Assembly: GCA_040752695.1 (NCBI GenBank)
Contig: JBFMGO010000006.1
Coordinates: 35,568-99,567 of the forward strand
Direction: 5' to 3'
From: a bacterium
Lineage (GTDB): Bacteria; SZUA-182; DTGQ01
Length of the DNA stretch: 64,000 bases
Translations under genes and position numbers: made by a program
Shown: piece after piece, positions 1 through 64,000 of the stretch
Position numbering within the stretch: position 1 is the stretch's first letter
How the letters are laid out: every line of letters begins with the position of its first letter
Notes under the pieces: model-generated
Databases searched by the model: none
Seen by the model: only the letters and a program-made list of their open reading frames with translations
Told to the model about the DNA's origin: nothing

Positions 1-142
1 GGAATTTTTACTCCATCTGACACTGACTCGCTTGGCGGAAAAGATAAACCAGAAGGCCATTGTTGAGCAGGTCATCCAGTCCCTCCATAAGAAATGAAAT
101 CCCTCCGTTAAGGAATACAAAGTCCCACTTTTTAGCTGCGGG

Positions 143-178
143 AAACAAAAACCCTCCCCCAAAAACGGGGGAGGGTTT
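143..178 (-). terminator. Rho-independent terminator downstream of the PPIase gene
   Basis: 12-bp stem AAACCCTCCCCC/GGGGGAGGGTTT with a 6-nt loop, followed by a T-run on the minus strand. Confidence 0.7.
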
Positions 179-287
179 GAGGAAAGACCGTCATAAAAAG
201 CGTAATGCACGTAAGGCAATGAAGAGTGCCGGGCACGGCACTGCCAATAAGCAATACTTTTCAAGGCACTGCCAATAAGCACTGCTT

Positions 288-1463
288 TTATGGATGTCCC
301 GGTGGTTTGTTAGTTCCAGGCATTGCGGGTGGCATGGCCGGGGTTTCCGGTGCCTGAGGCTTCGGCAAAAGGGATTGAATGTCGGCCTTCTCCCGCAAAG
401 ACTGGATAAAGGTCCTCACTGCATCGCTTCTTTGCTTTCCGCTGAGGTATTGTTTGATACGAGCTTTACTTTCCTCGAATGAGGTTTCAGCTTCGGGTTT
501 GCTGTTCGTAACCTTGATAATATGATAGCCAAACGGAGTTTCAATAATGTCGCTGACTTCCCCGACTTTCAGGCTGAACGCGGCCTGAGAGAATTCCGGA
601 ACCATCTGCTTGCGGGTAAAAAATCCAAGATCTCCGCCGTTTTGCGAACTGGGGCAGTCAGAATTTTCCTTGGCGAGTTTTGCAAAATCTTCACCTGCCT
701 TGACTTTTTTGAGAATGTCGGTGATTTTCTCTTTAGCCGCTTTCTTCGTTGCCTCATCGGCATCTTTCTCTACCTTGACCAGAATGTGGCTGGCCTGTAT
801 CATCTCTTCCTGCTTGAACTGGTCCTTATGAGCATCATAGTATTTTTTGAGCTCTTCTTCACTTGCCGCAGGTTCAGATGATGTCTGATTAGCCATTTGC
901 TGCTGGATGACCCGCGAAATAATCATATTCCTTTTTAACTCTTTCTTCAGTTCTTCAAGCGTAATCTTGTTCTCTTTTAACTTCTCTTCAAATTCCGCTT
1001 CAGTAGAGAACTGCTTTTTGAATTGCTCGATTCTGGCGAGGATTTCTTCATCAGGGACCGTAATGTTGAGTTCCTGGCCTTTTTGGCAGAGCAGTTCACT
1101 CTCGATAAGCCGATCCAGGATGATCTGCTGAAGCTGCTGTACCTGTTCGGGCGGCAGCTTGCCTTCCATGTTCTGGTTCTGGTTGACATGAGCACTAAAG
1201 GTCCGGTCAAGTTCTTTACGGTAAATGTTGACCCCATTGACCTTGGCCACAACGTCTTCCGGGTTCCCGGATTGTCCCGATGTCGGCTGGGGCTGGACCT
1301 TCTCCTCTCCCTTTTCTTTTGTTGATGTCACAGGAGGCGTGGATTGGCTCCCGTTATTTCCCTCTTTGCCTGGTGTAGGAGAAGAGTGACAGGCATAAAG
1401 AAATAGAGAGCTGCAAATAAGAAGTGTAAAGGCAGATTTGAGGGATTTTTGCAAATTCATCAT
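288..1463 (-). CDS. PpiC/parvulin-type peptidyl-prolyl isomerase, SurA/PrsA-like lipoprotein
   Basis: Lipobox-like LYAC, SurA-N-like region (VVAKVNG), rotamase motifs ASHILVK, FAKLAKENSDCPS, GGDLGFF, TPFGYHIIKV; start moved to ATG 1463 behind GAAGGAG RBS. Confidence 0.92.
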   Translation of the reverse strand: MMNLQKSLKSAFTLLICSSLFLYACHSSPTPGKEGNNGSQSTPPVTSTKEKGEEKVQPQPTSGQSGNPEDVVAKVNGVNIYRKELDRTFSAHVNQNQNMEGKLPPEQVQQLQQIILDRLIESELLCQKGQELNITVPDEEILARIEQFKKQFSTEAEFEEKLKENKITLEELKKELKRNMIISRVIQQQMANQTSSEPAASEEELKKYYDAHKDQFKQEEMIQASHILVKVEKDADEATKKAAKEKITDILKKVKAGEDFAKLAKENSDCPSSQNGGDLGFFTRKQMVPEFSQAAFSLKVGEVSDIIETPFGYHIIKVTNSKPEAETSFEESKARIKQYLSGKQRSDAVRTFIQSLREKADIQSLLPKPQAPETPAMPPAMPGTNKPPGHP

Positions 1464-1548
1464 TTTTTCTCCTTCGTTAGATGGCCAATTGACGATCAAT
1501 CTCCTGCCGGGAACAAATAGGCAGCAAGTTCTTTAGGCTAAAGGTGAA

Positions 1549-1577
1549 ATTATCTCAGGAAACAATACCTTTGTCAA
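1549..1577 (-). promoter_or_regulatory. sigma70-type promoter for the PPIase gene
   Basis: TTGACA-N17-GATAAT on the minus strand. Confidence 0.55.
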
Positions 1578-1914
1578 TATTTATCAGTGTTCTCGCCTTG
1601 ACAGATTATGATACGGTAAAAAACTGCGGGAGAGAAAAAGATTATCGGTATTAATTGCCGGTGATCCTGTACTATACTTAACAGTGATCTTGCAGTGTAC
1701 TTAACGGTGTTAAGTGCAGTATGCTCAGAAGACAGGGGGAAGCACCCACACACCTTTAGGACTTTGGTGAAAAAGCGGGGAACATCTCCGATTCTGGGCT
1801 TGAACAGAAAGATAACTTCTGGTAAAATGATAGCTTATCGGAGTTATCAATAAACACAACTCTTTTAAGATGCCGAACGATTTATGAGAGAATTATGAAG
1901 AATAAAAGGAGCTT

Positions 1915-2658
1915 TTGTCCATGATCAACATTGCCGTTTCCTTGATTATCGGTATTGGAATCTTTTCTCTATCTCATTTTGTACTTGGCTGGCACTGGAT
2001 TATTGGAGCTATTCTGGGTCAGATTGCAGCTATCGCTGTCTTCTTCCTGCTGGCTAAATTAATCATGAAAAAGATTACCGCCATTATTGAGCTCTCCAAT
2101 GAAGAGTTGACCAGAGGGCAGTTTGATCGGGCCATCGGTGTCCTTGAAAGCGGATTCAAACATAAATATCAGCACCCTTTCGTTGCCTCTCAATTGAACT
2201 CCCAAATCGGAGTGATCCATTACTATAAAAAAGATTTAAAGAAGGCTGAAGAATATCTTAAAAAGGGGATCGCCAGCCATTACGTCGGCCAGTGTATGCT
2301 GGGCGTCTTATATATGAAAAAAAAGGATGAAGAAAACATGAAGAAAGCCTTCAAGGCTGCTACCCGCGCCTCAGGAAAAGAAAGTATTGTCTGGTCCCTT
2401 TATGCTTATTGCCTGAGCAGCCTTGGAAAAAAGGATGAAGCCATCGAAGTCCTCAACAAAGGCCAAAAGCGGCTCCCAAATGACGAGAATATCAAGGCCA
2501 ATCTCACGGCCCTGCAGAACAACCAGAAAATGAAAATGCGGGCCTATAAAGAGATGTGGTCCATATTTATGCTGGAAAAGACCATCGTCCGGCAGCAGCC
2601 ACCCAGATTTGTCCGAGGTGGCGGCGGCGGCAATATCCGGAGAATATACAAGAGGTAA
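1915..2658 (+). CDS. Membrane-anchored TPR-repeat protein
   Basis: Two N-terminal hydrophobic helices, then TPR-like helices (GQFDRAIGVLE, KKAEEYLKK, GKKDEAIEVLNKG); AAAGGAG RBS before TTG. Confidence 0.75.
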   Translation: MSMINIAVSLIIGIGIFSLSHFVLGWHWIIGAILGQIAAIAVFFLLAKLIMKKITAIIELSNEELTRGQFDRAIGVLESGFKHKYQHPFVASQLNSQIGVIHYYKKDLKKAEEYLKKGIASHYVGQCMLGVLYMKKKDEENMKKAFKAATRASGKESIVWSLYAYCLSSLGKKDEAIEVLNKGQKRLPNDENIKANLTALQNNQKMKMRAYKEMWSIFMLEKTIVRQQPPRFVRGGGGGNIRRIYKR

Positions 2659-2710
2659 TGTAACTGCTCAGAGTTCCTATCTGAATGAAAGTATGGGATT
2701 TTTCATACTC

Positions 2711-4519
2711 CTATCGGATCTCTACCAGGTAAGGCATCAGGAACAGCGACCTTTCCCTGGAAAGCAGGCTGTTCAGCATCGTCAGATGGTTGACAGTCCT
2801 CATCAGTTCCACATTGAGGGGAGGAGAGGAATGGCCAAATTTCTCCATTAAAAATGGGGGGAGGGTACGCAGGATGTCGATCAGACTTTCCGGTTCTACC
2901 GTGACCTGGACAACAGTGGGAACCACATCCTTGTCCAACCCGATCTTTTTCTTCACAGCCTGGATTACTTCATAATAACCGCCAACCCCGTCTATCAGGC
3001 CAATCTTACTGGCCTGCTGGCCGGTCCAGACCCTTCCTTGAGCAACCGTATCCAGCTCTTCATACTCTTTACCCCGACTCACCGATGCCTTGGTGACAAA
3101 GCTCCGATAGGTATTGTGCAAAAATGCATCAAAGTCCCGGCGCTGATTGGGAGTAAAGCTCTGTACAGGAGAGAAGAGAGATGCTCCGTCACTAAAGGCT
3201 ATCGTTTCCGTGTGAGCGCCGACTTTTTCCAGCAGACTGGTTGCTACAAACTTACCGCCGAAAACGCCGATGGAGCCGGTGAGCGTAGCCGGGCCGGCAT
3301 ATATTTGTTCAGCGCCCATGGAAATATAATAGCCGCCTGAGGCAGCCATAGAACCCATGGACACAAAAACCGGCTTTTTAGTGTTCAATTTCCTGATTCT
3401 ATCCCAGATTATATCCGAGGCCAGGGCCGATCCTCCCGGACTGTTCACCCGTATGATCAACGCCTTGATGTCGGAATCATCCTCCACCTCTTCCAGTTTT
3501 CTCAGGATGTCTTCGGGCCAGATGGAAGTCTCCCTTATCTGATGCTCCTCCGGAGCCATCTGAATCATTCCATTGGCCATAATCAAGGCGATCTTGTTGC
3601 GGGTATCGACCTTTGCACCTTTAAGGGATTTTGGTGAAATGCTGGCATAGGTGTTGAAATTCAGTGGCTCGACTCCAGGAAAAAGCTTTTTTTCCACGGT
3701 GTCGAGAAATTCATCGCGGTAAGTGATCTCATCTACCAGTTTCCGCTCTAAAGCTTCCTTTGATGTAATGAGTCCCTTGTTCAGGCACTCGGACATCTCT
3801 TCTTTGCTCAGTTTCCGGTTTTTAACCAAGGTATCGATGAAGGTTTCCTGGATATCTTTCAAAAGCTCCATATTTACCATTCTCGCATCATCCGACATGG
3901 CATTGGAGGTAAAGGTTTCAGGAGCACTCTTGAATCGCCCCGCACGGAGGAAATCCGCCTCAACCCCAATCTTGGCCAGCGTATCTTTCACATAGATAAA
4001 CGAAGCGGAGACGCCCGGTATATATAAACTCCCCTCTTCCTGGAGAAAGATTTGATCCGCTGCCGAGGCTAACAGATAGTTTTTGTTGTCTGCCTCACTT
4101 AAAAAGACATAAATCTTTTTACCCTGTTTTTTAAAACGATTAAGAGCATCATTCAATTCAAGAAAGGTATTCAGTCCGGCCTGGGCATCCAGGCTTTTGA
4201 TGACCAATCCCTGAATTCGCTCATCACGGGATGCCTGATCGATCGCAGAGACCAGATTGTAGAGCTGATATCTTGGCCGGGCTTCAATGATTTCAATAAC
4301 TCTGTGGATCTCGGAGACCTCCTGATCCTGAATATCTCCAACCAGGCTCAGTTGTAGATAGTAAGGCTGATCAGCCAGGGGCTTCTCCTTTTCAGCCAGG
4401 TGCGGGGTGACTTTTCCGATATTGCTCACCAAACCATAGATAAACACCAGAAAAAGTATCATGAACAGCGTGGTCAGAAATCCCACGATCATCAGGTAGT
4501 ACTTTAAAATGTTTTTCAT
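2711..4519 (-). CDS. sppA: Signal peptide peptidase SppA (protease IV, 67K type)
   Basis: N-terminal TM, GRFKSAPE (catalytic Lys), RVNSPGGSALAS, MAASGGYY (catalytic Ser), TGSIGV, GRVWTG. Confidence 0.95.
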   Translation of the reverse strand: MKNILKYYLMIVGFLTTLFMILFLVFIYGLVSNIGKVTPHLAEKEKPLADQPYYLQLSLVGDIQDQEVSEIHRVIEIIEARPRYQLYNLVSAIDQASRDERIQGLVIKSLDAQAGLNTFLELNDALNRFKKQGKKIYVFLSEADNKNYLLASAADQIFLQEEGSLYIPGVSASFIYVKDTLAKIGVEADFLRAGRFKSAPETFTSNAMSDDARMVNMELLKDIQETFIDTLVKNRKLSKEEMSECLNKGLITSKEALERKLVDEITYRDEFLDTVEKKLFPGVEPLNFNTYASISPKSLKGAKVDTRNKIALIMANGMIQMAPEEHQIRETSIWPEDILRKLEEVEDDSDIKALIIRVNSPGGSALASDIIWDRIRKLNTKKPVFVSMGSMAASGGYYISMGAEQIYAGPATLTGSIGVFGGKFVATSLLEKVGAHTETIAFSDGASLFSPVQSFTPNQRRDFDAFLHNTYRSFVTKASVSRGKEYEELDTVAQGRVWTGQQASKIGLIDGVGGYYEVIQAVKKKIGLDKDVVPTVVQVTVEPESLIDILRTLPPFLMEKFGHSSPPLNVELMRTVNHLTMLNSLLSRERSLFLMPYLVEIR

Positions 4520-4789
4520 CTTCCGTGCTTCCTTCTTTCCTTTGTATTCAGCTAAGTCAATATACTTTTTTCACTTTTCGTAATTTTCCCCAATTTTCCG
4601 GTAAGATCGGGAAAAGAGACACCCAACACACTCCTTTAGTAAATGGGACTGGAGGAATTTTTACCAGCTCTCGCCTACAGAATTGAGAATCGCTATGGCA
4701 GTCCATAAAAGTCTTGAGGAAAAGATATCATAAGGTGAAAATATTAGTCAAGGAAAGTGTTTTTATTTATGAGACCAACAGGATGCAGG

Positions 4790-4818
4790 TTGACAAGAAT
4801 AAGGGACCACAGTATAAT
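4790..4818 (+). promoter_or_regulatory. Consensus sigma70 promoter
   Basis: Exact TTGACA-N17-TATAAT upstream of the receiver gene. Confidence 0.75.
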
Positions 4819-4869
4819 ATTGCGGTTTTTTAATATTTTTATGAATGACTATCTTAAAGATTTTATTTT

Positions 4870-5271
4870 TTGTTTGAAAAATGGATAAACAGTATGCTCC
4901 CCAAATTTTTAGTTTTAGATGATTGCGAACATTTTCTGGAGCTTTATGAACGCTTTCTTACCGAAACCTTCCCTGGTGCCATCGTAAAGAAAGCGATTAA
5001 TAATAAAAATGCCTGGTCAATTCTGAAAAACTTTTATCCTGACATCATAATCACTGATTTGGCCCATCCTGGTGAAGACGGGTACGAATTTTTAGTAAAA
5101 ATTCGTCGCGATCCTAAAAAATGCTCTATTCCTGTCATATGTATCTCTGGTTGTGCAGATGCTTTATTGAGAAGAGGAGGGGGGAATGGGGAACAATTTA
5201 ACGCAATTCTAACTAAGCCTATGGAATTGCAGATATTAACAGATTGCATCATGAAGTTTCTCTCCTGCTGA
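4870..5271 (+). CDS. Single-domain response regulator (receiver only)
   Basis: LVLDD, PDIIITD (phosphoacceptor Asp), DGYEF, IPVICIS, LTKP; start may be ATG 4894. Confidence 0.85.
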   Translation: MFEKWINSMLPKFLVLDDCEHFLELYERFLTETFPGAIVKKAINNKNAWSILKNFYPDIIITDLAHPGEDGYEFLVKIRRDPKKCSIPVICISGCADALLRRGGGNGEQFNAILTKPMELQILTDCIMKFLSC

Positions 5272-5607
5272 AATTATTTGAATAAAGACATATATATATG
5301 TCATTATTTTACTATTATTCAGCCTGTCCGTCTATGCAGGGCATGAAGTCCAACGGGATTATGCCCACTCCAGCAGGACTCCTACCACATTTCCCATAAA
5401 TTTCAGTAGCCAGGCCGATCGCTTTCCTTAAGCAACCCATCAAAGCCTATACTCTGCCTGTACTCTTTCTTATTTTTTTATCTTGGTGGCTCTTCGTGTC
5501 CTCACTTGCACTCAGCAACCGGGATTGGTTCCTGAAAAGAATTTCTGAAATGAATCTCCGGCTATATGGAAAAATTTCCAGTAACATTTGAAATGTTGAT
5601 TTTATCT

Positions 5608-5637
5608 TGACAGCTTTCAGCAATACATAGTACTTTG
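5608..5637 (+). promoter_or_regulatory. Probable sigma70 promoter
   Basis: TTGACA-N18-TACTTT, about 210 nt upstream of ORF 5849. Confidence 0.4.
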
Positions 5638-5848
5638 TATTGTACATACTGCACGCCGGAGAAGGAAGGAAACGGGCGTGAGATTTCTGCCGCACTCCAC
5701 ACAGAAGAGCGCTTTACTCTTAAACTTATTGTAATGGCAATGAATTTGCATTTGTATATACCATATTTGATAATCGGGCAGTCTGATCAGGAGACTGAAG
5801 CTGCTGTGGAGTCAGTGGAGCAGGCAATAGGAATGAGAAGCAGAACAG

Positions 5849-6328
5849 ATGACTGACAAGGAAGTTTTAAAACTCCTCCATAACCTTGAGGTGGAAATAG
5901 CAAGCCTTAAGCAGATATCATCCACCTTGGCCCAGTTTATGGCCAATGAAGGGAAAAATGAAGGGAAAGAGGAAATTTTTTCCAGTGAATTGACAACCGT
6001 AAGTGACGAGGTCATCTTCTTGAGAAAAAAGCTGGAACAGGAAAAAAGCAAACGTAATCAGGAGTTGGATTCAAAAATCACGGCGTTATCAATTCGCCTG
6101 GACCGGCTGGAAATAGATGGTTCGAAAAACAGATTCAAAGTGGATGAAAAGGAATATAGAAAAATCAGGGGTGATATGGCTGCTAATGCCCTGGAACTGG
6201 CTGAAGCCAGAGCTCATTTAGAACGCAGGGGAAAGGAACTGGTCGAACATCGAAAACGAATCCAGGAACTGGAAGCTGAAGTGGAAAAGCTTCGGCGGCG
6301 ATTGCCATGGTGGAGGAAATTCTTCTAG
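5849..6328 (+). CDS. Coiled-coil hypothetical protein with C-terminal amphipathic PWWRKFF tail
   Basis: 159-aa ORF with E/K/R/L heptad pattern and aromatic-basic terminus. Confidence 0.7.
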   Translation: MTDKEVLKLLHNLEVEIASLKQISSTLAQFMANEGKNEGKEEIFSSELTTVSDEVIFLRKKLEQEKSKRNQELDSKITALSIRLDRLEIDGSKNRFKVDEKEYRKIRGDMAANALELAEARAHLERRGKELVEHRKRIQELEAEVEKLRRRLPWWRKFF

Positions 6329-6497
6329 AGGTATGATCCTAAAATAAAAATCCTCCCGGCCCCCTTTATAAAAAGGGGAGGATAGGTGCCTTTGGAAGAG
6401 TGAGGGCTTAAGGGCGTGTAATTTGATCAAGGAAAAGCGCTATTATTACTGCTAATCGGCGTGCCATTGTAAGGGGTATAAGGAAGGAAACAGCCTG

Positions 6498-7979
6498 ATG
6501 GATTGCAAGTCCTGGAGAATAGTATGGGTGATAGTCCTCTTTGTCTTTTTTTCTCTGGCCTTTAGTCTAACCGTTCCGGTGTTTGATGCTCCTGATGAGC
6601 CTTATCATTTTGAATACATCCGCTTTTTGGCTGAGCATAAGAACCTGCCCAATCAGACAGTTGAGGAGCTCTCGCTCACTACCGAGGGGTTTAACCCGCC
6701 CCTTTACTATCTGATCGAAGCCATACCGTTACATATCCTCTCCAAGGATAATGCATCCGATATCGGGATACACACCGTGCGGGACCTTATGCAGTTTGCC
6801 TACGACCCTGAGGCCGGCTTTAGTGAGCGGATTTATCCCCCCCTCAATCCGGACTACATCAAATTGGGAAAGGGTCAGCAGAGGAACATGTTTTTGACCA
6901 CCAGTCAGGACAGGTTTCCATTCTCCGGCTCAATCAGGGTGATTCATATCCTGAGGCTGATTTCGATCATCTTCGGCAGCCTGACCGTTTTTTTCGCTTT
7001 CAGGATCGCGGAGGCGCTCTTTCCCGACAGAAGGAATATTGCCCTTCTGACAGCAGCCCTTTGCGGCTTTAATCCCCAGTTCACTTTTTTAAGCGGGGTC
7101 TTGAATAACGACAACCTGGTCACTCTGCTTTCGACCATGTCGCTGTATTTATTAACCAAATTAATCCTGTCAGAGAGGGATAAGCCAAAGTGGATCGTCG
7201 GTCTTGGGGTCACGATCGGGTTGGGGTTGATCAGCAAGGTAAATATTTCCTTCCTGGTGGGGATATCCATTATCGGTCTGATTTACCAGGCTATAACAGG
7301 GCCAGCCCGCGAGCGCAGATTTGTCATGCTGGTTCGGAATCTGGTCCTTTTACTGATCCCGATAGCGGCGGTTTCCGGATGGTTTTTTGTCAGGAATATC
7401 TCCCTTTTCGGGTTCAGCGATCCTTTAGGATGGAAACTCCAGGCCATCCAGAATCCCGAGCTGGTAATGCCCAGCCAGATCAAGGTACAGTTTATTACCC
7501 GGGCTCTTGCGCCGAGGCTCTTTACCTCTTTCTGGGGTCAATTCGATTGGCTGACCATCAGACTCCCTGACTGGGCCTATGGGATATATGGCCTGATCAG
7601 CCTGATGAGCCTTTTGGGATTGGGTGCAGGAATTGGTGCTTCCCTGACCGGAGGCAACGGGAGCAAAAGCAAAGGGAGGAAAAACAGAAGGATGAAGAGG
7701 GTCACCGCCTGCCTCCTGCTCTATCTGGCCGCCGTTTGTTTGGCTGTGACCAATCTCATTATCCTGAATCTTACGTTTTTTTCCGAGCAGGGCAGATTGA
7801 TCTTTCCCGTGATCGCTCCATTGTGTGTCTTTATGGCCCTGGGCGTAGACAGCAGCTTCCGTTTTCTCTCGCGGTCACTGAAAATAAAGCCCGGTCTGCT
7901 CGTCTACTCTTTCATCCTGCTCCTGATCGGATTGAACCTGTACAGCCTGATCGGAGTCGTTTATCCAATTTACCGCTAG
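6498..7979 (+). CDS. Polytopic GT-C fold glycosyltransferase (GT39/PMT-like, DUF2142-like)
   Basis: PVFDAPDEPYHF, PPLYY, NNDNL, SFWGQF and QGRL motifs with many TM helices. Confidence 0.85.
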   Translation: MDCKSWRIVWVIVLFVFFSLAFSLTVPVFDAPDEPYHFEYIRFLAEHKNLPNQTVEELSLTTEGFNPPLYYLIEAIPLHILSKDNASDIGIHTVRDLMQFAYDPEAGFSERIYPPLNPDYIKLGKGQQRNMFLTTSQDRFPFSGSIRVIHILRLISIIFGSLTVFFAFRIAEALFPDRRNIALLTAALCGFNPQFTFLSGVLNNDNLVTLLSTMSLYLLTKLILSERDKPKWIVGLGVTIGLGLISKVNISFLVGISIIGLIYQAITGPARERRFVMLVRNLVLLLIPIAAVSGWFFVRNISLFGFSDPLGWKLQAIQNPELVMPSQIKVQFITRALAPRLFTSFWGQFDWLTIRLPDWAYGIYGLISLMSLLGLGAGIGASLTGGNGSKSKGRKNRRMKRVTACLLLYLAAVCLAVTNLIILNLTFFSEQGRLIFPVIAPLCVFMALGVDSSFRFLSRSLKIKPGLLVYSFILLLIGLNLYSLIGVVYPIYR

Positions 7980-8027
7980 GCCGTGTATACAAATGGTCCG
8001 TACATACAAATAGGCCGTATATACAAA
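7977..8027 (+). repeat. 3 x 17-bp tandem repeat starting at the TAG stop
   Basis: TAGGCCGTGTATACAAA / TGGTCCGTACATACAAA / TAGGCCGTATATACAAA. Confidence 0.85.
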
Positions 8028-8262
8028 CTCATGCACGGTCGTTGGAGTTATTTCAAGCGATATCCAGTATTCGGCATCGGCATTCGAGTATGAGCGTTCG
8101 GCATGAGCATCGGCATTTGGCATCCGGCATTGGCAGATGGTTTAGAACTGGAATACTGGTTGCAGGTATCAGGGATATCACTATGGCGAGAGACTTCCGC
8201 CTCGTTGTACAAGGATGAGGAGACCAAGGAAGGAGACGAGGAGACGAAAGGAGGGCCAGGCT

Positions 8263-9702
8263 ATGAATCCGAATGTTTCGCTATCGATCCTGATGCCTGT
8301 TTACAATGAGGTTTATACGGTAGGGGAGTGTCTCAGGCGGGTCCTGAGTGTGAGAAGTGATTTCATTTCCGAGCTTGAAATTATCGTGGTTGACGACGGA
8401 TCAACTGACGGCACTCGTGAAATCCTGCGGGAATTAGCTGGAGAGCATCGTGAGATCATCCTGATCGAGCAAAAAACCAACCAGGGAAAAGGTCAGGCCA
8501 TCCGCACTGCTCTGTCCAGGGCCAGCAAGGATATCTGCCTTGTCCAGGACGCTGACCTTGAATACAACCCCAACGACTACGAGAAGCTGATAATTCCTTT
8601 TGTGAAGGAGAATGCCGATGCGGTCTTTGGTTCGCGTTTTCTGGTAGGAGACTATTGCCGGCTTCTCTATTTCCGGCATGCCCTGATCAACCGCTTCCTG
8701 ACCTTTTTGGCTGATCTGATCACCGATATCAATTATTCTGATATAGAGACCTGCTACAAGGCTGTCAGAACCAGGCTGCTCAAATCGATTCCCATACGCA
8801 GCAGAGGCTTCGGTATCGAGCCTGAGTTATCAATCAAACTGGCCAAACGCAAGGCTGTGATTTTCGAAGTACCCATCTCTTACGCAGGCCGGACCAAAGA
8901 GGAGGGAAAGAAAATTGGCTGGAAGGATGGGGTGAATGCACTATACACCCTGGTCAAGTTCTGGCTGTTAAATGACATCTATCAGAAGGAAGAATACGGA
9001 TCAGCCATTTTAGACAGCCTGTCCCATGCTCCCAATTTCTGCCGCTGGATGGCTGATACCATCCGGCCTTATGTAGGGGAGTATGTTCTGGAAATCGGCG
9101 CTGGCACAGGCAATCTGACTAGCCATATCACTCCCCGGCGCAGGTACCTGGCCAGTGACATTAACCTGAATTATCTCGATTATCTTAAAAATTACAGCCT
9201 TTACAAGCCATACATGGAGGTAAAATACATCGACCTGACCAAAGAGGAGGATTTTGCTCCCTATCAGGAGCAGTTCGATACGGTTATCTGCCTCAATGTC
9301 CTGGAGCATATCGAGGATGATTCGGCCGGATTAAGCAATATTTACCGGGCCCTGAGACCGGGTGGCCGGGCCATTGTCCTGGTGCCACATGGAGCCTGGC
9401 TCTACTCGAGTTTTGATAAGGTGCTTGGGCACTACCGCCGCTATGCAGATGCCCAATTGCAGGAAGCCATGACCAGGACGGGCTTTTGCCAGACCGAATT
9501 GATTACCTCATTCAACCGTATCGGCGTCCCTGCCTGGGTCCTGAATGGTAAGATACTGCAAAGGAAACACTTTTCCCCTGTTCAGATTAAGATCCTGAAT
9601 ACCTTCCAGGGTATCTTGCGCAGAGTCAATGCATTCCTGCCCTGGCATGGCTTGTCAACCATTGCTATCGGGTATAAGGAAGGAGGAACAAAATACCAAT
9701 GA
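8263..9702 (+). CDS. Bifunctional GT2 (DPM1-like) glycosyltransferase / class I SAM methyltransferase
   Basis: SILMPVYNE, VVDDGSTDGT, NQGKG, QDADLEY, DIETCYK; C-terminal VLEIGAGTG and CLNVLEHI; ATG 8263 follows AAGGAGGG. Confidence 0.92.
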   Translation: MNPNVSLSILMPVYNEVYTVGECLRRVLSVRSDFISELEIIVVDDGSTDGTREILRELAGEHREIILIEQKTNQGKGQAIRTALSRASKDICLVQDADLEYNPNDYEKLIIPFVKENADAVFGSRFLVGDYCRLLYFRHALINRFLTFLADLITDINYSDIETCYKAVRTRLLKSIPIRSRGFGIEPELSIKLAKRKAVIFEVPISYAGRTKEEGKKIGWKDGVNALYTLVKFWLLNDIYQKEEYGSAILDSLSHAPNFCRWMADTIRPYVGEYVLEIGAGTGNLTSHITPRRRYLASDINLNYLDYLKNYSLYKPYMEVKYIDLTKEEDFAPYQEQFDTVICLNVLEHIEDDSAGLSNIYRALRPGGRAIVLVPHGAWLYSSFDKVLGHYRRYADAQLQEAMTRTGFCQTELITSFNRIGVPAWVLNGKILQRKHFSPVQIKILNTFQGILRRVNAFLPWHGLSTIAIGYKEGGTKYQ

Positions 9703-10245
9703 GCAATAGCCAATAGGCAATAGCTAACGGCCAATAGGCAATAGAGAGGAGGCAGGCAGAAGACGGCAGGGAATAGACAGCAGGGAGCAGTGAGTAGACA
9801 GCAGGGAGGGGGAAGCAGGCAGAAGTTAGAAGGCAATGAGTAAAGGCAGTAAAAAGCGGCCAGTAAACAGCGATCAAGAAGCAGGAATGAGAAATCTCAA
9901 GAGTCAGGATTCAGAAAGTCGGTAGTGGGAGATTGGTTGGGGGAGTGTTAGCGGCAACCTGGTTTTACCCCCCTGAGACGTGCAGCAACCTCAGGGAGTC
10001 AGCATCCGGTGTATTCCATTACCAAGCATCCAGTATTCAGCGACCGTAACCTATCACCTCGCTGCCATCACTCAGTATCCAATATTCAGCCATTGCCAGC
10101 CATTGGCGGCCAGCATTCAATATTCAGCATCAAGCATCAAGCATCGGGCACCAAGCACCCAGCATCAAGCATCGAGTAGCATGCATCGGGCACCAGGCAT
10201 AGAATATCCAGTATTAAGCCGCTATCCACCAGTATCCGGTATTCA
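9696..10245. repeat. Degenerate heptamer simple-repeat tracts (CAATAG-, GCAG- and AGCATC-based)
   Basis: CCAATGA GCAATAG CCAATAG GCAATAG... and CAGCATC/AAGCATC/CAGTATC arrays; similar tracts at about 8066-8140 and 26930-27070. Confidence 0.7.
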
Positions 10246-10265
10246 TAACAAAAGGAGGTAAAACC

Positions 10266-11564
10266 ATGTTAGTTTTTTTAAGTGATATTCATCTTACCGA
10301 TGGCTCCTCGGGGACGACCATTGATCCGAGGGCCTTCAATAAATTCTGTCAGATGATGAAGAATATTGTTGGAGATGCTCAGAGATCCAATATCAAAAAG
10401 ATTGAAATCGTCCTTTTAGGAGATATCTTTGACCTGATTCGTTCTGATTTTTGGCTGCGTCCGGAAAACGAGGGACTTGCCCGGCCGCCTATAAGGCCGT
10501 GGTCAGCGACGGCGGATACTGATCACAGCGGCTGGAATCTGCAGCAGTATACAGAGGCGATCGTTGATAAGATTATCAGCCAGCCGCGAAATATCGAGGC
10601 CATAAAGTACCTGAAGGAGTTTCAGACTCATTGTGTGGATGTCGATGTCCAGATTTCCTATCTTATCGGCAATCATGACTGGCTTATTAATCGGTATCCC
10701 TCAACCCGGCAGAAGATAGCTCATTTTTTGGGGATGAAGGGAGCGGATGCCCGGTTCTATGTCCATGAGCAGTTCCCCTACGAACGGATTTTCAAGGAAT
10801 ACAAGGTCATGGCCCGTCACGGTGACTACTATGATAAGTTTAACTACGATGGAAACAGAGACGCGTCTTCCCTCGGAGATGCCATTGTTATAGACCTTCT
10901 ATCCCGCTTTCCGAAAGAGGTAAAGAACGATCCCTTTCTTGGCCAGGATGATATCCTGATCAACCAGTTGAAGGAGATCGATAATGTACGGCCTCTGCTC
11001 GATATCCCTGCCTGGATACAGGGCATTTGCAATTACAGGCCAGGGATCGAAAGGAAAATGCATGAGATCTGGAACAGCCTGGTCAACAGGTTTTTCAAAC
11101 TGGAGTTTGTAAAGGACCATGACCGGTTTGGCCCTGACATGGTTGACTTTTTGGAGATGGCCATGAGGCTGTCCTCCGGTTTCTCCTTCAACAGGCTTAA
11201 GGAGATTCTCGGCAACCGTGTCGTCCAAATGTTATCCCAGCAATTCGACAGCTACCAGAGATTTGCCTATCGGGAAGCGCCTCTTAAAAATAATACTGCC
11301 CGTTATGTGGTCTATGGCCACACCCATCAGGCAGCTCAGGTTCCGCTGGATATTGTTTCCTTACCGCCGGACTCCACCGAGGATAAGGTCTATTTCAATA
11401 CCGGTACCTGGCGCAAGGTATTCGAACATACGACTTTCGATAGCGATAACTGCGAGTTCATCGGCTGGCATGTTATGACCTTTGTAATCTTTTACCTCAA
11501 AGAGGAAAAGGAACGGGACAGGAATTACGAGATCTGGTCAGCTTCTCTCGGCTACGGGCGATGA
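10266..11564 (+). CDS. Calcineurin-like metallophosphoesterase (LpxH-like superfamily)
   Basis: FLSDIHL, LGDIFD, GNHD, RHGD, YGHTH and NTGTW motifs; AGGAGG RBS. Confidence 0.85.
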   Translation: MLVFLSDIHLTDGSSGTTIDPRAFNKFCQMMKNIVGDAQRSNIKKIEIVLLGDIFDLIRSDFWLRPENEGLARPPIRPWSATADTDHSGWNLQQYTEAIVDKIISQPRNIEAIKYLKEFQTHCVDVDVQISYLIGNHDWLINRYPSTRQKIAHFLGMKGADARFYVHEQFPYERIFKEYKVMARHGDYYDKFNYDGNRDASSLGDAIVIDLLSRFPKEVKNDPFLGQDDILINQLKEIDNVRPLLDIPAWIQGICNYRPGIERKMHEIWNSLVNRFFKLEFVKDHDRFGPDMVDFLEMAMRLSSGFSFNRLKEILGNRVVQMLSQQFDSYQRFAYREAPLKNNTARYVVYGHTHQAAQVPLDIVSLPPDSTEDKVYFNTGTWRKVFEHTTFDSDNCEFIGWHVMTFVIFYLKEEKERDRNYEIWSASLGYGR

Positions 11565-12579
11565 TGGAGCCATGGTGAGGATTTGGCAGGCTGACGATGA
11601 AGATCGTTCTTTTTGGTACACACCGCACGGTTAATACGCGGCCAGTTAACGGTAAATATGACCCGTTAACGGTAAATAGGCAAAAGGTAAGCCCCCTCTC
11701 CTCAGGAGGGGAGATAGCTGGGGCTGGGGTGATGGGGATTCAGAACACGGCAAACTGATCAGGAAATTCCCGCGGCCTGAACTGAGTACTGGCGGGCGGG
11801 AAATACACGGCCAGGTATTGGAATGGGGCCATGTGTCGAAAATCCTCCTGAGAGTGGGTCGTAGGTCATGATATTGGCCGTAAGCTCGTCATTTCCCAAA
11901 CTTGCGATGATAAATTTTTCCTCCCCTGTCATAATCCTTATTACCCGGCCCTTCGGCAAGTCCTTTTCGTGTTTCCCCCTCACCCTGCTACCCCTATCAC
12001 CCCTGGGGGAGAAGGATAGCAGGGTGAGGAGTGCCTTTGATCATGCCTGTCAAGCTGCATAGAATAGACAGGATGGAAAATTCCTATACGGTTGAGGGAG
12101 CGGGGAGCTTGGAATGCATGCTTTTCAAGGGCTTGGAGGATTCTAAGCCTGCGCTCAGAATGACGTTGATGTAATAGCTTACCTTATCCCCCGCTTCCTC
12201 TGTTCACAAACTTGGCTGTGAAGAGGCACTAGTCTCAGAGAATAGTATCACCATAAAAAGAGTGTAGTGCGGGACTTTGGCACAATGACGTAAATTTCGC
12301 TCATGGGCATCGAACAAAGTTCACAGATCGTATGAAGTGCTTGGCTAGTTAAAACCAGCAAGCAAAATGCAAGCATAATGCAAGTAAAATGCAAGGAGAG
12401 TGGAGGGTTAGTTATTTGTTTTCCCAAAATTGCGGGCATTTGTTTTCCCAGAATTATGGGACCGTATTTTCCCCGTAATTGTTGGGCTTTGTTCTTCCAA
12501 AATGAATGATATCGTATTCCACAAGAGTCTCCATAGTTTGTATTTTAGAGGAAACAGGAGCGATCAAGGGGTAATCAAA

Positions 12580-14142
12580 ATGAGCATCCTCTTAATTTCA
12601 TTACAGAAAGACCTGGACATCATAGGGCTGAAATACCTTCACTACTACCTGTTAGACAACTCCCATGCTTCCCTTTTTCTTTGTTTGCCAAACCTCAATC
12701 CGAACGATATCTTCGCCCTGGAGCAGATAAGGAAATTCGTTCTTAATCATTCACCCAATTTAATCGGAGTGAGTCTGATGTCGGTTGAGTACGATAAAGC
12801 ATGTGGATTAACCACCTACCTGAAAAGAAATTTCCCAACGATTCCGGTTATCTGGGGAGGTATCCATCCCACCATCGCTCCAGAGATGTGTCTGGACTAC
12901 GCTGATTATGTTTGCATCGGAGAAGGTGAGAAAACCATCCTTGACGCAGCCAGGGCCGCTCATAACAACCAAAGCTTAACCGGTATCAATAACCTCTGCT
13001 ACAGGGCTGATGATGGCCAGGTGAAGAAAAATCCATTATATCCGCGTATTGAGAATCTGGATGAGATTCCTTTTTACGATCATATCCCTATCCATTGCTT
13101 TATCCAGGAGCGGCAGAGCATCGGGCCGGTCAGTAAAAAGTCTTATCAGAAATACGCCCGGTATTCAGGAACAACATATAGTGTCATGAGTTCCAGAGGC
13201 TGCCCGTTTTCCTGTACCTACTGCTGCAATAACTTTATTTCACGCTTATATGGGGCCAGAAAGGTCACGCGCAGGAGCATAGGTAACATCATCGCTGAAC
13301 TCGAGCGGGCCATACGGAACAATCCGGAAATCGAGTATATCAATTTTCAGGATGATTGCTTTTTAGCCTGCACCAGCGAATATCTCAAGGAATTTTGTGA
13401 ACTATATCAGCAAAAAATAAACAGGCCATTTATCGTGAGAAGTATTCCCACGTATATTACCAGGGATAAAATGGAATCTTTGAAAAAAGCCGGCCTGGCC
13501 TGGATCAGTCTTGGATTGCAAAGCGGCAGTGACCGCGTTTGCAGGGAAATCTACCGGCGAAAATCGTTAAAAGCCGACTTCCTCAAAGCAGCGGGCATTA
13601 TCAAAGATTTTCGAGTAGCAGCTTTTTATGATGTCATTTTGGATAATCCATTTGAAACGGAGGAAGATCAGCTTGAAACCATACAGACGCTCAGTGAGAC
13701 GCCAAAACCGTTCTACACTCAGTTTTTCTCATTAAGCCTCTATTTAGGGACTGAGTTACATACAAGAGCGCAACAGGATTCCCAGAGCATGAAAGGCTAC
13801 CTTAGTATGGAAAGCTCTCTCAGCAAGGATTATCTGATCTATAATAAAAGCACTATCAACGACATGCTGAGAATCTCCACGTTTCTCGATAAAAAGCATA
13901 TGCAAAGAGTGGTTGACCTCTATAAAGAAAAGCCGGAATCCTTCAAATTTAAGGTCTCCTTTCTCATGGCCAGGTTACTATCCATGATCATACTCGAGCC
14001 CCTTACCTATTTCCGGGTAATCAAGCTTTCGCAGAATGACCGCTACCTGAGAACATTCAAAGTTCTGCCAAGCTACTTCAAGGAGGGATTCAAGCGGTAT
14101 GTCAACCAATTTAAGGGCAGGTTGACACAATCTGGCTCATAG
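12580..14142 (+). CDS. B12-binding-domain radical SAM protein
   Basis: WGGIHPT, CIGEGE, SRGCPFSCTYC (CxxxCxxC), FQDDCF, GLQSGS; start set at ATG 12580. Confidence 0.92.
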   Translation: MSILLISLQKDLDIIGLKYLHYYLLDNSHASLFLCLPNLNPNDIFALEQIRKFVLNHSPNLIGVSLMSVEYDKACGLTTYLKRNFPTIPVIWGGIHPTIAPEMCLDYADYVCIGEGEKTILDAARAAHNNQSLTGINNLCYRADDGQVKKNPLYPRIENLDEIPFYDHIPIHCFIQERQSIGPVSKKSYQKYARYSGTTYSVMSSRGCPFSCTYCCNNFISRLYGARKVTRRSIGNIIAELERAIRNNPEIEYINFQDDCFLACTSEYLKEFCELYQQKINRPFIVRSIPTYITRDKMESLKKAGLAWISLGLQSGSDRVCREIYRRKSLKADFLKAAGIIKDFRVAAFYDVILDNPFETEEDQLETIQTLSETPKPFYTQFFSLSLYLGTELHTRAQQDSQSMKGYLSMESSLSKDYLIYNKSTINDMLRISTFLDKKHMQRVVDLYKEKPESFKFKVSFLMARLLSMIILEPLTYFRVIKLSQNDRYLRTFKVLPSYFKEGFKRYVNQFKGRLTQSGS

Positions 14143-14201
14143 CGATTAATACAAGTCAATGATAGCTGACAACAGAAAAGATCCAAAGCGGCAAGCGACA
14201 A

Positions 14202-14234
14202 AAAAGGCGGGGGACATTACGGACCCTGCCTTTT
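14202..14234. terminator. Probable bidirectional terminator between convergent genes
   Basis: AAAAGGCGGGG...CCCTGCCTTTT hairpin flanked by A and T runs. Confidence 0.5.
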
Positions 14235-14286
14235 AAGTTATTATTATCGCTCATAATTATAAGGCAACACACCTAAGGCATTAGAT

Positions 14287-14318
14287 TTCGTCATTCCCGC
14301 GAAGGCGGGAATGACGAA
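14287..14318. repeat. GTCATTCCCGCG...GGGAATGAC palindromic dispersed repeat (dRS3/REP-like)
   Basis: Perfect 14-bp stem TTCGTCATTCCCGC-GAAG-GCGGGAATGACGAA; relatives at 12138-12165, 38645-38717 and 39993-40092. Confidence 0.8.
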
Positions 14319-14374
14319 GAGCGGCTATGATGGCTACTATATATGAGCGATTATTATTACAACAACAACTACTA

Positions 14375-15886
14375 CTATTTCCTGTCATCGCCTGTCAAGA
14401 CCTTATGCAATGTTACGCTCAGCTCTCCAATTTCATACGGTTTGGCAACTGCACCTTTGAAACCATACCGCGGGTATTCCGACAAAATAGGATCGTTGGA
14501 GTAGCCGCTTGAAACAATTGCCTTAACTTCAGGGTCTATGGCGTGTAATTTCTCGGCCATTTCCTTACCGCCGATGCCTCCCGGAATCGTTAAATCGAGT
14601 ATTACAGCATCAAAGTGAGACCCTGCTTTCAGTGCCTTCTCGTACCGCCTAATTGCTTCCTCCCCTTCACTGGCTGACTCAACCTCGTATCCAAGAGGGG
14701 TCAACATCCTGATGAGCATTTCTCTGATGCTTTGCTGATCATCCATAATTAAAATTTTCCCTTTACCCGGACAGGCCATTTTCTCCCTATCCCGTCCGGA
14801 TGCACGGGCATCTTTTTCCGAAGCGGGGAGGTAAATACGAAAAGTGGTTCCCACTCCTAGCTGAGATTCTGCGGTAATGTATCCCCCGTGCTTTTTGACG
14901 ATAGAATACGTAATGGCAAGCCCAAGACCGCTTCCCTTCGATTTGGTACTGAAATAAGGATCGAATATCTTTTGAAGATACTTCTCCGGTATGCCAATTC
15001 CCTGATCTTTGAGCATCAATTGTATGTATTTGCCAGCCTTGAGGGGTAAACGGGCTTCCGGCCCCATAACCACGTTTTCAGCACGTACACTGATGATTCC
15101 ATCTGCTGCGACCTGAAATACCTGATCAAGTTCTTCGAAGGCACGTTTAATCTTCTCTTCAGCCTGCCGGCTCTCGACCATGGCACCTATCAACTTTGCA
15201 GAAAATACCAGCCGTCTCTTGGCCATCTCGATGGTCAAAGGTGAACGGGGCTCGTATTCATCCGCCTGTTCGATAAGTTTATCTCTGGACACTCCAAACA
15301 TTTGCGTGATCTGGTCAAGTTTTGAGAGGTTCTTAGGAGGATCACCATATCCGAAATTGATAGACCCTACCGTTTCTCCACCAGCCTGAATCGGAACAGC
15401 ATAGAGGCGAATGCCGCCACGACACTCGACATCGACCGGTTGTCCTGTTTCGATGGAAACCTTTGAGGCATCCGTCCAGCATGATTCGTGGCAATGCCAT
15501 TTACCACTATTCAATGCCTCTTCGTTAGATACTGCACCACACAATGTACGCGAGGCATGATCGAGTAAGCGACACCACCCAGAAGTAAAAATACCTAAAG
15601 CATAATCCCCGTTTTTTTCGTATACCGCTGTCGAAGTATCGAGCAAGTCAAGGAAGTCACTCGCAATATCTGCAAGAATATTTTCTCCGATGGCTCCCAC
15701 TAATACCCGGCAGGTGTTGAGATCAACCAGGCTTCCATAGGGCTGAATATGAGGTCTCTTGCAAGCGGGTTTATGTATTACCCTTTTGGTCATTATTTGT
15801 TCAAACCAATCAAGGTGCTCTTTACATCTTCTTTGATTTTCTGATAATTGATTTATCCTCTCGCGTAATTTAGTTAATTCCTTCAT
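14375..15886 (-). CDS. PocR sensor - partial HATPase_c - receiver protein; internally deleted hybrid kinase with no HisKA
   Basis: Cys-rich PocR domain ([20 protein letters not shown]), G1/F/G2 boxes ([20 protein letters not shown]), REC (MDD, VILDL, KPY); no H-box or N-box. Confidence 0.8.
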
Positions 15887-16104
15887 GATTTGCTCTTTGA
15901 TCTTGCTTACAGTTTTTATCTGTGAACAGAAATTATTTCATATAATATTTTAGTGCTATAATTATATCACAAAAAATAATTTCTATCTACTATTTTTTCC
16001 TATAAAACTTTTCCTAACCAGAACGCTGTATTAAGAACATGCAATCTACAGGATTACTCGCCCAACGCAATTACCAGTATGAACTATGGACAAATGAAAA
16101 AATT

Positions 16105-16134
16105 TTGACAAGAAGAGAATAAATTTCTTATAAT
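16105..16134 (+). promoter_or_regulatory. sigma70 promoter
   Basis: TTGACA-N18-TATAAT upstream of the cohesin gene. Confidence 0.65.
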
Positions 16135-16212
16135 TATTCTAGTTCATTCACTATTTCATAAAATCAAAGCAGTCATAATAAGGAGATTCTCTATGCAAAG
16201 GAGTAAGTTACC

Positions 16213-18309
16213 ATGAAGAAATTATTTTTTGTAATTCTCGGTGGATTGATATGGGCTCTTTTTATCCTGTCAAATATTGGAGCAGGGGGAATACTCTGTC
16301 CGAAGGCAAATGCAAGCGAGCCTGCCCGGTTTATCGGGGATACAGTCCCTGCTTTGGATGAATGTCTGGAGATGAGTTCCGGGGTTCTTGACGTAGGGGG
16401 AAGCGGGGGAACAATCGGACAGGAAGTTCAGGTGCCGGTAAACATCCAGTCTGCACCCGATAAAATCTTTTCTCTTGGCTTTGAAGTCACGTATGATTCA
16501 AGCGTATTGGAATACCTTGATTACACCGGAGGAGATCTCACAGCCTCTTTCACCGTGTTCGACATCTATCCAGCCGGAACCGGCAGGTTGAGAGTAGGGG
16601 GCTTGACCATCGGAGACGGCATTGCCCAGGGAGCAAGCGGTTGTGTAGCCGTCCTCAACTTCAGGGTTATCGGTGGTGTAGATAATGGATGCTATGCCGT
16701 CAAGCTGGAAAATCTGCGGGATGATGTCACCTCCTTTTCCTCCAGTCAGGGCTGCTTCTGTATGAATGATACCATTCCGCCCGAACTTACCTGCCCAGCC
16801 GACGGCGTGATTGCTCAGACGGAAAATGGCGGTGCTCCGATTGACGATCCTGATGTACAGGCCTTCCTGGCCAGCGCCGTTGCCAGGGATAATGCGGATG
16901 GCAAGGTTGCCGTGATCAATGACGCTCCTTCGGTCCTCCCTCCCGGAGAGAGCACAATAACGTTTACTGCTACAGACAGGAGTGGTAATAGCGCTTCCTG
17001 CTCGGCCACCATCACCGTTCAACCGCCGGAGTGTGCGGAAGACAATTCAGGAGCACTGAACATTGAAGGAGCCCAGGGGAATCTGGGAGACGAAATTCAA
17101 ATTCCGGTAATGATACATGCTGCACCGGCTGAAGCCTCTGCCCTTGGCTTTGAGGTAATCTATCAACCATCCGTTCTCGAGTATTCAGGGTTTGTAAAAG
17201 GTGATCTGGTGTCCTCTTTCGTTATGTTCGATGTCATTCTCGTTGGTTCAGGCAGGTTGAGAGTAGGAGGCTTGACTACAGGGGAGAGTATTCCGCGGGG
17301 GACAAGCGGCTGTGTGGTCGTACTTGCATTTAAGGTTAAAGGCGGTGTGGACAATGGGTGCTATGCCGTCAAGCTGGAAAATCTGCGGGATGATGTCACC
17401 TCCTTTTCCTCAAGCCAGGGTTGCTTCTGTATGAATGATACCATTCCGCCCGAACTTACCTGCCCAGCCGACGGCGTAGTTGCTCAGACGGTAAATGGCG
17501 GCACTCCGATTAACGATCCTGATGTGCAAGCCTTCCTGTCCGGTGCCATGGCCAGGGATAATGCGGATGGCAAGGTTGCCGTGATCAATGACGCTCCTTC
17601 GATCCTTCCGCCGGGAAAGAGCATCATAACCTTTACTGCAACGGACAGGAGCGGTAATAGTATTTCCTGCTCGGCCACCATCACTGTCCACCTGCCACGG
17701 TGTACGGAAGACGAGTCAGGAACGCTGGACATTGAGGGAGCTCAGGGAAAGGCAGGTGACGAGATTGAAATTCCAGTAAGGTTACAGGCTGCACCGCACA
17801 GTGTCTCTGCCCTTGGCTTTGAGATAACCTATAACCCATCCGTTCTCGAATATTCAGGGAATCAAAGAGGTGATCTGGTGTCTTCTTTCACCCTGTTCGA
17901 TGTCAATCCAGCCGGTTCCGGCAGGTTGAGAGCAGGCGGATTGACTACCGGAGAGAGTATTCCGCAAGGGACAAGCGGATGCGTCGCTGTGCTTAAGTTC
18001 AAGGTCAAAGGCGGTATGGAAGGCGGATGCTATCCCGTTGCGCTGGAAAACTTGCGGGATGATCTTACTCAGCTTTCCTCGAGTCAGGGCTGTTTCTGTA
18101 TCCGTAGCTGCAGCGGGGACCTCAATGGAGATGGATTTGTTACTCCTACGGATTCTCTCATCGTCTTTCAGTGTTTTCTTAACCAAGGCCCGTGTTCAGA
18201 TTGCACTGACGTTAATCAGGACGGCACGACTTCTCCGGCAGATGCCCTTTGCTTGTTTCAACACTTCCTGGGGTCTTCCTCCTGTCTGAACCGCCAGAGG
18301 TTGAGATAA
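16213..18309 (+). CDS. Secreted scaffoldin-like protein: 3 cohesin + 2 HYR domains + C-terminal dockerin
   Basis: Signal peptide; three repeats of G.E..(V/I)PV..LGFE(V/I).Y..SVLEY..GDL; two DTIPPELTCPAD...ITFTATDRSGNS; dockerin loops GDLNGDGFVTPTD and DVNQDGTTSPADAL. Confidence 0.85.
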   Translation: MKKLFFVILGGLIWALFILSNIGAGGILCPKANASEPARFIGDTVPALDECLEMSSGVLDVGGSGGTIGQEVQVPVNIQSAPDKIFSLGFEVTYDSSVLEYLDYTGGDLTASFTVFDIYPAGTGRLRVGGLTIGDGIAQGASGCVAVLNFRVIGGVDNGCYAVKLENLRDDVTSFSSSQGCFCMNDTIPPELTCPADGVIAQTENGGAPIDDPDVQAFLASAVARDNADGKVAVINDAPSVLPPGESTITFTATDRSGNSASCSATITVQPPECAEDNSGALNIEGAQGNLGDEIQIPVMIHAAPAEASALGFEVIYQPSVLEYSGFVKGDLVSSFVMFDVILVGSGRLRVGGLTTGESIPRGTSGCVVVLAFKVKGGVDNGCYAVKLENLRDDVTSFSSSQGCFCMNDTIPPELTCPADGVVAQTVNGGTPINDPDVQAFLSGAMARDNADGKVAVINDAPSILPPGKSIITFTATDRSGNSISCSATITVHLPRCTEDESGTLDIEGAQGKAGDEIEIPVRLQAAPHSVSALGFEITYNPSVLEYSGNQRGDLVSSFTLFDVNPAGSGRLRAGGLTTGESIPQGTSGCVAVLKFKVKGGMEGGCYPVALENLRDDLTQLSSSQGCFCIRSCSGDLNGDGFVTPTDSLIVFQCFLNQGPCSDCTDVNQDGTTSPADALCLFQHFLGSSSCLNRQRLR

Positions 18310-18413
18310 CCCTCTCTTCTCTATTTCCAGAGAGAGGGGAAGCCACCCTCAGTCCTCGCAGTAACTTCCTGGCCATAGCTCACGCGGCTGTGGCCAGAAG
18401 ATAGATCCTAAGA

Positions 18414-18445
18414 TGGGGGCGGTCTTTAAGTTTGGCCGCCCCCCT
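18414..18445 (+). terminator. GC-rich hairpin after the cohesin gene
   Basis: GGGGGCGG...CCGCCCCC stem; weak T-tail. Confidence 0.4.
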
Positions 18446-18608
18446 ATGAGATTCATCATATGAGGTTCACCATATGAGGTTCATCAGCAGATATCTGCCA
18501 TTCTCCCCTTTTTTTGATTATTCTTCCCTGTTTCGGATATAATAGAATAGTAACTTTTGGAATCTCCTTTCATCAATTTATAATTTTTTACATCCAAAGG
18601 GGAAAGAA

Positions 18609-18908
18609 ATGCTTATACGAGTAAGGTTCAGCGATGACAGGTACAATATGGTCAAGCCCTGGATCCTCGATAAATTGATCGAAGACCAATGTCTTAAGGC
18701 TTTTTTAAGGAGAGATGGCTGGGTTTTTCCTGGAAAGGACAAAATAAGAGGAATGGGAGGCGGCTGCTATCAGGGGCGAGAAAGACGAAAGAAAGAGACT
18801 CCAAACGTACTTCCTCTTGCCTGTTTGTTGTTTATCAAGGGCTATGAATTGCAATTATTACTGGACAACAAAGGAAAGGGCACGTATATTATACATCAAC
18901 CAACCTGA
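18609..18908 (+). CDS. GSU3473-family small protein
   Basis: MLIRV..D.Y.MVKP..LD.LI....FLRRDGWV..G.D.IRG.GG..Y.G.ERR pattern recalled for this family. Confidence 0.75.
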   Translation: MLIRVRFSDDRYNMVKPWILDKLIEDQCLKAFLRRDGWVFPGKDKIRGMGGGCYQGRERRKKETPNVLPLACLLFIKGYELQLLLDNKGKGTYIIHQPT

Positions 18909-18998
18909 CGATGTTACATGAGCCAGACCTGACGATGTTAGATGCGACAGACCTGACGATGTTAGATGCGACAGACCTGACGATGTTACACAATCCAG
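18903..18998 (+). repeat. 4 x 24-bp tandem repeat
   Basis: ACCTGACGATGTTA(C/G)A..... unit; copies 2 and 3 are identical. Confidence 0.9.
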
Positions 18999-19461
18999 AT
19001 TGCCTTTGATAGTGCTGAACGACCCTGATAATGTAGATGATATGTATTCTCCCTGTCCCCTGGGGGATTTATTTTACCTTTGAGGACTATGCATACCTGC
19101 CCCTTTGCTTGCAAGCAAGACCATAGCGGGTATATCGGGCATATTTGCACTGAGAAAGACACCTATGCCCCCTCCTTTTAAAAATGGGGATGGGGGGATT
19201 TTAACCTCCCTTACCCTTTCGCCGGGTAACGGACGCAATAAAGACCGTCCAATTCAAGTCAAGTTGTCACTCTTTAGGAAAATAAATGATCTACAGACTA
19301 ATGCCAATTATGTATAATAACCGATAATATAAGACCCACTATACCCAAAACTCCATGAGAGATGAATGATCGCCCCTATTTGCCGGAAATTTTCTGAAGG
19401 ATTCTCCATGCCAGAGAAGCTGAGAACAGAATTACAATAAAATTGACATTGACAAGGAGAG

Positions 19462-19704
19462 ATGCCACTCATGCGTAAGTATTTCAGCTTCATCATAGCA
19501 AGCGGATGGATTGACTCATTGGCCTGGCTGATGGCCCTGGGTTCATTCCTGTTGGCCTATATACGGATAATTAAGTCTTGCTATTACACCCCCCTTCAGG
19601 CTGCCAATGATGTGCTGCGCGGGATCAGCTATAAATTCGATATTCTCAAGCCGCTTATTATTTTTCTGGTCAGTCTGGCCTGGATAATAACCCACTTAGG
19701 ATAA
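19462..19704 (+). CDS. Possible small two-TM membrane protein
   Basis: 80 aa, two hydrophobic segments, AAGGAG RBS; no recognisable family. Confidence 0.4.
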   Translation: MPLMRKYFSFIIASGWIDSLAWLMALGSFLLAYIRIIKSCYYTPLQAANDVLRGISYKFDILKPLIIFLVSLAWIITHLG

Positions 19705-19988
19705 TAAAAGCCTTTCCCCCTTTGACCGTTGCTCATTCAAGTTGTCTCAGGAACTACACTTCAATAAGCCGTATAATAAAAAAATCTTCGATGTAATTTA
19801 AAATTTTAGTCGAAAAATAATGACTAGCATTATTTTATCTTCATGCATTGATTTTCTTACTTTGCTCGGACCTTAGTTAATTTTCTCATAATACTCGAAT
19901 CTTAATTTAGACTAAAATTTTACCCAAAGTCCATATCAGAATCAGATGAAACTAAGTACAGGCAGTGGGAATTACGCAGCCAGTTGTT

Positions 19989-20044
19989 GTAGGAGCGGCC
20001 CCCTGTGTCCGCCCATGATGGGGCGCAAGGGCACCGCACAGGGG
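19989..20044 (+). repeat. GTAG-initiated REP-like palindrome pair
   Basis: GTAGGAGCGGCCCCCTGTGTCCGCCC...GGGCACCGCACAGGGG. Confidence 0.55.
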
Positions 20045-20051
20045 CCTCGAT

Positions 20052-23000
20052 ATGGCTGCGTATTTGATGCGCCGTGTACTCAGTAACTCGGCAAGTGTGC
20101 ATGCAACCGTGATCAACTCCAAGGCTCAGTTGATGAAATTCCTGTTGATAAGACAGATGATAAGAGGGGCACAGGTAAACAGGCATCTGGGAAGCCTGTT
20201 CCCTGACCTTTCCTCAAACGCTCTTCTCCGCCTGGCATCAAGGGCATTGATAGTGCCAATAATATTCGTAATGTCAATGACATCGATCGTATCACTTGTA
20301 TCAATGATATCACTGGCGCCTGGGGTCGGCCTCTGTGCCTGCCTAAGACCAATCACCGTGCAGGAGATAAAGAAAGCACTGGACCTTCGAGACCTCGGTA
20401 TCTCAGATGAGATACTGGATTCTCTCTTGAATCAGGAATCGAGTCCTGGGACAACTTATCGCAGTATGGCGGAAGTCGCTCATGTGGAGCTGTCATATGC
20501 TGCGTATCTGCGCCAGAGAAATCTTCATTCCGCACTGTCTCTCCTGGAGGGTATAAGCGATGTGAATGAGTGGCTCCGAAGGTCTGCTGATTTTGCCGGG
20601 ATGGGTACAGTTCGAATTGACGCAGCACGAGCCGGAGCGGCACGGAACAATGCAAATCAAACCAGAGCAAATCAAACCAGAGCAGCTCAAGATGGAACAA
20701 CTCAAGATGGAGCATTACAAGCCGGAGAGATAGCACAAGCTATCATGGCTCAAACCGGCACCTCCGCTTGTGTGGGACTGGTGAGCAGTATGCTGGGATA
20801 CAGTCAGGCTGACCCTTTCGACGGTCATGATTCGAACGATATTCCTCTCCTTAACGAGGTCGTAAGCCGATACCTGGCTCTACGGGGATACGATGAGGGA
20901 GGGGGTGAGGGAAGCGAAGATGACAGGTCTGCCTGGCAAAAGGTAAAAGATGCCTATAGGACCAGCAGATATTTTACCATGCATGAGCCCAAAATTCATG
21001 CTCTAGCCGAACACTCCTGGGTAGCCACCTACCGTGAGGCGGATATCAGGCAATTTGTTCAGGCTTTAAGCCAGCAAATAAAGGGTCTGACAGCAAGATA
21101 TAAAGCATATGAGTCAGGGCAGAATATCGGGATTTTCACCACCAGTGACCTTTCGGCCAGGGTGTTTAATTATGGTGACGATTGTATCTCCAATATTATC
21201 CTCAGGGGCCGGGCCAGTCATCAGCCTGTACCGGCATATCAGCCTGAGACAGGGAATCAGCCGGTGCGAGTGAATCAACCGATGTCAGGGAATTGGCCTG
21301 AAGCGATGTATCAGCCGGCACCGGATCATCGATCGGCACCAAGGTATCTAAAGACGCCGGGGTACCTCCTTGAGACCACCACCGGGCCGGAGACGAGGAT
21401 CTGCGGAAAAAGCAGCAGCGATATTTTTTTCAATGGCGGCATAAGCACGGTAAGTTCCCTGGATTTTCTCATTATGGGCACGCAGGTGAGCATCCCCTTT
21501 TCCCCAGATCCTGTCCTCCCGGATTTTTCTTTCAGAACGCTCTCATCAACCGAACATGCACCGAAAGAAGTCTACCTGAATGCCTTATCACATACCATAG
21601 CTTCTCAAGGGTACGCTGTTAATGGTTATCTCTGGGATTTCGGGGATGGGACCCCGGTCAGGGCCGGGGGTGAAATGACTCATATTTACGCCAGACCAGG
21701 AGAATATACCCTGACCCTGACCGTAATCCTATCCAATGGCCTCACCAGAACCATTCAAAAGAAAATTGACGTTTTGAATCCGGTAACAGCGTATTTCACT
21801 TCAAATTCAAAAACCAATTCCAAGGCACATGATCCTTCATCCGGCGATCAATGGGAGGGCTGGGCTCCCCTGACGGTCAGTTTCGATGCCTCCGGATCTT
21901 CTCATCTTACGGGATCGATAACCGGTTATCATTGGGATTTCGGTGATAAGTGCCAGGGGGTTGGACGAACCGTCAGTCATACTTTTACTCTTCCCGGAAG
22001 GTATGAAGTTACCCTGACTATTTCGGACAGGAACAATAATGCTGATACCATGAAAAGATCCCTTACGGTACTCAATCCCATTCAACCGGACTTTTTGGTG
22101 TTACCGGGTTCAGGCCCGGCCTTGACGAATTTTACCTTCGATGCCTCAAAATCCTCCTCCCGTCTGGGTAAAATTGTCTCTTATGAGTGGGATTTCGGCG
22201 ATGAAGATACTAAAGCCGGCCCGATGGCAACCGGACCACAGTCGAGCGGCCTGCAAGAGACAGGACCGTGGCTGAGCGGCCCACAAGCGACCGAACCGTG
22301 GCTGAGCGGACAACGAGCGACAGGATCACAGCCGAGCGGCCCACAAGCGACCGGACCACGGGTAACCCACCAGTATGGCAGCAATGGATATAAAACCGTC
22401 ACGCTGACGGTACAAAATGAACAGGGAATATCGGCACGAATAAAAAAGCCGGTCACTGTAGGCACCGGAATCAGTGCGTTTATCTCTAACCAGACGATCG
22501 ACTGTGATACCGTATGGTCTCCATATCATATTTATGTGCTTTCAGGAAGCATTACCATAGCTGAAGGCGCTACATTGACCATAGAACCGGGAACCGTAAT
22601 CAAGGGAGGGAATCAATCGAGCAGGCTTATCGTCAACGGGGCTTTGGTGGCCAGGGGCACGAAGCGGGCACCGGTAATCTTTACCTCTTTCCGGGACGAT
22701 ATCTTCGGGGGAGACACGAACGCTGACAGCAGCGCCTCTGTGCCCGCAGCCGGTGATTGGGACGGGATTTATTTTTACAGCACCAGCACTGATTCTGCCT
22801 GTGTCCTGGATCATTGCCTTATCAAGTATGCAGGCTACGGGAGTCAGGGCTGCGGCATCTCTTGTAAAGGTGCTTCACCTGTCATAAGCAATTGCATGAT
22901 CAGCCATAACCGCACTTACGGAGTGAGGCTCAAGAGTGCCTCTCCTGCCATAAGCAATTGCACCATCGCTCAGAACAGCCACTCAGGGGTTTTCATCGAA

Positions 23001-24935
23001 GGCGATTCAAGCGCGGTCATAACCGGATGCAACATTTATCATAACAGTGTCTACGGCATCTGCTCCTTCAGCACGGCAACTGTGCACATCAGGCGCAATA
23101 CCTTTGCAGGCAACGGCTCTTACGCAGTCTATCTATGCTGCACCAGTGGCATTTCCACTGCCGATAATACCATAAGCGACTACGGTGGAGGAATATACCT
23201 TTTAGGAACCGTTACCACAGATATGCGGCTTGCCGGCAATCCCGGTTGTCCTTATGTTCTCAATAATCTGACTGTAGCCGAAGGTGCCACCCTGACCATA
23301 GAGCCGGGAGTGGTAATCAAAGGGGATATGCAGGGCGGCAGGCTCGTCATTAATGGGGCTTTGGTGGCTAAAGGCACGGAACTGGCACCGGTTGTCTTTA
23401 CCTCTCTTCGTGATGATGCCTGTGAAGGGGATACGAACAATGACGGCAGGGCTTCACTTCCTGCCGCAGGGGATTGGGACGGAATTTTCTTGTGCAGCAC
23501 GAGAAATGATTCGGCCTGTGTTCTGGACCGTTGCATCATACAATATGCCGGATATGGCAATGAAGGCTGCGCTCTTTCCTTAAGCAATACATCACCTGTC
23601 TTAAGCCATTGCATTATCAACCATAATCGTATCTATGGGCTGCGGATTCAGGGAGCCTCACCCATCATCAGTAATTGTACTATCGCTCACAGCGGTCATT
23701 CAGGCATTCTGAGTGAAGGCAATTCCAATCCTGTTATTATCGGCTGCATTATCCATAGTAACGATACCTATGGGATCTACTCCTTTAGCACATCCTCTCC
23801 ACTCATCGACCGCAATACTTTTTCCGACAATGGCTCCTGTGCAGCCTATCTGTGCTGCGCCAAGGGTATTTCCGTTTCCGGTAATACTGCGACCGGCAGC
23901 GGTGGAAAGATCTGCCTTTTAGGGACAATCACCAACAGCGGCAGGATGGGACATAATCCGAACTGTCCCTATGTTCTCAACAGCCTGACCGTAGCGGAGA
24001 ACGCCAGCCTGACCATAGAGCCGGGAGCAGTGATTAAGGGAGAAAATCAGGCCAGCAGGCTGGTTGTCAATGGAACCCTGGTGGCCAGGGGCACGGAGCG
24101 GGATATGATCGTCTTCACCTCTTTTCGGGACAATGCCTGCGGAAGAGATACGAATCCGGACAGGGCATATGAGGGAGAGAATCTGGCCAGGGCATATGAG
24201 GGAGAAACGAATGATGCCGGGAGCAGCTCTCTTCCCGCTGCCGGAGACTGGGATGGCATCTTTTTTTATGATACCAGCAATGATTCGGCCTGTGTCCTGG
24301 ACCATTGCCTTATCCGGTATGCAGGATACGGCAGCCAGGGCTGCGGCATCTCTCTGATCAGTGCCTCACCAGCTATAAGCCACTGTACGATCAGTCATAA
24401 CCGCGCTTACGGCCTGAGGCTCCAGGACGCATCCAGCCGGATAAGCAACTGTACCATTGCCGATAACGCTCACTCGGGAATCCTGAATGAAGGCAATTCA
24501 TACCCTGCCATCACAGGATGCAATATTCATCATAACAGCGCATATGGGATCTACTCCTGGGGTACGGCAACTCCGCTCATTGATCGTAATACTTTTGCAG
24601 ATAACGGCTCCTATGCAATATCCATGAGTTGTACCGGCAGTATCTCCATTTCCGATAATACCGTAAACGGCAATGGCGGAGGTATTTACCTTTCGGGCGC
24701 GGTCACAGTGGACACTCATCTGGCAAACAATCCGGATTGCCCTTACGTTCTCAATGATTTGACCATTGCCGATGGTGTTACCCTGACCATAGAGCCGGGG
24801 ATAGCGATCAAGGGTGGCCACCAGTGCAGCCAGATGGTCATCAATGGAGCTTCGATGACGACCGGTACCCTTTCCTCTCCCATTATAGAGAACGGGAACA
24901 ACTGGAATGATATACCCATGCTGCGCTGGAGGTAG
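20052..24935 (+). CDS. Large surface/secreted protein: 3 PKD domains plus about 3.5 right-handed parallel beta-helix modules
   Basis: Three WDFGD PKD motifs; repeated TLTIEPG.VIK...FTS.RDD...GDWDGI.F modules with PbH1-like ISNCTIA repeats; true start probably downstream of 20052. Confidence 0.85.
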   Translation: MAAYLMRRVLSNSASVHATVINSKAQLMKFLLIRQMIRGAQVNRHLGSLFPDLSSNALLRLASRALIVPIIFVMSMTSIVSLVSMISLAPGVGLCACLRPITVQEIKKALDLRDLGISDEILDSLLNQESSPGTTYRSMAEVAHVELSYAAYLRQRNLHSALSLLEGISDVNEWLRRSADFAGMGTVRIDAARAGAARNNANQTRANQTRAAQDGTTQDGALQAGEIAQAIMAQTGTSACVGLVSSMLGYSQADPFDGHDSNDIPLLNEVVSRYLALRGYDEGGGEGSEDDRSAWQKVKDAYRTSRYFTMHEPKIHALAEHSWVATYREADIRQFVQALSQQIKGLTARYKAYESGQNIGIFTTSDLSARVFNYGDDCISNIILRGRASHQPVPAYQPETGNQPVRVNQPMSGNWPEAMYQPAPDHRSAPRYLKTPGYLLETTTGPETRICGKSSSDIFFNGGISTVSSLDFLIMGTQVSIPFSPDPVLPDFSFRTLSSTEHAPKEVYLNALSHTIASQGYAVNGYLWDFGDGTPVRAGGEMTHIYARPGEYTLTLTVILSNGLTRTIQKKIDVLNPVTAYFTSNSKTNSKAHDPSSGDQWEGWAPLTVSFDASGSSHLTGSITGYHWDFGDKCQGVGRTVSHTFTLPGRYEVTLTISDRNNNADTMKRSLTVLNPIQPDFLVLPGSGPALTNFTFDASKSSSRLGKIVSYEWDFGDEDTKAGPMATGPQSSGLQETGPWLSGPQATEPWLSGQRATGSQPSGPQATGPRVTHQYGSNGYKTVTLTVQNEQGISARIKKPVTVGTGISAFISNQTIDCDTVWSPYHIYVLSGSITIAEGATLTIEPGTVIKGGNQSSRLIVNGALVARGTKRAPVIFTSFRDDIFGGDTNADSSASVPAAGDWDGIYFYSTSTDSACVLDHCLIKYAGYGSQGCGISCKGASPVISNCMISHNRTYGVRLKSASPAISNCTIAQNSHSGVFIEGDSSAVITGCNIYHNSVYGICSFSTATVHIRRNTFAGNGSYAVYLCCTSGISTADNTISDYGGGIYLLGTVTTDMRLAGNPGCPYVLNNLTVAEGATLTIEPGVVIKGDMQGGRLVINGALVAKGTELAPVVFTSLRDDACEGDTNNDGRASLPAAGDWDGIFLCSTRNDSACVLDRCIIQYAGYGNEGCALSLSNTSPVLSHCIINHNRIYGLRIQGASPIISNCTIAHSGHSGILSEGNSNPVIIGCIIHSNDTYGIYSFSTSSPLIDRNTFSDNGSCAAYLCCAKGISVSGNTATGSGGKICLLGTITNSGRMGHNPNCPYVLNSLTVAENASLTIEPGAVIKGENQASRLVVNGTLVARGTERDMIVFTSFRDNACGRDTNPDRAYEGENLARAYEGETNDAGSSSLPAAGDWDGIFFYDTSNDSACVLDHCLIRYAGYGSQGCGISLISASPAISHCTISHNRAYGLRLQDASSRISNCTIADNAHSGILNEGNSYPAITGCNIHHNSAYGIYSWGTATPLIDRNTFADNGSYAISMSCTGSISISDNTVNGNGGGIYLSGAVTVDTHLANNPDCPYVLNDLTIADGVTLTIEPGIAIKGGHQCSQMVINGASMTTGTLSSPIIENGNNWNDIPMLRWR

Positions 24936-25107
24936 CAAGGCAGCTTTGCTATCATGAAGCGGCATCTATCGGATTGAAGCAAGGCAGATTTGCTCTAGTA
25001 AAGCAGCACCTATTGGATTGTAGCAAGGCAGCATCGATGTAGCGAATCTGCATTGATCGGATTGTGGCAAGGCAGCATTGTTGATGCAGCGAAGCAGCAT
25101 CAGATCC
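24933..25107 (+). repeat. 4 x ~44-bp degenerate tandem repeat starting at the TAG stop
   Basis: TAGCAAGGCAG...ATCGGATTG units at 24933, 24977, 25021 and 25065. Confidence 0.8.
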
Positions 25108-25370
25108 ACCCCGGTGGCCTGGAGATATAGGATTCCCACAATTTCCATAATTCCCGTGATTCCATGGTCGAAGGTCTTGATTTTTCAATCCACTTATGTT
25201 ACCTTGCCTTAGGATAGGTCACTGAGCAGGTATCGTGAGCAAGCTATACAAATAATGGATAATACCTTAATAAATAAAATACTGGAATAATAAACATAAT
25301 GCTGAGCTAATAAACCAGCTACAGAAATAATGAACAAGATATCAGGTTAAGAAGATATCAGGTTAAGGGA

Positions 25371-26891
25371 ATGCTCTTACATCAGCAATTTATTTCAATA
25401 GCCAAAAAATATGGAAACAAGCTTTTCATTATTGACCGCACTATAGGCAAAAGCTTAACATATTCAAGAGCTTTGATTGCATCCTATATTCTAGCTGATA
25501 AGCTCCAAAGATACGAGTCGGGCTTTCTTGGCATCATGATACCGACTTCTTCCGGTTGTGCGCTGTCCATTTTGGGTACTTTAATGAGCGGGCGGACTCC
25601 TGTTATGATTAACTATGCAACCGGGGCAGCTTATAATGCTGAATTTGCCCAAAGAAAGTGCGGTTTTAAAACTATTATAACCTCCAAAGCTCTCCTCAGG
25701 AAGATAAATTGTCGCGTGCTCAAAGGAATGGTCTTTATTGAGGACATCATGGAGAGCGTCTCAACAGTGGATAAAATAAAAGCTGCCGTGAAGTCGAAAT
25801 TACCGATGAAGTTTGTGATGAAAACTATCTCTAAAGGTGACAAAGACGATACCCTGATCGTTTTGTTCACCAGTGGCAGTGAAAAGGAGCCCAAAGCCGT
25901 ACCATTGACTCATCGCAATATTGTTTCGAATATCGAAGGACTTACCCAGGTTTTCAATTTTTCCGAAAAAGATAGTATGCTGGCCAATCTTCCCTATTTC
26001 CACGTATTTGGCCAAACGGCTAATCTTTGGCTGCCCATATATCATGGCATGACAATTATCGCTTACGCTAATCCGCTCGATTATAAAACTATCTGCACTA
26101 TTGCCCGTGAGGAAAAACCAACCTTGCTGGCTGGCACTCCGGCTTTTTTTAAGGGGTATCTTCAAAAATCGGAGCCGGGAGATTTTCAAAGCATCCGTAT
26201 TGCCCTGACTGGTGCTGACCGGTGTCCGGATGCGCTCCTCAAGGGATTTATGGAAAAACATAATTTACCACTGCTCAACGCTTATGGAACTACCGAGACA
26301 TCGCCAGCTATTTCAGTAAATACGCCGGAATTCAACAAGCCTGGAAGTGTCGGCAAGGTACTTCCCAATATGCAGGTGAGAATCGAAAATTATGAGACCG
26401 GCCAGGAATGTGCTGCCGATGAGGTAGGAAGGATTCTGGTCAAGGGCGATTCTGTGATGAAAGGGTACCTTAATGATTTTGAGGAGACCTCAATGCACCT
26501 TCGAAATGGTTGGTATGACACTGGTGATATGGGAATTATGGACGAGGATGGATATCTCTGGCATGCGGGCAGGTTAAGGAGGTTCGTTAAAATCGGGGGG
26601 GAAATGATCTCACTGGTTCGCGTAGAGGATGTCCTGACAAAACTGCTTCCGGAGGATATCTCCTGTTGCGTTGTCGAGGCTCCCGATGCACTGAAAGGTG
26701 CCAAGATAGTTGCCGTGGTTACCCAAAAGATTGACGAAAAACGCATCCTTGAGCAGATGGCTGAGCAACTTCCCAACATTGCACTGCCCAGACAGTTCGT
26801 GGTCATCGAGAACCTCCCAACCATGGATAATATCAAGGTGGATTCCCGGGCCGTTGCAGAAATGGCGCTCAGCAGACTGGGTAAACGATAA
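25371..26891 (+). CDS. AMP-binding acyl-ACP/acyl-CoA synthetase (Aas C-terminal-like)
   Basis: LFTSGSEKEPKAV, LPYFHVFG, YGTTETSP, WYDTGD, GRLRRFVKIGGEMISL. Confidence 0.9.
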   Translation: MLLHQQFISIAKKYGNKLFIIDRTIGKSLTYSRALIASYILADKLQRYESGFLGIMIPTSSGCALSILGTLMSGRTPVMINYATGAAYNAEFAQRKCGFKTIITSKALLRKINCRVLKGMVFIEDIMESVSTVDKIKAAVKSKLPMKFVMKTISKGDKDDTLIVLFTSGSEKEPKAVPLTHRNIVSNIEGLTQVFNFSEKDSMLANLPYFHVFGQTANLWLPIYHGMTIIAYANPLDYKTICTIAREEKPTLLAGTPAFFKGYLQKSEPGDFQSIRIALTGADRCPDALLKGFMEKHNLPLLNAYGTTETSPAISVNTPEFNKPGSVGKVLPNMQVRIENYETGQECAADEVGRILVKGDSVMKGYLNDFEETSMHLRNGWYDTGDMGIMDEDGYLWHAGRLRRFVKIGGEMISLVRVEDVLTKLLPEDISCCVVEAPDALKGAKIVAVVTQKIDEKRILEQMAEQLPNIALPRQFVVIENLPTMDNIKVDSRAVAEMALSRLGKR

Positions 26892-27069
26892 GTGCGCACT
26901 GGACAATTACCACTATGGAATAATGTGCGGGCAGTTGGCAGTGAACAGTAAGCAGTTACCAGCATCCAACTTTCAGCTTGCCGCATCTCAACAACCAGCA
27001 GCCAGCATCTAACTTTCAGCTTCCCGCATTTCGCAGACAGCATCTCACAGCCAGTATCCGACATCCGCG

Positions 27070-27639
27070 CTACCAGACATCACCGCAAAAGTTCTGATAT
27101 TCGCAATCCGCACATTGGCTCCTGTTCCTGGGCTGTATGGGCAGCAGCTCCTTTTTAATCATTTCCCGTATAGAAATCAATATATCGAGAGTCCTTCTTT
27201 TCAGCTCCCTGGTGATATGAAAAACCTCGATATCATGCAATGGGAGCAGGTACACGAATCCCCAGTTAACCAGTATTCCGTAAAGGTCTTCCAGCAGCAG
27301 GGAATAAGCCGTCAACTGATAAAGCTGGCTTTTCGCTGGTTTTTGTCCGGTATTCCTGAATTCTACGGGGAATAAACCCTCCCTGGATTTTACCATGAGA
27401 TCCAACTGGCCGCTCAGCCCCAGCCTCGTAGAAATCAAGGGGACCTGGAATAACCGCTCTCCCTCGTCCAGGTGATATTTTTTTAGCTTGCGCCTGTGTT
27501 CAAGTTTTTCGAAAACATCCTGATAATTACCTGGTATGGGAGGAGAACATTTTTTTTCGAGTGGTAAGATATAGGAAAAAAAAACTACTCTCGGACAGTC
27601 AATGTACTGCTTAACATCGGAAATATTAAAAGTGATCAC
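27070..27639 (-). CDS. cas4: Cas4-family protein with divergent nuclease motifs
   Basis: KQYIDCPR, GLSGQLD, PVEFR, QLTAY and C-terminal CADCEYQNFC (4 Fe-S Cys). Confidence 0.9.
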   Translation of the reverse strand: MITFNISDVKQYIDCPRVVFFSYILPLEKKCSPPIPGNYQDVFEKLEHRRKLKKYHLDEGERLFQVPLISTRLGLSGQLDLMVKSREGLFPVEFRNTGQKPAKSQLYQLTAYSLLLEDLYGILVNWGFVYLLPLHDIEVFHITRELKRRTLDILISIREMIKKELLPIQPRNRSQCADCEYQNFCGDVW

Positions 27640-27818
27640 TTATTCAGTACCTTCTTTCACAAGGGGGCATATAATGCTCTCATGATCCAGCCATAATGAG
27701 GTCACCTGGAATTCTCGAATTCCTTCCATGGTCGCTAACGGCTCCCCTTCCCCCCTTGGAAGAGGGAGAAGAGGAAGTATTCAGGGATAGAGGCATATTA
27801 CTCATTGTTTATTACTCA

Positions 27819-29027
27819 TCAGGCCCACTCTTTGAAGCGAAAGGGCTTATATTTTTTCTCACCCTGGAGAAAAGCGGCCAGACGCCGGGCCTGGATCTGA
27901 ATAATCGATTTGATCCGATATTCTTTCCCTTCATACACTTCACTGGATTCAAGCCGCTCCAGAATTTTTTTGGCAATGGACTGCCGTGTTTCCGGATACA
28001 ATAATCCATTGTGCATGCGACATATTTCCCCCATACTCACCTGGGTAATAATCGGGAGGTCCACAATCGGCTGTCTGAATTCCTTAACCAGGTCCAGCAC
28101 CAGTGAGGATTTGCCCGGCTGGTCCTCTACATGCATAAAACCCGCAAAAGGTTCGAGACCTGCATGCAGGACTGCGCCCCACACTTGTGAATATAAAAGT
28201 CCATATCCATAGTTCAGCATCGCACTCACAATCTGCCCGGCATGCTGGTAGACTCGGCCAAGGAATTCGAATTTAAGGTCAATGATCTTGCTCAGACCAT
28301 CCCAATACATTCTTTCCCCCTCTCCATCGATATCCATCAGTGCAGATCGAACTTCATCGATGTTTTCCCCTTGGATCCTCCTGACTCTTGCCTTCAATAG
28401 CTTGATGGATCGGGCAGCCTCCTGAACCTTTCCAAGCCGCTTTACGTCCTTCTGCCTGAAGGATCTTTGAAAGAACAGGAGGAGTTTTTCCTGGTTATGT
28501 AATGCAACGGTCAGGATGGCTTTACTCAATTCCACCCCCCGCCTGTCCCTGAAAGCCAGGATCTGTTCTCTTCGTGTAATGGTGGTGGAGGTCAGCAGGG
28601 GAGAGGTAATCATGGCGAATGGCTTTCCCATAGAACCCAGGAAGCTGAGCCGGACTCCTTTTTGACACAAGATGGAAATGAGGTCGCTGGAAATGGATAC
28701 TCCCTTTGAGGAAATAATGACCTCATTCATATGAAGCAGGGGAAATTCATAGATCACCTTACCTTGCTTACTTACAATCAGCCGTTCATTCTTTTCCTCA
28801 AGAAACACCCCAAATCCGGAAATGATAAGTTGTGAGGACCTTTCGTTTTTTACCATAGAAAGCCCCTCATCAATGATTACCTCCTCTCCTTCGTCAGGCT
28901 CCCAATGAATTCCGATTGGGATAGGATCTGGCGTATTGGTAAAAAGAGCCAATTGCCGAGGATGATATACCCTTTTGGGTCCCGGTATATGCTCAGGATA
29001 GATCTTGGGTATGGCTTTGGCTTGCAT
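27819..29027 (-). CDS. cas1: Cas1-family protein with N-terminal extension and substituted active site
   Basis: GFGVFL..ERLIV, GVSISSD, TRREQ, LNYGYGLLY, AGLEPFAGFMH, GKSSLVLDLVKEFRQPIVD, IQIQARRLA. Confidence 0.92.
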   Translation of the reverse strand: MQAKAIPKIYPEHIPGPKRVYHPRQLALFTNTPDPIPIGIHWEPDEGEEVIIDEGLSMVKNERSSQLIISGFGVFLEEKNERLIVSKQGKVIYEFPLLHMNEVIISSKGVSISSDLISILCQKGVRLSFLGSMGKPFAMITSPLLTSTTITRREQILAFRDRRGVELSKAILTVALHNQEKLLLFFQRSFRQKDVKRLGKVQEAARSIKLLKARVRRIQGENIDEVRSALMDIDGEGERMYWDGLSKIIDLKFEFLGRVYQHAGQIVSAMLNYGYGLLYSQVWGAVLHAGLEPFAGFMHVEDQPGKSSLVLDLVKEFRQPIVDLPIITQVSMGEICRMHNGLLYPETRQSIAKKILERLESSEVYEGKEYRIKSIIQIQARRLAAFLQGEKKYKPFRFKEWA

Positions 29028-29490
29028 AGCTTTTTTCTCCCTCTCTCCTCAATATGCTATAGAGCCAATTTGGTCTCATTCCTGATTTTGGTATCACTTT
29101 ACCTTTATATATCTATGATGGTCAAATCTTCCTTATCGCCTGATCACCTCCTCAATGATTGACAGGGAAAACTTGAAAACACCTGTCCTGCTGCTTGTCG
29201 TATGGCTGTGTCGTAAACGGTACCCATGGACTTTTTGTAATTCAAGCGGATTCTGAATCATGATCCTGAAATGATTCTATCCAGAGGCAATTATGATCCT
29301 GAAAATCTGTGCCAAATTATTATCACTACAACGAGGCTTCCAAAAGGTAGCATACTCTTCAGAAGAATGGGGGAAAAGCCTTATTGTATTATCATTATAT
29401 CATAATATGGAAAATAAATAAATAGTCATTAAAATATTAAGATAGGAATGATTATTTATTAAATGTAAGCCTTAAGACCTATAGATATAT

Positions 29491-29555
29491 GAAAACAATA
29501 TACGAAAATAATATATGGAAGCAATATTCGAAAGCAATATTCGGAAACAATAAGC
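29491..29555 (+). repeat. 5 x 13-bp AT-rich tandem repeat
   Basis: GAAAACAATATAC / GAAAATAATATAT / GGAAGCAATATTC / GAAAGCAATATTC / GGAAACAATAAGC. Confidence 0.75.
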
Positions 29556-29936
29556 GGCCAGTTACCCCCCTTACCCTAACCCTCTCTCCCCTTCAAAGGG
29601 GCGAGGGGGGCGCCCGCCTGCAAAATAGATTTAATAAAATAAAAATTTATCAAATTCATATATTATAAATTATAATAAGTATTTTGGTATTGACTAAAGA
29701 GCTATCTATATGCTATTTTTTTATACAAGTGACAAATTAGTTTTTCTTATTTTAACTAGTTTATTCAGCAAACAATGAACATTTTGCATCCGTTTGAACC
29801 TATACCTCGGTATGCCATTCATTTTTCAGCCTGTTTGGCACATGTCGCGGAAAATGCCCGGCCGGTTATCGTTACCTTTCCGAGTTTTTTCCATCGCGGT
29901 TAATCATAAAAGAAAGAGAGAAAGAGGTATGCATCT

Positions 29937-32900
29937 ATGAAAAAATATGTAATTTGGGCTGGTTTTGGTTTCGGAATCATCGTACTCCTGGGAGGCTTGC
30001 TGGCTCCTGCACGGCAGGTCAAAGCAATGGAGCATCACATCCATGCTGGTGATGCTGGTGGAAATGCTCAAGTCTGCAAAGCAGACCGTGTTCGATTCTT
30101 TGGTGATGGAAGTATCCAGCGTTATGCCGGCAGCAGTGTATATGGCTATGCCGAAGGCGGCGGTATGCAGGGCTATGCCGAAGGAAGGATGCTGCGCTAT
30201 GCCGAAGGCGGCGTGCAGGGATATGCCGGAGTCAGCATTCAGGGAACAGCCAATGCTGTCAGGAACAGAGGTGTCACCATCGTCCCCCAGGGAACCGATG
30301 CTGGAACCGTTTTTGGGGACTCATTTGCCAAGAGGTTCGCCATCAATAATACACTAAAAGCCATTGTTCCTGACGTTGATCCTCTCCCTGTAGTCGCTGC
30401 CGAGGGGAAAGTAGACCTGTCCGCACCTTTAGCCACCGCGAGCGACGGGGAATCGATCACAGCTACGACCACCGATCCCACAATCTATGTCGTACCCGGC
30501 ATCTATACGGTAACCTGGACTTACGATGACGACTTCGGCAACACGGCAACGCAGAAGCAGACAGTGGTTGTAATGCAGCCATCCGTCCAGCAGGTACCAG
30601 GGGAAGTGACCATTTCCGATAGAAAGGAATCAAACCTGGCAGCCAGGTCAGTCAATATATCCTGGCGGACAAACTTCAACAGTGCGGGAGGAGAGGTGCA
30701 CTATAGTACGGACAGCCAATTAGCGGATTATTTGACTGCGGTCGACAGCCATCCAGGGAAAATCCACCGGGTAGAGCTTCGCGGTTTGAAGCCGGAACAA
30801 ACCTATTATTACGAGATTCAAGCCGGCACCTCTATCGATAACCGGGATGGGCAGTATTATCAATTCACTACTGCTGCGGTGCAGATGCCGTGCCCGAACT
30901 TTTTTATCGGCGGCAGGATCCAAAAAGAAGATCAGAATCCGCTGGCCGGGGCTTTCATATCAGTGACCGTCAGTCACGGCGGAGTTGATTCCTATCCTCT
31001 TTCCACCGTTACGGGCAAGGATGGTTTCTGGGTCTTTAACCTCGCTGATCTTAAAAAATCAACAACCGGTGAGCCTCTTTGCAGCTCTTCCGGTGATTCT
31101 GTTTTAATCGAAGTGCAGAGCGATGATGGATGCTCATTTGCAGATTCAAAACTCGTCTCTGACCTGGTCCAGGCCAGGAATTTCGCCCTTATGGCCCCTG
31201 CCCAGGTTGAAAAACCTGTTTTATCCCCCGCACTCACGGTTTTTACTGATTCTGTTATGGTCTCCATGGATTGTCCTACGGATGGAGCTGCGATCCATTA
31301 TACCCTGGACGGGAGCGAGCCTACCAGGGATTCGCAATTGTATACCGGCCCCCTGATCCTGCGTGGTACAGCTTCCATCAAGGCCGTAGGATGCAAAACG
31401 GACTGGTTGATCAGTGATATCACCCAGGGATTTTACATCCTGGATCAGGACAGGGATGGAATAGCGGATGAATTTGACAACTGCTTCACGGTAGCCAATT
31501 CTTCTCAGACCGATAGTGATGGTGATGGTTTGGGAAATGATTGCGATAATTGCCCGGCAATCGTGAATGCAGGGCAGGAGGATGCCGACGATGACGGCTG
31601 TGGAGATGTCTGCGATTGCAGGCCGCAAGACCCCCAGAGCTATCCGGGAGCCATTGAGCTCTATGACGGCCTGGATAACAACTGTGACCGGATCGTAGAT
31701 GAAGGATTCGCCCCATTTCATATTGACACTGCTGCTCCCCTGATTATCGAGGCTGGCTCAGACTACCTCTACCATTGTCATGTGAAGAGCCCGGTCGATG
31801 CAGACTGGCAATGGAGTCTTGAAAATCTTGAGGGAACGCAAGCGGCTTCTGGTTCAGGCAGCGGGCTGTTCTTCGATCTTTCCATACCGGCAGCACTCCT
31901 TGAGCCCGGTGATTATAATCTCAAACTGAAGGCCCGGGCCAGTAACGGGTATGCAGAAGATACCCAGCGGTCGAAAGTACATGTCAGGGAGATTTCATCG
32001 CTCGAAGGAGATCTGCTCTTAGCCGATTTTGCCGATTCAGCTAATTCAGCTAACCTTACCTGTCCACCTGCCGGTGGTATTCTGCCGGTCAGGATCGACC
32101 TGATCAACAAAGCCAATAACCTCCTGGCGGCCAGTACGGAAGCTGGTCCAGTCAGTATGGAAGCCAGGCCAGCCAGCATCGAAGCCGGACTATCACGCGT
32201 TATTCGTATCGATGTTGACTGCGTCAGTGGACACTATACTGTGCAGGGTCTGGACGAAGGTATCTATACGGTCGTGGTTAAAGACAATACCCCTGACGAC
32301 GACAACCTGTATGCGGATTCAGGGCACTACGGAAGCTTCAGTCCCTCCAGAGAGAATGTACACATTGCTGAAGGCATGAACACTCATACTATTCATCTGA
32401 CCAGGCCGACCCTGGACCAGTGTCTGATTACGGGAGTTGTAGAGGCGGGAGACGGGCAGACTGACCTGCTCCTTTGTGGTTCAGATCTTAACGATACCCA
32501 AAAGAGAATAACCCTCCAGGGAAGTGGCTCCTTTGCCTTCTCCGTTGTTCAGGGAGAATACGGCCTTTTGACCGAAGCAGTCGGCTATCAGGGCTCTTTC
32601 ATACAAATACCGGCTATTGACAAGAGCAGCGCCTGTCCTCTGGACCTTGGACGAATCGCTTTGGTCGAGCAGGTAAAACCATCGGTTTCTATCGTACGGC
32701 AGGATGTGGACCGGAGTGGGAATGAGGATAAGGATGAGGATCAGGATCAGGGTAAGGATAAAGACAGGGGAGAGGACCAGAATGAAGGCCAGGATGCGAA
32801 TCATGAGCTGATTTTAAACTTGCGGTATAATAATCCGGATGGAAAAAGCAGAGACTGGTCTGATCGACGCCTTCAGTTGACCCTGTTTGACAAGGGAGAT

Positions 32901-34169
32901 GATCTTGACCATGACGGTCTTCCTGATGATCCCGAATCACCAAAAGGAGTGACCATCCAGCCCATGACGGTTGACCCTGCACTGGCCGAAAACCCGGTAT
33001 TCCCCATTCAGTACCTTAAGGCCCTGATTCCTCTTGGCAGACTGGATGATCCAGCTCAAGTACAAAATTGTATGACTGAGGTTTCAGACCCCGTCACAAA
33101 CCGCGTGATCGCCTACTATGTTGCTATCCAGGGGAAAATTATCAGTGTTTCTCAGACTCCGGGTATAAACAGTGCCGGTTCTACTGCCGGTTCCACGGAT
33201 ACTCCTGAGGCTGGCTCAGAAGTATTGGCCACCTTCACCCATATCTTCAGGGTTGACCGGCCGTCCTTACCGTTACAGCAGAATAAGCCGGTGACTCAGA
33301 CCGTAGAGACACTCGACCTTGCCGCCATGACCAGCAAGACGGATATACCTGTGGTGATGGCCCTGAATGCGGGAATGGCAGGCGGTCTCAAAGGGGAAAG
33401 CAGCGGGAGCGGGATTTTAGTGAAAACATCTTTTAATGCAGCTAATATGAATCCTGCCTTACTGGCCAGTGTCGATGATGAGGGGAACAAGAATCAGCCG
33501 CTCGATCTGAATCAACAAGATAATCTGAAACTTACCCTGAAGATCGAATGCAAGGAAAATCCTGATGATCCTGAGAGTACGATGGTCGATATACAATTTA
33601 TGGACTCCGACGGCAAAAGAGTGGAATACAATCCTCCGGATCCTCAAACCGGCCTGCGGAACCGGAACGCAGAGCCGATCATTATCTTTATCCCGCTCCA
33701 TCAGGCCCTTCAGAAAAAGATCCATGAGCCTGACGTGACTCTGGCCGATATCGAGGCCCTTATTGCCAGAACTTCGGCTGATTTTGAGCTGACCAACGGC
33801 AAGTGGCAGCCGAAAATCGGCCTGTATGGCATTTATTTTAAGGGATCAAACGGCAAGCCTGAAGTGTTCCGCCCAGATCCTGACGCAGGCGAGAGAATCG
33901 ATATCACGGCCTCCGAAGAAGGGGTCCTCCTGGCCAGGGTGATGGCGGGACATACCAGTGCGTGGTTTGTCTCATTCTCCGCTCCGACCGGAGACATGAA
34001 CAACGACGGAATCGTCACTCCCGCTGATTCCCTTACCGCTTTCCGGTGCTACCTTGGAGCAGGCTCCTCCTGTAACCGTGCTGATGTCAATCTCGATGGT
34101 ACTATTACGCCAAGCGATGCACTGTGCATCTTCAAAAGATACTTGGGATTACCTAATTGCATGAAGTGA
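29937..34169 (+). CDS. Secreted multidomain protein: HYR-like, FN3/PAP-N-like, Fn3-associated (CHB_HEX_C-like), thrombospondin type-3, MopE-like repeat, C-terminal dockerin
   Basis: Signal peptide; [84 protein letters not shown] and [15 protein letters not shown]. Confidence 0.85.
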
Positions 34170-34365
34170 TTTGGGTTGACCTTGCTTGATCTTGGCTTGG
34201 ATTTGGGTTTGCTTGATCTTGTCTCATTTGGTTGTGCGATTGTTGCATTGTCCGATTGTTGTATTGTCCGATTGTTGCATTATTCGGTTGGCTGCATTAT
34301 TCGATTGGTCGTATTGAGCGATTGGGTTGTATTGAGCGGTTGGTTGTATTATTCGATTGTTGCTG
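34170..34365. repeat. Low-complexity TTG/GATTG-rich simple repeats
   Basis: CGATTGTT/GCATTGTC-type 8-mers after the stop codon. Confidence 0.65.
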
Positions 34366-34373
34366 TGATTTCC

Positions 34374-34406
34374 AAGATGCCCCCCATTTTATGGGGGGCA
34401 TCTTTC
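34374..34406 (+). terminator. Rho-independent terminator
   Basis: AAGATGCCCCCCAT-TTT-ATGGGGGGCATCTT followed by TCT. Confidence 0.7.
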
Positions 34407-34835
34407 TATGGGGAAGTATCCGGAATAGTTCTCTCGCTGACAATAGACATCATTCTCGGCGCTCGCAGAGAGTCGCCTCTTACGATCGGCCGCTTATAGC
34501 GGTTTTCATTTGATAAAATGAAAGGCTCCTTGCCAACCTGCACTGAGTCATCCTCCCTTTTCCAAAGGCATCCCCCCTTTCGTAAAGGGGGCTGGGGGGA
34601 ATTTTTTAACTCATATAACATTATTAAGGTAAAAATGTTCTTGTACTATTCTCTTTATGAATCATTATGCAATTTATTTCGTTGCTAATCAAATTTCCCC
34701 TATGGTAGGATAGTATAAATGACAACGTAAGAACGCACCGAATATCGTTGAGCGCATGTTGAGCTCATTTTTCTACCTCTATTGAGCTCGTTTTTCTATC
34801 TCTTGTGCAAAAAAACGGTCGGGGAGGAACAATGG

Positions 34836-37800
34836 ATGAACCAAAGAATGGTTCAGATCAGGTTTGAAAGACAGGGCGAAGGGTACAGAAGAATTATTGA
34901 GATTCCCGACGGAAAAACGTTTATTGAGGATAACCTTATTCTGCCAAAGGAGTGGCATTCTCCGGAACCCTGGCCATGGGTAAGGCCATTCCATGAATAT
35001 TCGCGTGAGGAATTGGATGTTGAGGGAAGAGAGTTAGGTGCTTATCTGCTTGGCCAGGAAGGTGCTGCTTATGTCAGGGAGCAGCAGCAGTCTTTTACGC
35101 CCCTGCAGATTGTGATCCTGGAGAGCCGGGACGCACCTGAACTGGCCAAAGTGCCCTGGGAGTTTGCCTGCATCGGAGATAAGTTTCTTGCCACGAATCC
35201 CTCTACTCCGATTATTCGGCGGCTCGATTATATACAGTTGAAAGACCAGCTCAGAATTCAGAACCCCTTGAGGCTGGCTCTGGCCTCTGCTGCACCGAAG
35301 GGTTATGATACGCTCGTCGTGGAAGAAGAGCTCGTTACTGTTGCTCTGGCTCTGGGTGATCAGATGATTGAGGGAAGGATCGTTGTCGATGAGGTGCTTC
35401 ACTGTAGCCGCGAAAAACTCAGTGAACTCTTTCGAAGCAGATCCTACGATATTATCTTCTTCACAGGCCACGGATACCTTTCGGATTCCGTTGCCGATCA
35501 TACTGATTTTACTGATAATCATACTGATGATTCTGCTCTTGATCATACCAGTTCTGCTTCCGGGCATATTGGGCCTGCTTCCGGTCATACCAGTTTTACT
35601 GCTGGTCATACCGGCTGCCTGCTCCTAGAGACGTCTGATGGTGATGCTGACCCGGTTTCCGGTTACGAATTTTGGTCTCTCCTGCACAGGCAGAAGGATC
35701 TTAGCCTGGTTTTTCTCAACTGCTGCAATGCTACGGCTGTAAGTAAGACCGATAGCGAAGGGTGGCAGGCCTTTGGGGATGTGGCCAGATTGGTACTGTC
35801 TTTGGGGGTGCCGGATGTCATTGTTACCCAGGCTGCGACTTTTGACGCGATGGGCAGGTCTGGTATGGCAGGCAGGTCAGGTATGGCAGACAGGTCTGAT
35901 GCGGCGGTCGACCCAAATGCGGCAGGCAGGCCGGACCGGATACCGGATGAGGCAGGTAGAATAGATGGTGCAGGCAGGCCGGACCGGATGATGGGTGAGG
36001 CAGGCAGGCCGGATGGGATGCTGGACAATACGGGCAGAATAGAAGAGGCAAACCATCTGGATGGGATGCTGGATGATGCAGGCAGAGCACATGAGGCTGG
36101 CTGGCTGGGTGGGATGCTGGATGATGCGGGCAGGAAGGTCATGAAGGCATTCTGCAGGGAGATTTGCCTTTGCCTTGATGGCAGCGGCTCCAATGGTGGC
36201 AGCTCTCACGGCTTTTGCATAGCCAAGGCGCTCGGTCAGGCCCGCAGCGTGGTCGAGGCTGATCCCATCCAGTTCCATGACTTCTATCATTTCGTTCACC
36301 TCTCGGCGCTGGCTGCTGAAGTGAAAATCAAGATTCAAAGAGCCGGCGATGAGGAAGAGGAGTCCAGCCGGAGTAACTGGCGAGACCGGGTTACCTCTCG
36401 CACTCCGAACTATATGCCTCTTGACGGAAGCTTCATCGGCCGTTTTTTCTTCGTTTCCCGGATTGAGAATGCGTGGTGGAGTGAGTCGGCTAAGGTAGTC
36501 GGCATATATGGCCCTGAGGGCATCGGCAAGACCTTTCTCTGCAACCGAATGGAGGAGCGGGCACTCTCGCACTATCTTCCGGCCAGGCGACTTGAGAGGA
36601 GTATCTGGATCGATTTCCAGGATGGCGTTGGCAGTACCCTGGCCGGTTTCCTGACCCAGTTGATCGGCCTGGCCCATGACCTTGGGTTCTCAACCTACCA
36701 GGACGCACTTGATGCCATTCCTGGTGCCAGCCCTGCACCTAGTATCAGCCCTGCTGGCAGCCCTGTTGCTACCAGCCTTGATGGCACCAGCCCTGCTGCC
36801 ACTCCTTCTGGCAGCCCTTCTGCCATCCTTGCTGATATTCCTGATACCAGGCTTGACATCGGTTCTGCTGATGCTCCTGGTACCAGTTCTGCTAATGCTC
36901 TTGGTACCGGTTCTGCTGACGCTCCTGATACTGCCCCCGATGCAAGGCCGGTTTTTTCCATGCCGGAGGAGAAGCTCAAGCCTCTGATCGAGCATCTGAA
37001 GAGAGCATCTGATGAGAAATTCCTGCTCGTCCTTGATAATATGGAAACCATTATTGATGAGCGGGGAATTTTTCATGATCCGGAATTGGGTGCCTGGATC
37101 AGGGAGCTTTTGATACAAACACCGTCTTCATGGAAGGTACTGGTGACCTGCCGGCATCGGTTCTCCTTTTTTCCTGATAACCGTCAAGCGGTCAAAACCA
37201 TATGGTTGAACCTCGACGAGTTTGGTTATACCGAAAGGATATGCCTGGTCAATCAGCAGACAGAGCTTCGAAGACGCTCGGATAAGGTTAAGGCAGAGAT
37301 GATCAGGCTGGCTGGAGGCCATCCCTATCTAGCCAGGCTGGTGATCGAATACCTGCAAAGACACCCTGTCGTGCCGCATGATCTGCCAACAGCCTTAATC
37401 GTGCCGCATGATCAGTTCGCAGACTCGACTGTATCACAGAACTTGCCTCCAGCATCAACTCTCCCGCAGGACCTGCCCGTACCATCAAATGAAGTGGCTA
37501 CCCATGCCCGGCTCGACTGGTTTCTCTCCCTGCTCACAACCGAGGATCGCGACTGGCTCTTTATCATCGCTGCACTTCCGCCCCCCAGACCGGCAGATGG
37601 AATTGTGCTGGCCAGAGCTATCCGTGATTCGGTCGACGAGCTTCAGGTACTGGAGGACAGTTTTCATGCGTCCCTGCGCAAGCTGATCGATCTTTGCCTG
37701 ATCAGCATTGACGATGAAGGCTCCTTACACCTTCATCCCCTCATTGTCAGTCAACTGCTGCACAACCCGGCGAGCAGGTTCTGCCATTCACCCCTGGAAA

Positions 37801-38522
37801 TCAGAAAAATGTACCAGGCTGTCGGCGATTTATTTTACCTTCTCTCCGACCAGGTAAGCGATCAACCGGGCAAGACCAGGGTACTTTTCCAAGGGCTTGG
37901 CCCTGTTCTGGCCCAGGATGACACCGAGCTCATAAACGCCTATGTCTACGAATGTGCAGTGGTTTTCCATGGATTTGTCCCTGTTTCGGTGTTCAGCGAC
38001 TTTGTCCGGAGGGTAGAGGATATTCTCTTTGAGAAGGCGGATGAGGACTCATTTTACACCCTTGGCCTGTGCGCTCAGACCCTGCTGGACATGAAACAAC
38101 TGCCGACGGCTTTATCCATGCTCGAAAGGATGCGTGCCAACGACCGGCTGCCGGACGTGCTGCGGGGCAAAGTGCTGCACGCTATGGGCATGATCCATCA
38201 GGAACAGCAGGAGTGGGAACCGGCGCTCGAAAGCTACCAACTTGCTCTGGAGTGGAACGAGAAAACCGGCAATCGGGCGGAACTGGGTGGAACCTACTAC
38301 CAGATCGGTCTGATTCGCGAAGAGCAGGGCGAGTTCTCAATGGCCCTGTCAGCTTTCAGCAACGGACTGGCCATATCCCTCAAGACCGACTGCGACGAGG
38401 GAATAACCAAAAACCTTGCCTCCTTGCGAAGAATCATGCCACGGGTAACGGCCGAAGAGATTGAAGGGCTTAAGGCTATCCTGCCTGAAGAGGCTTTCCG
38501 GAAAGTGACTGGAAGGCAATGA
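34836..38522 (+). CDS. CHAT (caspase-like) protease - STAND/NB-ARC-like NTPase - TPR protein
   Basis: VPWEF, IIFFTGHG, LVFLNCC; Walker A GPEGIGKT, Walker B LLVLDNME, VLVTCR, GGHPYL; C-terminal TPRs; ATG 34836 after GGAGG. Confidence 0.88.
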   Translation: MNQRMVQIRFERQGEGYRRIIEIPDGKTFIEDNLILPKEWHSPEPWPWVRPFHEYSREELDVEGRELGAYLLGQEGAAYVREQQQSFTPLQIVILESRDAPELAKVPWEFACIGDKFLATNPSTPIIRRLDYIQLKDQLRIQNPLRLALASAAPKGYDTLVVEEELVTVALALGDQMIEGRIVVDEVLHCSREKLSELFRSRSYDIIFFTGHGYLSDSVADHTDFTDNHTDDSALDHTSSASGHIGPASGHTSFTAGHTGCLLLETSDGDADPVSGYEFWSLLHRQKDLSLVFLNCCNATAVSKTDSEGWQAFGDVARLVLSLGVPDVIVTQAATFDAMGRSGMAGRSGMADRSDAAVDPNAAGRPDRIPDEAGRIDGAGRPDRMMGEAGRPDGMLDNTGRIEEANHLDGMLDDAGRAHEAGWLGGMLDDAGRKVMKAFCREICLCLDGSGSNGGSSHGFCIAKALGQARSVVEADPIQFHDFYHFVHLSALAAEVKIKIQRAGDEEEESSRSNWRDRVTSRTPNYMPLDGSFIGRFFFVSRIENAWWSESAKVVGIYGPEGIGKTFLCNRMEERALSHYLPARRLERSIWIDFQDGVGSTLAGFLTQLIGLAHDLGFSTYQDALDAIPGASPAPSISPAGSPVATSLDGTSPAATPSGSPSAILADIPDTRLDIGSADAPGTSSANALGTGSADAPDTAPDARPVFSMPEEKLKPLIEHLKRASDEKFLLVLDNMETIIDERGIFHDPELGAWIRELLIQTPSSWKVLVTCRHRFSFFPDNRQAVKTIWLNLDEFGYTERICLVNQQTELRRRSDKVKAEMIRLAGGHPYLARLVIEYLQRHPVVPHDLPTALIVPHDQFADSTVSQNLPPASTLPQDLPVPSNEVATHARLDWFLSLLTTEDRDWLFIIAALPPPRPADGIVLARAIRDSVDELQVLEDSFHASLRKLIDLCLISIDDEGSLHLHPLIVSQLLHNPASRFCHSPLEIRKMYQAVGDLFYLLSDQVSDQPGKTRVLFQGLGPVLAQDDTELINAYVYECAVVFHGFVPVSVFSDFVRRVEDILFEKADEDSFYTLGLCAQTLLDMKQLPTALSMLERMRANDRLPDVLRGKVLHAMGMIHQEQQEWEPALESYQLALEWNEKTGNRAELGGTYYQIGLIREEQGEFSMALSAFSNGLAISLKTDCDEGITKNLASLRRIMPRVTAEEIEGLKAILPEEAFRKVTGRQ

Positions 38523-38644
38523 CCGGCATGGCAGGAAGAAGCAGGAAGAAGCAGGAAGAAGCAGGCAGAAGTGGGCACTGAATAGATAGAAAGGAAGCAT
38601 TACCTGATTGTTACAACCGTATTCCTCACTTCTGCATCACACTG

Positions 38645-38717
38645 CGTCATTCCCGCGAAAGCTCAGAATCCAGGGTCTTACCGGGCTTCTGGATTCTGAG
38701 CCTACGCGGGAATGACG
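38645..38717. repeat. dRS3/REP-like inverted repeat pair
   Basis: CGTCATTCCCGCG..CTCAGAATCCAG / CTGGATTCTGAG..CGCGGGAATGACG. Confidence 0.8.
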
Positions 38718-38834
38718 ATTGCTGTACATAGTGGGGCCGGTTGTAAGACATGGTTCTGATATCCGTAACAAACTGATAATGCACCCCACAGGTAGTAAAC
38801 GCAAAAGGGGGGCGGCCAAGGGGACCATTCCCCC

Positions 38835-39008
38835 TTGGTTGCGATCTTGGCGGCGTTGATTTTTCGTAGAGCCGATCTCGAAGGAGCCGATCTTCGCAAA
38901 GCCGATCTCGAAAGTGCCAACTTTGAAGGGTCCACGCTGGGAAGTGTACGGCTCGAAGGTGCCAGGAATATTCCCGATGGCCTATTGAAGCAGTTGAAGC
39001 AGGAGTAA
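38835..39008 (+). pseudogene. Pentapeptide-repeat protein fragment
   Basis: Manual translation gives ...FRRADLEGADLRKADLESANFEGSTLGSVRLEGARN...*; only 57 codons and no good start. Confidence 0.6.
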
Positions 39009-39282
39009 CTCAGGGCTCACCGCATTTACCAAATCCAGGATCATTGTCCAGATTTGCAGATTATCCCCACTCACATCCTTCCGTAGTCTTCTGTCTTTGT
39101 TGGTCCCTCTCCCCCCAAGGAGGAACCAGTGAAATTTTGTTTTTGATTGAGTCTTGCCAGGGGGTAATTCAATTTTTATAGACTACCCGATGTTTTTGTA
39201 TCCGAAAGGTAATGATAATTGGTGATTCCTTATACGAGATCAAGTACGAAATAAATTCCGTAAATTTCAGAAGGGGGGTAAA

Positions 39283-39954
39283 TTGAAAAAGATTGCCAGT
39301 CTTTCGATACATATGTTTTCTACCTTCATGTTCATGTTTATGTTTCTATCTATGCCTATGGTTACGCTTTCATGTTTTGCACAAGGAACAGAGCTTGCAC
39401 AAGAAGCAGAGCTTGCAGAAAGAGCAGAACTTGCGCAAGGAGCAGATCTTGCAGAAGAGGCAGTATGCCCTGATAAAACATTCATCTGTCCTTTGGGGGA
39501 TGAAATTTCGATACGCTTATGCTGGGATTGGGATATTTTAAGCTGCCAGATGTGCAGTTTCATAGAAGATGAAGTAGATGAAAAATGCGAACATCCCAAT
39601 TGCTCTGAAGAGTGGCTAGACCGTTCGGACGGGTGCAGCGCTCCGGTATTTTCCGAAGAAATGACAGAAATATTTGGAGATGCCTGTTACATACATGACC
39701 TTTGTTATTCTTCGCCTGGCCAGGCCAAATCTGACTGTGACAGAGAATTTCTTTCCAACATGCTGCAAGTATGCAGTTTTCCCGGAGTTCCTAATATGAT
39801 AGGGGGAGAGACATGTCAAACTGCTGCCCAGATTGCTTACAGAGCCGTTGTCGAGTTTGCCCAAAGTTATTACGATAAGGATCAGGTATGGGTAGAAGAT
39901 CACTGTTATGATGGTCCTTGGGAAGAAGATATATGCTCTGATTCTGATTTATGA
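39283..39954 (+). CDS. Secreted Cys-rich phospholipase A2-like protein
   Basis: Signal peptide; DGCSAP...F..ACYIHDLCY...K.DCD.EF..NM...C sPLA2 His-Asp signature. Confidence 0.7.
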   Translation: MKKIASLSIHMFSTFMFMFMFLSMPMVTLSCFAQGTELAQEAELAERAELAQGADLAEEAVCPDKTFICPLGDEISIRLCWDWDILSCQMCSFIEDEVDEKCEHPNCSEEWLDRSDGCSAPVFSEEMTEIFGDACYIHDLCYSSPGQAKSDCDREFLSNMLQVCSFPGVPNMIGGETCQTAAQIAYRAVVEFAQSYYDKDQVWVEDHCYDGPWEEDICSDSDL

Positions 39955-40478
39955 GAGTCACTCCCCTCACCCGCCACAGGGGTTTCCTCTCAGTCAATCC
40001 CGTGAAGACGGGAATCCAGAAGCCCTTGAACAGACTGGATTCTAAGCTCTCCGCTTAATGCCTGCCTAGGACAGACTTCGCTCAGAATAACGGTTGGACG
40101 GATTCTTTCTTAAACTTGTCCTGAGCAGGTTTTAAGCGGGGAAGTGTCAGCTAAAAGGACAAGATCACCCGGATGCGTAATTTCTGCGATGTATACCTCT
40201 ATCCCGGCCATCTAGCTGGCTCCTCTCCTTTGTCTGGTCATCTGCCAGACCATCCTCCCGGCGTCTGCCCGGGCCACCCTCCCGGCTTTCTGCCTGGATC
40301 GTACTCCTAATCCGGCCATCCGCCGGGCACCTGCACTCAGGCCAGTCACCTGCACTCAGGCCAGTCACTCCTCTGGCACCATTCCACGTCCAATCACCTA
40401 TCCGGCTCTCATTCCTGGTCAATCAGCCGACTCCCTGCCGCCTGGTCATGTTCCTGACTCTCTGCCTGGCTCGCGCTC

Positions 40479-43400
40479 TCAGTCCGGCCATTTTCGCCTG
40501 GTGGTCCATTTTCGCAGCTCTTCCAGGGTGAAGATAATCACCATGAAGGCGGCGAGTAATCCCCAATCATTCCAGGTAAGGGCCGTGGTATTGAAGATCC
40601 GCTGCAAAGGTGGTATGTAGACCAGGGCAGCGATGAAGATCACTTCGAAGATGATTCCCCAGAGGATAAGTTTATTGGTGGAGAATCCGATCTTGAAAAT
40701 TGAGTATTTCTCGCTGCGGCAGGCAAAAACATTGGCGATCTGTATGACCACGATGCCGGCAAAAATCATGGTTACGGCCTTGAGGTGCAAGGGGTTGGCA
40801 AAAACTGTGTCATTGGGCTCAAGCTGCATGCCAAGTTTCCATCCACCGGTACTGAGGATCAGGAAATAGGCAGCTAACACAGCCGCGGCAGCGAGAAGTC
40901 CCAGGAAAATATAGCCTCGAAAGATGACCATTGCATCAACGATTCCTCTCTTTTGGGGGCGCGGCGGAAGGTCCATGATGCCCGGCTCTGGTTTTTCCGT
41001 GCCAAGGGCCAGTGCTGGAAGTGTTTCGGTACCCAGGTCGATGGCCAGAATCTGCATGACCGTAATTGGGACAGGAATATGAAAAAGGGCGTAAAAGACG
41101 AAGGGAACTATTTCAGGAACCAAGTGAGCAAAGATATAGGTCATGAACTTTTTGGCATTGTCAAAAACAGCTCTTCCTTCTTCGATTGCAGCTACAATAC
41201 TGGCAAAGTTATCGTCAGTAAGGATCATTTCGGCTGCCTCCTTGGCCACATCCGTGCCACGGATGCCCATGGCCACGCCGATGTCGGCCTTCTTCAGGGC
41301 AGGGGCATCGTTTACGCCGTCTCCGGTTACTGCGACCACGTTACCCAGGTCCTTGAAGGCACCGACTATTCTCAGCTTGTGCTCAGGATTTACACGGGCA
41401 AAAATCACCTCCCGGCTGCTGATTCTATCCTTCAACTGTTCATCCGACATCAGCGAAAGCTGTGTGCCGGTGATGATTTCGGCTGATTCGGAGGTTATCA
41501 TCCCTACCTGTCTGGCTATTGCCCGTGCAGTGATCCCGTAATCGCCGGTAATCATCACCACCCGGACACCTGCCCTGCGGCACAGGGAGATTGCTTCAGT
41601 GACTTCGGGCCGGGGAGGATCGTACATAGCCGTGAGTCCGATAAAAACCAGATCCCTCTCGACGGTCTCCGCGTTGGAGGCGGCTGCCTCGGCGGCACTC
41701 AGTCTGCGAAAGGCGATGGCCAGTACCCGCAGACCTTCGCTGGCAAAATGATCTATCCGGGTGTCGATCTCGGCCCTTCCAGCCGGTGTCAGGGCAACGA
41801 TATCCTGGTCTAACATAATTCTGCTTGAAAGGTCCAGGATCTCTCTGGGTGCACCCTTGACCAGGGCATAGAGTGTCCCATCCTTCATTTCGTTGATGGA
41901 GCTCATCCTTTTGCGCACCGATTCAAAAGGAAATCTTTTGACTAGCGGGAAAACCCGGCGATCCTGTTCGATATCGAAGCCTGCCTTTGCAGCCAAAACG
42001 AGCAGCGCTCCTTCGGTGGGGTCGCCGATAATGCTCCAATAACGGCCCTCCTTCGTCGGTGGAACCAGTTTGGACGTGTTGCACAGGACACAGATCTTCA
42101 TCATGAGGTCAACATCTTTCCTCTTGAAAAATTCAGCAGAGGGTGCATGATCAGCAGAGGGTGCATGAGGTGATTTGGGTGACCCGGGAGACGGACCAGA
42201 CGAAAGGTCAGGAGGAGTTTCAGGACATGATCCAGGAGCATGGCCGGGAAATGATTCAGGAGCATGGCCGGGAAATGATTCAGAAGCATGGCCGCCGGGA
42301 GAAAGGCTTTGACCTTGCAGCAGGAAAGTCCCTTTCGGCTCGTAGCCGATACCGGTGACGTCGATGACCTGCCCGCTCAGCCATATTTTGGTCACATTAA
42401 TCTGGTTGGCGGTCAATGTTCCCGTCTTGTCCGTGCAAATGACACTGGTCGATCCCAGGGTTTCCACTGAAGAGAGCTTCTTGACCAGGGCATGCCGTCT
42501 GGCCATTCTTTGAACAGCAACGGCCAGGGAGAGTGTAACCGTAGGTAAAAGGCCCTCGGGCACATTGGCTATGATGATGCCTATGGCGAAGATTGCCGAG
42601 GCAGTTAAAGACATGGCAGCAGTCAGCCTGCCGATAAGGAAAAAAAACAGGCCTCCTCCTATAGCTATAAGGGAGATTATCTTGGCAAGCCGGTTGATTT
42701 GCTTTTGAAGGGGACTCAATTCTTCCTTGACCGTCTGGGTGAGGTAAGCGATTCTGCCCACTTCCGTGTCCATGCCTGTGGAAATAATCACCGCCTTTCC
42801 ATTCCCTGACACTACGCTGGTTCCGGCAAAAACGAGATTTGGCATTTCTGTCCAGATAAAATTTCTCCCATTCAGGCATGGTTCGGCCATCTTATAGCCA
42901 GGCCGTGATTCCCCTGAAAAAATGCTGTTATCCACCCGCAATTCATGAGCTTCGATCAGTCTGCCGTCAGCCGGGATGTTATCTCCCTCTTCGAAAATGG
43001 CTACATCACCAGGGACAACATCACTGGAGAGGACCTTTTCTTCCTCCCCATTCCTGATTACCCGTGCATAAGAGGGGATTAAATCTTTCAGTGCCTCGAT
43101 GGCCTTTTCGGCCTTGAATTCCTGCCAAAAAGCGAAAATGCCGTTCAGGAAGATAACAGCGATGATCGCCCATCCAACTTCAGGCATTCCGACAAGAAAG
43201 GAAAGGACGCTCCCCACCCACATGAGAATGGCCAGAAGATTGGAAAAATTAGAAAGCAAACGGATAACGAGAGGGATTTTCCTGATTTTTTTCAGGGTAT
43301 TACGGCCATATTCCTTAAGGCGGCTCTTCGCCTCTTCCGCTGATAGTCCCTCCTCTGTAGTTCCGATTTCATGGAAAATTTCATTTCTGGTCAGGTTTAA

Positions 43401-43868
43401 AAAACCCTGCCTTTCCACTTCTTCAAGTCCCAGGGTACGGCAAAGCTCCTCTTTGGTCCTGGCGCTGACCATCATATCAACCAGGGCTTTGTTTTGCACG
43501 ATACTGCTGATTCGGGAAAGGATCTTTAAATGAGTCTCGCTTTCAGCCAGGGGAGTGATAAAAAGGATGACAAGGTATACAGGCTTTCCATCCGGGGAAT
43601 GAAAATCTATTCCATGCTGCGAGATGCCTACAAAAATCATCGGCTCTTTTAAATCCTCGATCCGGGCGTGAGGAATGGCTACACCCCCGCCAAGGCCGGT
43701 GGATTGCGTTCTTTCCCTTTCCAAAACCCGGTGGAGGATTTCTTTCTTATGCTGAATATTCCTGTAAGGATAGGTAGAGTCTATGATTTCTGGAATTGCC
43801 TCCTCGGCAGTACCGGATTTTAGGTCTGGATTTACCAGACATTTATCGAACAATGAAGAAATTTTCAT
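40479..43868 (-). CDS. PTS EIIA domain fused to a type II (IIC-like) cation-transporting P-type ATPase
   Basis: EIIA: RERTQSTGLGGGVAIPHAR; ATPase: PADGR, SGES, NVPEGL, DKTGTLT, KGAP, DPPR, MITGD, TGDGVNDAPALKKADIGVAMG. Confidence 0.93.
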   Translation of the reverse strand: MKISSLFDKCLVNPDLKSGTAEEAIPEIIDSTYPYRNIQHKKEILHRVLERERTQSTGLGGGVAIPHARIEDLKEPMIFVGISQHGIDFHSPDGKPVYLVILFITPLAESETHLKILSRISSIVQNKALVDMMVSARTKEELCRTLGLEEVERQGFLNLTRNEIFHEIGTTEEGLSAEEAKSRLKEYGRNTLKKIRKIPLVIRLLSNFSNLLAILMWVGSVLSFLVGMPEVGWAIIAVIFLNGIFAFWQEFKAEKAIEALKDLIPSYARVIRNGEEEKVLSSDVVPGDVAIFEEGDNIPADGRLIEAHELRVDNSIFSGESRPGYKMAEPCLNGRNFIWTEMPNLVFAGTSVVSGNGKAVIISTGMDTEVGRIAYLTQTVKEELSPLQKQINRLAKIISLIAIGGGLFFFLIGRLTAAMSLTASAIFAIGIIIANVPEGLLPTVTLSLAVAVQRMARRHALVKKLSSVETLGSTSVICTDKTGTLTANQINVTKIWLSGQVIDVTGIGYEPKGTFLLQGQSLSPGGHASESFPGHAPESFPGHAPGSCPETPPDLSSGPSPGSPKSPHAPSADHAPSAEFFKRKDVDLMMKICVLCNTSKLVPPTKEGRYWSIIGDPTEGALLVLAAKAGFDIEQDRRVFPLVKRFPFESVRKRMSSINEMKDGTLYALVKGAPREILDLSSRIMLDQDIVALTPAGRAEIDTRIDHFASEGLRVLAIAFRRLSAAEAAASNAETVERDLVFIGLTAMYDPPRPEVTEAISLCRRAGVRVVMITGDYGITARAIARQVGMITSESAEIITGTQLSLMSDEQLKDRISSREVIFARVNPEHKLRIVGAFKDLGNVVAVTGDGVNDAPALKKADIGVAMGIRGTDVAKEAAEMILTDDNFASIVAAIEEGRAVFDNAKKFMTYIFAHLVPEIVPFVFYALFHIPVPITVMQILAIDLGTETLPALALGTEKPEPGIMDLPPRPQKRGIVDAMVIFRGYIFLGLLAAAAVLAAYFLILSTGGWKLGMQLEPNDTVFANPLHLKAVTMIFAGIVVIQIANVFACRSEKYSIFKIGFSTNKLILWGIIFEVIFIAALVYIPPLQRIFNTTALTWNDWGLLAAFMVIIFTLEELRKWTTRRKWPD

Positions 43869-44008
43869 GCATACCGCTTCTCCTCAAAGATTTTTTCATG
43901 CTTTTTCAGTCGCTTATCGTCGAATAAATCGGCACAAGAGGGGATAAGAAACTATCGCACAGGGGTTTCATCCCCAACGCGTGAGGGTTTCCCCCAGGGG
44001 ACCGCAAA

Positions 44009-44040
44009 AGACCGATTTCTCCCGGAATCCCTGTCGATAA
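44009..44040 (+). promoter_or_regulatory. Conserved 32-bp upstream motif, copy 1; ends in sigma28-like -10 GTCGATAA
   Basis: 28/32 identical to 50259-50290. Confidence 0.6.
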
Positions 44041-44238
44041 CAAAAACAGGCCAAGAGCTTTGCTTAATATGCAGGCGATTGCCGCTAGCCAAAAAGGGGA
44101 GTGGAGGATGCCTTTTATCAGGGGCGGATGGGGGTACCTTTTGTGGAGGTAATAGCATTGAGTCAGCAAGGTAGAGACAGCAAAGGTAAAGCAGGAAGGT
44201 TGAGACAGCAAAGGCAAGGCAGGAAGGAGCAAGGATGA

Positions 44239-45753
44239 ATGTCACAATCCATAGTTATTGATCCTTTAACCCGAATTGAAGGGCATCTGAAAATAAAAAT
44301 TGAAGTCGAATCAGGGCGGGTTGCCCGGGCATTCAGTTCAGGCGAGATGTTTCGTGGATTCGAGCAGTTTCTCGTTGGCCGCGATCCTTTGGATGCTCAG
44401 CAGATTACCCAGAGGATTTGCGGAGTCTGTCCCGTCTCACACGGTGTAGCCTCCATTTTGGCCCAGGATAATGCCTATGGAGTTGCACTTCCTCGAAATG
44501 GCCGCCTTTTGCGAAACCTGATCCAGGGGGCTAATTATATCCAGTCACACATTCTCCACTTTTACCATCTTGCGGCCCTGGATTTTATCGATATCACTGC
44601 CATCCTCCAGTATCAGGGGAGGGACCGGGCATTACTCGACCTGAAGGCATGGGCCAAATCCGGGGGCAATCTTCTCTATCCTGCAGCTCCCTTTCTTCCC
44701 CGCTACAGCGGGGATTACCTGAAAGACACCGAGTTCAACATCGGTGCCATTCACCATTATCTGGAGGCTCTGGAGATGCGGCGTCTGGCTCACGAGGTTG
44801 TGGCGCTCTTTGGAGGGAAGGTCCCCCATGTGGCCAGTCTGGTGCCTGGCGGAGTCACGGAAAGGGTGACGATTGACAAAATGGCCGCCTGTTCGTGGAA
44901 GCTCAAAAAACTCCGGGAATTCATCGATTATACCTACCTGCCTGATGTGGCTGCCGTAGCCAGGGCGTTTCCCGCCTACTTTCAGGTTGGCCGGGGGTGT
45001 GGAAATCTCCTGGCCTATGGTGTTTTCCCGGAATCGGATCAGAATGGCGGATCTCTCCTTTTTCCTGCCGGTGTGGTTTTGGCCGGGAAACTTGAACCTT
45101 TTGACCAAAGCAAAATTACCGAGGATGTCAAATATTCCTATTTTGGTTCGGCCTCCTCCGGGCTCCATCCGGCCAGAGGTGAAACGGAGGTTTATTTCCC
45201 GAAAGCGCAAGCCTACTCCTGGCTGAAAGCCCCCCGGTATCAAGGACAGGTCATGGAGGTTGGTCCCCTGGCCCGGATCATGGCGGCGTATCTAACGGGG
45301 AAAAATTCTCAGGTCGTCAGTTTGACCAATACTCTTTTAGCGGATCTGGCCAGAAAGCCGGATGATCTTTTTTCCGTTTTGGGCCGCCATGCAGCAAGGG
45401 CTATCGAATGCAAGGTAGTAGCCGACCGGTGCAGTGCATGGCTGGAAGAGCTTCAGCCTGATCGACCCGCGTTCCAGGACTACGATTTGCCGAAGGAAGC
45501 ATCTGGTGCCGGTCTGACCGAGGCTCCGCGGGGAGCCCTTGGACACTGGCTGGAAATCGAGGATTATAAGATTAAACGATATCAATGTGTAGTGCCAACT
45601 ACCTGGAATTGTTCGCCAAGAGACGGGAATGGAAACCCTGGTGCGTTGGAGCATGCCCTTCAAGGGACCTCAATCAAGGATCAGGAAAACCCGATCGAGG
45701 CAGCCAGAATAGTCAGATCGTTCGATCCCTGTCTGGCCTGCGCGGTCCATTGA
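44239..45753 (+). CDS. [NiFe] hydrogenase large subunit (group 1a-like), no C-terminal extension
   Basis: DPLTRIEGH, L1 QRICGVCPVSH, YSWLKAPRY, EAPRGALGHW, L2 RSFDPCLACAVH-stop. Confidence 0.96.
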   Translation: MSQSIVIDPLTRIEGHLKIKIEVESGRVARAFSSGEMFRGFEQFLVGRDPLDAQQITQRICGVCPVSHGVASILAQDNAYGVALPRNGRLLRNLIQGANYIQSHILHFYHLAALDFIDITAILQYQGRDRALLDLKAWAKSGGNLLYPAAPFLPRYSGDYLKDTEFNIGAIHHYLEALEMRRLAHEVVALFGGKVPHVASLVPGGVTERVTIDKMAACSWKLKKLREFIDYTYLPDVAAVARAFPAYFQVGRGCGNLLAYGVFPESDQNGGSLLFPAGVVLAGKLEPFDQSKITEDVKYSYFGSASSGLHPARGETEVYFPKAQAYSWLKAPRYQGQVMEVGPLARIMAAYLTGKNSQVVSLTNTLLADLARKPDDLFSVLGRHAARAIECKVVADRCSAWLEELQPDRPAFQDYDLPKEASGAGLTEAPRGALGHWLEIEDYKIKRYQCVVPTTWNCSPRDGNGNPGALEHALQGTSIKDQENPIEAARIVRSFDPCLACAVH

Positions 45754-45851
45754 ACGTGCGTGGTCGATTGAAGCTGCCCGGTCCATTGAATCTTCGCAGC
45801 CCGTCGATCCTGCACGGCCCATTGATCCTGGCCGGTTCATTGATGCAAGCC
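45744..45851 (+). repeat. 6 x 18-bp degenerate repeat derived from the hydrogenase 3' end
   Basis: GGTCCATTGAACGTGCGT / GGTCGATTGAAGCTGCCC / GGTCCATTGAATCTTCGC ... Confidence 0.7.
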
Positions 45852-45937
45852 AATTAACATAAGCCAGAGCATCAGCCAAAGCATAAGCAGATGCTGAAGC
45901 CGATTGATGGAGGCAAATCAGAGGGAGAGTACAAAGG

Positions 45938-46867
45938 ATGGCTAGAGTAACCAGAAGAAAATTTCTGCACTATTGTGGAAGTCTGGCTGCGATCCTGGGA
46001 TTGGGACCGTCAGCCGTACCGGCTATTTGCCAGGCTCTTGATCGGATGGCGGCTGGCCGGGCGCCTCTTTTATGGCTGCAAGGGCAAAGTTGCTCTGGAT
46101 GTTCGGTGTCTTTATTAAATTCAACCGATCCAGGTCCTGCCCAGATTCTGACCTATTATATTTCACTTGTTTTCCATCCTACTCTTTCTGCCGCTACCGG
46201 TCATACCTGTCTTGATATCATCAATTCCACCGTGAATAAGGGTGGATACATTCTGATCGTGGAGGGAAGCGTTCCGACACGGATTCCCGCGGCCTGCATG
46301 GTCGGTGAAGAGCCGATGGACAAGCTGGTGATCCGGGCGGCCCGCAAGGCAAGTGCTGTGGTCGCGCTGGGAACCTGCGCTTCTTTTGGCGGCATTCCGG
46401 CTGCTGAAAATAATCCTACCGGCGCAATGGGAGTGCCCGAATTCCTGAGCCAGATCTCCACACCTGTCATTTCCCTGCCCGGATGCCCGCCCCACCCTGA
46501 TTGGCTGATCGGCACCCTGGTCCATGTCCTGAAGTTCGGCCTGCCGGCTTTGGATGAATCGGGAAGGCCGGCCATGTTTTATGGCAAGGTACTCCACGAC
46601 CAGTGTCCGCGCTTTGCCGACTATGAGCGTGAAAAATTTGCGAAAACCCTGGCGGACGATGGATGCCTGTTTCGCCTTGGTTGTATGGGGCCGAATGCTC
46701 ATGCTGATTGCAGCCTGAGGCTGTGGAATTCAAGAACCAGTTTCTGCATTAAGGCCGGAGCTCCCTGCATTGGCTGCACCAGCCCCGAGTTTGCGGCTAA
46801 GGCTTCCTTTCCTTTTTACCGGAAGAGAGAACTCTTGCCCCAGCCGGTCAAGGAGGACAACCCATGA
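45938..46867 (+). CDS. [NiFe] hydrogenase small subunit, Tat-exported, no membrane anchor
   Basis: Tat motif TRRKFL; CSGCS, GTCA, PGCPPHP, HDQC, GCLFRLGC, C..RLWN...FCIKAGAPCIGC. Confidence 0.96.
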   Translation: MARVTRRKFLHYCGSLAAILGLGPSAVPAICQALDRMAAGRAPLLWLQGQSCSGCSVSLLNSTDPGPAQILTYYISLVFHPTLSAATGHTCLDIINSTVNKGGYILIVEGSVPTRIPAACMVGEEPMDKLVIRAARKASAVVALGTCASFGGIPAAENNPTGAMGVPEFLSQISTPVISLPGCPPHPDWLIGTLVHVLKFGLPALDESGRPAMFYGKVLHDQCPRFADYEREKFAKTLADDGCLFRLGCMGPNAHADCSLRLWNSRTSFCIKAGAPCIGCTSPEFAAKASFPFYRKRELLPQPVKEDNP

Positions 46868-48552
46868 GCATGAATATCATGAAATTCAATGTTTACACCA
46901 AGTTGACCCTGGCACTGATGACCGGTCTGGGTATAGTCGTGGGAATTGCGCAACTGGTGCAATATCACTATACTTCTTCGGGAGTCGGCGGCATCATTCA
47001 GCGCGATTTGGAGTCCATGCAGGAGATTTCCCGGAAGAATATTTCACAGTGGAAGGTTAAAGAGGAGGAAAATGCCCTCAACCTTTTCTCTTCCATCAGC
47101 CACGCCGTGGCCGGCTCACTTGAGCGTGGGGAGATGGCCAAATTTACCGCACTTCTGGAAAAACAAAAAGGGGTAAAAGGATTAATCGATTTTTCCCTCT
47201 TTGATCGCCAGGGGAAGGTATCTCATTCATCAGACTCGCGTCTTCTCGATGGAACTGTGCCGAAAGAAATCCAAAAGCAACTGTACACCGGAAAGAAACG
47301 CCTTATCCAGCATACCGCAGAGTCTATCGTGATCTATGAGCCACAGATCATAAAACCTGACTGCGTTCGCTGTCACACCGACTGGCAGCTCAATAATGTG
47401 GGAGGAATAATCCGCATGAGTTATTCAACCCAGGCGCTCAGGGAAGCGGAAGAGCAGAATATGCATATGTTCACTCAAGCCCGCCAAAAGGCACAGGCAA
47501 CCCTGGCTGACTTACGGAAAAATATATTGCTCAGCGCCCTTTTGACTCTGGTCTCGATTTGGCTGGCGTTATTTATCCTTATGCAGATAATGACCCGGCA
47601 GATTCTTATCAAACCGCTCAACCGGATTATCCACTGTCTCACCGACTGTATGGGCCAGATTGCCTCTGCCTCACAGGGAACCTTTATTTCCAGCCAGAAA
47701 TTGGCCGAGGATGCGGCAGAACAGGCAAGCTCGCTGCAGGAAACCTCCGCTTCTCTGGAGGAAATGACTTCCATGACCAATCAGAATGCTCAAAATGCTC
47801 AGCAGGCACAATTCCTGGTCAATGAAGCCGTAAACTCCATCAAAAAGGTAAAATCCTCTCTGGATGATGTGAACAGCTCCATGCACGAAATTGTGCAGGC
47901 AGGCGCCCAAACTCTTGGTATTGTCAAAACCATTGACGAGATTGCCTTTCAAACCAACCTCCTTGCTCTCAATGCCGCAGTCGAGGCGGCCAGAGCAGGG
48001 GATGCCGGAGTCAGCTTTGCCGTGGTAGCCGGAGAGGTTCGCGATCTGGCCCTGCGGGCAGGCGATGCGGCCAAGAATACAGCGGGGTTGATCGGATCTA
48101 TTGTAGAAAAAATCAAAAAGGGCAATGAACTGGTTAATTCCACTCAGATGGCTTTCCTTGAGGTGACCAGCAAGTCGGAACAGACCGGGACAATCATTCA
48201 GGAAATTGCTGTTGCCGGAAAGGAGCAGGCGAAAGGAATCGATCTGATCAGTTCGGCAACTCTCCAAATGGATAAAGTTACCCAGGGGAACGCAGATAGT
48301 GCGGAAAAAAATGCCTCTACCAGCAGGCAGTTGAATCTGCAAGTGGAAGAAATGCAGGAAATCGTTCAGGAGCTTATCTATCTTAATGATGGTCGCGGGC
48401 TTAATGATGATCTCAGTCTTAATGATGGTCTCAGGGTAAAGAGCCAATTTCCGAAGGAGAACAAAAAGCGATTCTCATTTGATAGGTGCAGGAAAAACCA
48501 TGCGCAACGGAAAACATCCGCTCTTGCCGAGGGGGAATCCCCTGTCACTTAA
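46864..48552 (+). CDS. Methyl-accepting chemotaxis protein with periplasmic heme-c (CxxCH) sensor
   Basis: Two TMs flanking a domain with PDCVRCH; MCP tip [24 protein letters not shown] overlap with the small subunit. Confidence 0.93.
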   Translation: MSMNIMKFNVYTKLTLALMTGLGIVVGIAQLVQYHYTSSGVGGIIQRDLESMQEISRKNISQWKVKEEENALNLFSSISHAVAGSLERGEMAKFTALLEKQKGVKGLIDFSLFDRQGKVSHSSDSRLLDGTVPKEIQKQLYTGKKRLIQHTAESIVIYEPQIIKPDCVRCHTDWQLNNVGGIIRMSYSTQALREAEEQNMHMFTQARQKAQATLADLRKNILLSALLTLVSIWLALFILMQIMTRQILIKPLNRIIHCLTDCMGQIASASQGTFISSQKLAEDAAEQASSLQETSASLEEMTSMTNQNAQNAQQAQFLVNEAVNSIKKVKSSLDDVNSSMHEIVQAGAQTLGIVKTIDEIAFQTNLLALNAAVEAARAGDAGVSFAVVAGEVRDLALRAGDAAKNTAGLIGSIVEKIKKGNELVNSTQMAFLEVTSKSEQTGTIIQEIAVAGKEQAKGIDLISSATLQMDKVTQGNADSAEKNASTSRQLNLQVEEMQEIVQELIYLNDGRGLNDDLSLNDGLRVKSQFPKENKKRFSFDRCRKNHAQRKTSALAEGESPVT

Positions 48553-48703
48553 ATACATAACTGAGAATACATAAATAATTGCCCACAGAGCCAGAGATTG
48601 ACTATTTAAAGCCTCGTTGCGGTAACTCATGAGATTTAGATTTAATGGATCATGAGGGGTGAATTATTATGGAATATCCAGTGTATTGCATAGGGGAGGT
48701 TTG

Positions 48704-49951
48704 ATGGAAAAAATACTTATCATGGAAGATAGTCGATCGATTGCCAATGCTATTAAGGATAAAATATCCAGAAGCAATTTCTTCGATTGTGATATTGTTT
48801 CAACCTTAGACGAAGCGAAACGTAAAATTGAGAGTAGTACAGAAAAATATTTCCTGGCTGTTCTTGGCTTGAACCTTCCTGATGCTCAATATGATGAAAT
48901 TGTTGACTATATCCTCTCCCAGAACATTTCTCCTATTGTATTTACGTCGGATTACAGTGATGAAATCCGTGAACGAATTATGTCGAAAAAGGTGATAGAT
49001 TATATCATTAAAAGAGACGAACAATCAATAGATTATCTTATTTACATCATTGAGAGGGTATATAAAAACCAGTTTGTTAAAGTCATGGTCGTGGATGACT
49101 CTCATGTTTCCAGACAATATCTTATGAATATCCTGAAGATACAGAAATTCATAGTGTTAGAAGCCAAAAGCGGATTTGAAGCTCTCTTCCTGTTGGTACA
49201 AAATAAAGATATCAAGCTGATAATAACTGACTATATGATGAATAAGCTGGATGGTTTCGAGTTAACCCGAAAAATCAGGAAGCATTATTCCCTAAGACAG
49301 CTTGCCATCATCGGAATCTCAGCATACGGTTCGGGGCTTCTATCAATAAAGTTTTTGAAAAACGGTGCGAACGATTTTGTTATAAAACCATTTGTAGAAG
49401 AAGAGCTTCTTCTGCGAGTCAGGCAAAACATCGAGATCCTGGAACAATTGGACACTTATCAGAGATTATCTCATATTGATTATCTTACTCAATTGTATAA
49501 CCGCTGTTTTTTTTTTGAAATAGGTGGTAAGATTTTTGAAAACGCTAAAAGAAAAAATTTTGATATTGCCACGGCCATGCTTGATATCGACCATTTTAAA
49601 TCAGTCAATGATATGTATGGACATGATATCGGTGACACAGCTCTTAAGCATGTCTCTCAAATTCTATCAAAAACCTTGAGATCCGCTGATATTATTTCCC
49701 GATATGGAGGAGAAGAATTTTGTATTTTAGCAATTAACCTGAAAAAAGAAAATGCTTTTGAAGTTTTTGACAGGCTTCGTTTAAGTATTGAACGGTCAAA
49801 GCTCAAATTAAAAGATAAAGAAATATCCATATCTGTTTCTATCGGTGTAACAACACGGATTTTGGGTTCTCTTGAGAAAAATATAAAATATGCTGATGAA
49901 CTCCTTTATAAGGCCAAACAGCAAGGGCGTAACTGTATAGTTGTAGATTAA
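48704..49951 (+). CDS. REC-REC-GGDEF diguanylate cyclase
   Basis: DIDHFKSVNDMYGH, RxxD I-site (RSAD), RYGGEEF; REC1 has Gly in place of the phospho-Asp (VLGLNLP), REC2 is intact (IITDY); ATG 48704 after GGAGG. Confidence 0.92.
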   Translation: MEKILIMEDSRSIANAIKDKISRSNFFDCDIVSTLDEAKRKIESSTEKYFLAVLGLNLPDAQYDEIVDYILSQNISPIVFTSDYSDEIRERIMSKKVIDYIIKRDEQSIDYLIYIIERVYKNQFVKVMVVDDSHVSRQYLMNILKIQKFIVLEAKSGFEALFLLVQNKDIKLIITDYMMNKLDGFELTRKIRKHYSLRQLAIIGISAYGSGLLSIKFLKNGANDFVIKPFVEEELLLRVRQNIEILEQLDTYQRLSHIDYLTQLYNRCFFFEIGGKIFENAKRKNFDIATAMLDIDHFKSVNDMYGHDIGDTALKHVSQILSKTLRSADIISRYGGEEFCILAINLKKENAFEVFDRLRLSIERSKLKLKDKEISISVSIGVTTRILGSLEKNIKYADELLYKAKQQGRNCIVVD

Positions 49952-50258
49952 ACGTCCATCACGAGAACCTGTACTTTTGACGTTGTGTATCCCTGCTCAT
50001 TTCTTTTTGGCTCAACTATGGCCAAGGATCTACTCAACCAAGCGCCTTGATGTCTCATTGTGCTGATACCCCAGCCAGGTTTGTGAAGAAAGGAAGCGGG
50101 AGGGGCGTAAATTCAGTTATTACACCAAGATGACTGAAATGAAGATCATCGGTACACAAGCAGTTTCGCCTTTAGTCCAAACGGATTGTTTTTCGCATTT
50201 TAAGAGTGAAAGGGCACCAGGGGGACCCATAGTTTATGGTTTGTTTTGCTCTTGCACC

Positions 50259-50290
50259 AGACCGATTTCTCCTAAAGTCCCTGTCGATAA
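50259..50290 (+). promoter_or_regulatory. Conserved 32-bp upstream motif, copy 2
   Basis: AGACCGATTTCTCC-TAAAG-TCCCTGTCGATAA, 40 nt upstream of the Cache MCP start. Confidence 0.6.
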
Positions 50291-50330
50291 TGAAAGCAAA
50301 GAGAAAAAGGAAATGATGAAGGAGGATGGA

Positions 50331-52496
50331 ATGGGATTCAGGCATATGAGCTTGCGGGTAAAATTGCTGACCATAGGTTTGCTTTTATCGGCTTTTCCCC
50401 TGATGATGGTACTGGCGATTGTACTGCATCAAAACCGGCTGATGATTAAAGCCTCATCTGAAGAATGTTTAACCCTGGCGCTTTCAGGTCTTGACCCGGT
50501 CGTACGCGGCGTTTACGCCATGTGTGCAAGTCAGGAGGGTATCTCACAGCAGGTAGTGAATTCTTCCCTTACTATGGCGCGCCGGGTTTTAAACAATACG
50601 GGCCAGGTCAGCTTCTCGCCTGATGAGACCTGTTCCTGGAACGCGATTAATCAATATACCAAAGAAGCACTGCCTATCGAACTGCCGAAAATGATGGTGG
50701 GCGATATCTGGCTCGGTCAGAACAAGGATATCAATACTCCTTCGGCCGTAGTGGATGAAGTCAGGATGATGTCAGAGGTTACCTCTACCATCTTTCAGCG
50801 GATGGACAGGGATGGAAACATGCTTCGCGTGTGCACCAACGTCCAGAAATTAGATGGGACCAGGGCCATAGGAACTTACATTCCAGCCATCAATCCGGAT
50901 GGAAAGCAGAATCCGGTCATTGCCGCCGTTTTAGACGGCAAAACCTATCGGGGCAGAGCGTACGTAGTCAATGCCTGGTATATTACCGCTTATGAGCCCA
51001 TCTTTGATTCATCCCGGCATGTCATCGGTGTCCTTTACGTAGGAGTTCCTGAAGAAAGTATTACTGCCGGATTAAAAGAGGAAATCAAGAAGCTGAAATT
51101 CGGTAAGACAGGTTCTGTATATGTCCTTGACTCGAAAGGGAATTCGGTTGTTTCCCACGATGGCCGCAGCGATGGAGACGGCAAGGATGCCAGCGGAGTG
51201 CAAGATGGTGCGGCCAATCGGAACCTGCAACAGATCTGCTCCAGTGTACTGGCCCTTCAGCCGGGAAGCATAAGCGAGCAGCGGTATTCCTGGAGAAGTT
51301 CCGGAGATCGGGTGGAACATATGAAAATCGCCAAGGTTGTATTTTTTCAGCCCTGGGATTGGGTCATCTTTGCCGAAGCGAGTGAGGATGAGATTTTGGA
51401 ATCGCAGAAAAAAGTGATGGCTATTGGCCGTCAGGGTGAGATGTGGCTGATCCTCACCGTTGTTCTTACCGTATTGGTTACTATCCTGATTTGGATTTTT
51501 ACGGCTCATGGGATAGTGGGTAAGCTCGTCTACGTGGTGCAGCAGTTGACTCACACTGTCTCCCAGGCATTCCAGACTTCCTGCCAGGTTGCTGAGTCAA
51601 GCCTGGACATGGCCCATGGCGCAAGTGATCAGGCCGCCAGCCTGGAAGAAATCTCCAGCGGTCTTGAGGAGATGTCCTCAATGACGAAGCAAAATGCAGA
51701 TTCTGTCAGGCGGGCTACTGTTATGTCAAATTCTGCTCGCGATGCCACACAGAAAAGCATGGAGGCCATGGCGAGAATGTCCACGGCCATTTTAAAAATC
51801 AAGGATTCATCGGATGAGACCTCCAAGATCATTAAGACCATAGATGAAATTGCCTTTCAGACAAATCTTTTGGCTCTTAATGCCGCGGTTGAGGCTGCTC
51901 ATGCCGGTGATCTTGGCAGGGGCTTTGCGGTTGTGGCTGAAGAGGTGCGGAACCTGGCGCAGCGAAGTGCCGAAGCAGCTAAAAATACCGCCATACTTAT
52001 TGATGAGTCACGGGAAAACACCCAAAACGGGGTTATTGCATCCAGGGAGGTGGAAGAGATTCTCGGGCAAATCGGCGATGCAATTCAACAGGTTACGCAA
52101 CTCATTACTGAAGTCTCGACAGCCAGTGATGCACAGGCCAAGGGCGTTGAACAGATTAATGGTGCCATGATCCAGATAGACCAGGTAATGCAAAAGAACA
52201 TTACCAATGCCGATCAATCCGCTTCAGCGAGCGAGAAACTGTCTGCTCAGGCCGGCAGGCTTACCGATGCTGTCAATGTCTTGAGGAACATGGTGAGAGG
52301 GAATGGGAATAGTTCCGGCGAGGTGGGCATCAGGGGACTGGTCGCGGCATATTCGATTGACAATACAAAAGAGGGTAGTGGCTTACAGAGTCAGGCCCAT
52401 ACATTGACACATCAAAGCATGGGCAAGCTAAAAGATCGAAATAACCTCCCCCTTGTCAGCTACTCATTCGGCAAGAAAAAAGATGATTCCCGGTAA
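50331..52496 (+). CDS. MCP with Cache_3/Cache_2-type periplasmic domain
   Basis: TIFQR...RVCTNV...GTRAIGTYIP, YRGRAYVVNAWYITAYEPI, PWDWVI; MCP signalling domain; start after AAGGAGG. Confidence 0.92.
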   Translation: MGFRHMSLRVKLLTIGLLLSAFPLMMVLAIVLHQNRLMIKASSEECLTLALSGLDPVVRGVYAMCASQEGISQQVVNSSLTMARRVLNNTGQVSFSPDETCSWNAINQYTKEALPIELPKMMVGDIWLGQNKDINTPSAVVDEVRMMSEVTSTIFQRMDRDGNMLRVCTNVQKLDGTRAIGTYIPAINPDGKQNPVIAAVLDGKTYRGRAYVVNAWYITAYEPIFDSSRHVIGVLYVGVPEESITAGLKEEIKKLKFGKTGSVYVLDSKGNSVVSHDGRSDGDGKDASGVQDGAANRNLQQICSSVLALQPGSISEQRYSWRSSGDRVEHMKIAKVVFFQPWDWVIFAEASEDEILESQKKVMAIGRQGEMWLILTVVLTVLVTILIWIFTAHGIVGKLVYVVQQLTHTVSQAFQTSCQVAESSLDMAHGASDQAASLEEISSGLEEMSSMTKQNADSVRRATVMSNSARDATQKSMEAMARMSTAILKIKDSSDETSKIIKTIDEIAFQTNLLALNAAVEAAHAGDLGRGFAVVAEEVRNLAQRSAEAAKNTAILIDESRENTQNGVIASREVEEILGQIGDAIQQVTQLITEVSTASDAQAKGVEQINGAMIQIDQVMQKNITNADQSASASEKLSAQAGRLTDAVNVLRNMVRGNGNSSGEVGIRGLVAAYSIDNTKEGSGLQSQAHTLTHQSMGKLKDRNNLPLVSYSFGKKKDDSR

Positions 52497-52664
52497 CTGG
52501 CTCACATCGAACAGTGACCGGCAACTGGCTCACATCGATTACTGAATTGAAAGGAACCGGATTCCTCTTCTCACGATAAACGGACTCCCCCTTTGCTCTT
52601 GGGGAGGCGGGGGGAAAAGTGCAAACTTAATCAGAATCCCCCAAGATGAGGAAAGGAGGAGATC

Positions 52665-53042
52665 GTGTCAATGATCAGCGGTGGGACTCAGGAAAGCAGT
52701 TGTCTCAGCTTAGAAGGGGAGGTTACCATCAATGAAGCGGCCCGACTCAAGGAGACTCTGCTTGGGCTTCTTTCTACTCAGGAACCCGTAACTATTAATC
52801 TGGAAGGGATTACCAGGATTGATACTTCAGGACTCCAGCTTTTGTATGCAGCTCACCAGACTGCTATCCACCAGGGTAAAAATTTTTCGCTGGTAAACCC
52901 GTCACTTTCATTCATGCAGGCAGCCAAACTGGCAGGGCTTTTCTTTCAATCGCCTGAGGGGTACCTGGAAGGGTGCCTCTGGCAGGGAGCCCCAAGTGAT
53001 CCTCGCAGCCCTGGAGGGGCGGCAGATGGAGGCGAAAAGTAA
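52665..53042 (+). CDS. STAS-domain protein of the che cluster
   Basis: LEGEVTI, IDTSGLQLL. Confidence 0.85.
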   Translation: MSMISGGTQESSCLSLEGEVTINEAARLKETLLGLLSTQEPVTINLEGITRIDTSGLQLLYAAHQTAIHQGKNFSLVNPSLSFMQAAKLAGLFFQSPEGYLEGCLWQGAPSDPRSPGGAADGGEK

Positions 53043-53422
53043 TGTCGAAAACTATTATGACCGTGGATGACTCCTCCAGTGTACGGCAGATGGTGCGGTT
53101 TACCCTCAATGAGGAGGGATATCAGGTTATCGAAGCGGCCAATGGCCAGGATGCTCTCGATAAAATGGGTCCGGTGAGCGCTGCTGGCGGTCGCGTAGAT
53201 ATGGTGATCACGGACCTTAACATGCCCGTTATGAATGGAATTGAATTGATACGGGAGATCCGTAAGAGGTCGGATTCCCGGTTCATCCCTGTCATTATGC
53301 TCACTACCGAATCTCAGAATGAAAAGAAGATGGAGGGGAAGGCAGCAGGAGCAACCGGCTGGATTGTAAAACCATTTCGTCCGGATCAACTGCTTGCGGT
53401 AGTCAAAAAAGTACTGCCATGA
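53042..53422 (+). CDS. cheY: Chemotaxis response regulator CheY
   Basis: TVDDSSSVR, ITDLNMP, MLTTES, AGATGWIVKPF. Confidence 0.95.
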   Translation: MSKTIMTVDDSSSVRQMVRFTLNEEGYQVIEAANGQDALDKMGPVSAAGGRVDMVITDLNMPVMNGIELIREIRKRSDSRFIPVIMLTTESQNEKKMEGKAAGATGWIVKPFRPDQLLAVVKKVLP

Positions 53423-53438
53423 GGAGAGGGATAAAGGA

Positions 53439-55787
53439 ATGTCAGCTATGGATAGAGAAGATAAGTATGCAGAGGCATTTCGTGAGGAAGCAGCGGAACT
53501 GCTCTCCGATTTGGAAGAGGTAATTCTTTCGCTGGAAAATAATCCGAAAGACCAGGAACTTATCAACCGCCTTTTCCGGGTCATGCATACCATAAAAGGT
53601 TCTGGCGCCATGTTTGGCTTTCAGAAAATAGCGGATTTTGCTCATCACCTGGAAACCATGCTGGACCTGGTCCGGACCGGCACCCTTTCCATAACCGCAG
53701 AACTCAGCGACCTCCTCCTTCGATCGAGGGACCAGATTCAGATTATGCTGTGCGCCCAAGAGAGCGAATCAGAAGAGAGTGCGGACGAGGTGAACCGGAT
53801 TCTGGCCGGACTCAAGAAACTGCAAGATCAGTTGTCACCTGCAAAGCCTTTTGATCATGCAAAGCCTGGTGATCGTGGAAAATCCACTGGTTCAGCAAAG
53901 CCAGTCGATTCAGCAAAGTCTGGTGATTCAGTAAAGTCTGGTGATTCTGCAAGATCTGGTGAAGGTTCTCTTCTTGAGTTGTTGTCTCAAGAGAAGAACC
54001 AGGAACAGGAGCAGTGCTTTCCCAAAGAGCAACGCGCTCCTTTCGAGCAGTGTAATGACCAGCAGCAGCGTACTCCTTCTTCTTTGCAGCAGGCTACTTA
54101 CCGGCTTCGGATCAAATTAAACCAGAAGGTCATGGCCTCGGGACTCGATCCCTTATGTTTACTTAAGGATTTGCGATCTATAGGCGAATGTGCCATATCC
54201 GCGCAGACAGATCAGGTCCCCTGGCTTGATGAGATGGACCCGGAGGCATGCTACTTCTATTGGGATGCCATCATAAGCACCAGTGCCAGCCGGGAGGAAA
54301 TAGAGGGGATTTTTCTCTTCGTACAGGATGAAAGCCAGATCTCCATTACAAAACTAAGCGACGAATGTGCAGATGAAGAAGAACAAAAAAAAATAGGAGA
54401 GATTCTGGTTGAGCGGGGCGATATCACAAAGGAGCAAGTCCGCAAGATTCTATCCAGACAGAAGCGAGCCGGAGAACTGATGGTCGAGGCGGGCATTGTC
54501 AGCCGGGGCAAAGTTGAATCCGCCCTGATCGAGCAGAAGATGGTCCGGCAACTGCGAGACAATCAACTGGGCAACGATACGATCCGGGTTTCCACGAAAA
54601 AGCTGGACCGGCTGATTAATCTGGTGGGGGAGATGGTCATCACCCAGGCCCAGCTCAGTCAGACTTCGGCGCACTATCAGGACACGGATATTTTGGCACC
54701 GGTTGAGAACATAGAGCGGCTGACCAATGAACTGCGCGATTGTGCTCTCAACATCCGGATGCTCCCTATCGAAACTACATTCGGCAAGTTCCGCAGACTG
54801 GTGCACGATCTTTCGGCCAGTCTGGGAAAGGAGGCTGAACTCGTAACCGAAGGAGGAGAAACGGAACTGGACAAGACCGTGATCGAGCGCATGCACGACC
54901 CTTTGGTCCACCTGATCCGAAACAGCATCGACCACGGCCTCGAGTCCCCCGATGGCAGGAAAAAAGCGGGCAAGCCTGCCTGCGGTACCATTCGCCTGTC
55001 AGCTGGCCAGTCTGGTGGGGAGGTGATTATCAGTATCCAGGATGATGGTGCGGGCCTTTGCAGGGAAAGGATTTTGGCCAAGGGGATCGAGCAGGGCCTG
55101 GTCAGTGAATCGGACAATCTGACCGATTCCCAGATTTTCAATCTGATCTTCATGCCCGGATTTTCTACGGCCAGCAAGGTTACCGACGTTTCAGGCCGGG
55201 GAGTAGGTATGGATGTGGTCAGGCGGGAGATTAGCAAACTGCGGGGGTCAGTGGACATAAAGAGTCAACAGGGGAAGGGAACAACTACGTCCATTCACCT
55301 CCCTTTGACGCTGGCTATTATTGAGGGGCTTTTGGTGGCTGTCGAATCAAGCCATTATGTCATTCCCCTCACCTTCGTTCAGGAGTGCGTGGAGCTCACC
55401 TCTCGTGAGGTAATCAATGCTCATGGCCGGCATGTCATTAATCTGCGGGGAGAGCTTATACCCTACATCCGGCTGCGGGAAATCTTTTCTCTTGACGACG
55501 ACAGTTCAATGACCGCTGCCCCGGCAGCCTCGGGCAAAGGGACGCGGCCTTCAATCGAATATGTGGTTGTGGCTATGGTCGAAGGAAAAAGGATCGGGCT
55601 GGTGACCGATACCATTATCGGAGATTATCAGGCAGTGATCAAGTCGCTGGGCAAGGTCTATGAACATACCGAGGGGCTTTCCGGTGCCACGATTCTGGGA
55701 GATGGGACTATAGCCCTTATTGTGGATGTCCGGCAGTTGATCGAGTGCGCTCACCGTCAGGAGAAAGAAATGCTGGTCTGTGCGTGA
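53439..55787 (+). CDS. cheA: Chemotaxis histidine kinase CheA
   Basis: Hpt FRVMHTIKG, LDRLINLVGE, HLIRNSIDHG, GFSTA..SGRGVGMDVV, LPLTLAII, CheW-like P5. Confidence 0.97.
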   Translation: MSAMDREDKYAEAFREEAAELLSDLEEVILSLENNPKDQELINRLFRVMHTIKGSGAMFGFQKIADFAHHLETMLDLVRTGTLSITAELSDLLLRSRDQIQIMLCAQESESEESADEVNRILAGLKKLQDQLSPAKPFDHAKPGDRGKSTGSAKPVDSAKSGDSVKSGDSARSGEGSLLELLSQEKNQEQEQCFPKEQRAPFEQCNDQQQRTPSSLQQATYRLRIKLNQKVMASGLDPLCLLKDLRSIGECAISAQTDQVPWLDEMDPEACYFYWDAIISTSASREEIEGIFLFVQDESQISITKLSDECADEEEQKKIGEILVERGDITKEQVRKILSRQKRAGELMVEAGIVSRGKVESALIEQKMVRQLRDNQLGNDTIRVSTKKLDRLINLVGEMVITQAQLSQTSAHYQDTDILAPVENIERLTNELRDCALNIRMLPIETTFGKFRRLVHDLSASLGKEAELVTEGGETELDKTVIERMHDPLVHLIRNSIDHGLESPDGRKKAGKPACGTIRLSAGQSGGEVIISIQDDGAGLCRERILAKGIEQGLVSESDNLTDSQIFNLIFMPGFSTASKVTDVSGRGVGMDVVRREISKLRGSVDIKSQQGKGTTTSIHLPLTLAIIEGLLVAVESSHYVIPLTFVQECVELTSREVINAHGRHVINLRGELIPYIRLREIFSLDDDSSMTAAPAASGKGTRPSIEYVVVAMVEGKRIGLVTDTIIGDYQAVIKSLGKVYEHTEGLSGATILGDGTIALIVDVRQLIECAHRQEKEMLVCA

Positions 55788-55942
55788 GAGGGCAGATGCG
55801 AAAAAAAATATCAGGCAGAATATTGGAATACCAGAATATCAGGACGCCTGATGGTAATCATGCACATAGTAAGCAATATGCACGTGGGAAAAGATAGGTT
55901 TTTCACCAGACAAGGGTGAGAGAGAAACCGGGGGGGAGAAAA

Positions 55943-58900
55943 ATGCAGATAAAAATAGGTCATAAGCTTGGTATCGGTTTTGCTATTCCTTTGCTGTGCC
56001 TGGTTATTGTTGGTGTGTGGGTTTATTTGGCTAATCTTGGCTCGGAAGGAAAAGCCATCCATACCAGGGACGAGGTTGTAGCTTTTCAGACTGCTGCTCA
56101 GGAGATGAAATCGGACGTTATCCAGGTCCAGCAGTGGCTTACCGATATTTCAGCCACCCGGGGCCTGGATGGACTGGACGACGGATTCAAAAAGGCTGAA
56201 GAGCATGCCCAATCTTTTCTGGCCGGATTGAAAACATTCAGGGAGATGTATACCAAAGAAGGTAATCACGAAGGACTCGATACCCTTCAGAAGTTGAATA
56301 CCCACTTTGATTCGTACTACACCAGCGGCAAAAAAATGGCCAAAGCCTATGTCGATGAAGGTCCTGCCAAGGGAAATCATCTGATGGAAGAGTTCGACAA
56401 TGCAGCCAGCGCGCTGTGGGGTTCCCTCAATCTCCTGGTAGATGAACATACGCAGGAATTGCATGACAATATGAATGGAATAGTCAAATCGATCGAGCAT
56501 GTAAACTGGCTGATTTTTATCATTGGATGCATTGCCCTGGTGATCACAGTCCTGGCCAGTGTGACTATATCCCGCGGCATTACCCGGCCGGTTAATCACC
56601 TGCGGGAGATAGCCGAGCAACTGGCCAAGGGCAACACTGCCGTTTCCATTCATGTGGATAACCAGGATGAGACAGGTGAATTGGCTGAATCATTGAGAAA
56701 AATGGTGAATCAGCAGACTGGTCTTTTGAAAGAAATCGATTTGTTATCCACGGCAGCGGTTGAGGGAAGACTCGATACCCGTGGTAATGCAGCAAAGTTC
56801 GGTGGCGATTATGGCAAGGTTATTCAGGGCATAAACAATACCCTGGATGCAGTGATCGGGCCATTGAATGTGGCTGCCGAGTACATTGCCAGAATCAGCC
56901 AGGGGGAAATACCGGAGGAGATCACGGAGGAGTATAAGGGTGACTTCAACGAGATCAAGAATAATCTCAATGTCATGATTGACCGGGTCGGCGCCCAGAT
57001 CATGAATCTTACCAACATCCCTACTCCGATCATGACCATAGACAAGGACTTTGGTATCACCTATATGAATACTGCCGGTGCTAAACTGGTGGGGATGACT
57101 GCCAAACAGTGCGAGGGGAAAAAATGTTATGATCTGTTCAAGACTCCCCACTGCCATACGGCCGAGTGCCGTTGCCTTCAGGCCATGCAGCAGAACGTGG
57201 TGGTTACCGGCGAAACCATTGCCCATCCAAGGGGATTGAATATTCCCATCCAATACACCGGCGCTCCAGTCAAGGACAGGAATGGCAATATCGTCGGTGC
57301 CCTGGAATACGTGACAGACATGACGGCCATTAAAGAGGCTATGGAAGATGCCAAAGAGAAGGTCAATTATCTCAACAACATTCCTACTCCGGTCATGGTA
57401 GTGGACAAGGAAATGAAGATCCGGTTTATGAATCCTGCAGGTGCGGCAGCCGTAGGCAGGACACCTCAGGCATGTCTTGGGCTCAAATGTAATACCCTCT
57501 TCAATACGCGCCATTGCAATACCGCCAACTGTCAGGTGGAAAAAGCCATGCGGGAGGGCAGCGTTTCCACCGGCAACACTATAGCCAAGCTCCCTTCCGG
57601 AGAGCTTCCGATCCGCTACACCGGGTCTCCGATCAAGGATGCTGAAGGAAATGTTATCGGAGGTCTGGAATATGTAGTCGATATCTCGGAAGAGCACAAG
57701 GCAGTGGCTGAAGTGGAGCACCTGGTTGAGGCTGCTGTTGCCGGTAAACTCGACGCACGAGGCAATCCGGATAACTACACGATCGTCGGCTTCAGGAATG
57801 TCATCAAGGGAATCAATGACACCCTGGAGGCGATTACCGGACCCCTCAAGGTAGCGGCAGAGTATGTGGCCAGAATCAGCAAGGGTGATTCGCCGGATCA
57901 GATCACGGAAAAGTGGAAAGGGGACTTTAACGAGCTGAAAGATAATCTGAATATGCTTATTCAGTCCATGGATGAGATTACCCGGCTTGCACAGGAGATC
58001 GCGTCCGGGAACCTTACGGTGGAGATCAGGGAGCGCTCCGGCCGTGACAATCTGATGAAGGCACTGTCGAGCATGGTGAGCAAACTTATTGAAGTGGTGG
58101 CCAATGTTCAGACGGCCGCAGACCAGGTCGCATCAGGAAGCCAGGCCATGAGCTCCGCCTCAGCCCAAATGTCGCAAGGGGCGAGTGAGCAGGCTGCTTC
58201 TGCCGAACAGGTATCGGCGGCCATGGAGGAGATGGTCGCCAATATCAAGCAGAATGCTGAAAATGCCCAGCAAACCGAAAAAATTGCCTTGAAATCCGCC
58301 AACGATGCCAAAGGAGGCGGCAAGGCTGTAACAGATACCGTCGCTGCCATGAAGGAGATAGCCACCAAGATTTCCATTATCGAGGAAATAGCGCGTCAGA
58401 CAAACCTTCTGGCCCTGAATGCGGCTATCGAGGCGGCACGGGCCGGAGAGTACGGTAAAGGATTTGCCGTCGTGGCCTCTGAAGTTCGCAAACTGGCCGA
58501 GCGCAGTCAGGTGGCGGCGGGAGATATCGGCCAGTTATCCACCAGCAGTGTGGATATAGCTGAAAAGGCAGGTAAGATGCTGGCAACGCTTGTACCGGAT
58601 ATTCAGAAAACTGCCGAGCTGGTGCAGGAAATCAGCGCTGCCAGCAATGAACAAAACAGCGGTGCTGAGCAGATTAACAAGGCAATCCAGCAACTGGAGC
58701 AGGTAATTCAGCAGAACGCGGCATCATCTGAGGAAACGGCCTCGACAACTGAAGAAATAGCCTCGCAGGCCGAACAACTGCAAGGCACCATTGCTTTTTT
58801 CAAGACTGACCGGCGGATGACTGTCGAAACAACCAGAGTCAGGCATCATATGCCCTTGAGCCCTGTTCAAAAGAAATATCCGGCTCATTCACCGATCGGT

Positions 58901-59041
58901 AAAAATACCACTGGAGCAGCCTCGGCAGAGAGGTTGAAATCATCAGGCATTCAGACAGGTCATTCCCTTCATTCGGACGGGAACGGCCATAATGGCCATG
59001 GAGGAGCAGATCCACAGGATAGGGAGTTCGAGTTGATATAG
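55943..59041 (+). CDS. Large MCP: periplasmic helical domain, multiple HAMPs, two PAS domains, signalling domain
   Basis: Two TMs, HAMP, two NIPTP.M..DK PAS repeats, [21 protein letters not shown]-terminal EFELI pentapeptide-like tether. Confidence 0.93.
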
Positions 59042-59131
59042 CTGGTTGGATGCCAGCGGCTGGATGCCGGGTGGAGCAGGATAAAGTGGGGCAGGATACT
59101 ATCGATCGCAGGAGAAGAGGAGGAAAAGGCG

Positions 59132-59662
59132 ATGAGTGAAGGAGCTGTATCTTTGTCCAATCAGTATCTTACCTTTGTATTGGGAGATGAGTTATTCGCG
59201 GCTGAAATTTCCAAGGTTCGGGAGGTCCTGGACTATCCGGCCATTACCAGGGTGCCGTGTATGCCCGATTACCTTCGTGGAGTCATCAATCTGCGTGACA
59301 ACGTGGTCCCTGTCGTTGACATGCGGCTCAAATTTGGCATGTCTTCCACCGAGCGGACCGTGGATACCTGTGTGGTTATTGTTGAAACCGATCTGGATGG
59401 AGGACAGGTTACCATAGGTTGTCTGGCCGATTCGGTGAAAGAGGTTTTGGACCTTCCACAGAATCAAATTGAACCTCCCCTAAAGACTGGCACTGGTCTT
59501 AACACTGAATTTCTGAAAGGAATGGGTAAGCAGGGAGACAAGTTTTTGCTTATTCTCGATATCGATAAGGTACTCTCGGAGAAAGAGCTGCATCTGATAC
59601 AGAGTGGTACAAGCAATACGGCTGTCGATGAGACAACCCAAAAGGATGAGGTGCCTCAATAG
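59132..59662 (+). CDS. cheW: Chemotaxis adaptor CheW
   Basis: QYLTFVL, KVREVL, GVINLR...VPVVD. Confidence 0.95.
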   Translation: MSEGAVSLSNQYLTFVLGDELFAAEISKVREVLDYPAITRVPCMPDYLRGVINLRDNVVPVVDMRLKFGMSSTERTVDTCVVIVETDLDGGQVTIGCLADSVKEVLDLPQNQIEPPLKTGTGLNTEFLKGMGKQGDKFLLILDIDKVLSEKELHLIQSGTSNTAVDETTQKDEVPQ

Positions 59663-59664
59663 AC

Positions 59665-60531
59665 ATGATCGGAGAGGAAAACCCCACAATTACACCGAAA
59701 GACATGTCTGACCGGCTTTACCAGAAATTCAGTCAGCTAATTCATTCTGAGTGTGGCATCAAGCTTCCTCCGATAAAAAAGGTAATGCTCCAGTCAAGGC
59801 TCTTGAAAAGGCTGAAGGCTCTCGATATTTCATCTTTCGAGCAATATTACGACTACCTGACCAGCGGCCTGGGCAAAAGTGACGAGTTGGCTCATGCTCT
59901 CGATGTAGTCAGTACTAACAAGACCGATTTTTTCCGGGAGCCCTTCCATTTTGACTATCTTCATTCCGTGGCTATCCCTGAAATCATCCATTCTCTGTGG
60001 AACAAACCGCGAAGGAAGATTCACCTCTGGAGCGCCGGCTGCTCTTCGGGTGAGGAACCCTACACGCTGGCTATGGTCTTAAGCGACTTTTTGGAAAAAT
60101 ATCCTGAATTTGATTATGATATTTTGAGTACCGATATTTCCCAAAGGGTGCTTTCTCAAGCTCAGCAAGCCATCTACAGCGACAGCATCGTCGCACCGGT
60201 TCCTCACCGCCTGAAAGCGAAATACCTGATGAGGGGCAAGGGAACCCAAAAGGGGAATTGGCGTGTGGTTCCGCAACTGCGGAGCCGAATCCTGATTCGG
60301 CGGCTCAATCTTATGGATGGGCACTTCAACCTGCCAACCCTGATGGACATTATCTTTTGCAGGAATGTAATTATTTACTTCGACAGGCCGACTCAAGTCT
60401 GCCTGTTTCAAAAAATGTATAACTGCCTGGTCCCTGGAGGGTATCTGTTCATTGGCCATTCCGAAACCCTCTATGGAATCAATGATCAGTTTCAGTACAT
60501 AGAGGCAACGATTTATAGAAAGCCGTGGTGA
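59665..60531 (+). CDS. cheR: Chemotaxis methyltransferase CheR
   Basis: TNKTDFFRE, WSAGCSSGEEPYTLAM, DIIFCRNVIIYFD, GHSE. Confidence 0.96.
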   Translation: MIGEENPTITPKDMSDRLYQKFSQLIHSECGIKLPPIKKVMLQSRLLKRLKALDISSFEQYYDYLTSGLGKSDELAHALDVVSTNKTDFFREPFHFDYLHSVAIPEIIHSLWNKPRRKIHLWSAGCSSGEEPYTLAMVLSDFLEKYPEFDYDILSTDISQRVLSQAQQAIYSDSIVAPVPHRLKAKYLMRGKGTQKGNWRVVPQLRSRILIRRLNLMDGHFNLPTLMDIIFCRNVIIYFDRPTQVCLFQKMYNCLVPGGYLFIGHSETLYGINDQFQYIEATIYRKPW

Positions 60532-60625
60532 CGACATAGGGCTATGATGACGATACAGAGCTATGATGACGACACAGAGCCATGATAAAAAAACAGAAAA
60601 GCCATATCGAAGATAGAAGGACATA

Positions 60626-62198
<1,573 letters not shown>

Positions 62199-62289
62199 TT
62201 GGATGCCCAATTCTCAGTTGAAAGCCTATCTTGCAGTAGTCTCCACCTGATCAAAGGACAGTCCCCCTGTCAAAGGACAGTCCCTTGTC

Positions 62290-62520
62290 CCCCGATCCCC
62301 CTTTTCCAAAGGCACCCACTACCCCCCCTCAGTAGAGGGGGCGGGGGGAGATTTTCAACCTCCCGGCAATCACCCTCCCCTTACAAAAAGGCATCTGCAA
62401 GACACCTGTGCCCTCTCCTCCTTAAGGACAGGCAGCGGGAGTTGCCCGACCAGTTTGCCGTGCTCTGAAATCCCCTCACCTTAAGCCCTCTCCCCAAAAA
62501 AGAGGCGAGGGGGCTTAAAG
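62290..62520. repeat. Cluster of C-run/G-run hairpin repeats
   Basis: CCCCCC..AGGGGG..GGGGGGAGATTT and CCCTCACCTTAAGCCCTCTCCCC..GAGGCGAGGGG; relatives at about 6350, 11690, 11975, 19165, 27745, 29565, 34550 and 52585. Confidence 0.7.
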
Positions 62521-62579
62521 GGCCGCGTATTTAACGCACTGTGTATTGAGTACCTACCCGCATCTTGTTACGATCTTAC

Positions 62580-63623
62580 CTATCTGTCTATCGTTTCGGT
62601 TCCTTGCCAAAGGGGCCATTCCCAGTGATAAATCAGTTTGTCATTGGCTCCTGAAACGCTTTTATCCATGATGTCCATGTAAAATTTCCCTGCACGTGAT
62701 CCGGCATCCTGAAAAATTTCAATACCCGTCTGGGTGGCGTAGGTTTTATTCATAAAATTCAGGTTCATAATCTGGCTGGGGTTCAGATAGAGAGAAGTCA
62801 GCCCATCCTGGCAAAGTTCACCGCTGAGAATGAAATTCGAGCTCAAGACTCCCGGCATGGACGTATCGTCATCCGATTGTGCTGGATCCTTGGTTGTATC
62901 CTGAGATGCCGTGGAAGAACCAATACGGGAAAGCGCTCCTTGAAGGAATGGTCTTCTCTGGCCGCCCCTTTCCCTGTCTGAAACAGCGTTCACTACAGCA
63001 AAAGTCAATTTCCATGGCCCGTTATTCAAGCCAAATGATCCGCTTAGATCAATCGAGGTAAGGCTACGCTCATTGCTCAAGACGCGGTCAGCCACAAAAT
63101 CCATCATGTCGGTTTCTTGGTCATAATTCCATTTCATATTGTAATTCGGATTTAACAGACGATTAGGGAGAGGCAGGCTGATATGCCTTTCATTTTTTCC
63201 CAGGTAAGTACGAACGAGAGAAAAGTATTTATTCAGATTCTGATCAAGGTTGGATGGAATATCAAGTCCCACCTCCTGCAACTGATTTAAGACCGTATTA
63301 ATCTGATCCCTGATCCATTGAAGGGATTCTTCGTTATCGGCAAGGGGAAGATTTATCCATTGCTTTAAGTTCACCAGGGATCCCTGATCGGTTGAAGACG
63401 CCTGGTTTCTCCAAAACAGCCAATTTCCCCTCTGAGAATTATTGTCCAGAGAATTACTGTTTAGAGAATTGCTGTCCTGAGAGGTATTGTCCTGTGAAGT
63501 AGTATTGTTTTGGGAATTGTTTCTTTGAAACCGGGAAGACAACAGGCCAGCATGAACACGTGCCATCAAAAGAAATAAGAAAAACAGGGACAGCGGAACT
63601 ATGACCAGCATTTTTCTTTTCAT
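62580..63623 (-). CDS. Secreted hypothetical protein with N/S/Q-rich N-terminal repeats
   Basis: Signal peptide ending VHA, SQDN-type repeats, AGGAGAGG RBS. Confidence 0.7.
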   Translation of the reverse strand: MKRKMLVIVPLSLFFLFLLMARVHAGLLSSRFQRNNSQNNTTSQDNTSQDSNSLNSNSLDNNSQRGNWLFWRNQASSTDQGSLVNLKQWINLPLADNEESLQWIRDQINTVLNQLQEVGLDIPSNLDQNLNKYFSLVRTYLGKNERHISLPLPNRLLNPNYNMKWNYDQETDMMDFVADRVLSNERSLTSIDLSGSFGLNNGPWKLTFAVVNAVSDRERGGQRRPFLQGALSRIGSSTASQDTTKDPAQSDDDTSMPGVLSSNFILSGELCQDGLTSLYLNPSQIMNLNFMNKTYATQTGIEIFQDAGSRAGKFYMDIMDKSVSGANDKLIYHWEWPLWQGTETIDR

Positions 63624-63876
63624 TTTTTCCCTCCTCCTTGCTTACGTAAATTGTTGTGAACTACTGATCGCGGAGAAAATCCTTATACCCATGTTTGTTG
63701 GGTGATTATTCCTCCACAACTTAAAATTTTTTTTACTATTGACAGTTAAATTAACAATAAATTTGTTTAATTGATTTTTATGGGAGAATCGCTATTTTAG
63801 GATATGTATTTATCGGCAGGTCAAAAATTATTTTACTATCAATAGAAGTGTGTCCACCAAGATAAGACAATTATAA

Positions 63877-64000
63877 GAGCTATTGTCAAATGTTGTGTAT
63901 AGCATTAGGCGGCGATCCTATCAATTTCTTCCCCGTTGACGAATTTAACCCCTTCAATCACCTTGGCTAATTTCTCAGGTCGGTGTAGACGAATCCATTT
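63877..64000 (-). mobile_element. Right end of an IS256-family element, truncated by the window edge
   Basis: Minus-strand 63905-64000 reads KWIRLHRPEKLAKVIEGVKFVNGEEIDRIAA*, resembling IS256 transposase C-termini, followed by terminal IR-like ACACAACATTTGACAATAGCTC. Confidence 0.75.

Follow-up and report, generated by a model that had tools for sequence, protein, structure and literature searches.

The window, that is, the whole 64,000-nucleotide stretch of DNA analysed here, belongs to a fragmented metagenome-assembled genome (MAG; 96.6% complete, 239 contigs) and carries a cas1 and a cas4 gene side by side (Table 1). As an earlier, sequence-only reading had claimed, both open reading frames are intact, with zero internal stops between the ends assigned to them, and their neighbours, an acyl-ACP/CoA-type ligase and large surface proteins, are unrelated to the pair. 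The absence of cas2 and of an array from the locus, reported in the same reading, is confirmed as well: neither lies in the gap between the genes or downstream of the pair, and the window as a whole contains no CRISPR array. No PolB, HNH or transposase gene was found among the neighbours, no inverted repeats were found flanking the pair, and a promoter and terminator scan gave no signal exceeding that of shuffled sequences.

Table 1. Features of the cas1-cas4 locus, in window positions
Feature	Position	Strand	Description
cas1	27819..29027	-	402 aa, full length, without internal stop
cas4	27070..27639	-	189 aa, full length, GTG start, without internal stop
cas1-cas4 spacer	27640..27818	-	179 nt; site of cas2 in canonical relatives
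Gap hairpin	27744-27774		Local, 12-bp stem, inside cas1-cas4 spacer
Cas1 N-terminal extension, residues 1-65	28833..29027	-	Outside the Pfam/TIGR Cas1 profile
Cas1 codon 234, GAT (Asp)	28326..28328	-	First metal-ligand Glu position
Cas1 codon 299, catalytic His kept	28131..28133	-	His in 120/120
Cas1 codon 315, AAG (Lys)	28083..28085	-	Last metal-ligand Glu; DLVEEFR to DLVKEFR
Cas4 codon 95, AGG (Arg)	27355..27357	-	Catalytic Lys position of the (D/E)xK motif

The gap had been described as 180 bp long and as holding a hairpin repeat. The hairpin is present, as a single stem, and the length is right to within a nucleotide; the repeat, however, is not one. A single 20-nt match lies elsewhere in the genome, and the hairpin was rejected as a dispersed repeat. 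The entire gap folds no better than shuffled sequences (z -0.22). No cas2 remnant was detected at six loci, where a Cas2 profile scored only below 0 bits against six-frame translations of the cas1-cas4 gaps. Similarly, a comparison of 14 canonical repeat consensi with the orphan loci detected no vestigial CRISPR repeat, only chance matches of 8-13 nt (E at least 0.13).

Cas1 matches PF01867 in a profile search (E 3e-54, 184 bits) and TIGR00287 over its full length (196 bits, profile positions 1-327 of 327). Its AF2 model (mean pLDDT 81.4) has the two-domain Cas1 fold; the best PDB match is Cas1 of A. fulgidus (4n06; TM 0.87, target-normalised; E 1.8e-26), and a casposase structure, 6opm, is among the top structural matches. 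The Cas1 profiles begin only at residue 66-67, and the N-terminal extension that precedes them, present throughout a family of ~400-aa Cas1 proteins, is modelled with low confidence (pLDDT 45-61).

Residue conservation was counted over 120 family members, the query included. H299 and D312 are each found in 120/120, whereas D234 and K315 each occupy a position that is Glu in 118/120 and also in the solved homologues 4n06, 6opm and 8d3p; the metal-binding and catalytic tetrad is therefore D-H-D-K in the window and E-H-D-E in the family. These retentions and substitutions agree with the sequence-only reading, as does the loss of further conserved residues, namely at Q265 (Asp in 112/120), S268 (Asn in 114/120), Q303 (Arg in 114/120), L324 (Arg in 107/120) and A175 (Lys in the family). 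E301, directly after the catalytic His, is a one-residue insertion particular to the window Cas1 (a gap in 119/120). The tetrad was matched to E141, H208, D218 and D221 of E. coli Cas1 through the motif pattern and the solved homologues; Ala substitutions at the E. coli equivalents abolish nuclease activity (Krupovic et al., 2014; PMC4046053). Judged by its residues, the window Cas1 is probably catalytically disabled.

Cas4 belongs to PF01930 (E 2e-14) and TIGR00372 (89.5 bits). A phmmer search against PDB sequences found nothing, whereas a profile search did match, aligning R95 with K102 and D80 with D87 of the G. sulfurreducens Cas4/1 fusion. The AF2 model (pLDDT 81.8) has a PD-(D/E)xK fold, with a type I-C Cas4 as its best PDB match (8d3l_I, TMq 0.70). 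All four Fe-S cysteines (C15, C176, C179 and C185), which had been read as retained, are invariant in the 20 aligned sequences. Among the RecB motifs, D80, E93 and the QxxxY pair Q108 and Y112 are retained, and the catalytic Lys is replaced: the window has E93-F-R95 against D-F-K in all canonical loci scored, and Q105 in place of a His found in every canonical relative scored. Both changes had been noticed from the letters alone. However, a missing GxxxH His, also counted there as damage, is uninformative because active-looking relatives do not conserve that His either. Cas1 E380A, Cas4 D87A and Cas4 K102A each eliminate or severely impair acquisition and PAM selection in the G. sulfurreducens fusion, where deletion of cas2 also sharply lowers acquisition (PMC6547450). 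Two of the window's changes, Cas1 E234D and Cas4 K95R, are charge-conservative and were counted against inactivity. The predicted complex of Cas1 and Cas4, with a score of 0.06 and a mark of 0.32, speaks neither for nor against their association.

Orthologues sharing the derived state exist, as a search suggested by the sequence-only reading established; they were obtained by genome search, a single-protein scan of genome contigs having given none and an alignment-based scan two. In the Cas1 tree, six lineages, namely the window, P0002 (L020), P0003 (L021), P0004 (G002), P0006 (G001/L019) and P0007 (G003), form one monophyletic clade (SH-aLRT 98) whose sister has canonical residues. Three of its genomes are sisters of the window genome from within the same genus or family, and in 6/6 lineages cas1 and cas4 occur without cas2 or an array. 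It nests inside a canonical cas1-cas2-cas4-array family of ~400-aa Cas1 proteins (Nitrospira, Thermodesulfovibrionales, Binatia and other MAGs), with which the orphan pair shares 49-57% full-length Cas1 identity, N-terminal extension included, the Cas4 subfamily and the gene orientation. The canonical loci accompany type I-B, I-D-like and II-D (cas9d) effector modules; their cas1 and cas4 flank a cas2 gene, and an array of 37-nt repeats follows ~100 nt beyond cas4. The orphan clade lacks both cas2 and the array. Among 77 such metagenome loci, cas2 is present in 70, the order is cas1-cas2-cas4 in 61 of the 63 with all three genes, and arrays are found in 23 of the 36 with room after cas4.

The two sets also differ in their active sites. 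All 77 canonical loci keep the Cas1 signature, and canonical loci retain every catalytic and shell residue, unlike the orphan clade. There, the catalytic Lys is absent from 9/9 different Cas4 sequences, replaced by R in P0271, P0272, P0273, P0276 and L016 of G001 and by I, S, N and H once each, whereas the nearest canonical relative retains K. The Cas1 tetrad is a full E-H-D-E in 3/6 lineages and a conservative E-H-D-D in one; the clade-wide losses are the conserved shell around the tetrad in Cas1 and the catalytic Lys in Cas4. The pair is a conserved unit, syntenic within the genus, and its gene tree agrees with the kinship of the genomes. The ligase is a neighbour only in genus g1, and in G003 an FHA protein and a Ser/Thr kinase stand at its position.

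Pairwise NG86 estimates, which are rough because dS approaches saturation in the majority of pairs (1-2.7; 0.4-0.9 in the best), give a cas1 dN/dS of 0.09-0.18 (median 0.126, 12 clade pairs) against 0.138 in the canonical family (560 pairs), a cas4 dN/dS of 0.11-0.25 (median 0.157, 6 clade pairs) against 0.145 (110 pairs), and 0.07-0.09 for the neighbouring ligase. The ratio, which had been proposed as a check, is thus well under 1 and matches the value for canonical modules. Within Cas1, the catalytic core has lost constraint and the 65-residue N-terminal extension has gained it. Compared with 300 canonical sets of equal overall divergence, the clade has a lower identity in the catalytic region 226-330 (0.69 vs 0.82; higher in 300/300 sets) and a higher mean pairwise identity in residues 1-65 (0.70 vs 0.46; 0/300 sets as high), a region-wise contrast that differs from a formal test because the six clade sequences are mutually related. 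The canonical family has 176 positions with a conservation of 90% or more. At 37 of these, including R99, R184, R303, R324 and K78, the conserved residue is missing from four or more of the six clade members; 94 are kept in all six.

Searches of the window genome found neither a second Cas1 nor a Cas2 or RAMP protein, and no Cas3 over the cut-off. A scan of all 239 contigs of the fragmented MAG found no CRISPR array; arrays often remain unassembled in such genomes. The search for a cas1-cas2-cas4 paralogue and arrays elsewhere in the genome, also suggested earlier, thus yielded no cas2, second cas1 or normal array. Unlinked to the pair, a type I-B Cascade operon without cas3 lies on contigs C94/C13 and is accompanied by a cluster of degenerate repeats. 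It was missed by a PF01905 (DevR) search of G000-G003, which found nothing because that family does not cover Csh2-type Cas7, and was later found through Cas5. This cas6-cas8b-cas7-cas5 operon is common to all three genus-g1 genomes; the repeat cluster follows cas5, and species partly share the sequence that comes after its repeat-like units, a pattern expected where spacers are no longer being added. The Cascade of genus g1 is of the Csh/TM1802 kind, whereas I-B loci with canonical relatives of the window Cas1 are of the Cst kind. G002 has two full CRISPR systems and G001 has cas2 and RAMP genes; in G003 (76% complete) the pair is present and no Cascade, cas2 or RAMP gene was found.

It appears fairly likely that an adaptation module of the cas1-cas2-cas4-array type left a domesticated remnant in the window, namely an exapted Cas1-Cas4 pair that no longer integrates spacers. 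Since the active sites are damaged and cas2 and the array are missing, yet selection has kept the genes across related bacteria, the pair probably now does a different, non-cutting job. In the ancestor of this small family of bacteria, the locus would have lost cas2, its array and its effector genes, Cas4 would have lost its catalytic Lys and Cas1 many conserved basic and polar residues around the active site; single lineages would later have lost Cas1 metal ligands too, the window through E234D and E315K. Purifying selection maintains both genes, and they pass vertically as one unit amid changing neighbours, which is why they are read as a pseudo-enzyme pair. The Cas1 dimer and the Fe-S Cas4 would remain folded and would probably bind each other as they do in Cas4-Cas1 complexes, whereas spacer integration would be gone and DNA cutting probably gone as well. 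The pair may act through binding, to DNA ends, to branched DNA or, via the strongly conserved Cas1 N-terminal extension, to a protein partner, and its role would not depend on spacer acquisition. Some metal-dependent chemistry may survive in the clade at large, as three of its six Cas1 proteins keep E-H-D-E and one has E-H-D-D.

The preference of the sequence-only reading for exaptation over neutral decay is supported by the orthologues, by the low dN/dS and by a genome without cas2, a second cas1 or a normal array. A decaying paralogue, that is, non-functional genes in which stops are yet to come, would suit the window Cas1, which has the most damaged active site of the clade, and the disappearance of cas2 and the array. 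However, open reading frames intact in six lineages at dS of 0.4 to >2 with dN/dS of 0.1-0.25, a window terminal branch that is not long (0.16, vs 0.14-0.53 for other clade members) and the 94 family positions kept throughout the clade have already largely refuted decay, which is very improbable. A pair that is still enzymatic would be kept by selection too; its nuclease or integrase activity, changed in chemistry or specificity, would be directed at a substrate other than CRISPR, for instance during DNA repair, with Asp serving for Glu, Arg for Lys, and E316 or another residue assisting. Purifying selection as strong as in active modules, all four Cas1 ligands in half of the clade members, and the window's H299, D312, Cas4 D80 and E93 and Fe-S cysteines are consistent with this. 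Even so, continued catalysis seems unlikely: K315 is a charge reversal at a metal ligand, E316 is no compensating novelty because canonical family members have it without exception (120/120), S, I, N and H at the Cas4 Lys position of clade relatives mean that no basic catalytic role is conserved there, and constraint was lost precisely in the catalytic region.

Two further possibilities look beyond the locus. The presence of a casposase among the top structural matches, and the service of Cas1 homologues as casposon integrases, could point to part of a mobile element, either casposon-like or a transposon-borne adaptation remnant, but the neighbourhood lacks PolB, HNH, transposase and flanking inverted repeats, the position is syntenic in the genus, the gene tree fits genome kinship, and the catalytic residues that casposases keep are lost, which leaves this origin hardly credible. 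There is a small chance that the pair acts in trans with CRISPR components from other loci, either regulating adaptation, or blocking it as a dominant-negative, in genomes with full systems, or partnering the Cas3-less I-B Cascade and its degenerate repeats. The full systems of G002, the cas2 and RAMP genes of G001, the operon shared by the genus-g1 genomes and the partly conserved sequence after its repeat-like units would fit such a role; against it, the pair and Cascade are unlinked, the Cascade is of another kind than that at I-B loci of canonical relatives, and G003, at 76% completeness, has the pair with none of these partners found. A dominant-negative regulator, offered as an example by the sequence-only reading, is unlikely in the window genome because it lacks adaptation machinery, be it cas2 or a second cas1, to regulate. 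In a doubtful extension of the exapted-pair reading, both CRISPR pieces would have been domesticated for one non-immune job, with a binding pseudo-integrase Cas1-Cas4 held by the newly constrained N-terminal extension and a Cas3-less I-B Cascade whose degenerate repeat cluster is frozen, perhaps jointly effecting nuclease-free RNA-guided or DNA-structure-sensing regulation.

Cas1 is the most conserved cas gene. To our knowledge, what becomes of adaptation modules once they leave CRISPR loci has barely been explored, and an archaeal assemblage, Cas1-solo group 1, is the sole inactivated Cas1-solo group described; we know of no function for it. The bacterial clade has a clear polarity, given by its active-looking sister lineage, and offers datable losses (cas2, array, Cas4 Lys and Cas1 shell residues), repeated later damage to Cas1 metal ligands and a measurable shift of constraint onto a defined 65-residue segment. 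It provides concrete constructs for testing the role of a Cas1-Cas4 complex without DNA integration, and a non-immune cellular role of Cas1 and Cas4 may come to light.

Among known systems, casposases likewise represent a Cas1 homologue that works without a CRISPR array and have a related fold (6opm). In casposons, Cas1 has its four catalytic residues intact and is encoded together with PolB inside a pair of terminal inverted repeats, whereas the window pair has lost catalytic residues, adjoins a ligase and surface proteins and has no flanking inverted repeats. Reduced CRISPR-Cas variants exapted for non-defence roles have, as here, lost nuclease and adaptation functions and been retained under selection (Koonin and Makarova, 2019; PMC6452270). 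However, the cases in the accessible text of that paper are effector modules (Cas3-less type I, type IV, CAST and V-U5), and an exapted adaptation-module remnant is not among them. No description of a bacterial inactivated Cas1-Cas4 pair was found in the full-text literature outside subscription journals and supplements, including the accessible text of PMC12669027 and PMC6452270. Solo-Cas4 genes resemble the window cas4 in lying outside CRISPR loci, in vertical inheritance and in a dN/dS of 0.06-0.18, but they stand alone and are generally taken to encode active nucleases, whereas the window Cas4 is paired with Cas1 and lacks the catalytic Lys while keeping the Fe-S site (Hudaiberdiev et al., 2017; PMC5704561). 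A precedent for an inactivated Cas4 in a structural role is TP1, the nucleocapsid protein of TTV1 (PMC4625639). Closest in character is Cas1-solo group 1 of Methanomicrobiales, with no CRISPR linkage and an incomplete active site; its authors report no evidence of horizontal transfer and consider its members unlikely to be active endonucleases (Krupovic et al., 2014; PMC4046053). The absence of CRISPR linkage, the incomplete active site and vertical inheritance all recur in the window pair. However, group 1, considered here by its description rather than by sequence comparison, is archaeal, whereas the window pair is bacterial and its cas1, unlike that of group 1, adjoins a co-degenerated cas4. 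The origin of the window clade appears to be independent of that group, since the clade nests in a bacterial, CRISPR-linked family.

The cas1 and cas4 genes of the window are separated by 179 nt, and the identity of both products is supported by profile and structural matches. Cas1 matches PF01867 (E 3e-54) and covers the full TIGR00287 profile (196 bits), outside which lies a 65-residue N-terminal extension; Cas4 matches PF01930 (E 2e-14) and TIGR00372 (89.5 bits). AlphaFold gave confident models of both (mean pLDDT 81.4 for Cas1 and 81.8 for Cas4), the poorly modelled part being limited to Cas1 residues 1-60, and these resemble the solved Cas1 4n06 (TM 0.87) and the type I-C Cas4 8d3l chain I (TMq 0.70). 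The sequence-only reading described two intact frames lacking cas2 and an array and lying among unrelated genes, and this description holds: no CRISPR array was found within the 64-kb window, the gap contains no detectable cas2 remnant, and the neighbours are a ligase and very large surface proteins. The latter, present on both sides, carry cohesin, dockerin, HYR, PKD and right-handed beta-helix repeats. The intergenic DNA of the window is rich in short tandem repeats, and further features are listed in the table.

Coordinates of the features discussed (positions in the window unless a contig or locus is named)
Feature	Position	Strand or orientation	Remarks
cas1	27819-29027	-	402 aa, uninterrupted
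cas4	27070-27639	-	189 aa, GTG start, uninterrupted
Acyl-ACP/CoA-type ligase	25371-26891	convergent	neighbour of the pair
Intergenic region upstream of cas1	29028-29936		900 nt, AT-rich
Imperfect palindrome upstream of cas1	~29560-29625		GC-rich
Tandem repeat upstream of cas1	29485-29552		13/26 nt
Very large secreted/surface proteins	16213-18309, 20052-24935, 29937-34169
P-type cation ATPase	40479-43868		1129 aa, PTS EIIA-2 domain at N-terminus
cas6-cas8b-cas7-cas5 operon, window's genome	C94:53-2256 (L102 2-2256) and C13:77354-79857 (L101 9355-11858)		type I-B, Csh/TM1802
Syntenic Cascade operon, G002	L103 8925-13531
Syntenic Cascade operon, G001	L104 7503-12297
Repeat-like cluster after cas5, window's genome	L101 8781-9354	-
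Repeat-like cluster after cas5, G002	L103 13532-13793
Repeat-like cluster after cas5, G001	L104 12298-13020
FHA-domain protein and overlapping Ser/Thr protein kinase after cas1-cas4, G003	L017 7309-9263	same strand as the pair	gap 82 nt
cas1-cas4 gap, closest metagenomic relative	L020 983-1703		721 nt
Effector genes attached to the Cas1-Cas2-Cas4 module	L027 3011-5221

The pair belongs to a clade of six lineages with derived states in common. A search of 61 related genomes recovered orthologues from the window's own genus (G002, 72% identity; G001, 62%) and from one genome of another genus of the family (G003, 57%); in G004 and G005, which also belong to the family, the only Cas1s are distant ones (28-30% identity). 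A metagenome scan added L020 (77%), L021 (73%) and L019, which is close to G001. At all orphan loci cas4 directly follows cas1; neither cas2 nor an array was found at any of them, and no cas2 remnant is detectable in their cas1-cas4 gaps. The Cas1 tree comprised 40 rows, with all nine orphan-clade rows (two partial) and P0005, the rest being 23 hand-picked sequences of the 113 other family members and 8 outgroups. The clade is monophyletic (SH-aLRT 98) and sister to P0005 (100), which retains canonical residues in Cas1 and in its partner Cas4. The branching order agrees with genome kinship, which points to vertical inheritance. Surroundings differ between members. In G003, a Ser/Thr protein kinase gene overlaps the FHA-domain gene, where the window's genus has the ligase, and this neighbourhood may be a signalling operon context. 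In L020 the gap is filled with long nested palindromes that look like a MITE-type insertion, cas1 and cas4 both being intact.

Canonical relatives were represented by the remaining 77 metagenome loci of that scan. All 77 carry the Cas1 signature E-G-R-(D/N)-N-H-R-D-E-E-(R/K), and every locus scored carries the Cas4 signature C-D-D-K-H-Q-Y-C-C-C. Cas2 was found at 70 (four of the seven misses have <600 nt after cas1) and cas4 at 63, in the order cas1-cas2-cas4 in 61 of these; an array of 37-nt repeats with a period of 72-74 follows in 23 of the 36 loci whose sequence extends at least 350 nt past cas4. Two loci with canonical Cas1 residues, L043 and L091, have 1.7-3.7 kb of downstream sequence with neither cas2 nor cas4 by profiles. 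Upstream effectors are of type I-B (cas8b-cas7-cas5-cas3), I-D-like or type II-D (cas9d), examples being L027 and the upstream regions of L044, L070, L097 and L074. One Cas1-Cas2-Cas4 module family with several effector types is a case of adaptation-module shuffling.

The 120 best Cas1 homologues from a search of 5.8 billion proteins form a family of ~400 aa, all with the N-terminal extension. H299, D312 and E316 are invariant among them, and E234 and E315 occur in 118 each. The substitutions D234 and K315 proposed from sequence are genuine departures, and the window protein is the sole member of the 120 with either change in that form; Glu aligns with both positions in three solved homologues. 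It also departs at D265 (Q), N268 (S), R303 (Q), R324 (L) and K175 (A), and one extra residue, present in no other member, follows its catalytic His. In E. coli Cas1, Ala at the four equivalent residues abolishes nuclease activity (PMC4046053), and Leptospira Cas1 is described with a Glu-His-Glu set of the same His-to-Glu spacing (PMC8610301). Cas4 keeps, as claimed, its four cysteines, which are invariant, as is D80; Q108 and Y112 are retained too. E-F-R replaces the canonical D-F-K. Profile alignment places R95 on K102 and D80 on D87 of the G. sulfurreducens Cas4/1 fusion, in which PAM selection is lost with D87A and K102A and acquisition is sharply lower after cas2 deletion (PMC6547450). 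The supposed loss of a 'GxxxH' His carries no weight, as canonical relatives likewise do not conserve this residue.

Common to the clade are the loss of cas2 and the array and of the Cas4 catalytic Lys, which is missing from 9/9 different sequences (R in four P sequences and in L016 of G001; I, S, N and H once each). Clade-wide Cas1 changes are G235 to E/Q/K (the window protein itself keeps G235), G262 to H/Q, D265 to E/Q, N268 to S/R/D, R303 to Q/H and R324 to L. The canonical family has 176 positions with conservation of 90% or more; all six clade members keep 94 of these, and 37, including five basic residues, are lost in at least four members. Constraint in clade Cas1 is redistributed: compared with 300 random canonical six-sequence sets matched to it in overall divergence (identity 0.62-0.70), identity in the catalytic region (226-330) is 0.69 against 0.82 (canonical higher in 300/300 sets), and in the N-terminal extension (1-65) 0.70 against 0.46 (0/300 as high), a contrast to be taken as descriptive rather than as a test, because the six sequences are related to each other.

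The genome of the window (6.05 Mb, 239 contigs, 96.6% complete) encodes one Cas1 and one Cas4, those of the pair. No Cas2 (two profiles), no RAMP protein, no Cas3 over cut-off and no Cas9 over the family cut-off were found in it, and a scan of all 239 contigs yielded no array, its candidates being coding tandem repeats. Other cas genes came to light in a Cas5 search: the genome holds a Cascade operon that a contig break interrupts within cas8b (ends of C94 and C13). In all three genomes of the genus this operon has neither cas3 nor adaptation genes, and a convergent hybrid histidine kinase comes next. Located 3' of cas5 are 4-7 degenerate repeat-like units sharing the core (GCAT)ACCTnnnGAGGAATTGAAA, spaced ~70-75 nt apart in G002 and irregularly in the other two genomes; the sequence after the units is conserved in part between species. 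The core ACCTnnnGAGGAATTGAAA does not recur elsewhere in the window's genome, the sequences between its units have no other match there, and the units match no Rfam family. The cluster may be a frozen mini-array, and together with the operon it has the look of a second CRISPR remnant, one without nucleases.

The pair is, on balance, best read as an exaptation, that is, a remnant of an adaptation module kept for a role without integration and probably without cleavage. On this reading the remnant gave up cas2, the array and the constraints of an enzyme while being maintained as a two-gene unit; Cas1 and Cas4 would still form a Cas4-Cas1 complex, and the two may work by attaching to DNA structures, or to a partner via the N-terminal extension. 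Exaptation rather than neutral decay had been proposed from the sequence, and the orthologous clade, intact frames and low dN/dS agree with it. By pairwise Nei-Gojobori computation, applied likewise to canonical pairs of similar divergence, dN/dS is 0.09-0.18 for cas1 (median 0.126, 12 pairs; canonical 0.138, 560 pairs) and 0.11-0.25 for cas4 (median 0.157, 6 pairs; canonical 0.145, 110 pairs), and 0.07-0.09 for the neighbouring ligase; the clade ratios are rough because dS is high (YN00 0.4-0.9 for the closest pairs, >1 for most). These dN/dS values match the medians of 0.06-0.18 given for cas4 in PMC5704561. Frames of 1.2 kb and 0.57 kb intact in six lineages at such dS exclude neutral decay, and decay still in progress is very unlikely. 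That the pair is a mobile element is scarcely credible; inverted repeats flanking it were searched for and none were found.

Residual or altered enzymatic activity is an unlikely explanation. The Cas1 metal-ligand tetrad is intact in P0003, P0004 and P0006; it reads E-H-D-D in P0007 (G003) and has K at 234 in P0002 (L020), alongside D234 and K315 in the window. Given this variation, catalysis looks dispensable in the clade, and it has been hit independently at least twice, the window copy being the most damaged. Action in trans with further CRISPR components, the Cascade remnant among them, is quite improbable: G003 has the pair, but no such operon was found in its genome (76% complete).

In the full-text literature searched, nothing like this pair is described. 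The nearest precedent is Cas1-solo group 1 of Methanomicrobiales, which likewise stands apart from CRISPR, is inherited vertically and lacks active-site residues (PMC4046053); on the Cas4 side, precedents are solo-Cas4 and the capsid protein of TTV1, an inactivated derivative of Cas4 (PMC5704561). The window pair differs from these in being bacterial, with an apparently independent origin inside a CRISPR-linked family, in that Cas1 and Cas4 were retained together and degenerated together, and in that constraint has moved to the N-terminal extension.

Follow-up and report, generated by a model that had tools for sequence, protein, structure and literature searches.

A hydrogenase and a haem-c chemoreceptor kept together as a gene unit in several phyla: most likely a sensor for steering by H2

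What would an exported [NiFe] hydrogenase do directly ahead of a chemoreceptor that carries a c-type haem, with no cytochrome partner encoded nearby? This arrangement is found in the window (the whole 64,000-nucleotide stretch of bacterial DNA analysed here), and the preliminary description had read it as an H2-sensing hydrogenase-MCP module in which H2 oxidation reduces the receptor haem and drives taxis. The part of this reading that makes it a dedicated sensory unit is well supported by genomics, through gene linkage seen from both sides; direct reduction of the haem by H2, with taxis as output, is what we infer beyond it. The features of the locus are:

44239-45753, + strand: [NiFe] hydrogenase large subunit gene (504 aa, PF00374 match)
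45737-45843, + strand: 18-bp degenerate tandem repeat, 5.9 copies, beginning inside the end of the large-subunit gene and occupying part of the spacer
45938-46867, + strand: small subunit gene (309 aa; PF01058 and PF14720; TIGR00391 above cut-off)
46850-46867, + strand: Shine-Dalgarno AAGGAGG (46850-46856) and ATGA overlap (46864-46867), read from the sequence
46864-48552, + strand: gene for a two-TM chemoreceptor (MCP) without a HAMP match (562 aa; PF00015)
47041-47463, + strand: predicted periplasmic single Cache/PAS-like haem-c domain (CVRCH 47362-47376; Met91 codon 47134-47136)
48659-49951, + strand: context, REC-REC-GGDEF protein (profile match) in a lower-GC stretch
50130-62198, + strand: context, Cache MCP, STAS, cheY, cheA, PAS-MCP, cheW, cheR, cheD and cheB (ORFs and domain matches; cheY, cheA, cheW and cheR named from translations, without a library scan)

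The ORF coordinates bear out the order first reported, namely large subunit, small subunit and receptor, all on the + strand. The small-subunit stop does overlap the MCP start, with the ribosome-binding site lying inside the small-subunit gene, and this combination of AAGGAGG and ATGA is predicted to couple the receptor to the small subunit; unlike this pair, the large- and small-subunit genes are separated by 184 bp and are not coupled. The 18-bp repeat array is probably without function, and short arrays resembling it occur at 44160-44227, 45858-45888 and 48382-48435. A promoter and terminator scan stayed at chance level (12 vs 8.8 and 6 vs 7.0, respectively). As had been claimed, no cytochrome, maturation protease or hyp gene is present among the flanking ORFs scanned. 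The diguanylate cyclase and che cluster noted downstream are both there, but the cyclase falls outside the conserved unit, GGDEF having no match in 78 related sensor loci, and the che cluster may not be cognate for the haem receptor. GC content is 0.39 at 48001-50000 vs 0.52 across the three-gene module.

The large-before-small order is shared by 30 of 77 related hydrogenase loci, and all 30 large subunits end at His without a tail. Wherever such a locus has room, a homolog of the sensor lies downstream (28/28; the next gene in 27 and one gene later in one), whereas none of the 43 small-before-large controls has one and only 4/43 have any MCP. When the search is led by the sensor, a hydrogenase gene adjoins 65 of 78 loci, in the orders large-small-receptor (42), small-receptor-large (8), small-receptor cut (13) and other (2), and the link survives gene shuffling; six loci have no hydrogenase despite at least 1.2 kb upstream, and seven more are too short for judging. 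The synteny survey that the preliminary description had proposed thus places the orthologous hydrogenases beside the receptor and not, as the refuting outcome envisaged there, mostly beside cytochrome b or c3 genes. Junctions between small subunit and receptor in metagenome loci, counted only between -10 and 200 bp, show the same 4-base overlap in 24 of 59 and span at most 36 bp in 58 of 59. Some homologous sensor domains provide input to a hybrid histidine kinase or to a phosphatase, not to an MCP. L056 has a clade paralog, with a twin in L058, whose next gene encodes a secreted protein and no receptor. In several genomes (L072, L095, L107) the unit has hyp genes on its flanks. A large-subunit homolog is annotated in Desulfosarcina cetonica. 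The plasmid search returned only relatives below 60% identity, and a search of sequencing runs listed no RNA data set with a match. A separate arrangement in Omnitrophota has a tetrahaem cytochrome between the hydrogenase and a haem-MCP.

The 29 large-first hydrogenases in our tree, which was built without HydDB reference sequences, group with the window enzyme as a single clade. SH-aLRT support is 98 in a quick run of IQ-TREE, from which 4 partial rows and L077 were left out, and 99 in FastTree. In sequence distance, the sensor tracks the hydrogenase better than it tracks its own signalling domain. Over 50 dereplicated triplets (57 of 77 were kept before dereplication; an initial round of this mirror test had retained 29 of 75), the sensor reaches a Spearman rho of 0.74 with either the large or the small subunit, and for the signalling domain rho is 0.39 with the large subunit, 0.35 with the small subunit and 0.35 with the sensor. 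The resampled differences, hydrogenase-sensor minus the signalling-domain comparisons, span 0.18-0.53 and 0.21-0.56. Given the large subunit, the correlation of small subunit and sensor is only 0.11 (25 triplets), which speaks for genes that have travelled together as a cassette and not for contact. What the genomic evidence establishes is the anatomy, the clade, gene linkage in both directions and the shared history of sensor and hydrogenase.

The large subunit retains intact Ni-Fe ligands in R59ICGVC and D496PCLACAVH, and terminates at H504, directly after the latter motif, with no C-terminal extension. Since it stops at the His of DPCxxCxxH, a maturation protease would not be needed and the missing protease gene is expected. 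It scores above the cut-off of NF033181 (680 vs 600 bits) and below that of NF045518 (NiFeSe HysA; 564 vs 780 bits), with the NF045520 cut-off likewise missed at the hydrogenase (302.6 vs 470 bits). Its best PDB matches are NiFeSe enzymes, and its third-ligand position is Cys (TGT), not selenocysteine. The NF033181 score, the ligand motifs and the nearest structures assign it to group 1 as a group-1a-like enzyme. Selenocysteine read-through of the large-subunit TGA was rejected, as 13 of 29 clade members have TAA or TAG stops (TGA 16, TAA 9, TAG 4). Among the 119 nearest large subunits, the tail is missing in 118, and CGVC and His are retained in all 119, the catalytic motifs being canonical. 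H2-sensing, Coo and Ech enzymes are described as having tail-less large subunits (PMC7294309, in excerpt). The missing tail is not, however, diagnostic of sensing, because a group 3 large subunit on contig C78 of the same genome also ends at His. What we take to be the marks of group 2b, a Gln after the first CxxC and an Ile/Phe gas-channel constriction, are absent from the window enzyme, which reads CGVCPVSH and HFYHL; Gln follows the first CxxC in only 2 of 30 clade rows.

The three features earlier ascribed to the small subunit are all seen: a Tat motif (TRRKFL, aa 5-10, 45950-45967), no C-terminal hydrophobic anchor (within the last 60 aa, hydropathy over 19 residues peaks at 0.86) and a 4-Cys medial cluster. 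At the sequence level, its Cys/His pattern fits three predicted [4Fe-4S] sites, whose ligands, judged by the usual pattern and by alignment to 1cc1, are presumably C52/55/147/183 (proximal), C258/270/277/280 (medial) and H220/C223/243/249 (distal). The closest solved chains are NiFeSe small subunits. As a sensory mark the 4-Cys medial cluster was rejected, its pattern being present in the small subunits of controls (39/43) as well as of the clade (29/30). Behind the distal His lies a loop, PRFxDYERExFA, that the clade conserves and the receptor-less paralog has lost; since 1cc1 contains something similar, the loop is just a candidate docking site. The single-chain model of this subunit was mediocre (pLDDT 63.7) and was left unused.

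In the receptor, CVRCH (aa 167-171) lies between predicted TM helices at aa 14-32 and 221-239, confirming its assignment to the periplasmic domain. The MCPsignal domain scores above its cut-off (PF00015; 120 vs 34.6 bits), the PF21563 match is weak and below its cut-off (20.2 vs 27), and PF11845 is not among the listed domain matches. The receptor has Ser in place of Gly in what we take to be the GxGF tip consensus of MCPs. The AlphaFold model of the sensor domain (pLDDT 86.9) predicts a single Cache/PAS-like fold in which CXXCH precedes the last strand, and a Foldseek search with it ranks GSU0935 (3b42) second (E 5e-6) and also matches GSU0582. The conserved Met91, in SLERGEM, is likely the distal haem ligand; in the alignment it stands about 5 residues off Met60 of GSU0935. 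Across 150 sensor representatives, Met and CXXCH occur together in 129, neither occurs in 13 and Met alone in 1, with 7 unparsed. CXXCH is kept in 26 of 28 hydrogenase-linked sensors and, by eye, in 78/78 sensor-led loci (77/78 by script, the motif of L083 falling outside the script window). Two hydrogenase-linked receptors from Planctomycetota, L045 and L050, are without CXXCH and Met and retain SLxRGE, implying that the haem is dispensable there; the haem-less forms resemble each other and may be one derived branch. In GSU0582 and GSU0935, Met ligation switches with redox state, with Em of -156 and -251 mV (PMC8396549, in excerpt). By calculation with these borrowed potentials, a haem at -251 mV would be half reduced near 2 nM H2 and one near -156 mV saturated at picomolar H2. 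The complex prediction for small subunit, haem and sensor domain scored 0.04 (mark 0.32) and is counted neither way.

The host genome encodes HypD and three HycI proteases, on contigs other than the window's, along with TatC, two cytochrome c assembly proteins, FliG and two flagellin-family matches. It also has two other group 1 hydrogenases, with proteases, and is rich in multihaem proteins, possible alternative electron acceptors. FliG is found in 16/17 carrier genomes vs 16/28 controls, groups that differ in genome size and have members that are kin. In 7 of the 17 carriers (draft genomes), no other full-length group 1 hydrogenase is among the matches listed, and hence the hydrogenase may serve uptake too.

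We hold it very probable that the three-gene unit is a sensor in one form or another, and we favour, at somewhat better than even confidence, a periplasmic H2 sensor derived from group 1a, with the hydrogenase controlling the redox state of a Cache haem that has His/Met ligation. From family knowledge, the tail-less large subunit would be loaded by shared Hyp proteins with no protease step, and would pair with the small subunit before Tat export as a soluble dimer, apparently with no cytochrome partner of its own. Electrons would pass along the Fe-S chain to the c-type haem of the receptor Cache domain, which would follow the H2/H+ couple. By analogy with GSU0582/GSU0935, haem reduction and oxidation would bind and release the distal Met, and the ligand change would be relayed through the membrane to the MCP domain and on to CheA. 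Cells would then probably swim along H2 gradients by flagellar taxis, and in some lineages the same input may drive a hybrid kinase.

A sensory unit could also signal through protein contact, in the manner of HoxBC-HoxJ, or through a small mobile cytochrome, with the haem as a second input and not the direct acceptor. Contact would suit the haem-less receptors L045 and L050, which stay beside the hydrogenase with SLxRGE intact, as well as the 13 of 150 haem-less sensor representatives, and differential HoxBC-HoxJ interaction is the route proposed for a known sensor (PMC6978683, in excerpt). However, the retention of CXXCH in 26/28 linked and 78/78 sensor-led receptors, with haem-less forms that are alike and maybe one derived branch, speaks against it; the mobile cytochrome, for its part, has a parallel in the Omnitrophota arrangement, but no cytochrome gene lies inside the unit. 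We regard signalling by either route as unlikely.

The hydrogenase might instead be a charger that keeps the haem ferrous, with the receptor reporting an oxidant or gas (O2, NO, CO) and H2 being permissive only. Excerpted sources describe GSU0582/0935 as binding CO and NO by displacing Met, DcrA as sensing redox and O2 (PMC8396549) and some Cache-haem domains as NO sensors (PMC12889525), and a haem near -156 mV would saturate at picomolar H2. Yet any periplasmic reductant could do this job, a dedicated conserved hydrogenase seems costly for it, and Met is retained across the sensor family; we consider this decidedly improbable. Quite improbable, too, is an ordinary uptake hydrogenase of the periplasm whose electrons go to the cytochrome pool and whose only tie to a general redox receptor is co-regulation. 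It would agree with the canonical catalytic motifs (CGVC and His in 119/119), the respiratory role that HydDB gives to group 1a, the hyp genes flanking the unit in L072, L095 and L107, and the carriers with no other group 1 enzyme among the matches listed, but it leaves unexplained the 8 loci in which the receptor gene separates the two subunit genes, the near-universal tight junctions, a sensor that tracks the hydrogenase whereas its own output domain does not, and the presence of an MCP of any kind in only 4/43 control loci.

If the favoured H2-sensing reading is true, the unit provides a defined bacterial H2-taxis receptor and an example of a chemoreceptor acting as the electron acceptor of an enzyme. 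Fermenters, sulfate reducers and methanogens trade mainly in H2. H2 taxis in Methanococcus maripaludis was shown by behaviour and model fitting, the excerpted source naming no receptor protein, and the present unit offers three named candidate genes. Our literature search of article texts found no published description of an exported hydrogenase and haem chemoreceptor as a unit, and none of the main texts of PMC8396549, PMC12889525 and 10.64898/2026.05.25.727664 contains the word hydrogenase. Some of the hydrogenases annotated as 'periplasmic uptake' in genomes of Desulfobacterota, Verrucomicrobiota, Planctomycetota and Magnetococcales may have a sensory role, and metabolic inferences drawn from them would then change; an easy marker is a His-terminated group 1 large subunit next to an SLxRGEM...CxRCH receptor. 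More broadly, and with confidence evenly balanced, we propose an unnamed group 1 [NiFe] subgroup that left respiration to become a periplasmic 'hydrogen electrode', its receptor haem equilibrated with H2/H+ at the nanomolar levels of anoxic sediments, and its input module of enzyme and Cache domain fitted to MCPs of different classes, to hybrid kinases and to a phosphatase.

Among known systems, the closest solved structures for both subunits are the group 1a [NiFe]/[NiFeSe] enzymes 5jsu, 4kl8 and 1cc1, which we take to be HysAB of Desulfovibrio vulgaris and Desulfomicrobium baculatum, and with which the window enzyme shares predicted Tat export, the lack of an anchor and the 4-Cys medial cluster. 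Unlike [NiFeSe] HysAB, it has Cys, not Sec, and scores below the HysA cut-offs; unlike respiratory group 1a enzymes, it has no cleaved tail and departs from the small-before-large order seen in the 43 controls; and unlike known group 1a members, its clade is separate, with the large gene first or after the receptor and the receptor as fixed partner. A tail-less large subunit and a hydrogenase wired to a signalling protein recall HoxBC-HoxJ of Cupriavidus necator (HydDB group 2b) and group 2c, but HoxBC works in the cytoplasm, controlling transcription by way of a kinase (PMC6978683, in excerpt), whereas the window unit appears group-1-derived, bears a Tat signal and pairs with the periplasmic haem domain of a membrane receptor. 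The [FeFe] group C2, 'chemotactic (putative)', is likewise proposed to sense H2 through methyl-accepting proteins (HydDB Table 1), but its role is putative, it is an unrelated enzyme class, and HydDB names no exported NiFe enzyme or haem-c Cache domain there. The sensor domain, finally, parallels GSU0582/GSU0935, DcrA and Cache_heme (DUF3365/Tll0287) in its predicted single Cache/PAS-like fold, CXXCH before the last strand and probable His/Met ligation, while differing from GSU0935 and Cache_heme in its identity of about 22% to GSU0935, its score below the PF21563 cut-off and its Met at another position.

The genes on which this analysis centres lie in the order given in the preliminary description, with the AAGGAGG motif and ATGA overlap that it had noted:

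44239-45753, ORF, [NiFe] hydrogenase large subunit
45938-46867, ORF, hydrogenase small subunit
46864-48552, ORF, chemoreceptor (MCP)
46850-46856, sequence AAGGAGG, and 46864-46867, ATGA overlap, at the small subunit/receptor junction

Hydropathy and motif reading likewise bear out a small subunit with a twin-arginine motif and no membrane anchor, and the CVRCH domain of the receptor indeed lies between two TM helices. Solved periplasmic [NiFeSe] enzymes are nearest to both subunits; the third ligand of the large subunit is Cys, and the HysA/HysB cut-offs were not reached. A point overlooked earlier is that the large subunit stops at the His of DPCLACAVH, and hence needs no maturation protease; the accessible part of one source also reports tail-less large subunits in H2-sensing, Coo and Ech enzymes (PMC7294309). 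Short degenerate tandem repeats occupy gene ends and spacers (44160-44227, 45737-45888 and 48382-48435), with comparable insertions within several ORFs of the window. Its further contents include a P-type cation ATPase with a fused N-terminal PTS EIIA domain (PF00359; 40479-43868, minus strand), a secreted Cys-rich protein that weakly, and below cut-off, matches group XII secretory phospholipase A2 (39283-39954, plus strand), and an ATPase-TPR protein of 1246 aa with low-complexity repeat insertions and, by eye, a CHAT-like N-terminal part (34782-38522, plus strand).

Among 77 related loci, the large subunit gene precedes the small in 30 and follows it in 43 (the controls), with four unresolved. 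The large subunit ends at His in 30/30 of the former and 0/43 of the latter, the controls having a tail of 7-21 residues (37), a stop at a probable Sec codon (five) or a variant motif plus tail (one). Setting aside two large-before-small loci that end at contig edges, a homolog of the window's periplasmic Cache haem-c sensor lies downstream in 28/28, immediately after the hydrogenase in 27 and, in locus L065, one gene further on, in the form of a hybrid kinase; CXXCH is retained in 26 of these 28. The window-type sensor is absent from all 43 controls, including the four with any MCP, so that the synteny for which the preliminary description proposed a survey is upheld. The 29 full-length large subunits form one clade with that of the window (SH-aLRT 98 in a quick tree, 99 in FastTree), spanning, by record titles, Desulfobacterota (several families), Magnetococcales, Verrucomicrobiota and Planctomycetota, and 118 of the 119 nearest proteins in a large database lack the tail. 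Loci L056 (3068-5513, minus strand) and L058 (3015-6209, minus strand) hold a divergent tail-less large-small pair of this clade, whose small subunit lacks the loop that other clade members have behind the distal His; downstream of the pair lies a gene for a secreted repeat protein with no Pfam match.

A scan led by the sensor gave 78 loci from the best 80 of 151 confirmed matches, to which all counts in this paragraph refer; since its query was made from linked sensors, it probes close homologs only. A hydrogenase gene adjoins the sensor in 65/78 loci (55/64 after 90% clustering), in the order large-small-receptor in 42, small-receptor-large in eight, small-receptor cut by the contig in 13, and otherwise in two (L142 uncertain). 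The eight with the receptor between both subunit genes are hard to explain as chance neighbourhood. Each of the 48 large subunits whose end could be read stops at His. Of the 13 loci that show no adjacent hydrogenase gene, seven have less than 500 bases upstream and six at least 1.2 kb. CheA, CheW or CheR matches occur in 8/78 loci and GGDEF in 0/78. In L141 (779-6470) the sensor-MCP immediately follows an Nqr/Rnf-like gene cluster, with 5 kb upstream free of hydrogenase.

The components differ in what they have evolved with. Of 77 triplets, 57 passed filters and 50 remained after dereplication; in these, sensor distances correlate with those of either subunit (rho 0.74 each), and the signalling domain does so less with the large subunit (0.39), the small subunit (0.35) or the sensor of its own polypeptide (0.35). 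The hydrogenase and sensor thus are a stable unit with a swapped output domain, although MCP gene conversion could account for part of the low output-domain correlation. Once the large subunit is taken into account, small subunit and sensor show a partial correlation of 0.11 (25 triplets), and we read these values as shared history and not contact. Sensor homologs number 565 at E 0.001; their 150 representatives carry an MCP domain (115), a hybrid kinase (three) or a SpoIIE phosphatase (one), the rest being mostly short.

In Foldseek, the AlphaFold model of the window sensor (pLDDT 86.9) resembles single Cache/PAS-like sensors; GSU0935 ranks second among the matches and GSU0582 fourteenth. Across the 150 representatives, the Met of SLxRGEM and CXXCH co-occur (both 129, neither 13, Met only one, unparsed seven), and the haem-less forms, alike among themselves, may reflect a single event. 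In GSU0582/0935, according to the accessible text of PMC8396549, Met60 ligates the reduced haem and departs on oxidation, at -156 and -251 mV. The window-type Met aligns ~5 residues beyond Met60, so that we regard it as a likely haem ligand and no more than that. With potentials borrowed from these proteins, the haem would be half reduced near 2 nM H2 at -251 mV and near 1 pM at -156 mV. It could therefore act as a graded H2 sensor or, alternatively, be held reduced to sense a gas, and the haem potential separates the two. Two Magnetococcales receptors (L038, 8706-10847; L072, 8483-10609) have an extra CXXCH inserted within the sensor domain.

We consider it highly probable that the unit serves sensing of some kind; that the receptor haem is reduced directly and reports H2 is the reading to which we incline, with modest confidence. 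Several observations count against it: the six sensor loci without hydrogenase, three of them kinase-type; the haem-less hydrogenase-linked receptors of L045 and L050; the receptor-less clade paralog of L056 and L058; a Ser in the tip motif of the window receptor; and, in 7/17 genomes carrying the unit, no second full group 1 hydrogenase among the matches listed. So does a group 3-like large subunit of the host genome (contig C78, 25387-26703), since it likewise stops at His; C78 gave no HycI match. FliG is enriched, being found in 16/17 carriers and 16/28 controls, but these groups differ in genome size and kinship.

Genes for HypD, TatC, FliG and two cytochrome c assembly proteins are present in the host genome (6.05 Mb, 96.6% complete), as are two matches to the flagellin family. 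This genome also has two other, tail-bearing group 1 hydrogenases, each with its own proteases, one followed by two cytochrome-b-like genes identified by eye (C44) and the other by a 7-haem protein (C18); other candidates for respiratory uptake thus exist. Four further contigs (C4, C5, C50 and C83) encode many very large multihaem proteins, in which as many as 28 CXXCH motifs occur per protein. The genome has two cheA genes, and the che cluster adjoining the unit may not be the cognate one, since the nearest paralog of the receptor lies in a che cluster adjoining flagellar genes on C2 and each arm of the MCP within the window's cluster is 7 residues shorter than in the window receptor; the receptor classes we take to be 36H and 34H. 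The sensor domain occurs in 1/5 same-family and 0/2 same-genus genomes, and two strong hits outside these (L079 and L080) hold all three genes.

A full-text search of the main texts of open-access papers found no description of the unit, in keeping with the earlier view of an undescribed architecture. In their accessible parts, PMC12727194 gives a table entry of 87 MCP genes in the vicinity of NiFe large subunits, with no discussion or haem sensor type, and PMC12889525, 10.64898/2026.05.25.727664 and PMC8396549 do not contain the word hydrogenase. In Omnitrophota loci (L007, 304-5320; L010, 5017-11496; L023 and L027, cut), a tailed small-large hydrogenase is followed by tatC, by a tetrahaem cytochrome and by an MCP whose haem Cache domain is GSU0935-like, which makes a second pairing of hydrogenase and haem receptor, apparently independent of the first. 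In HydDB, as far as its accessible pages go, group 1 is respiratory, 2b/2c are the NiFe sensors and only FeFe C2 is MCP-linked. The unit is real and conserved, most probably a sensory form of the group 1 hydrogenases, and apparently unpublished. It would act like a regulatory hydrogenase, yet falls outside group 2b, and it differs from the respiratory 1a enzymes in tail, gene order and partner.
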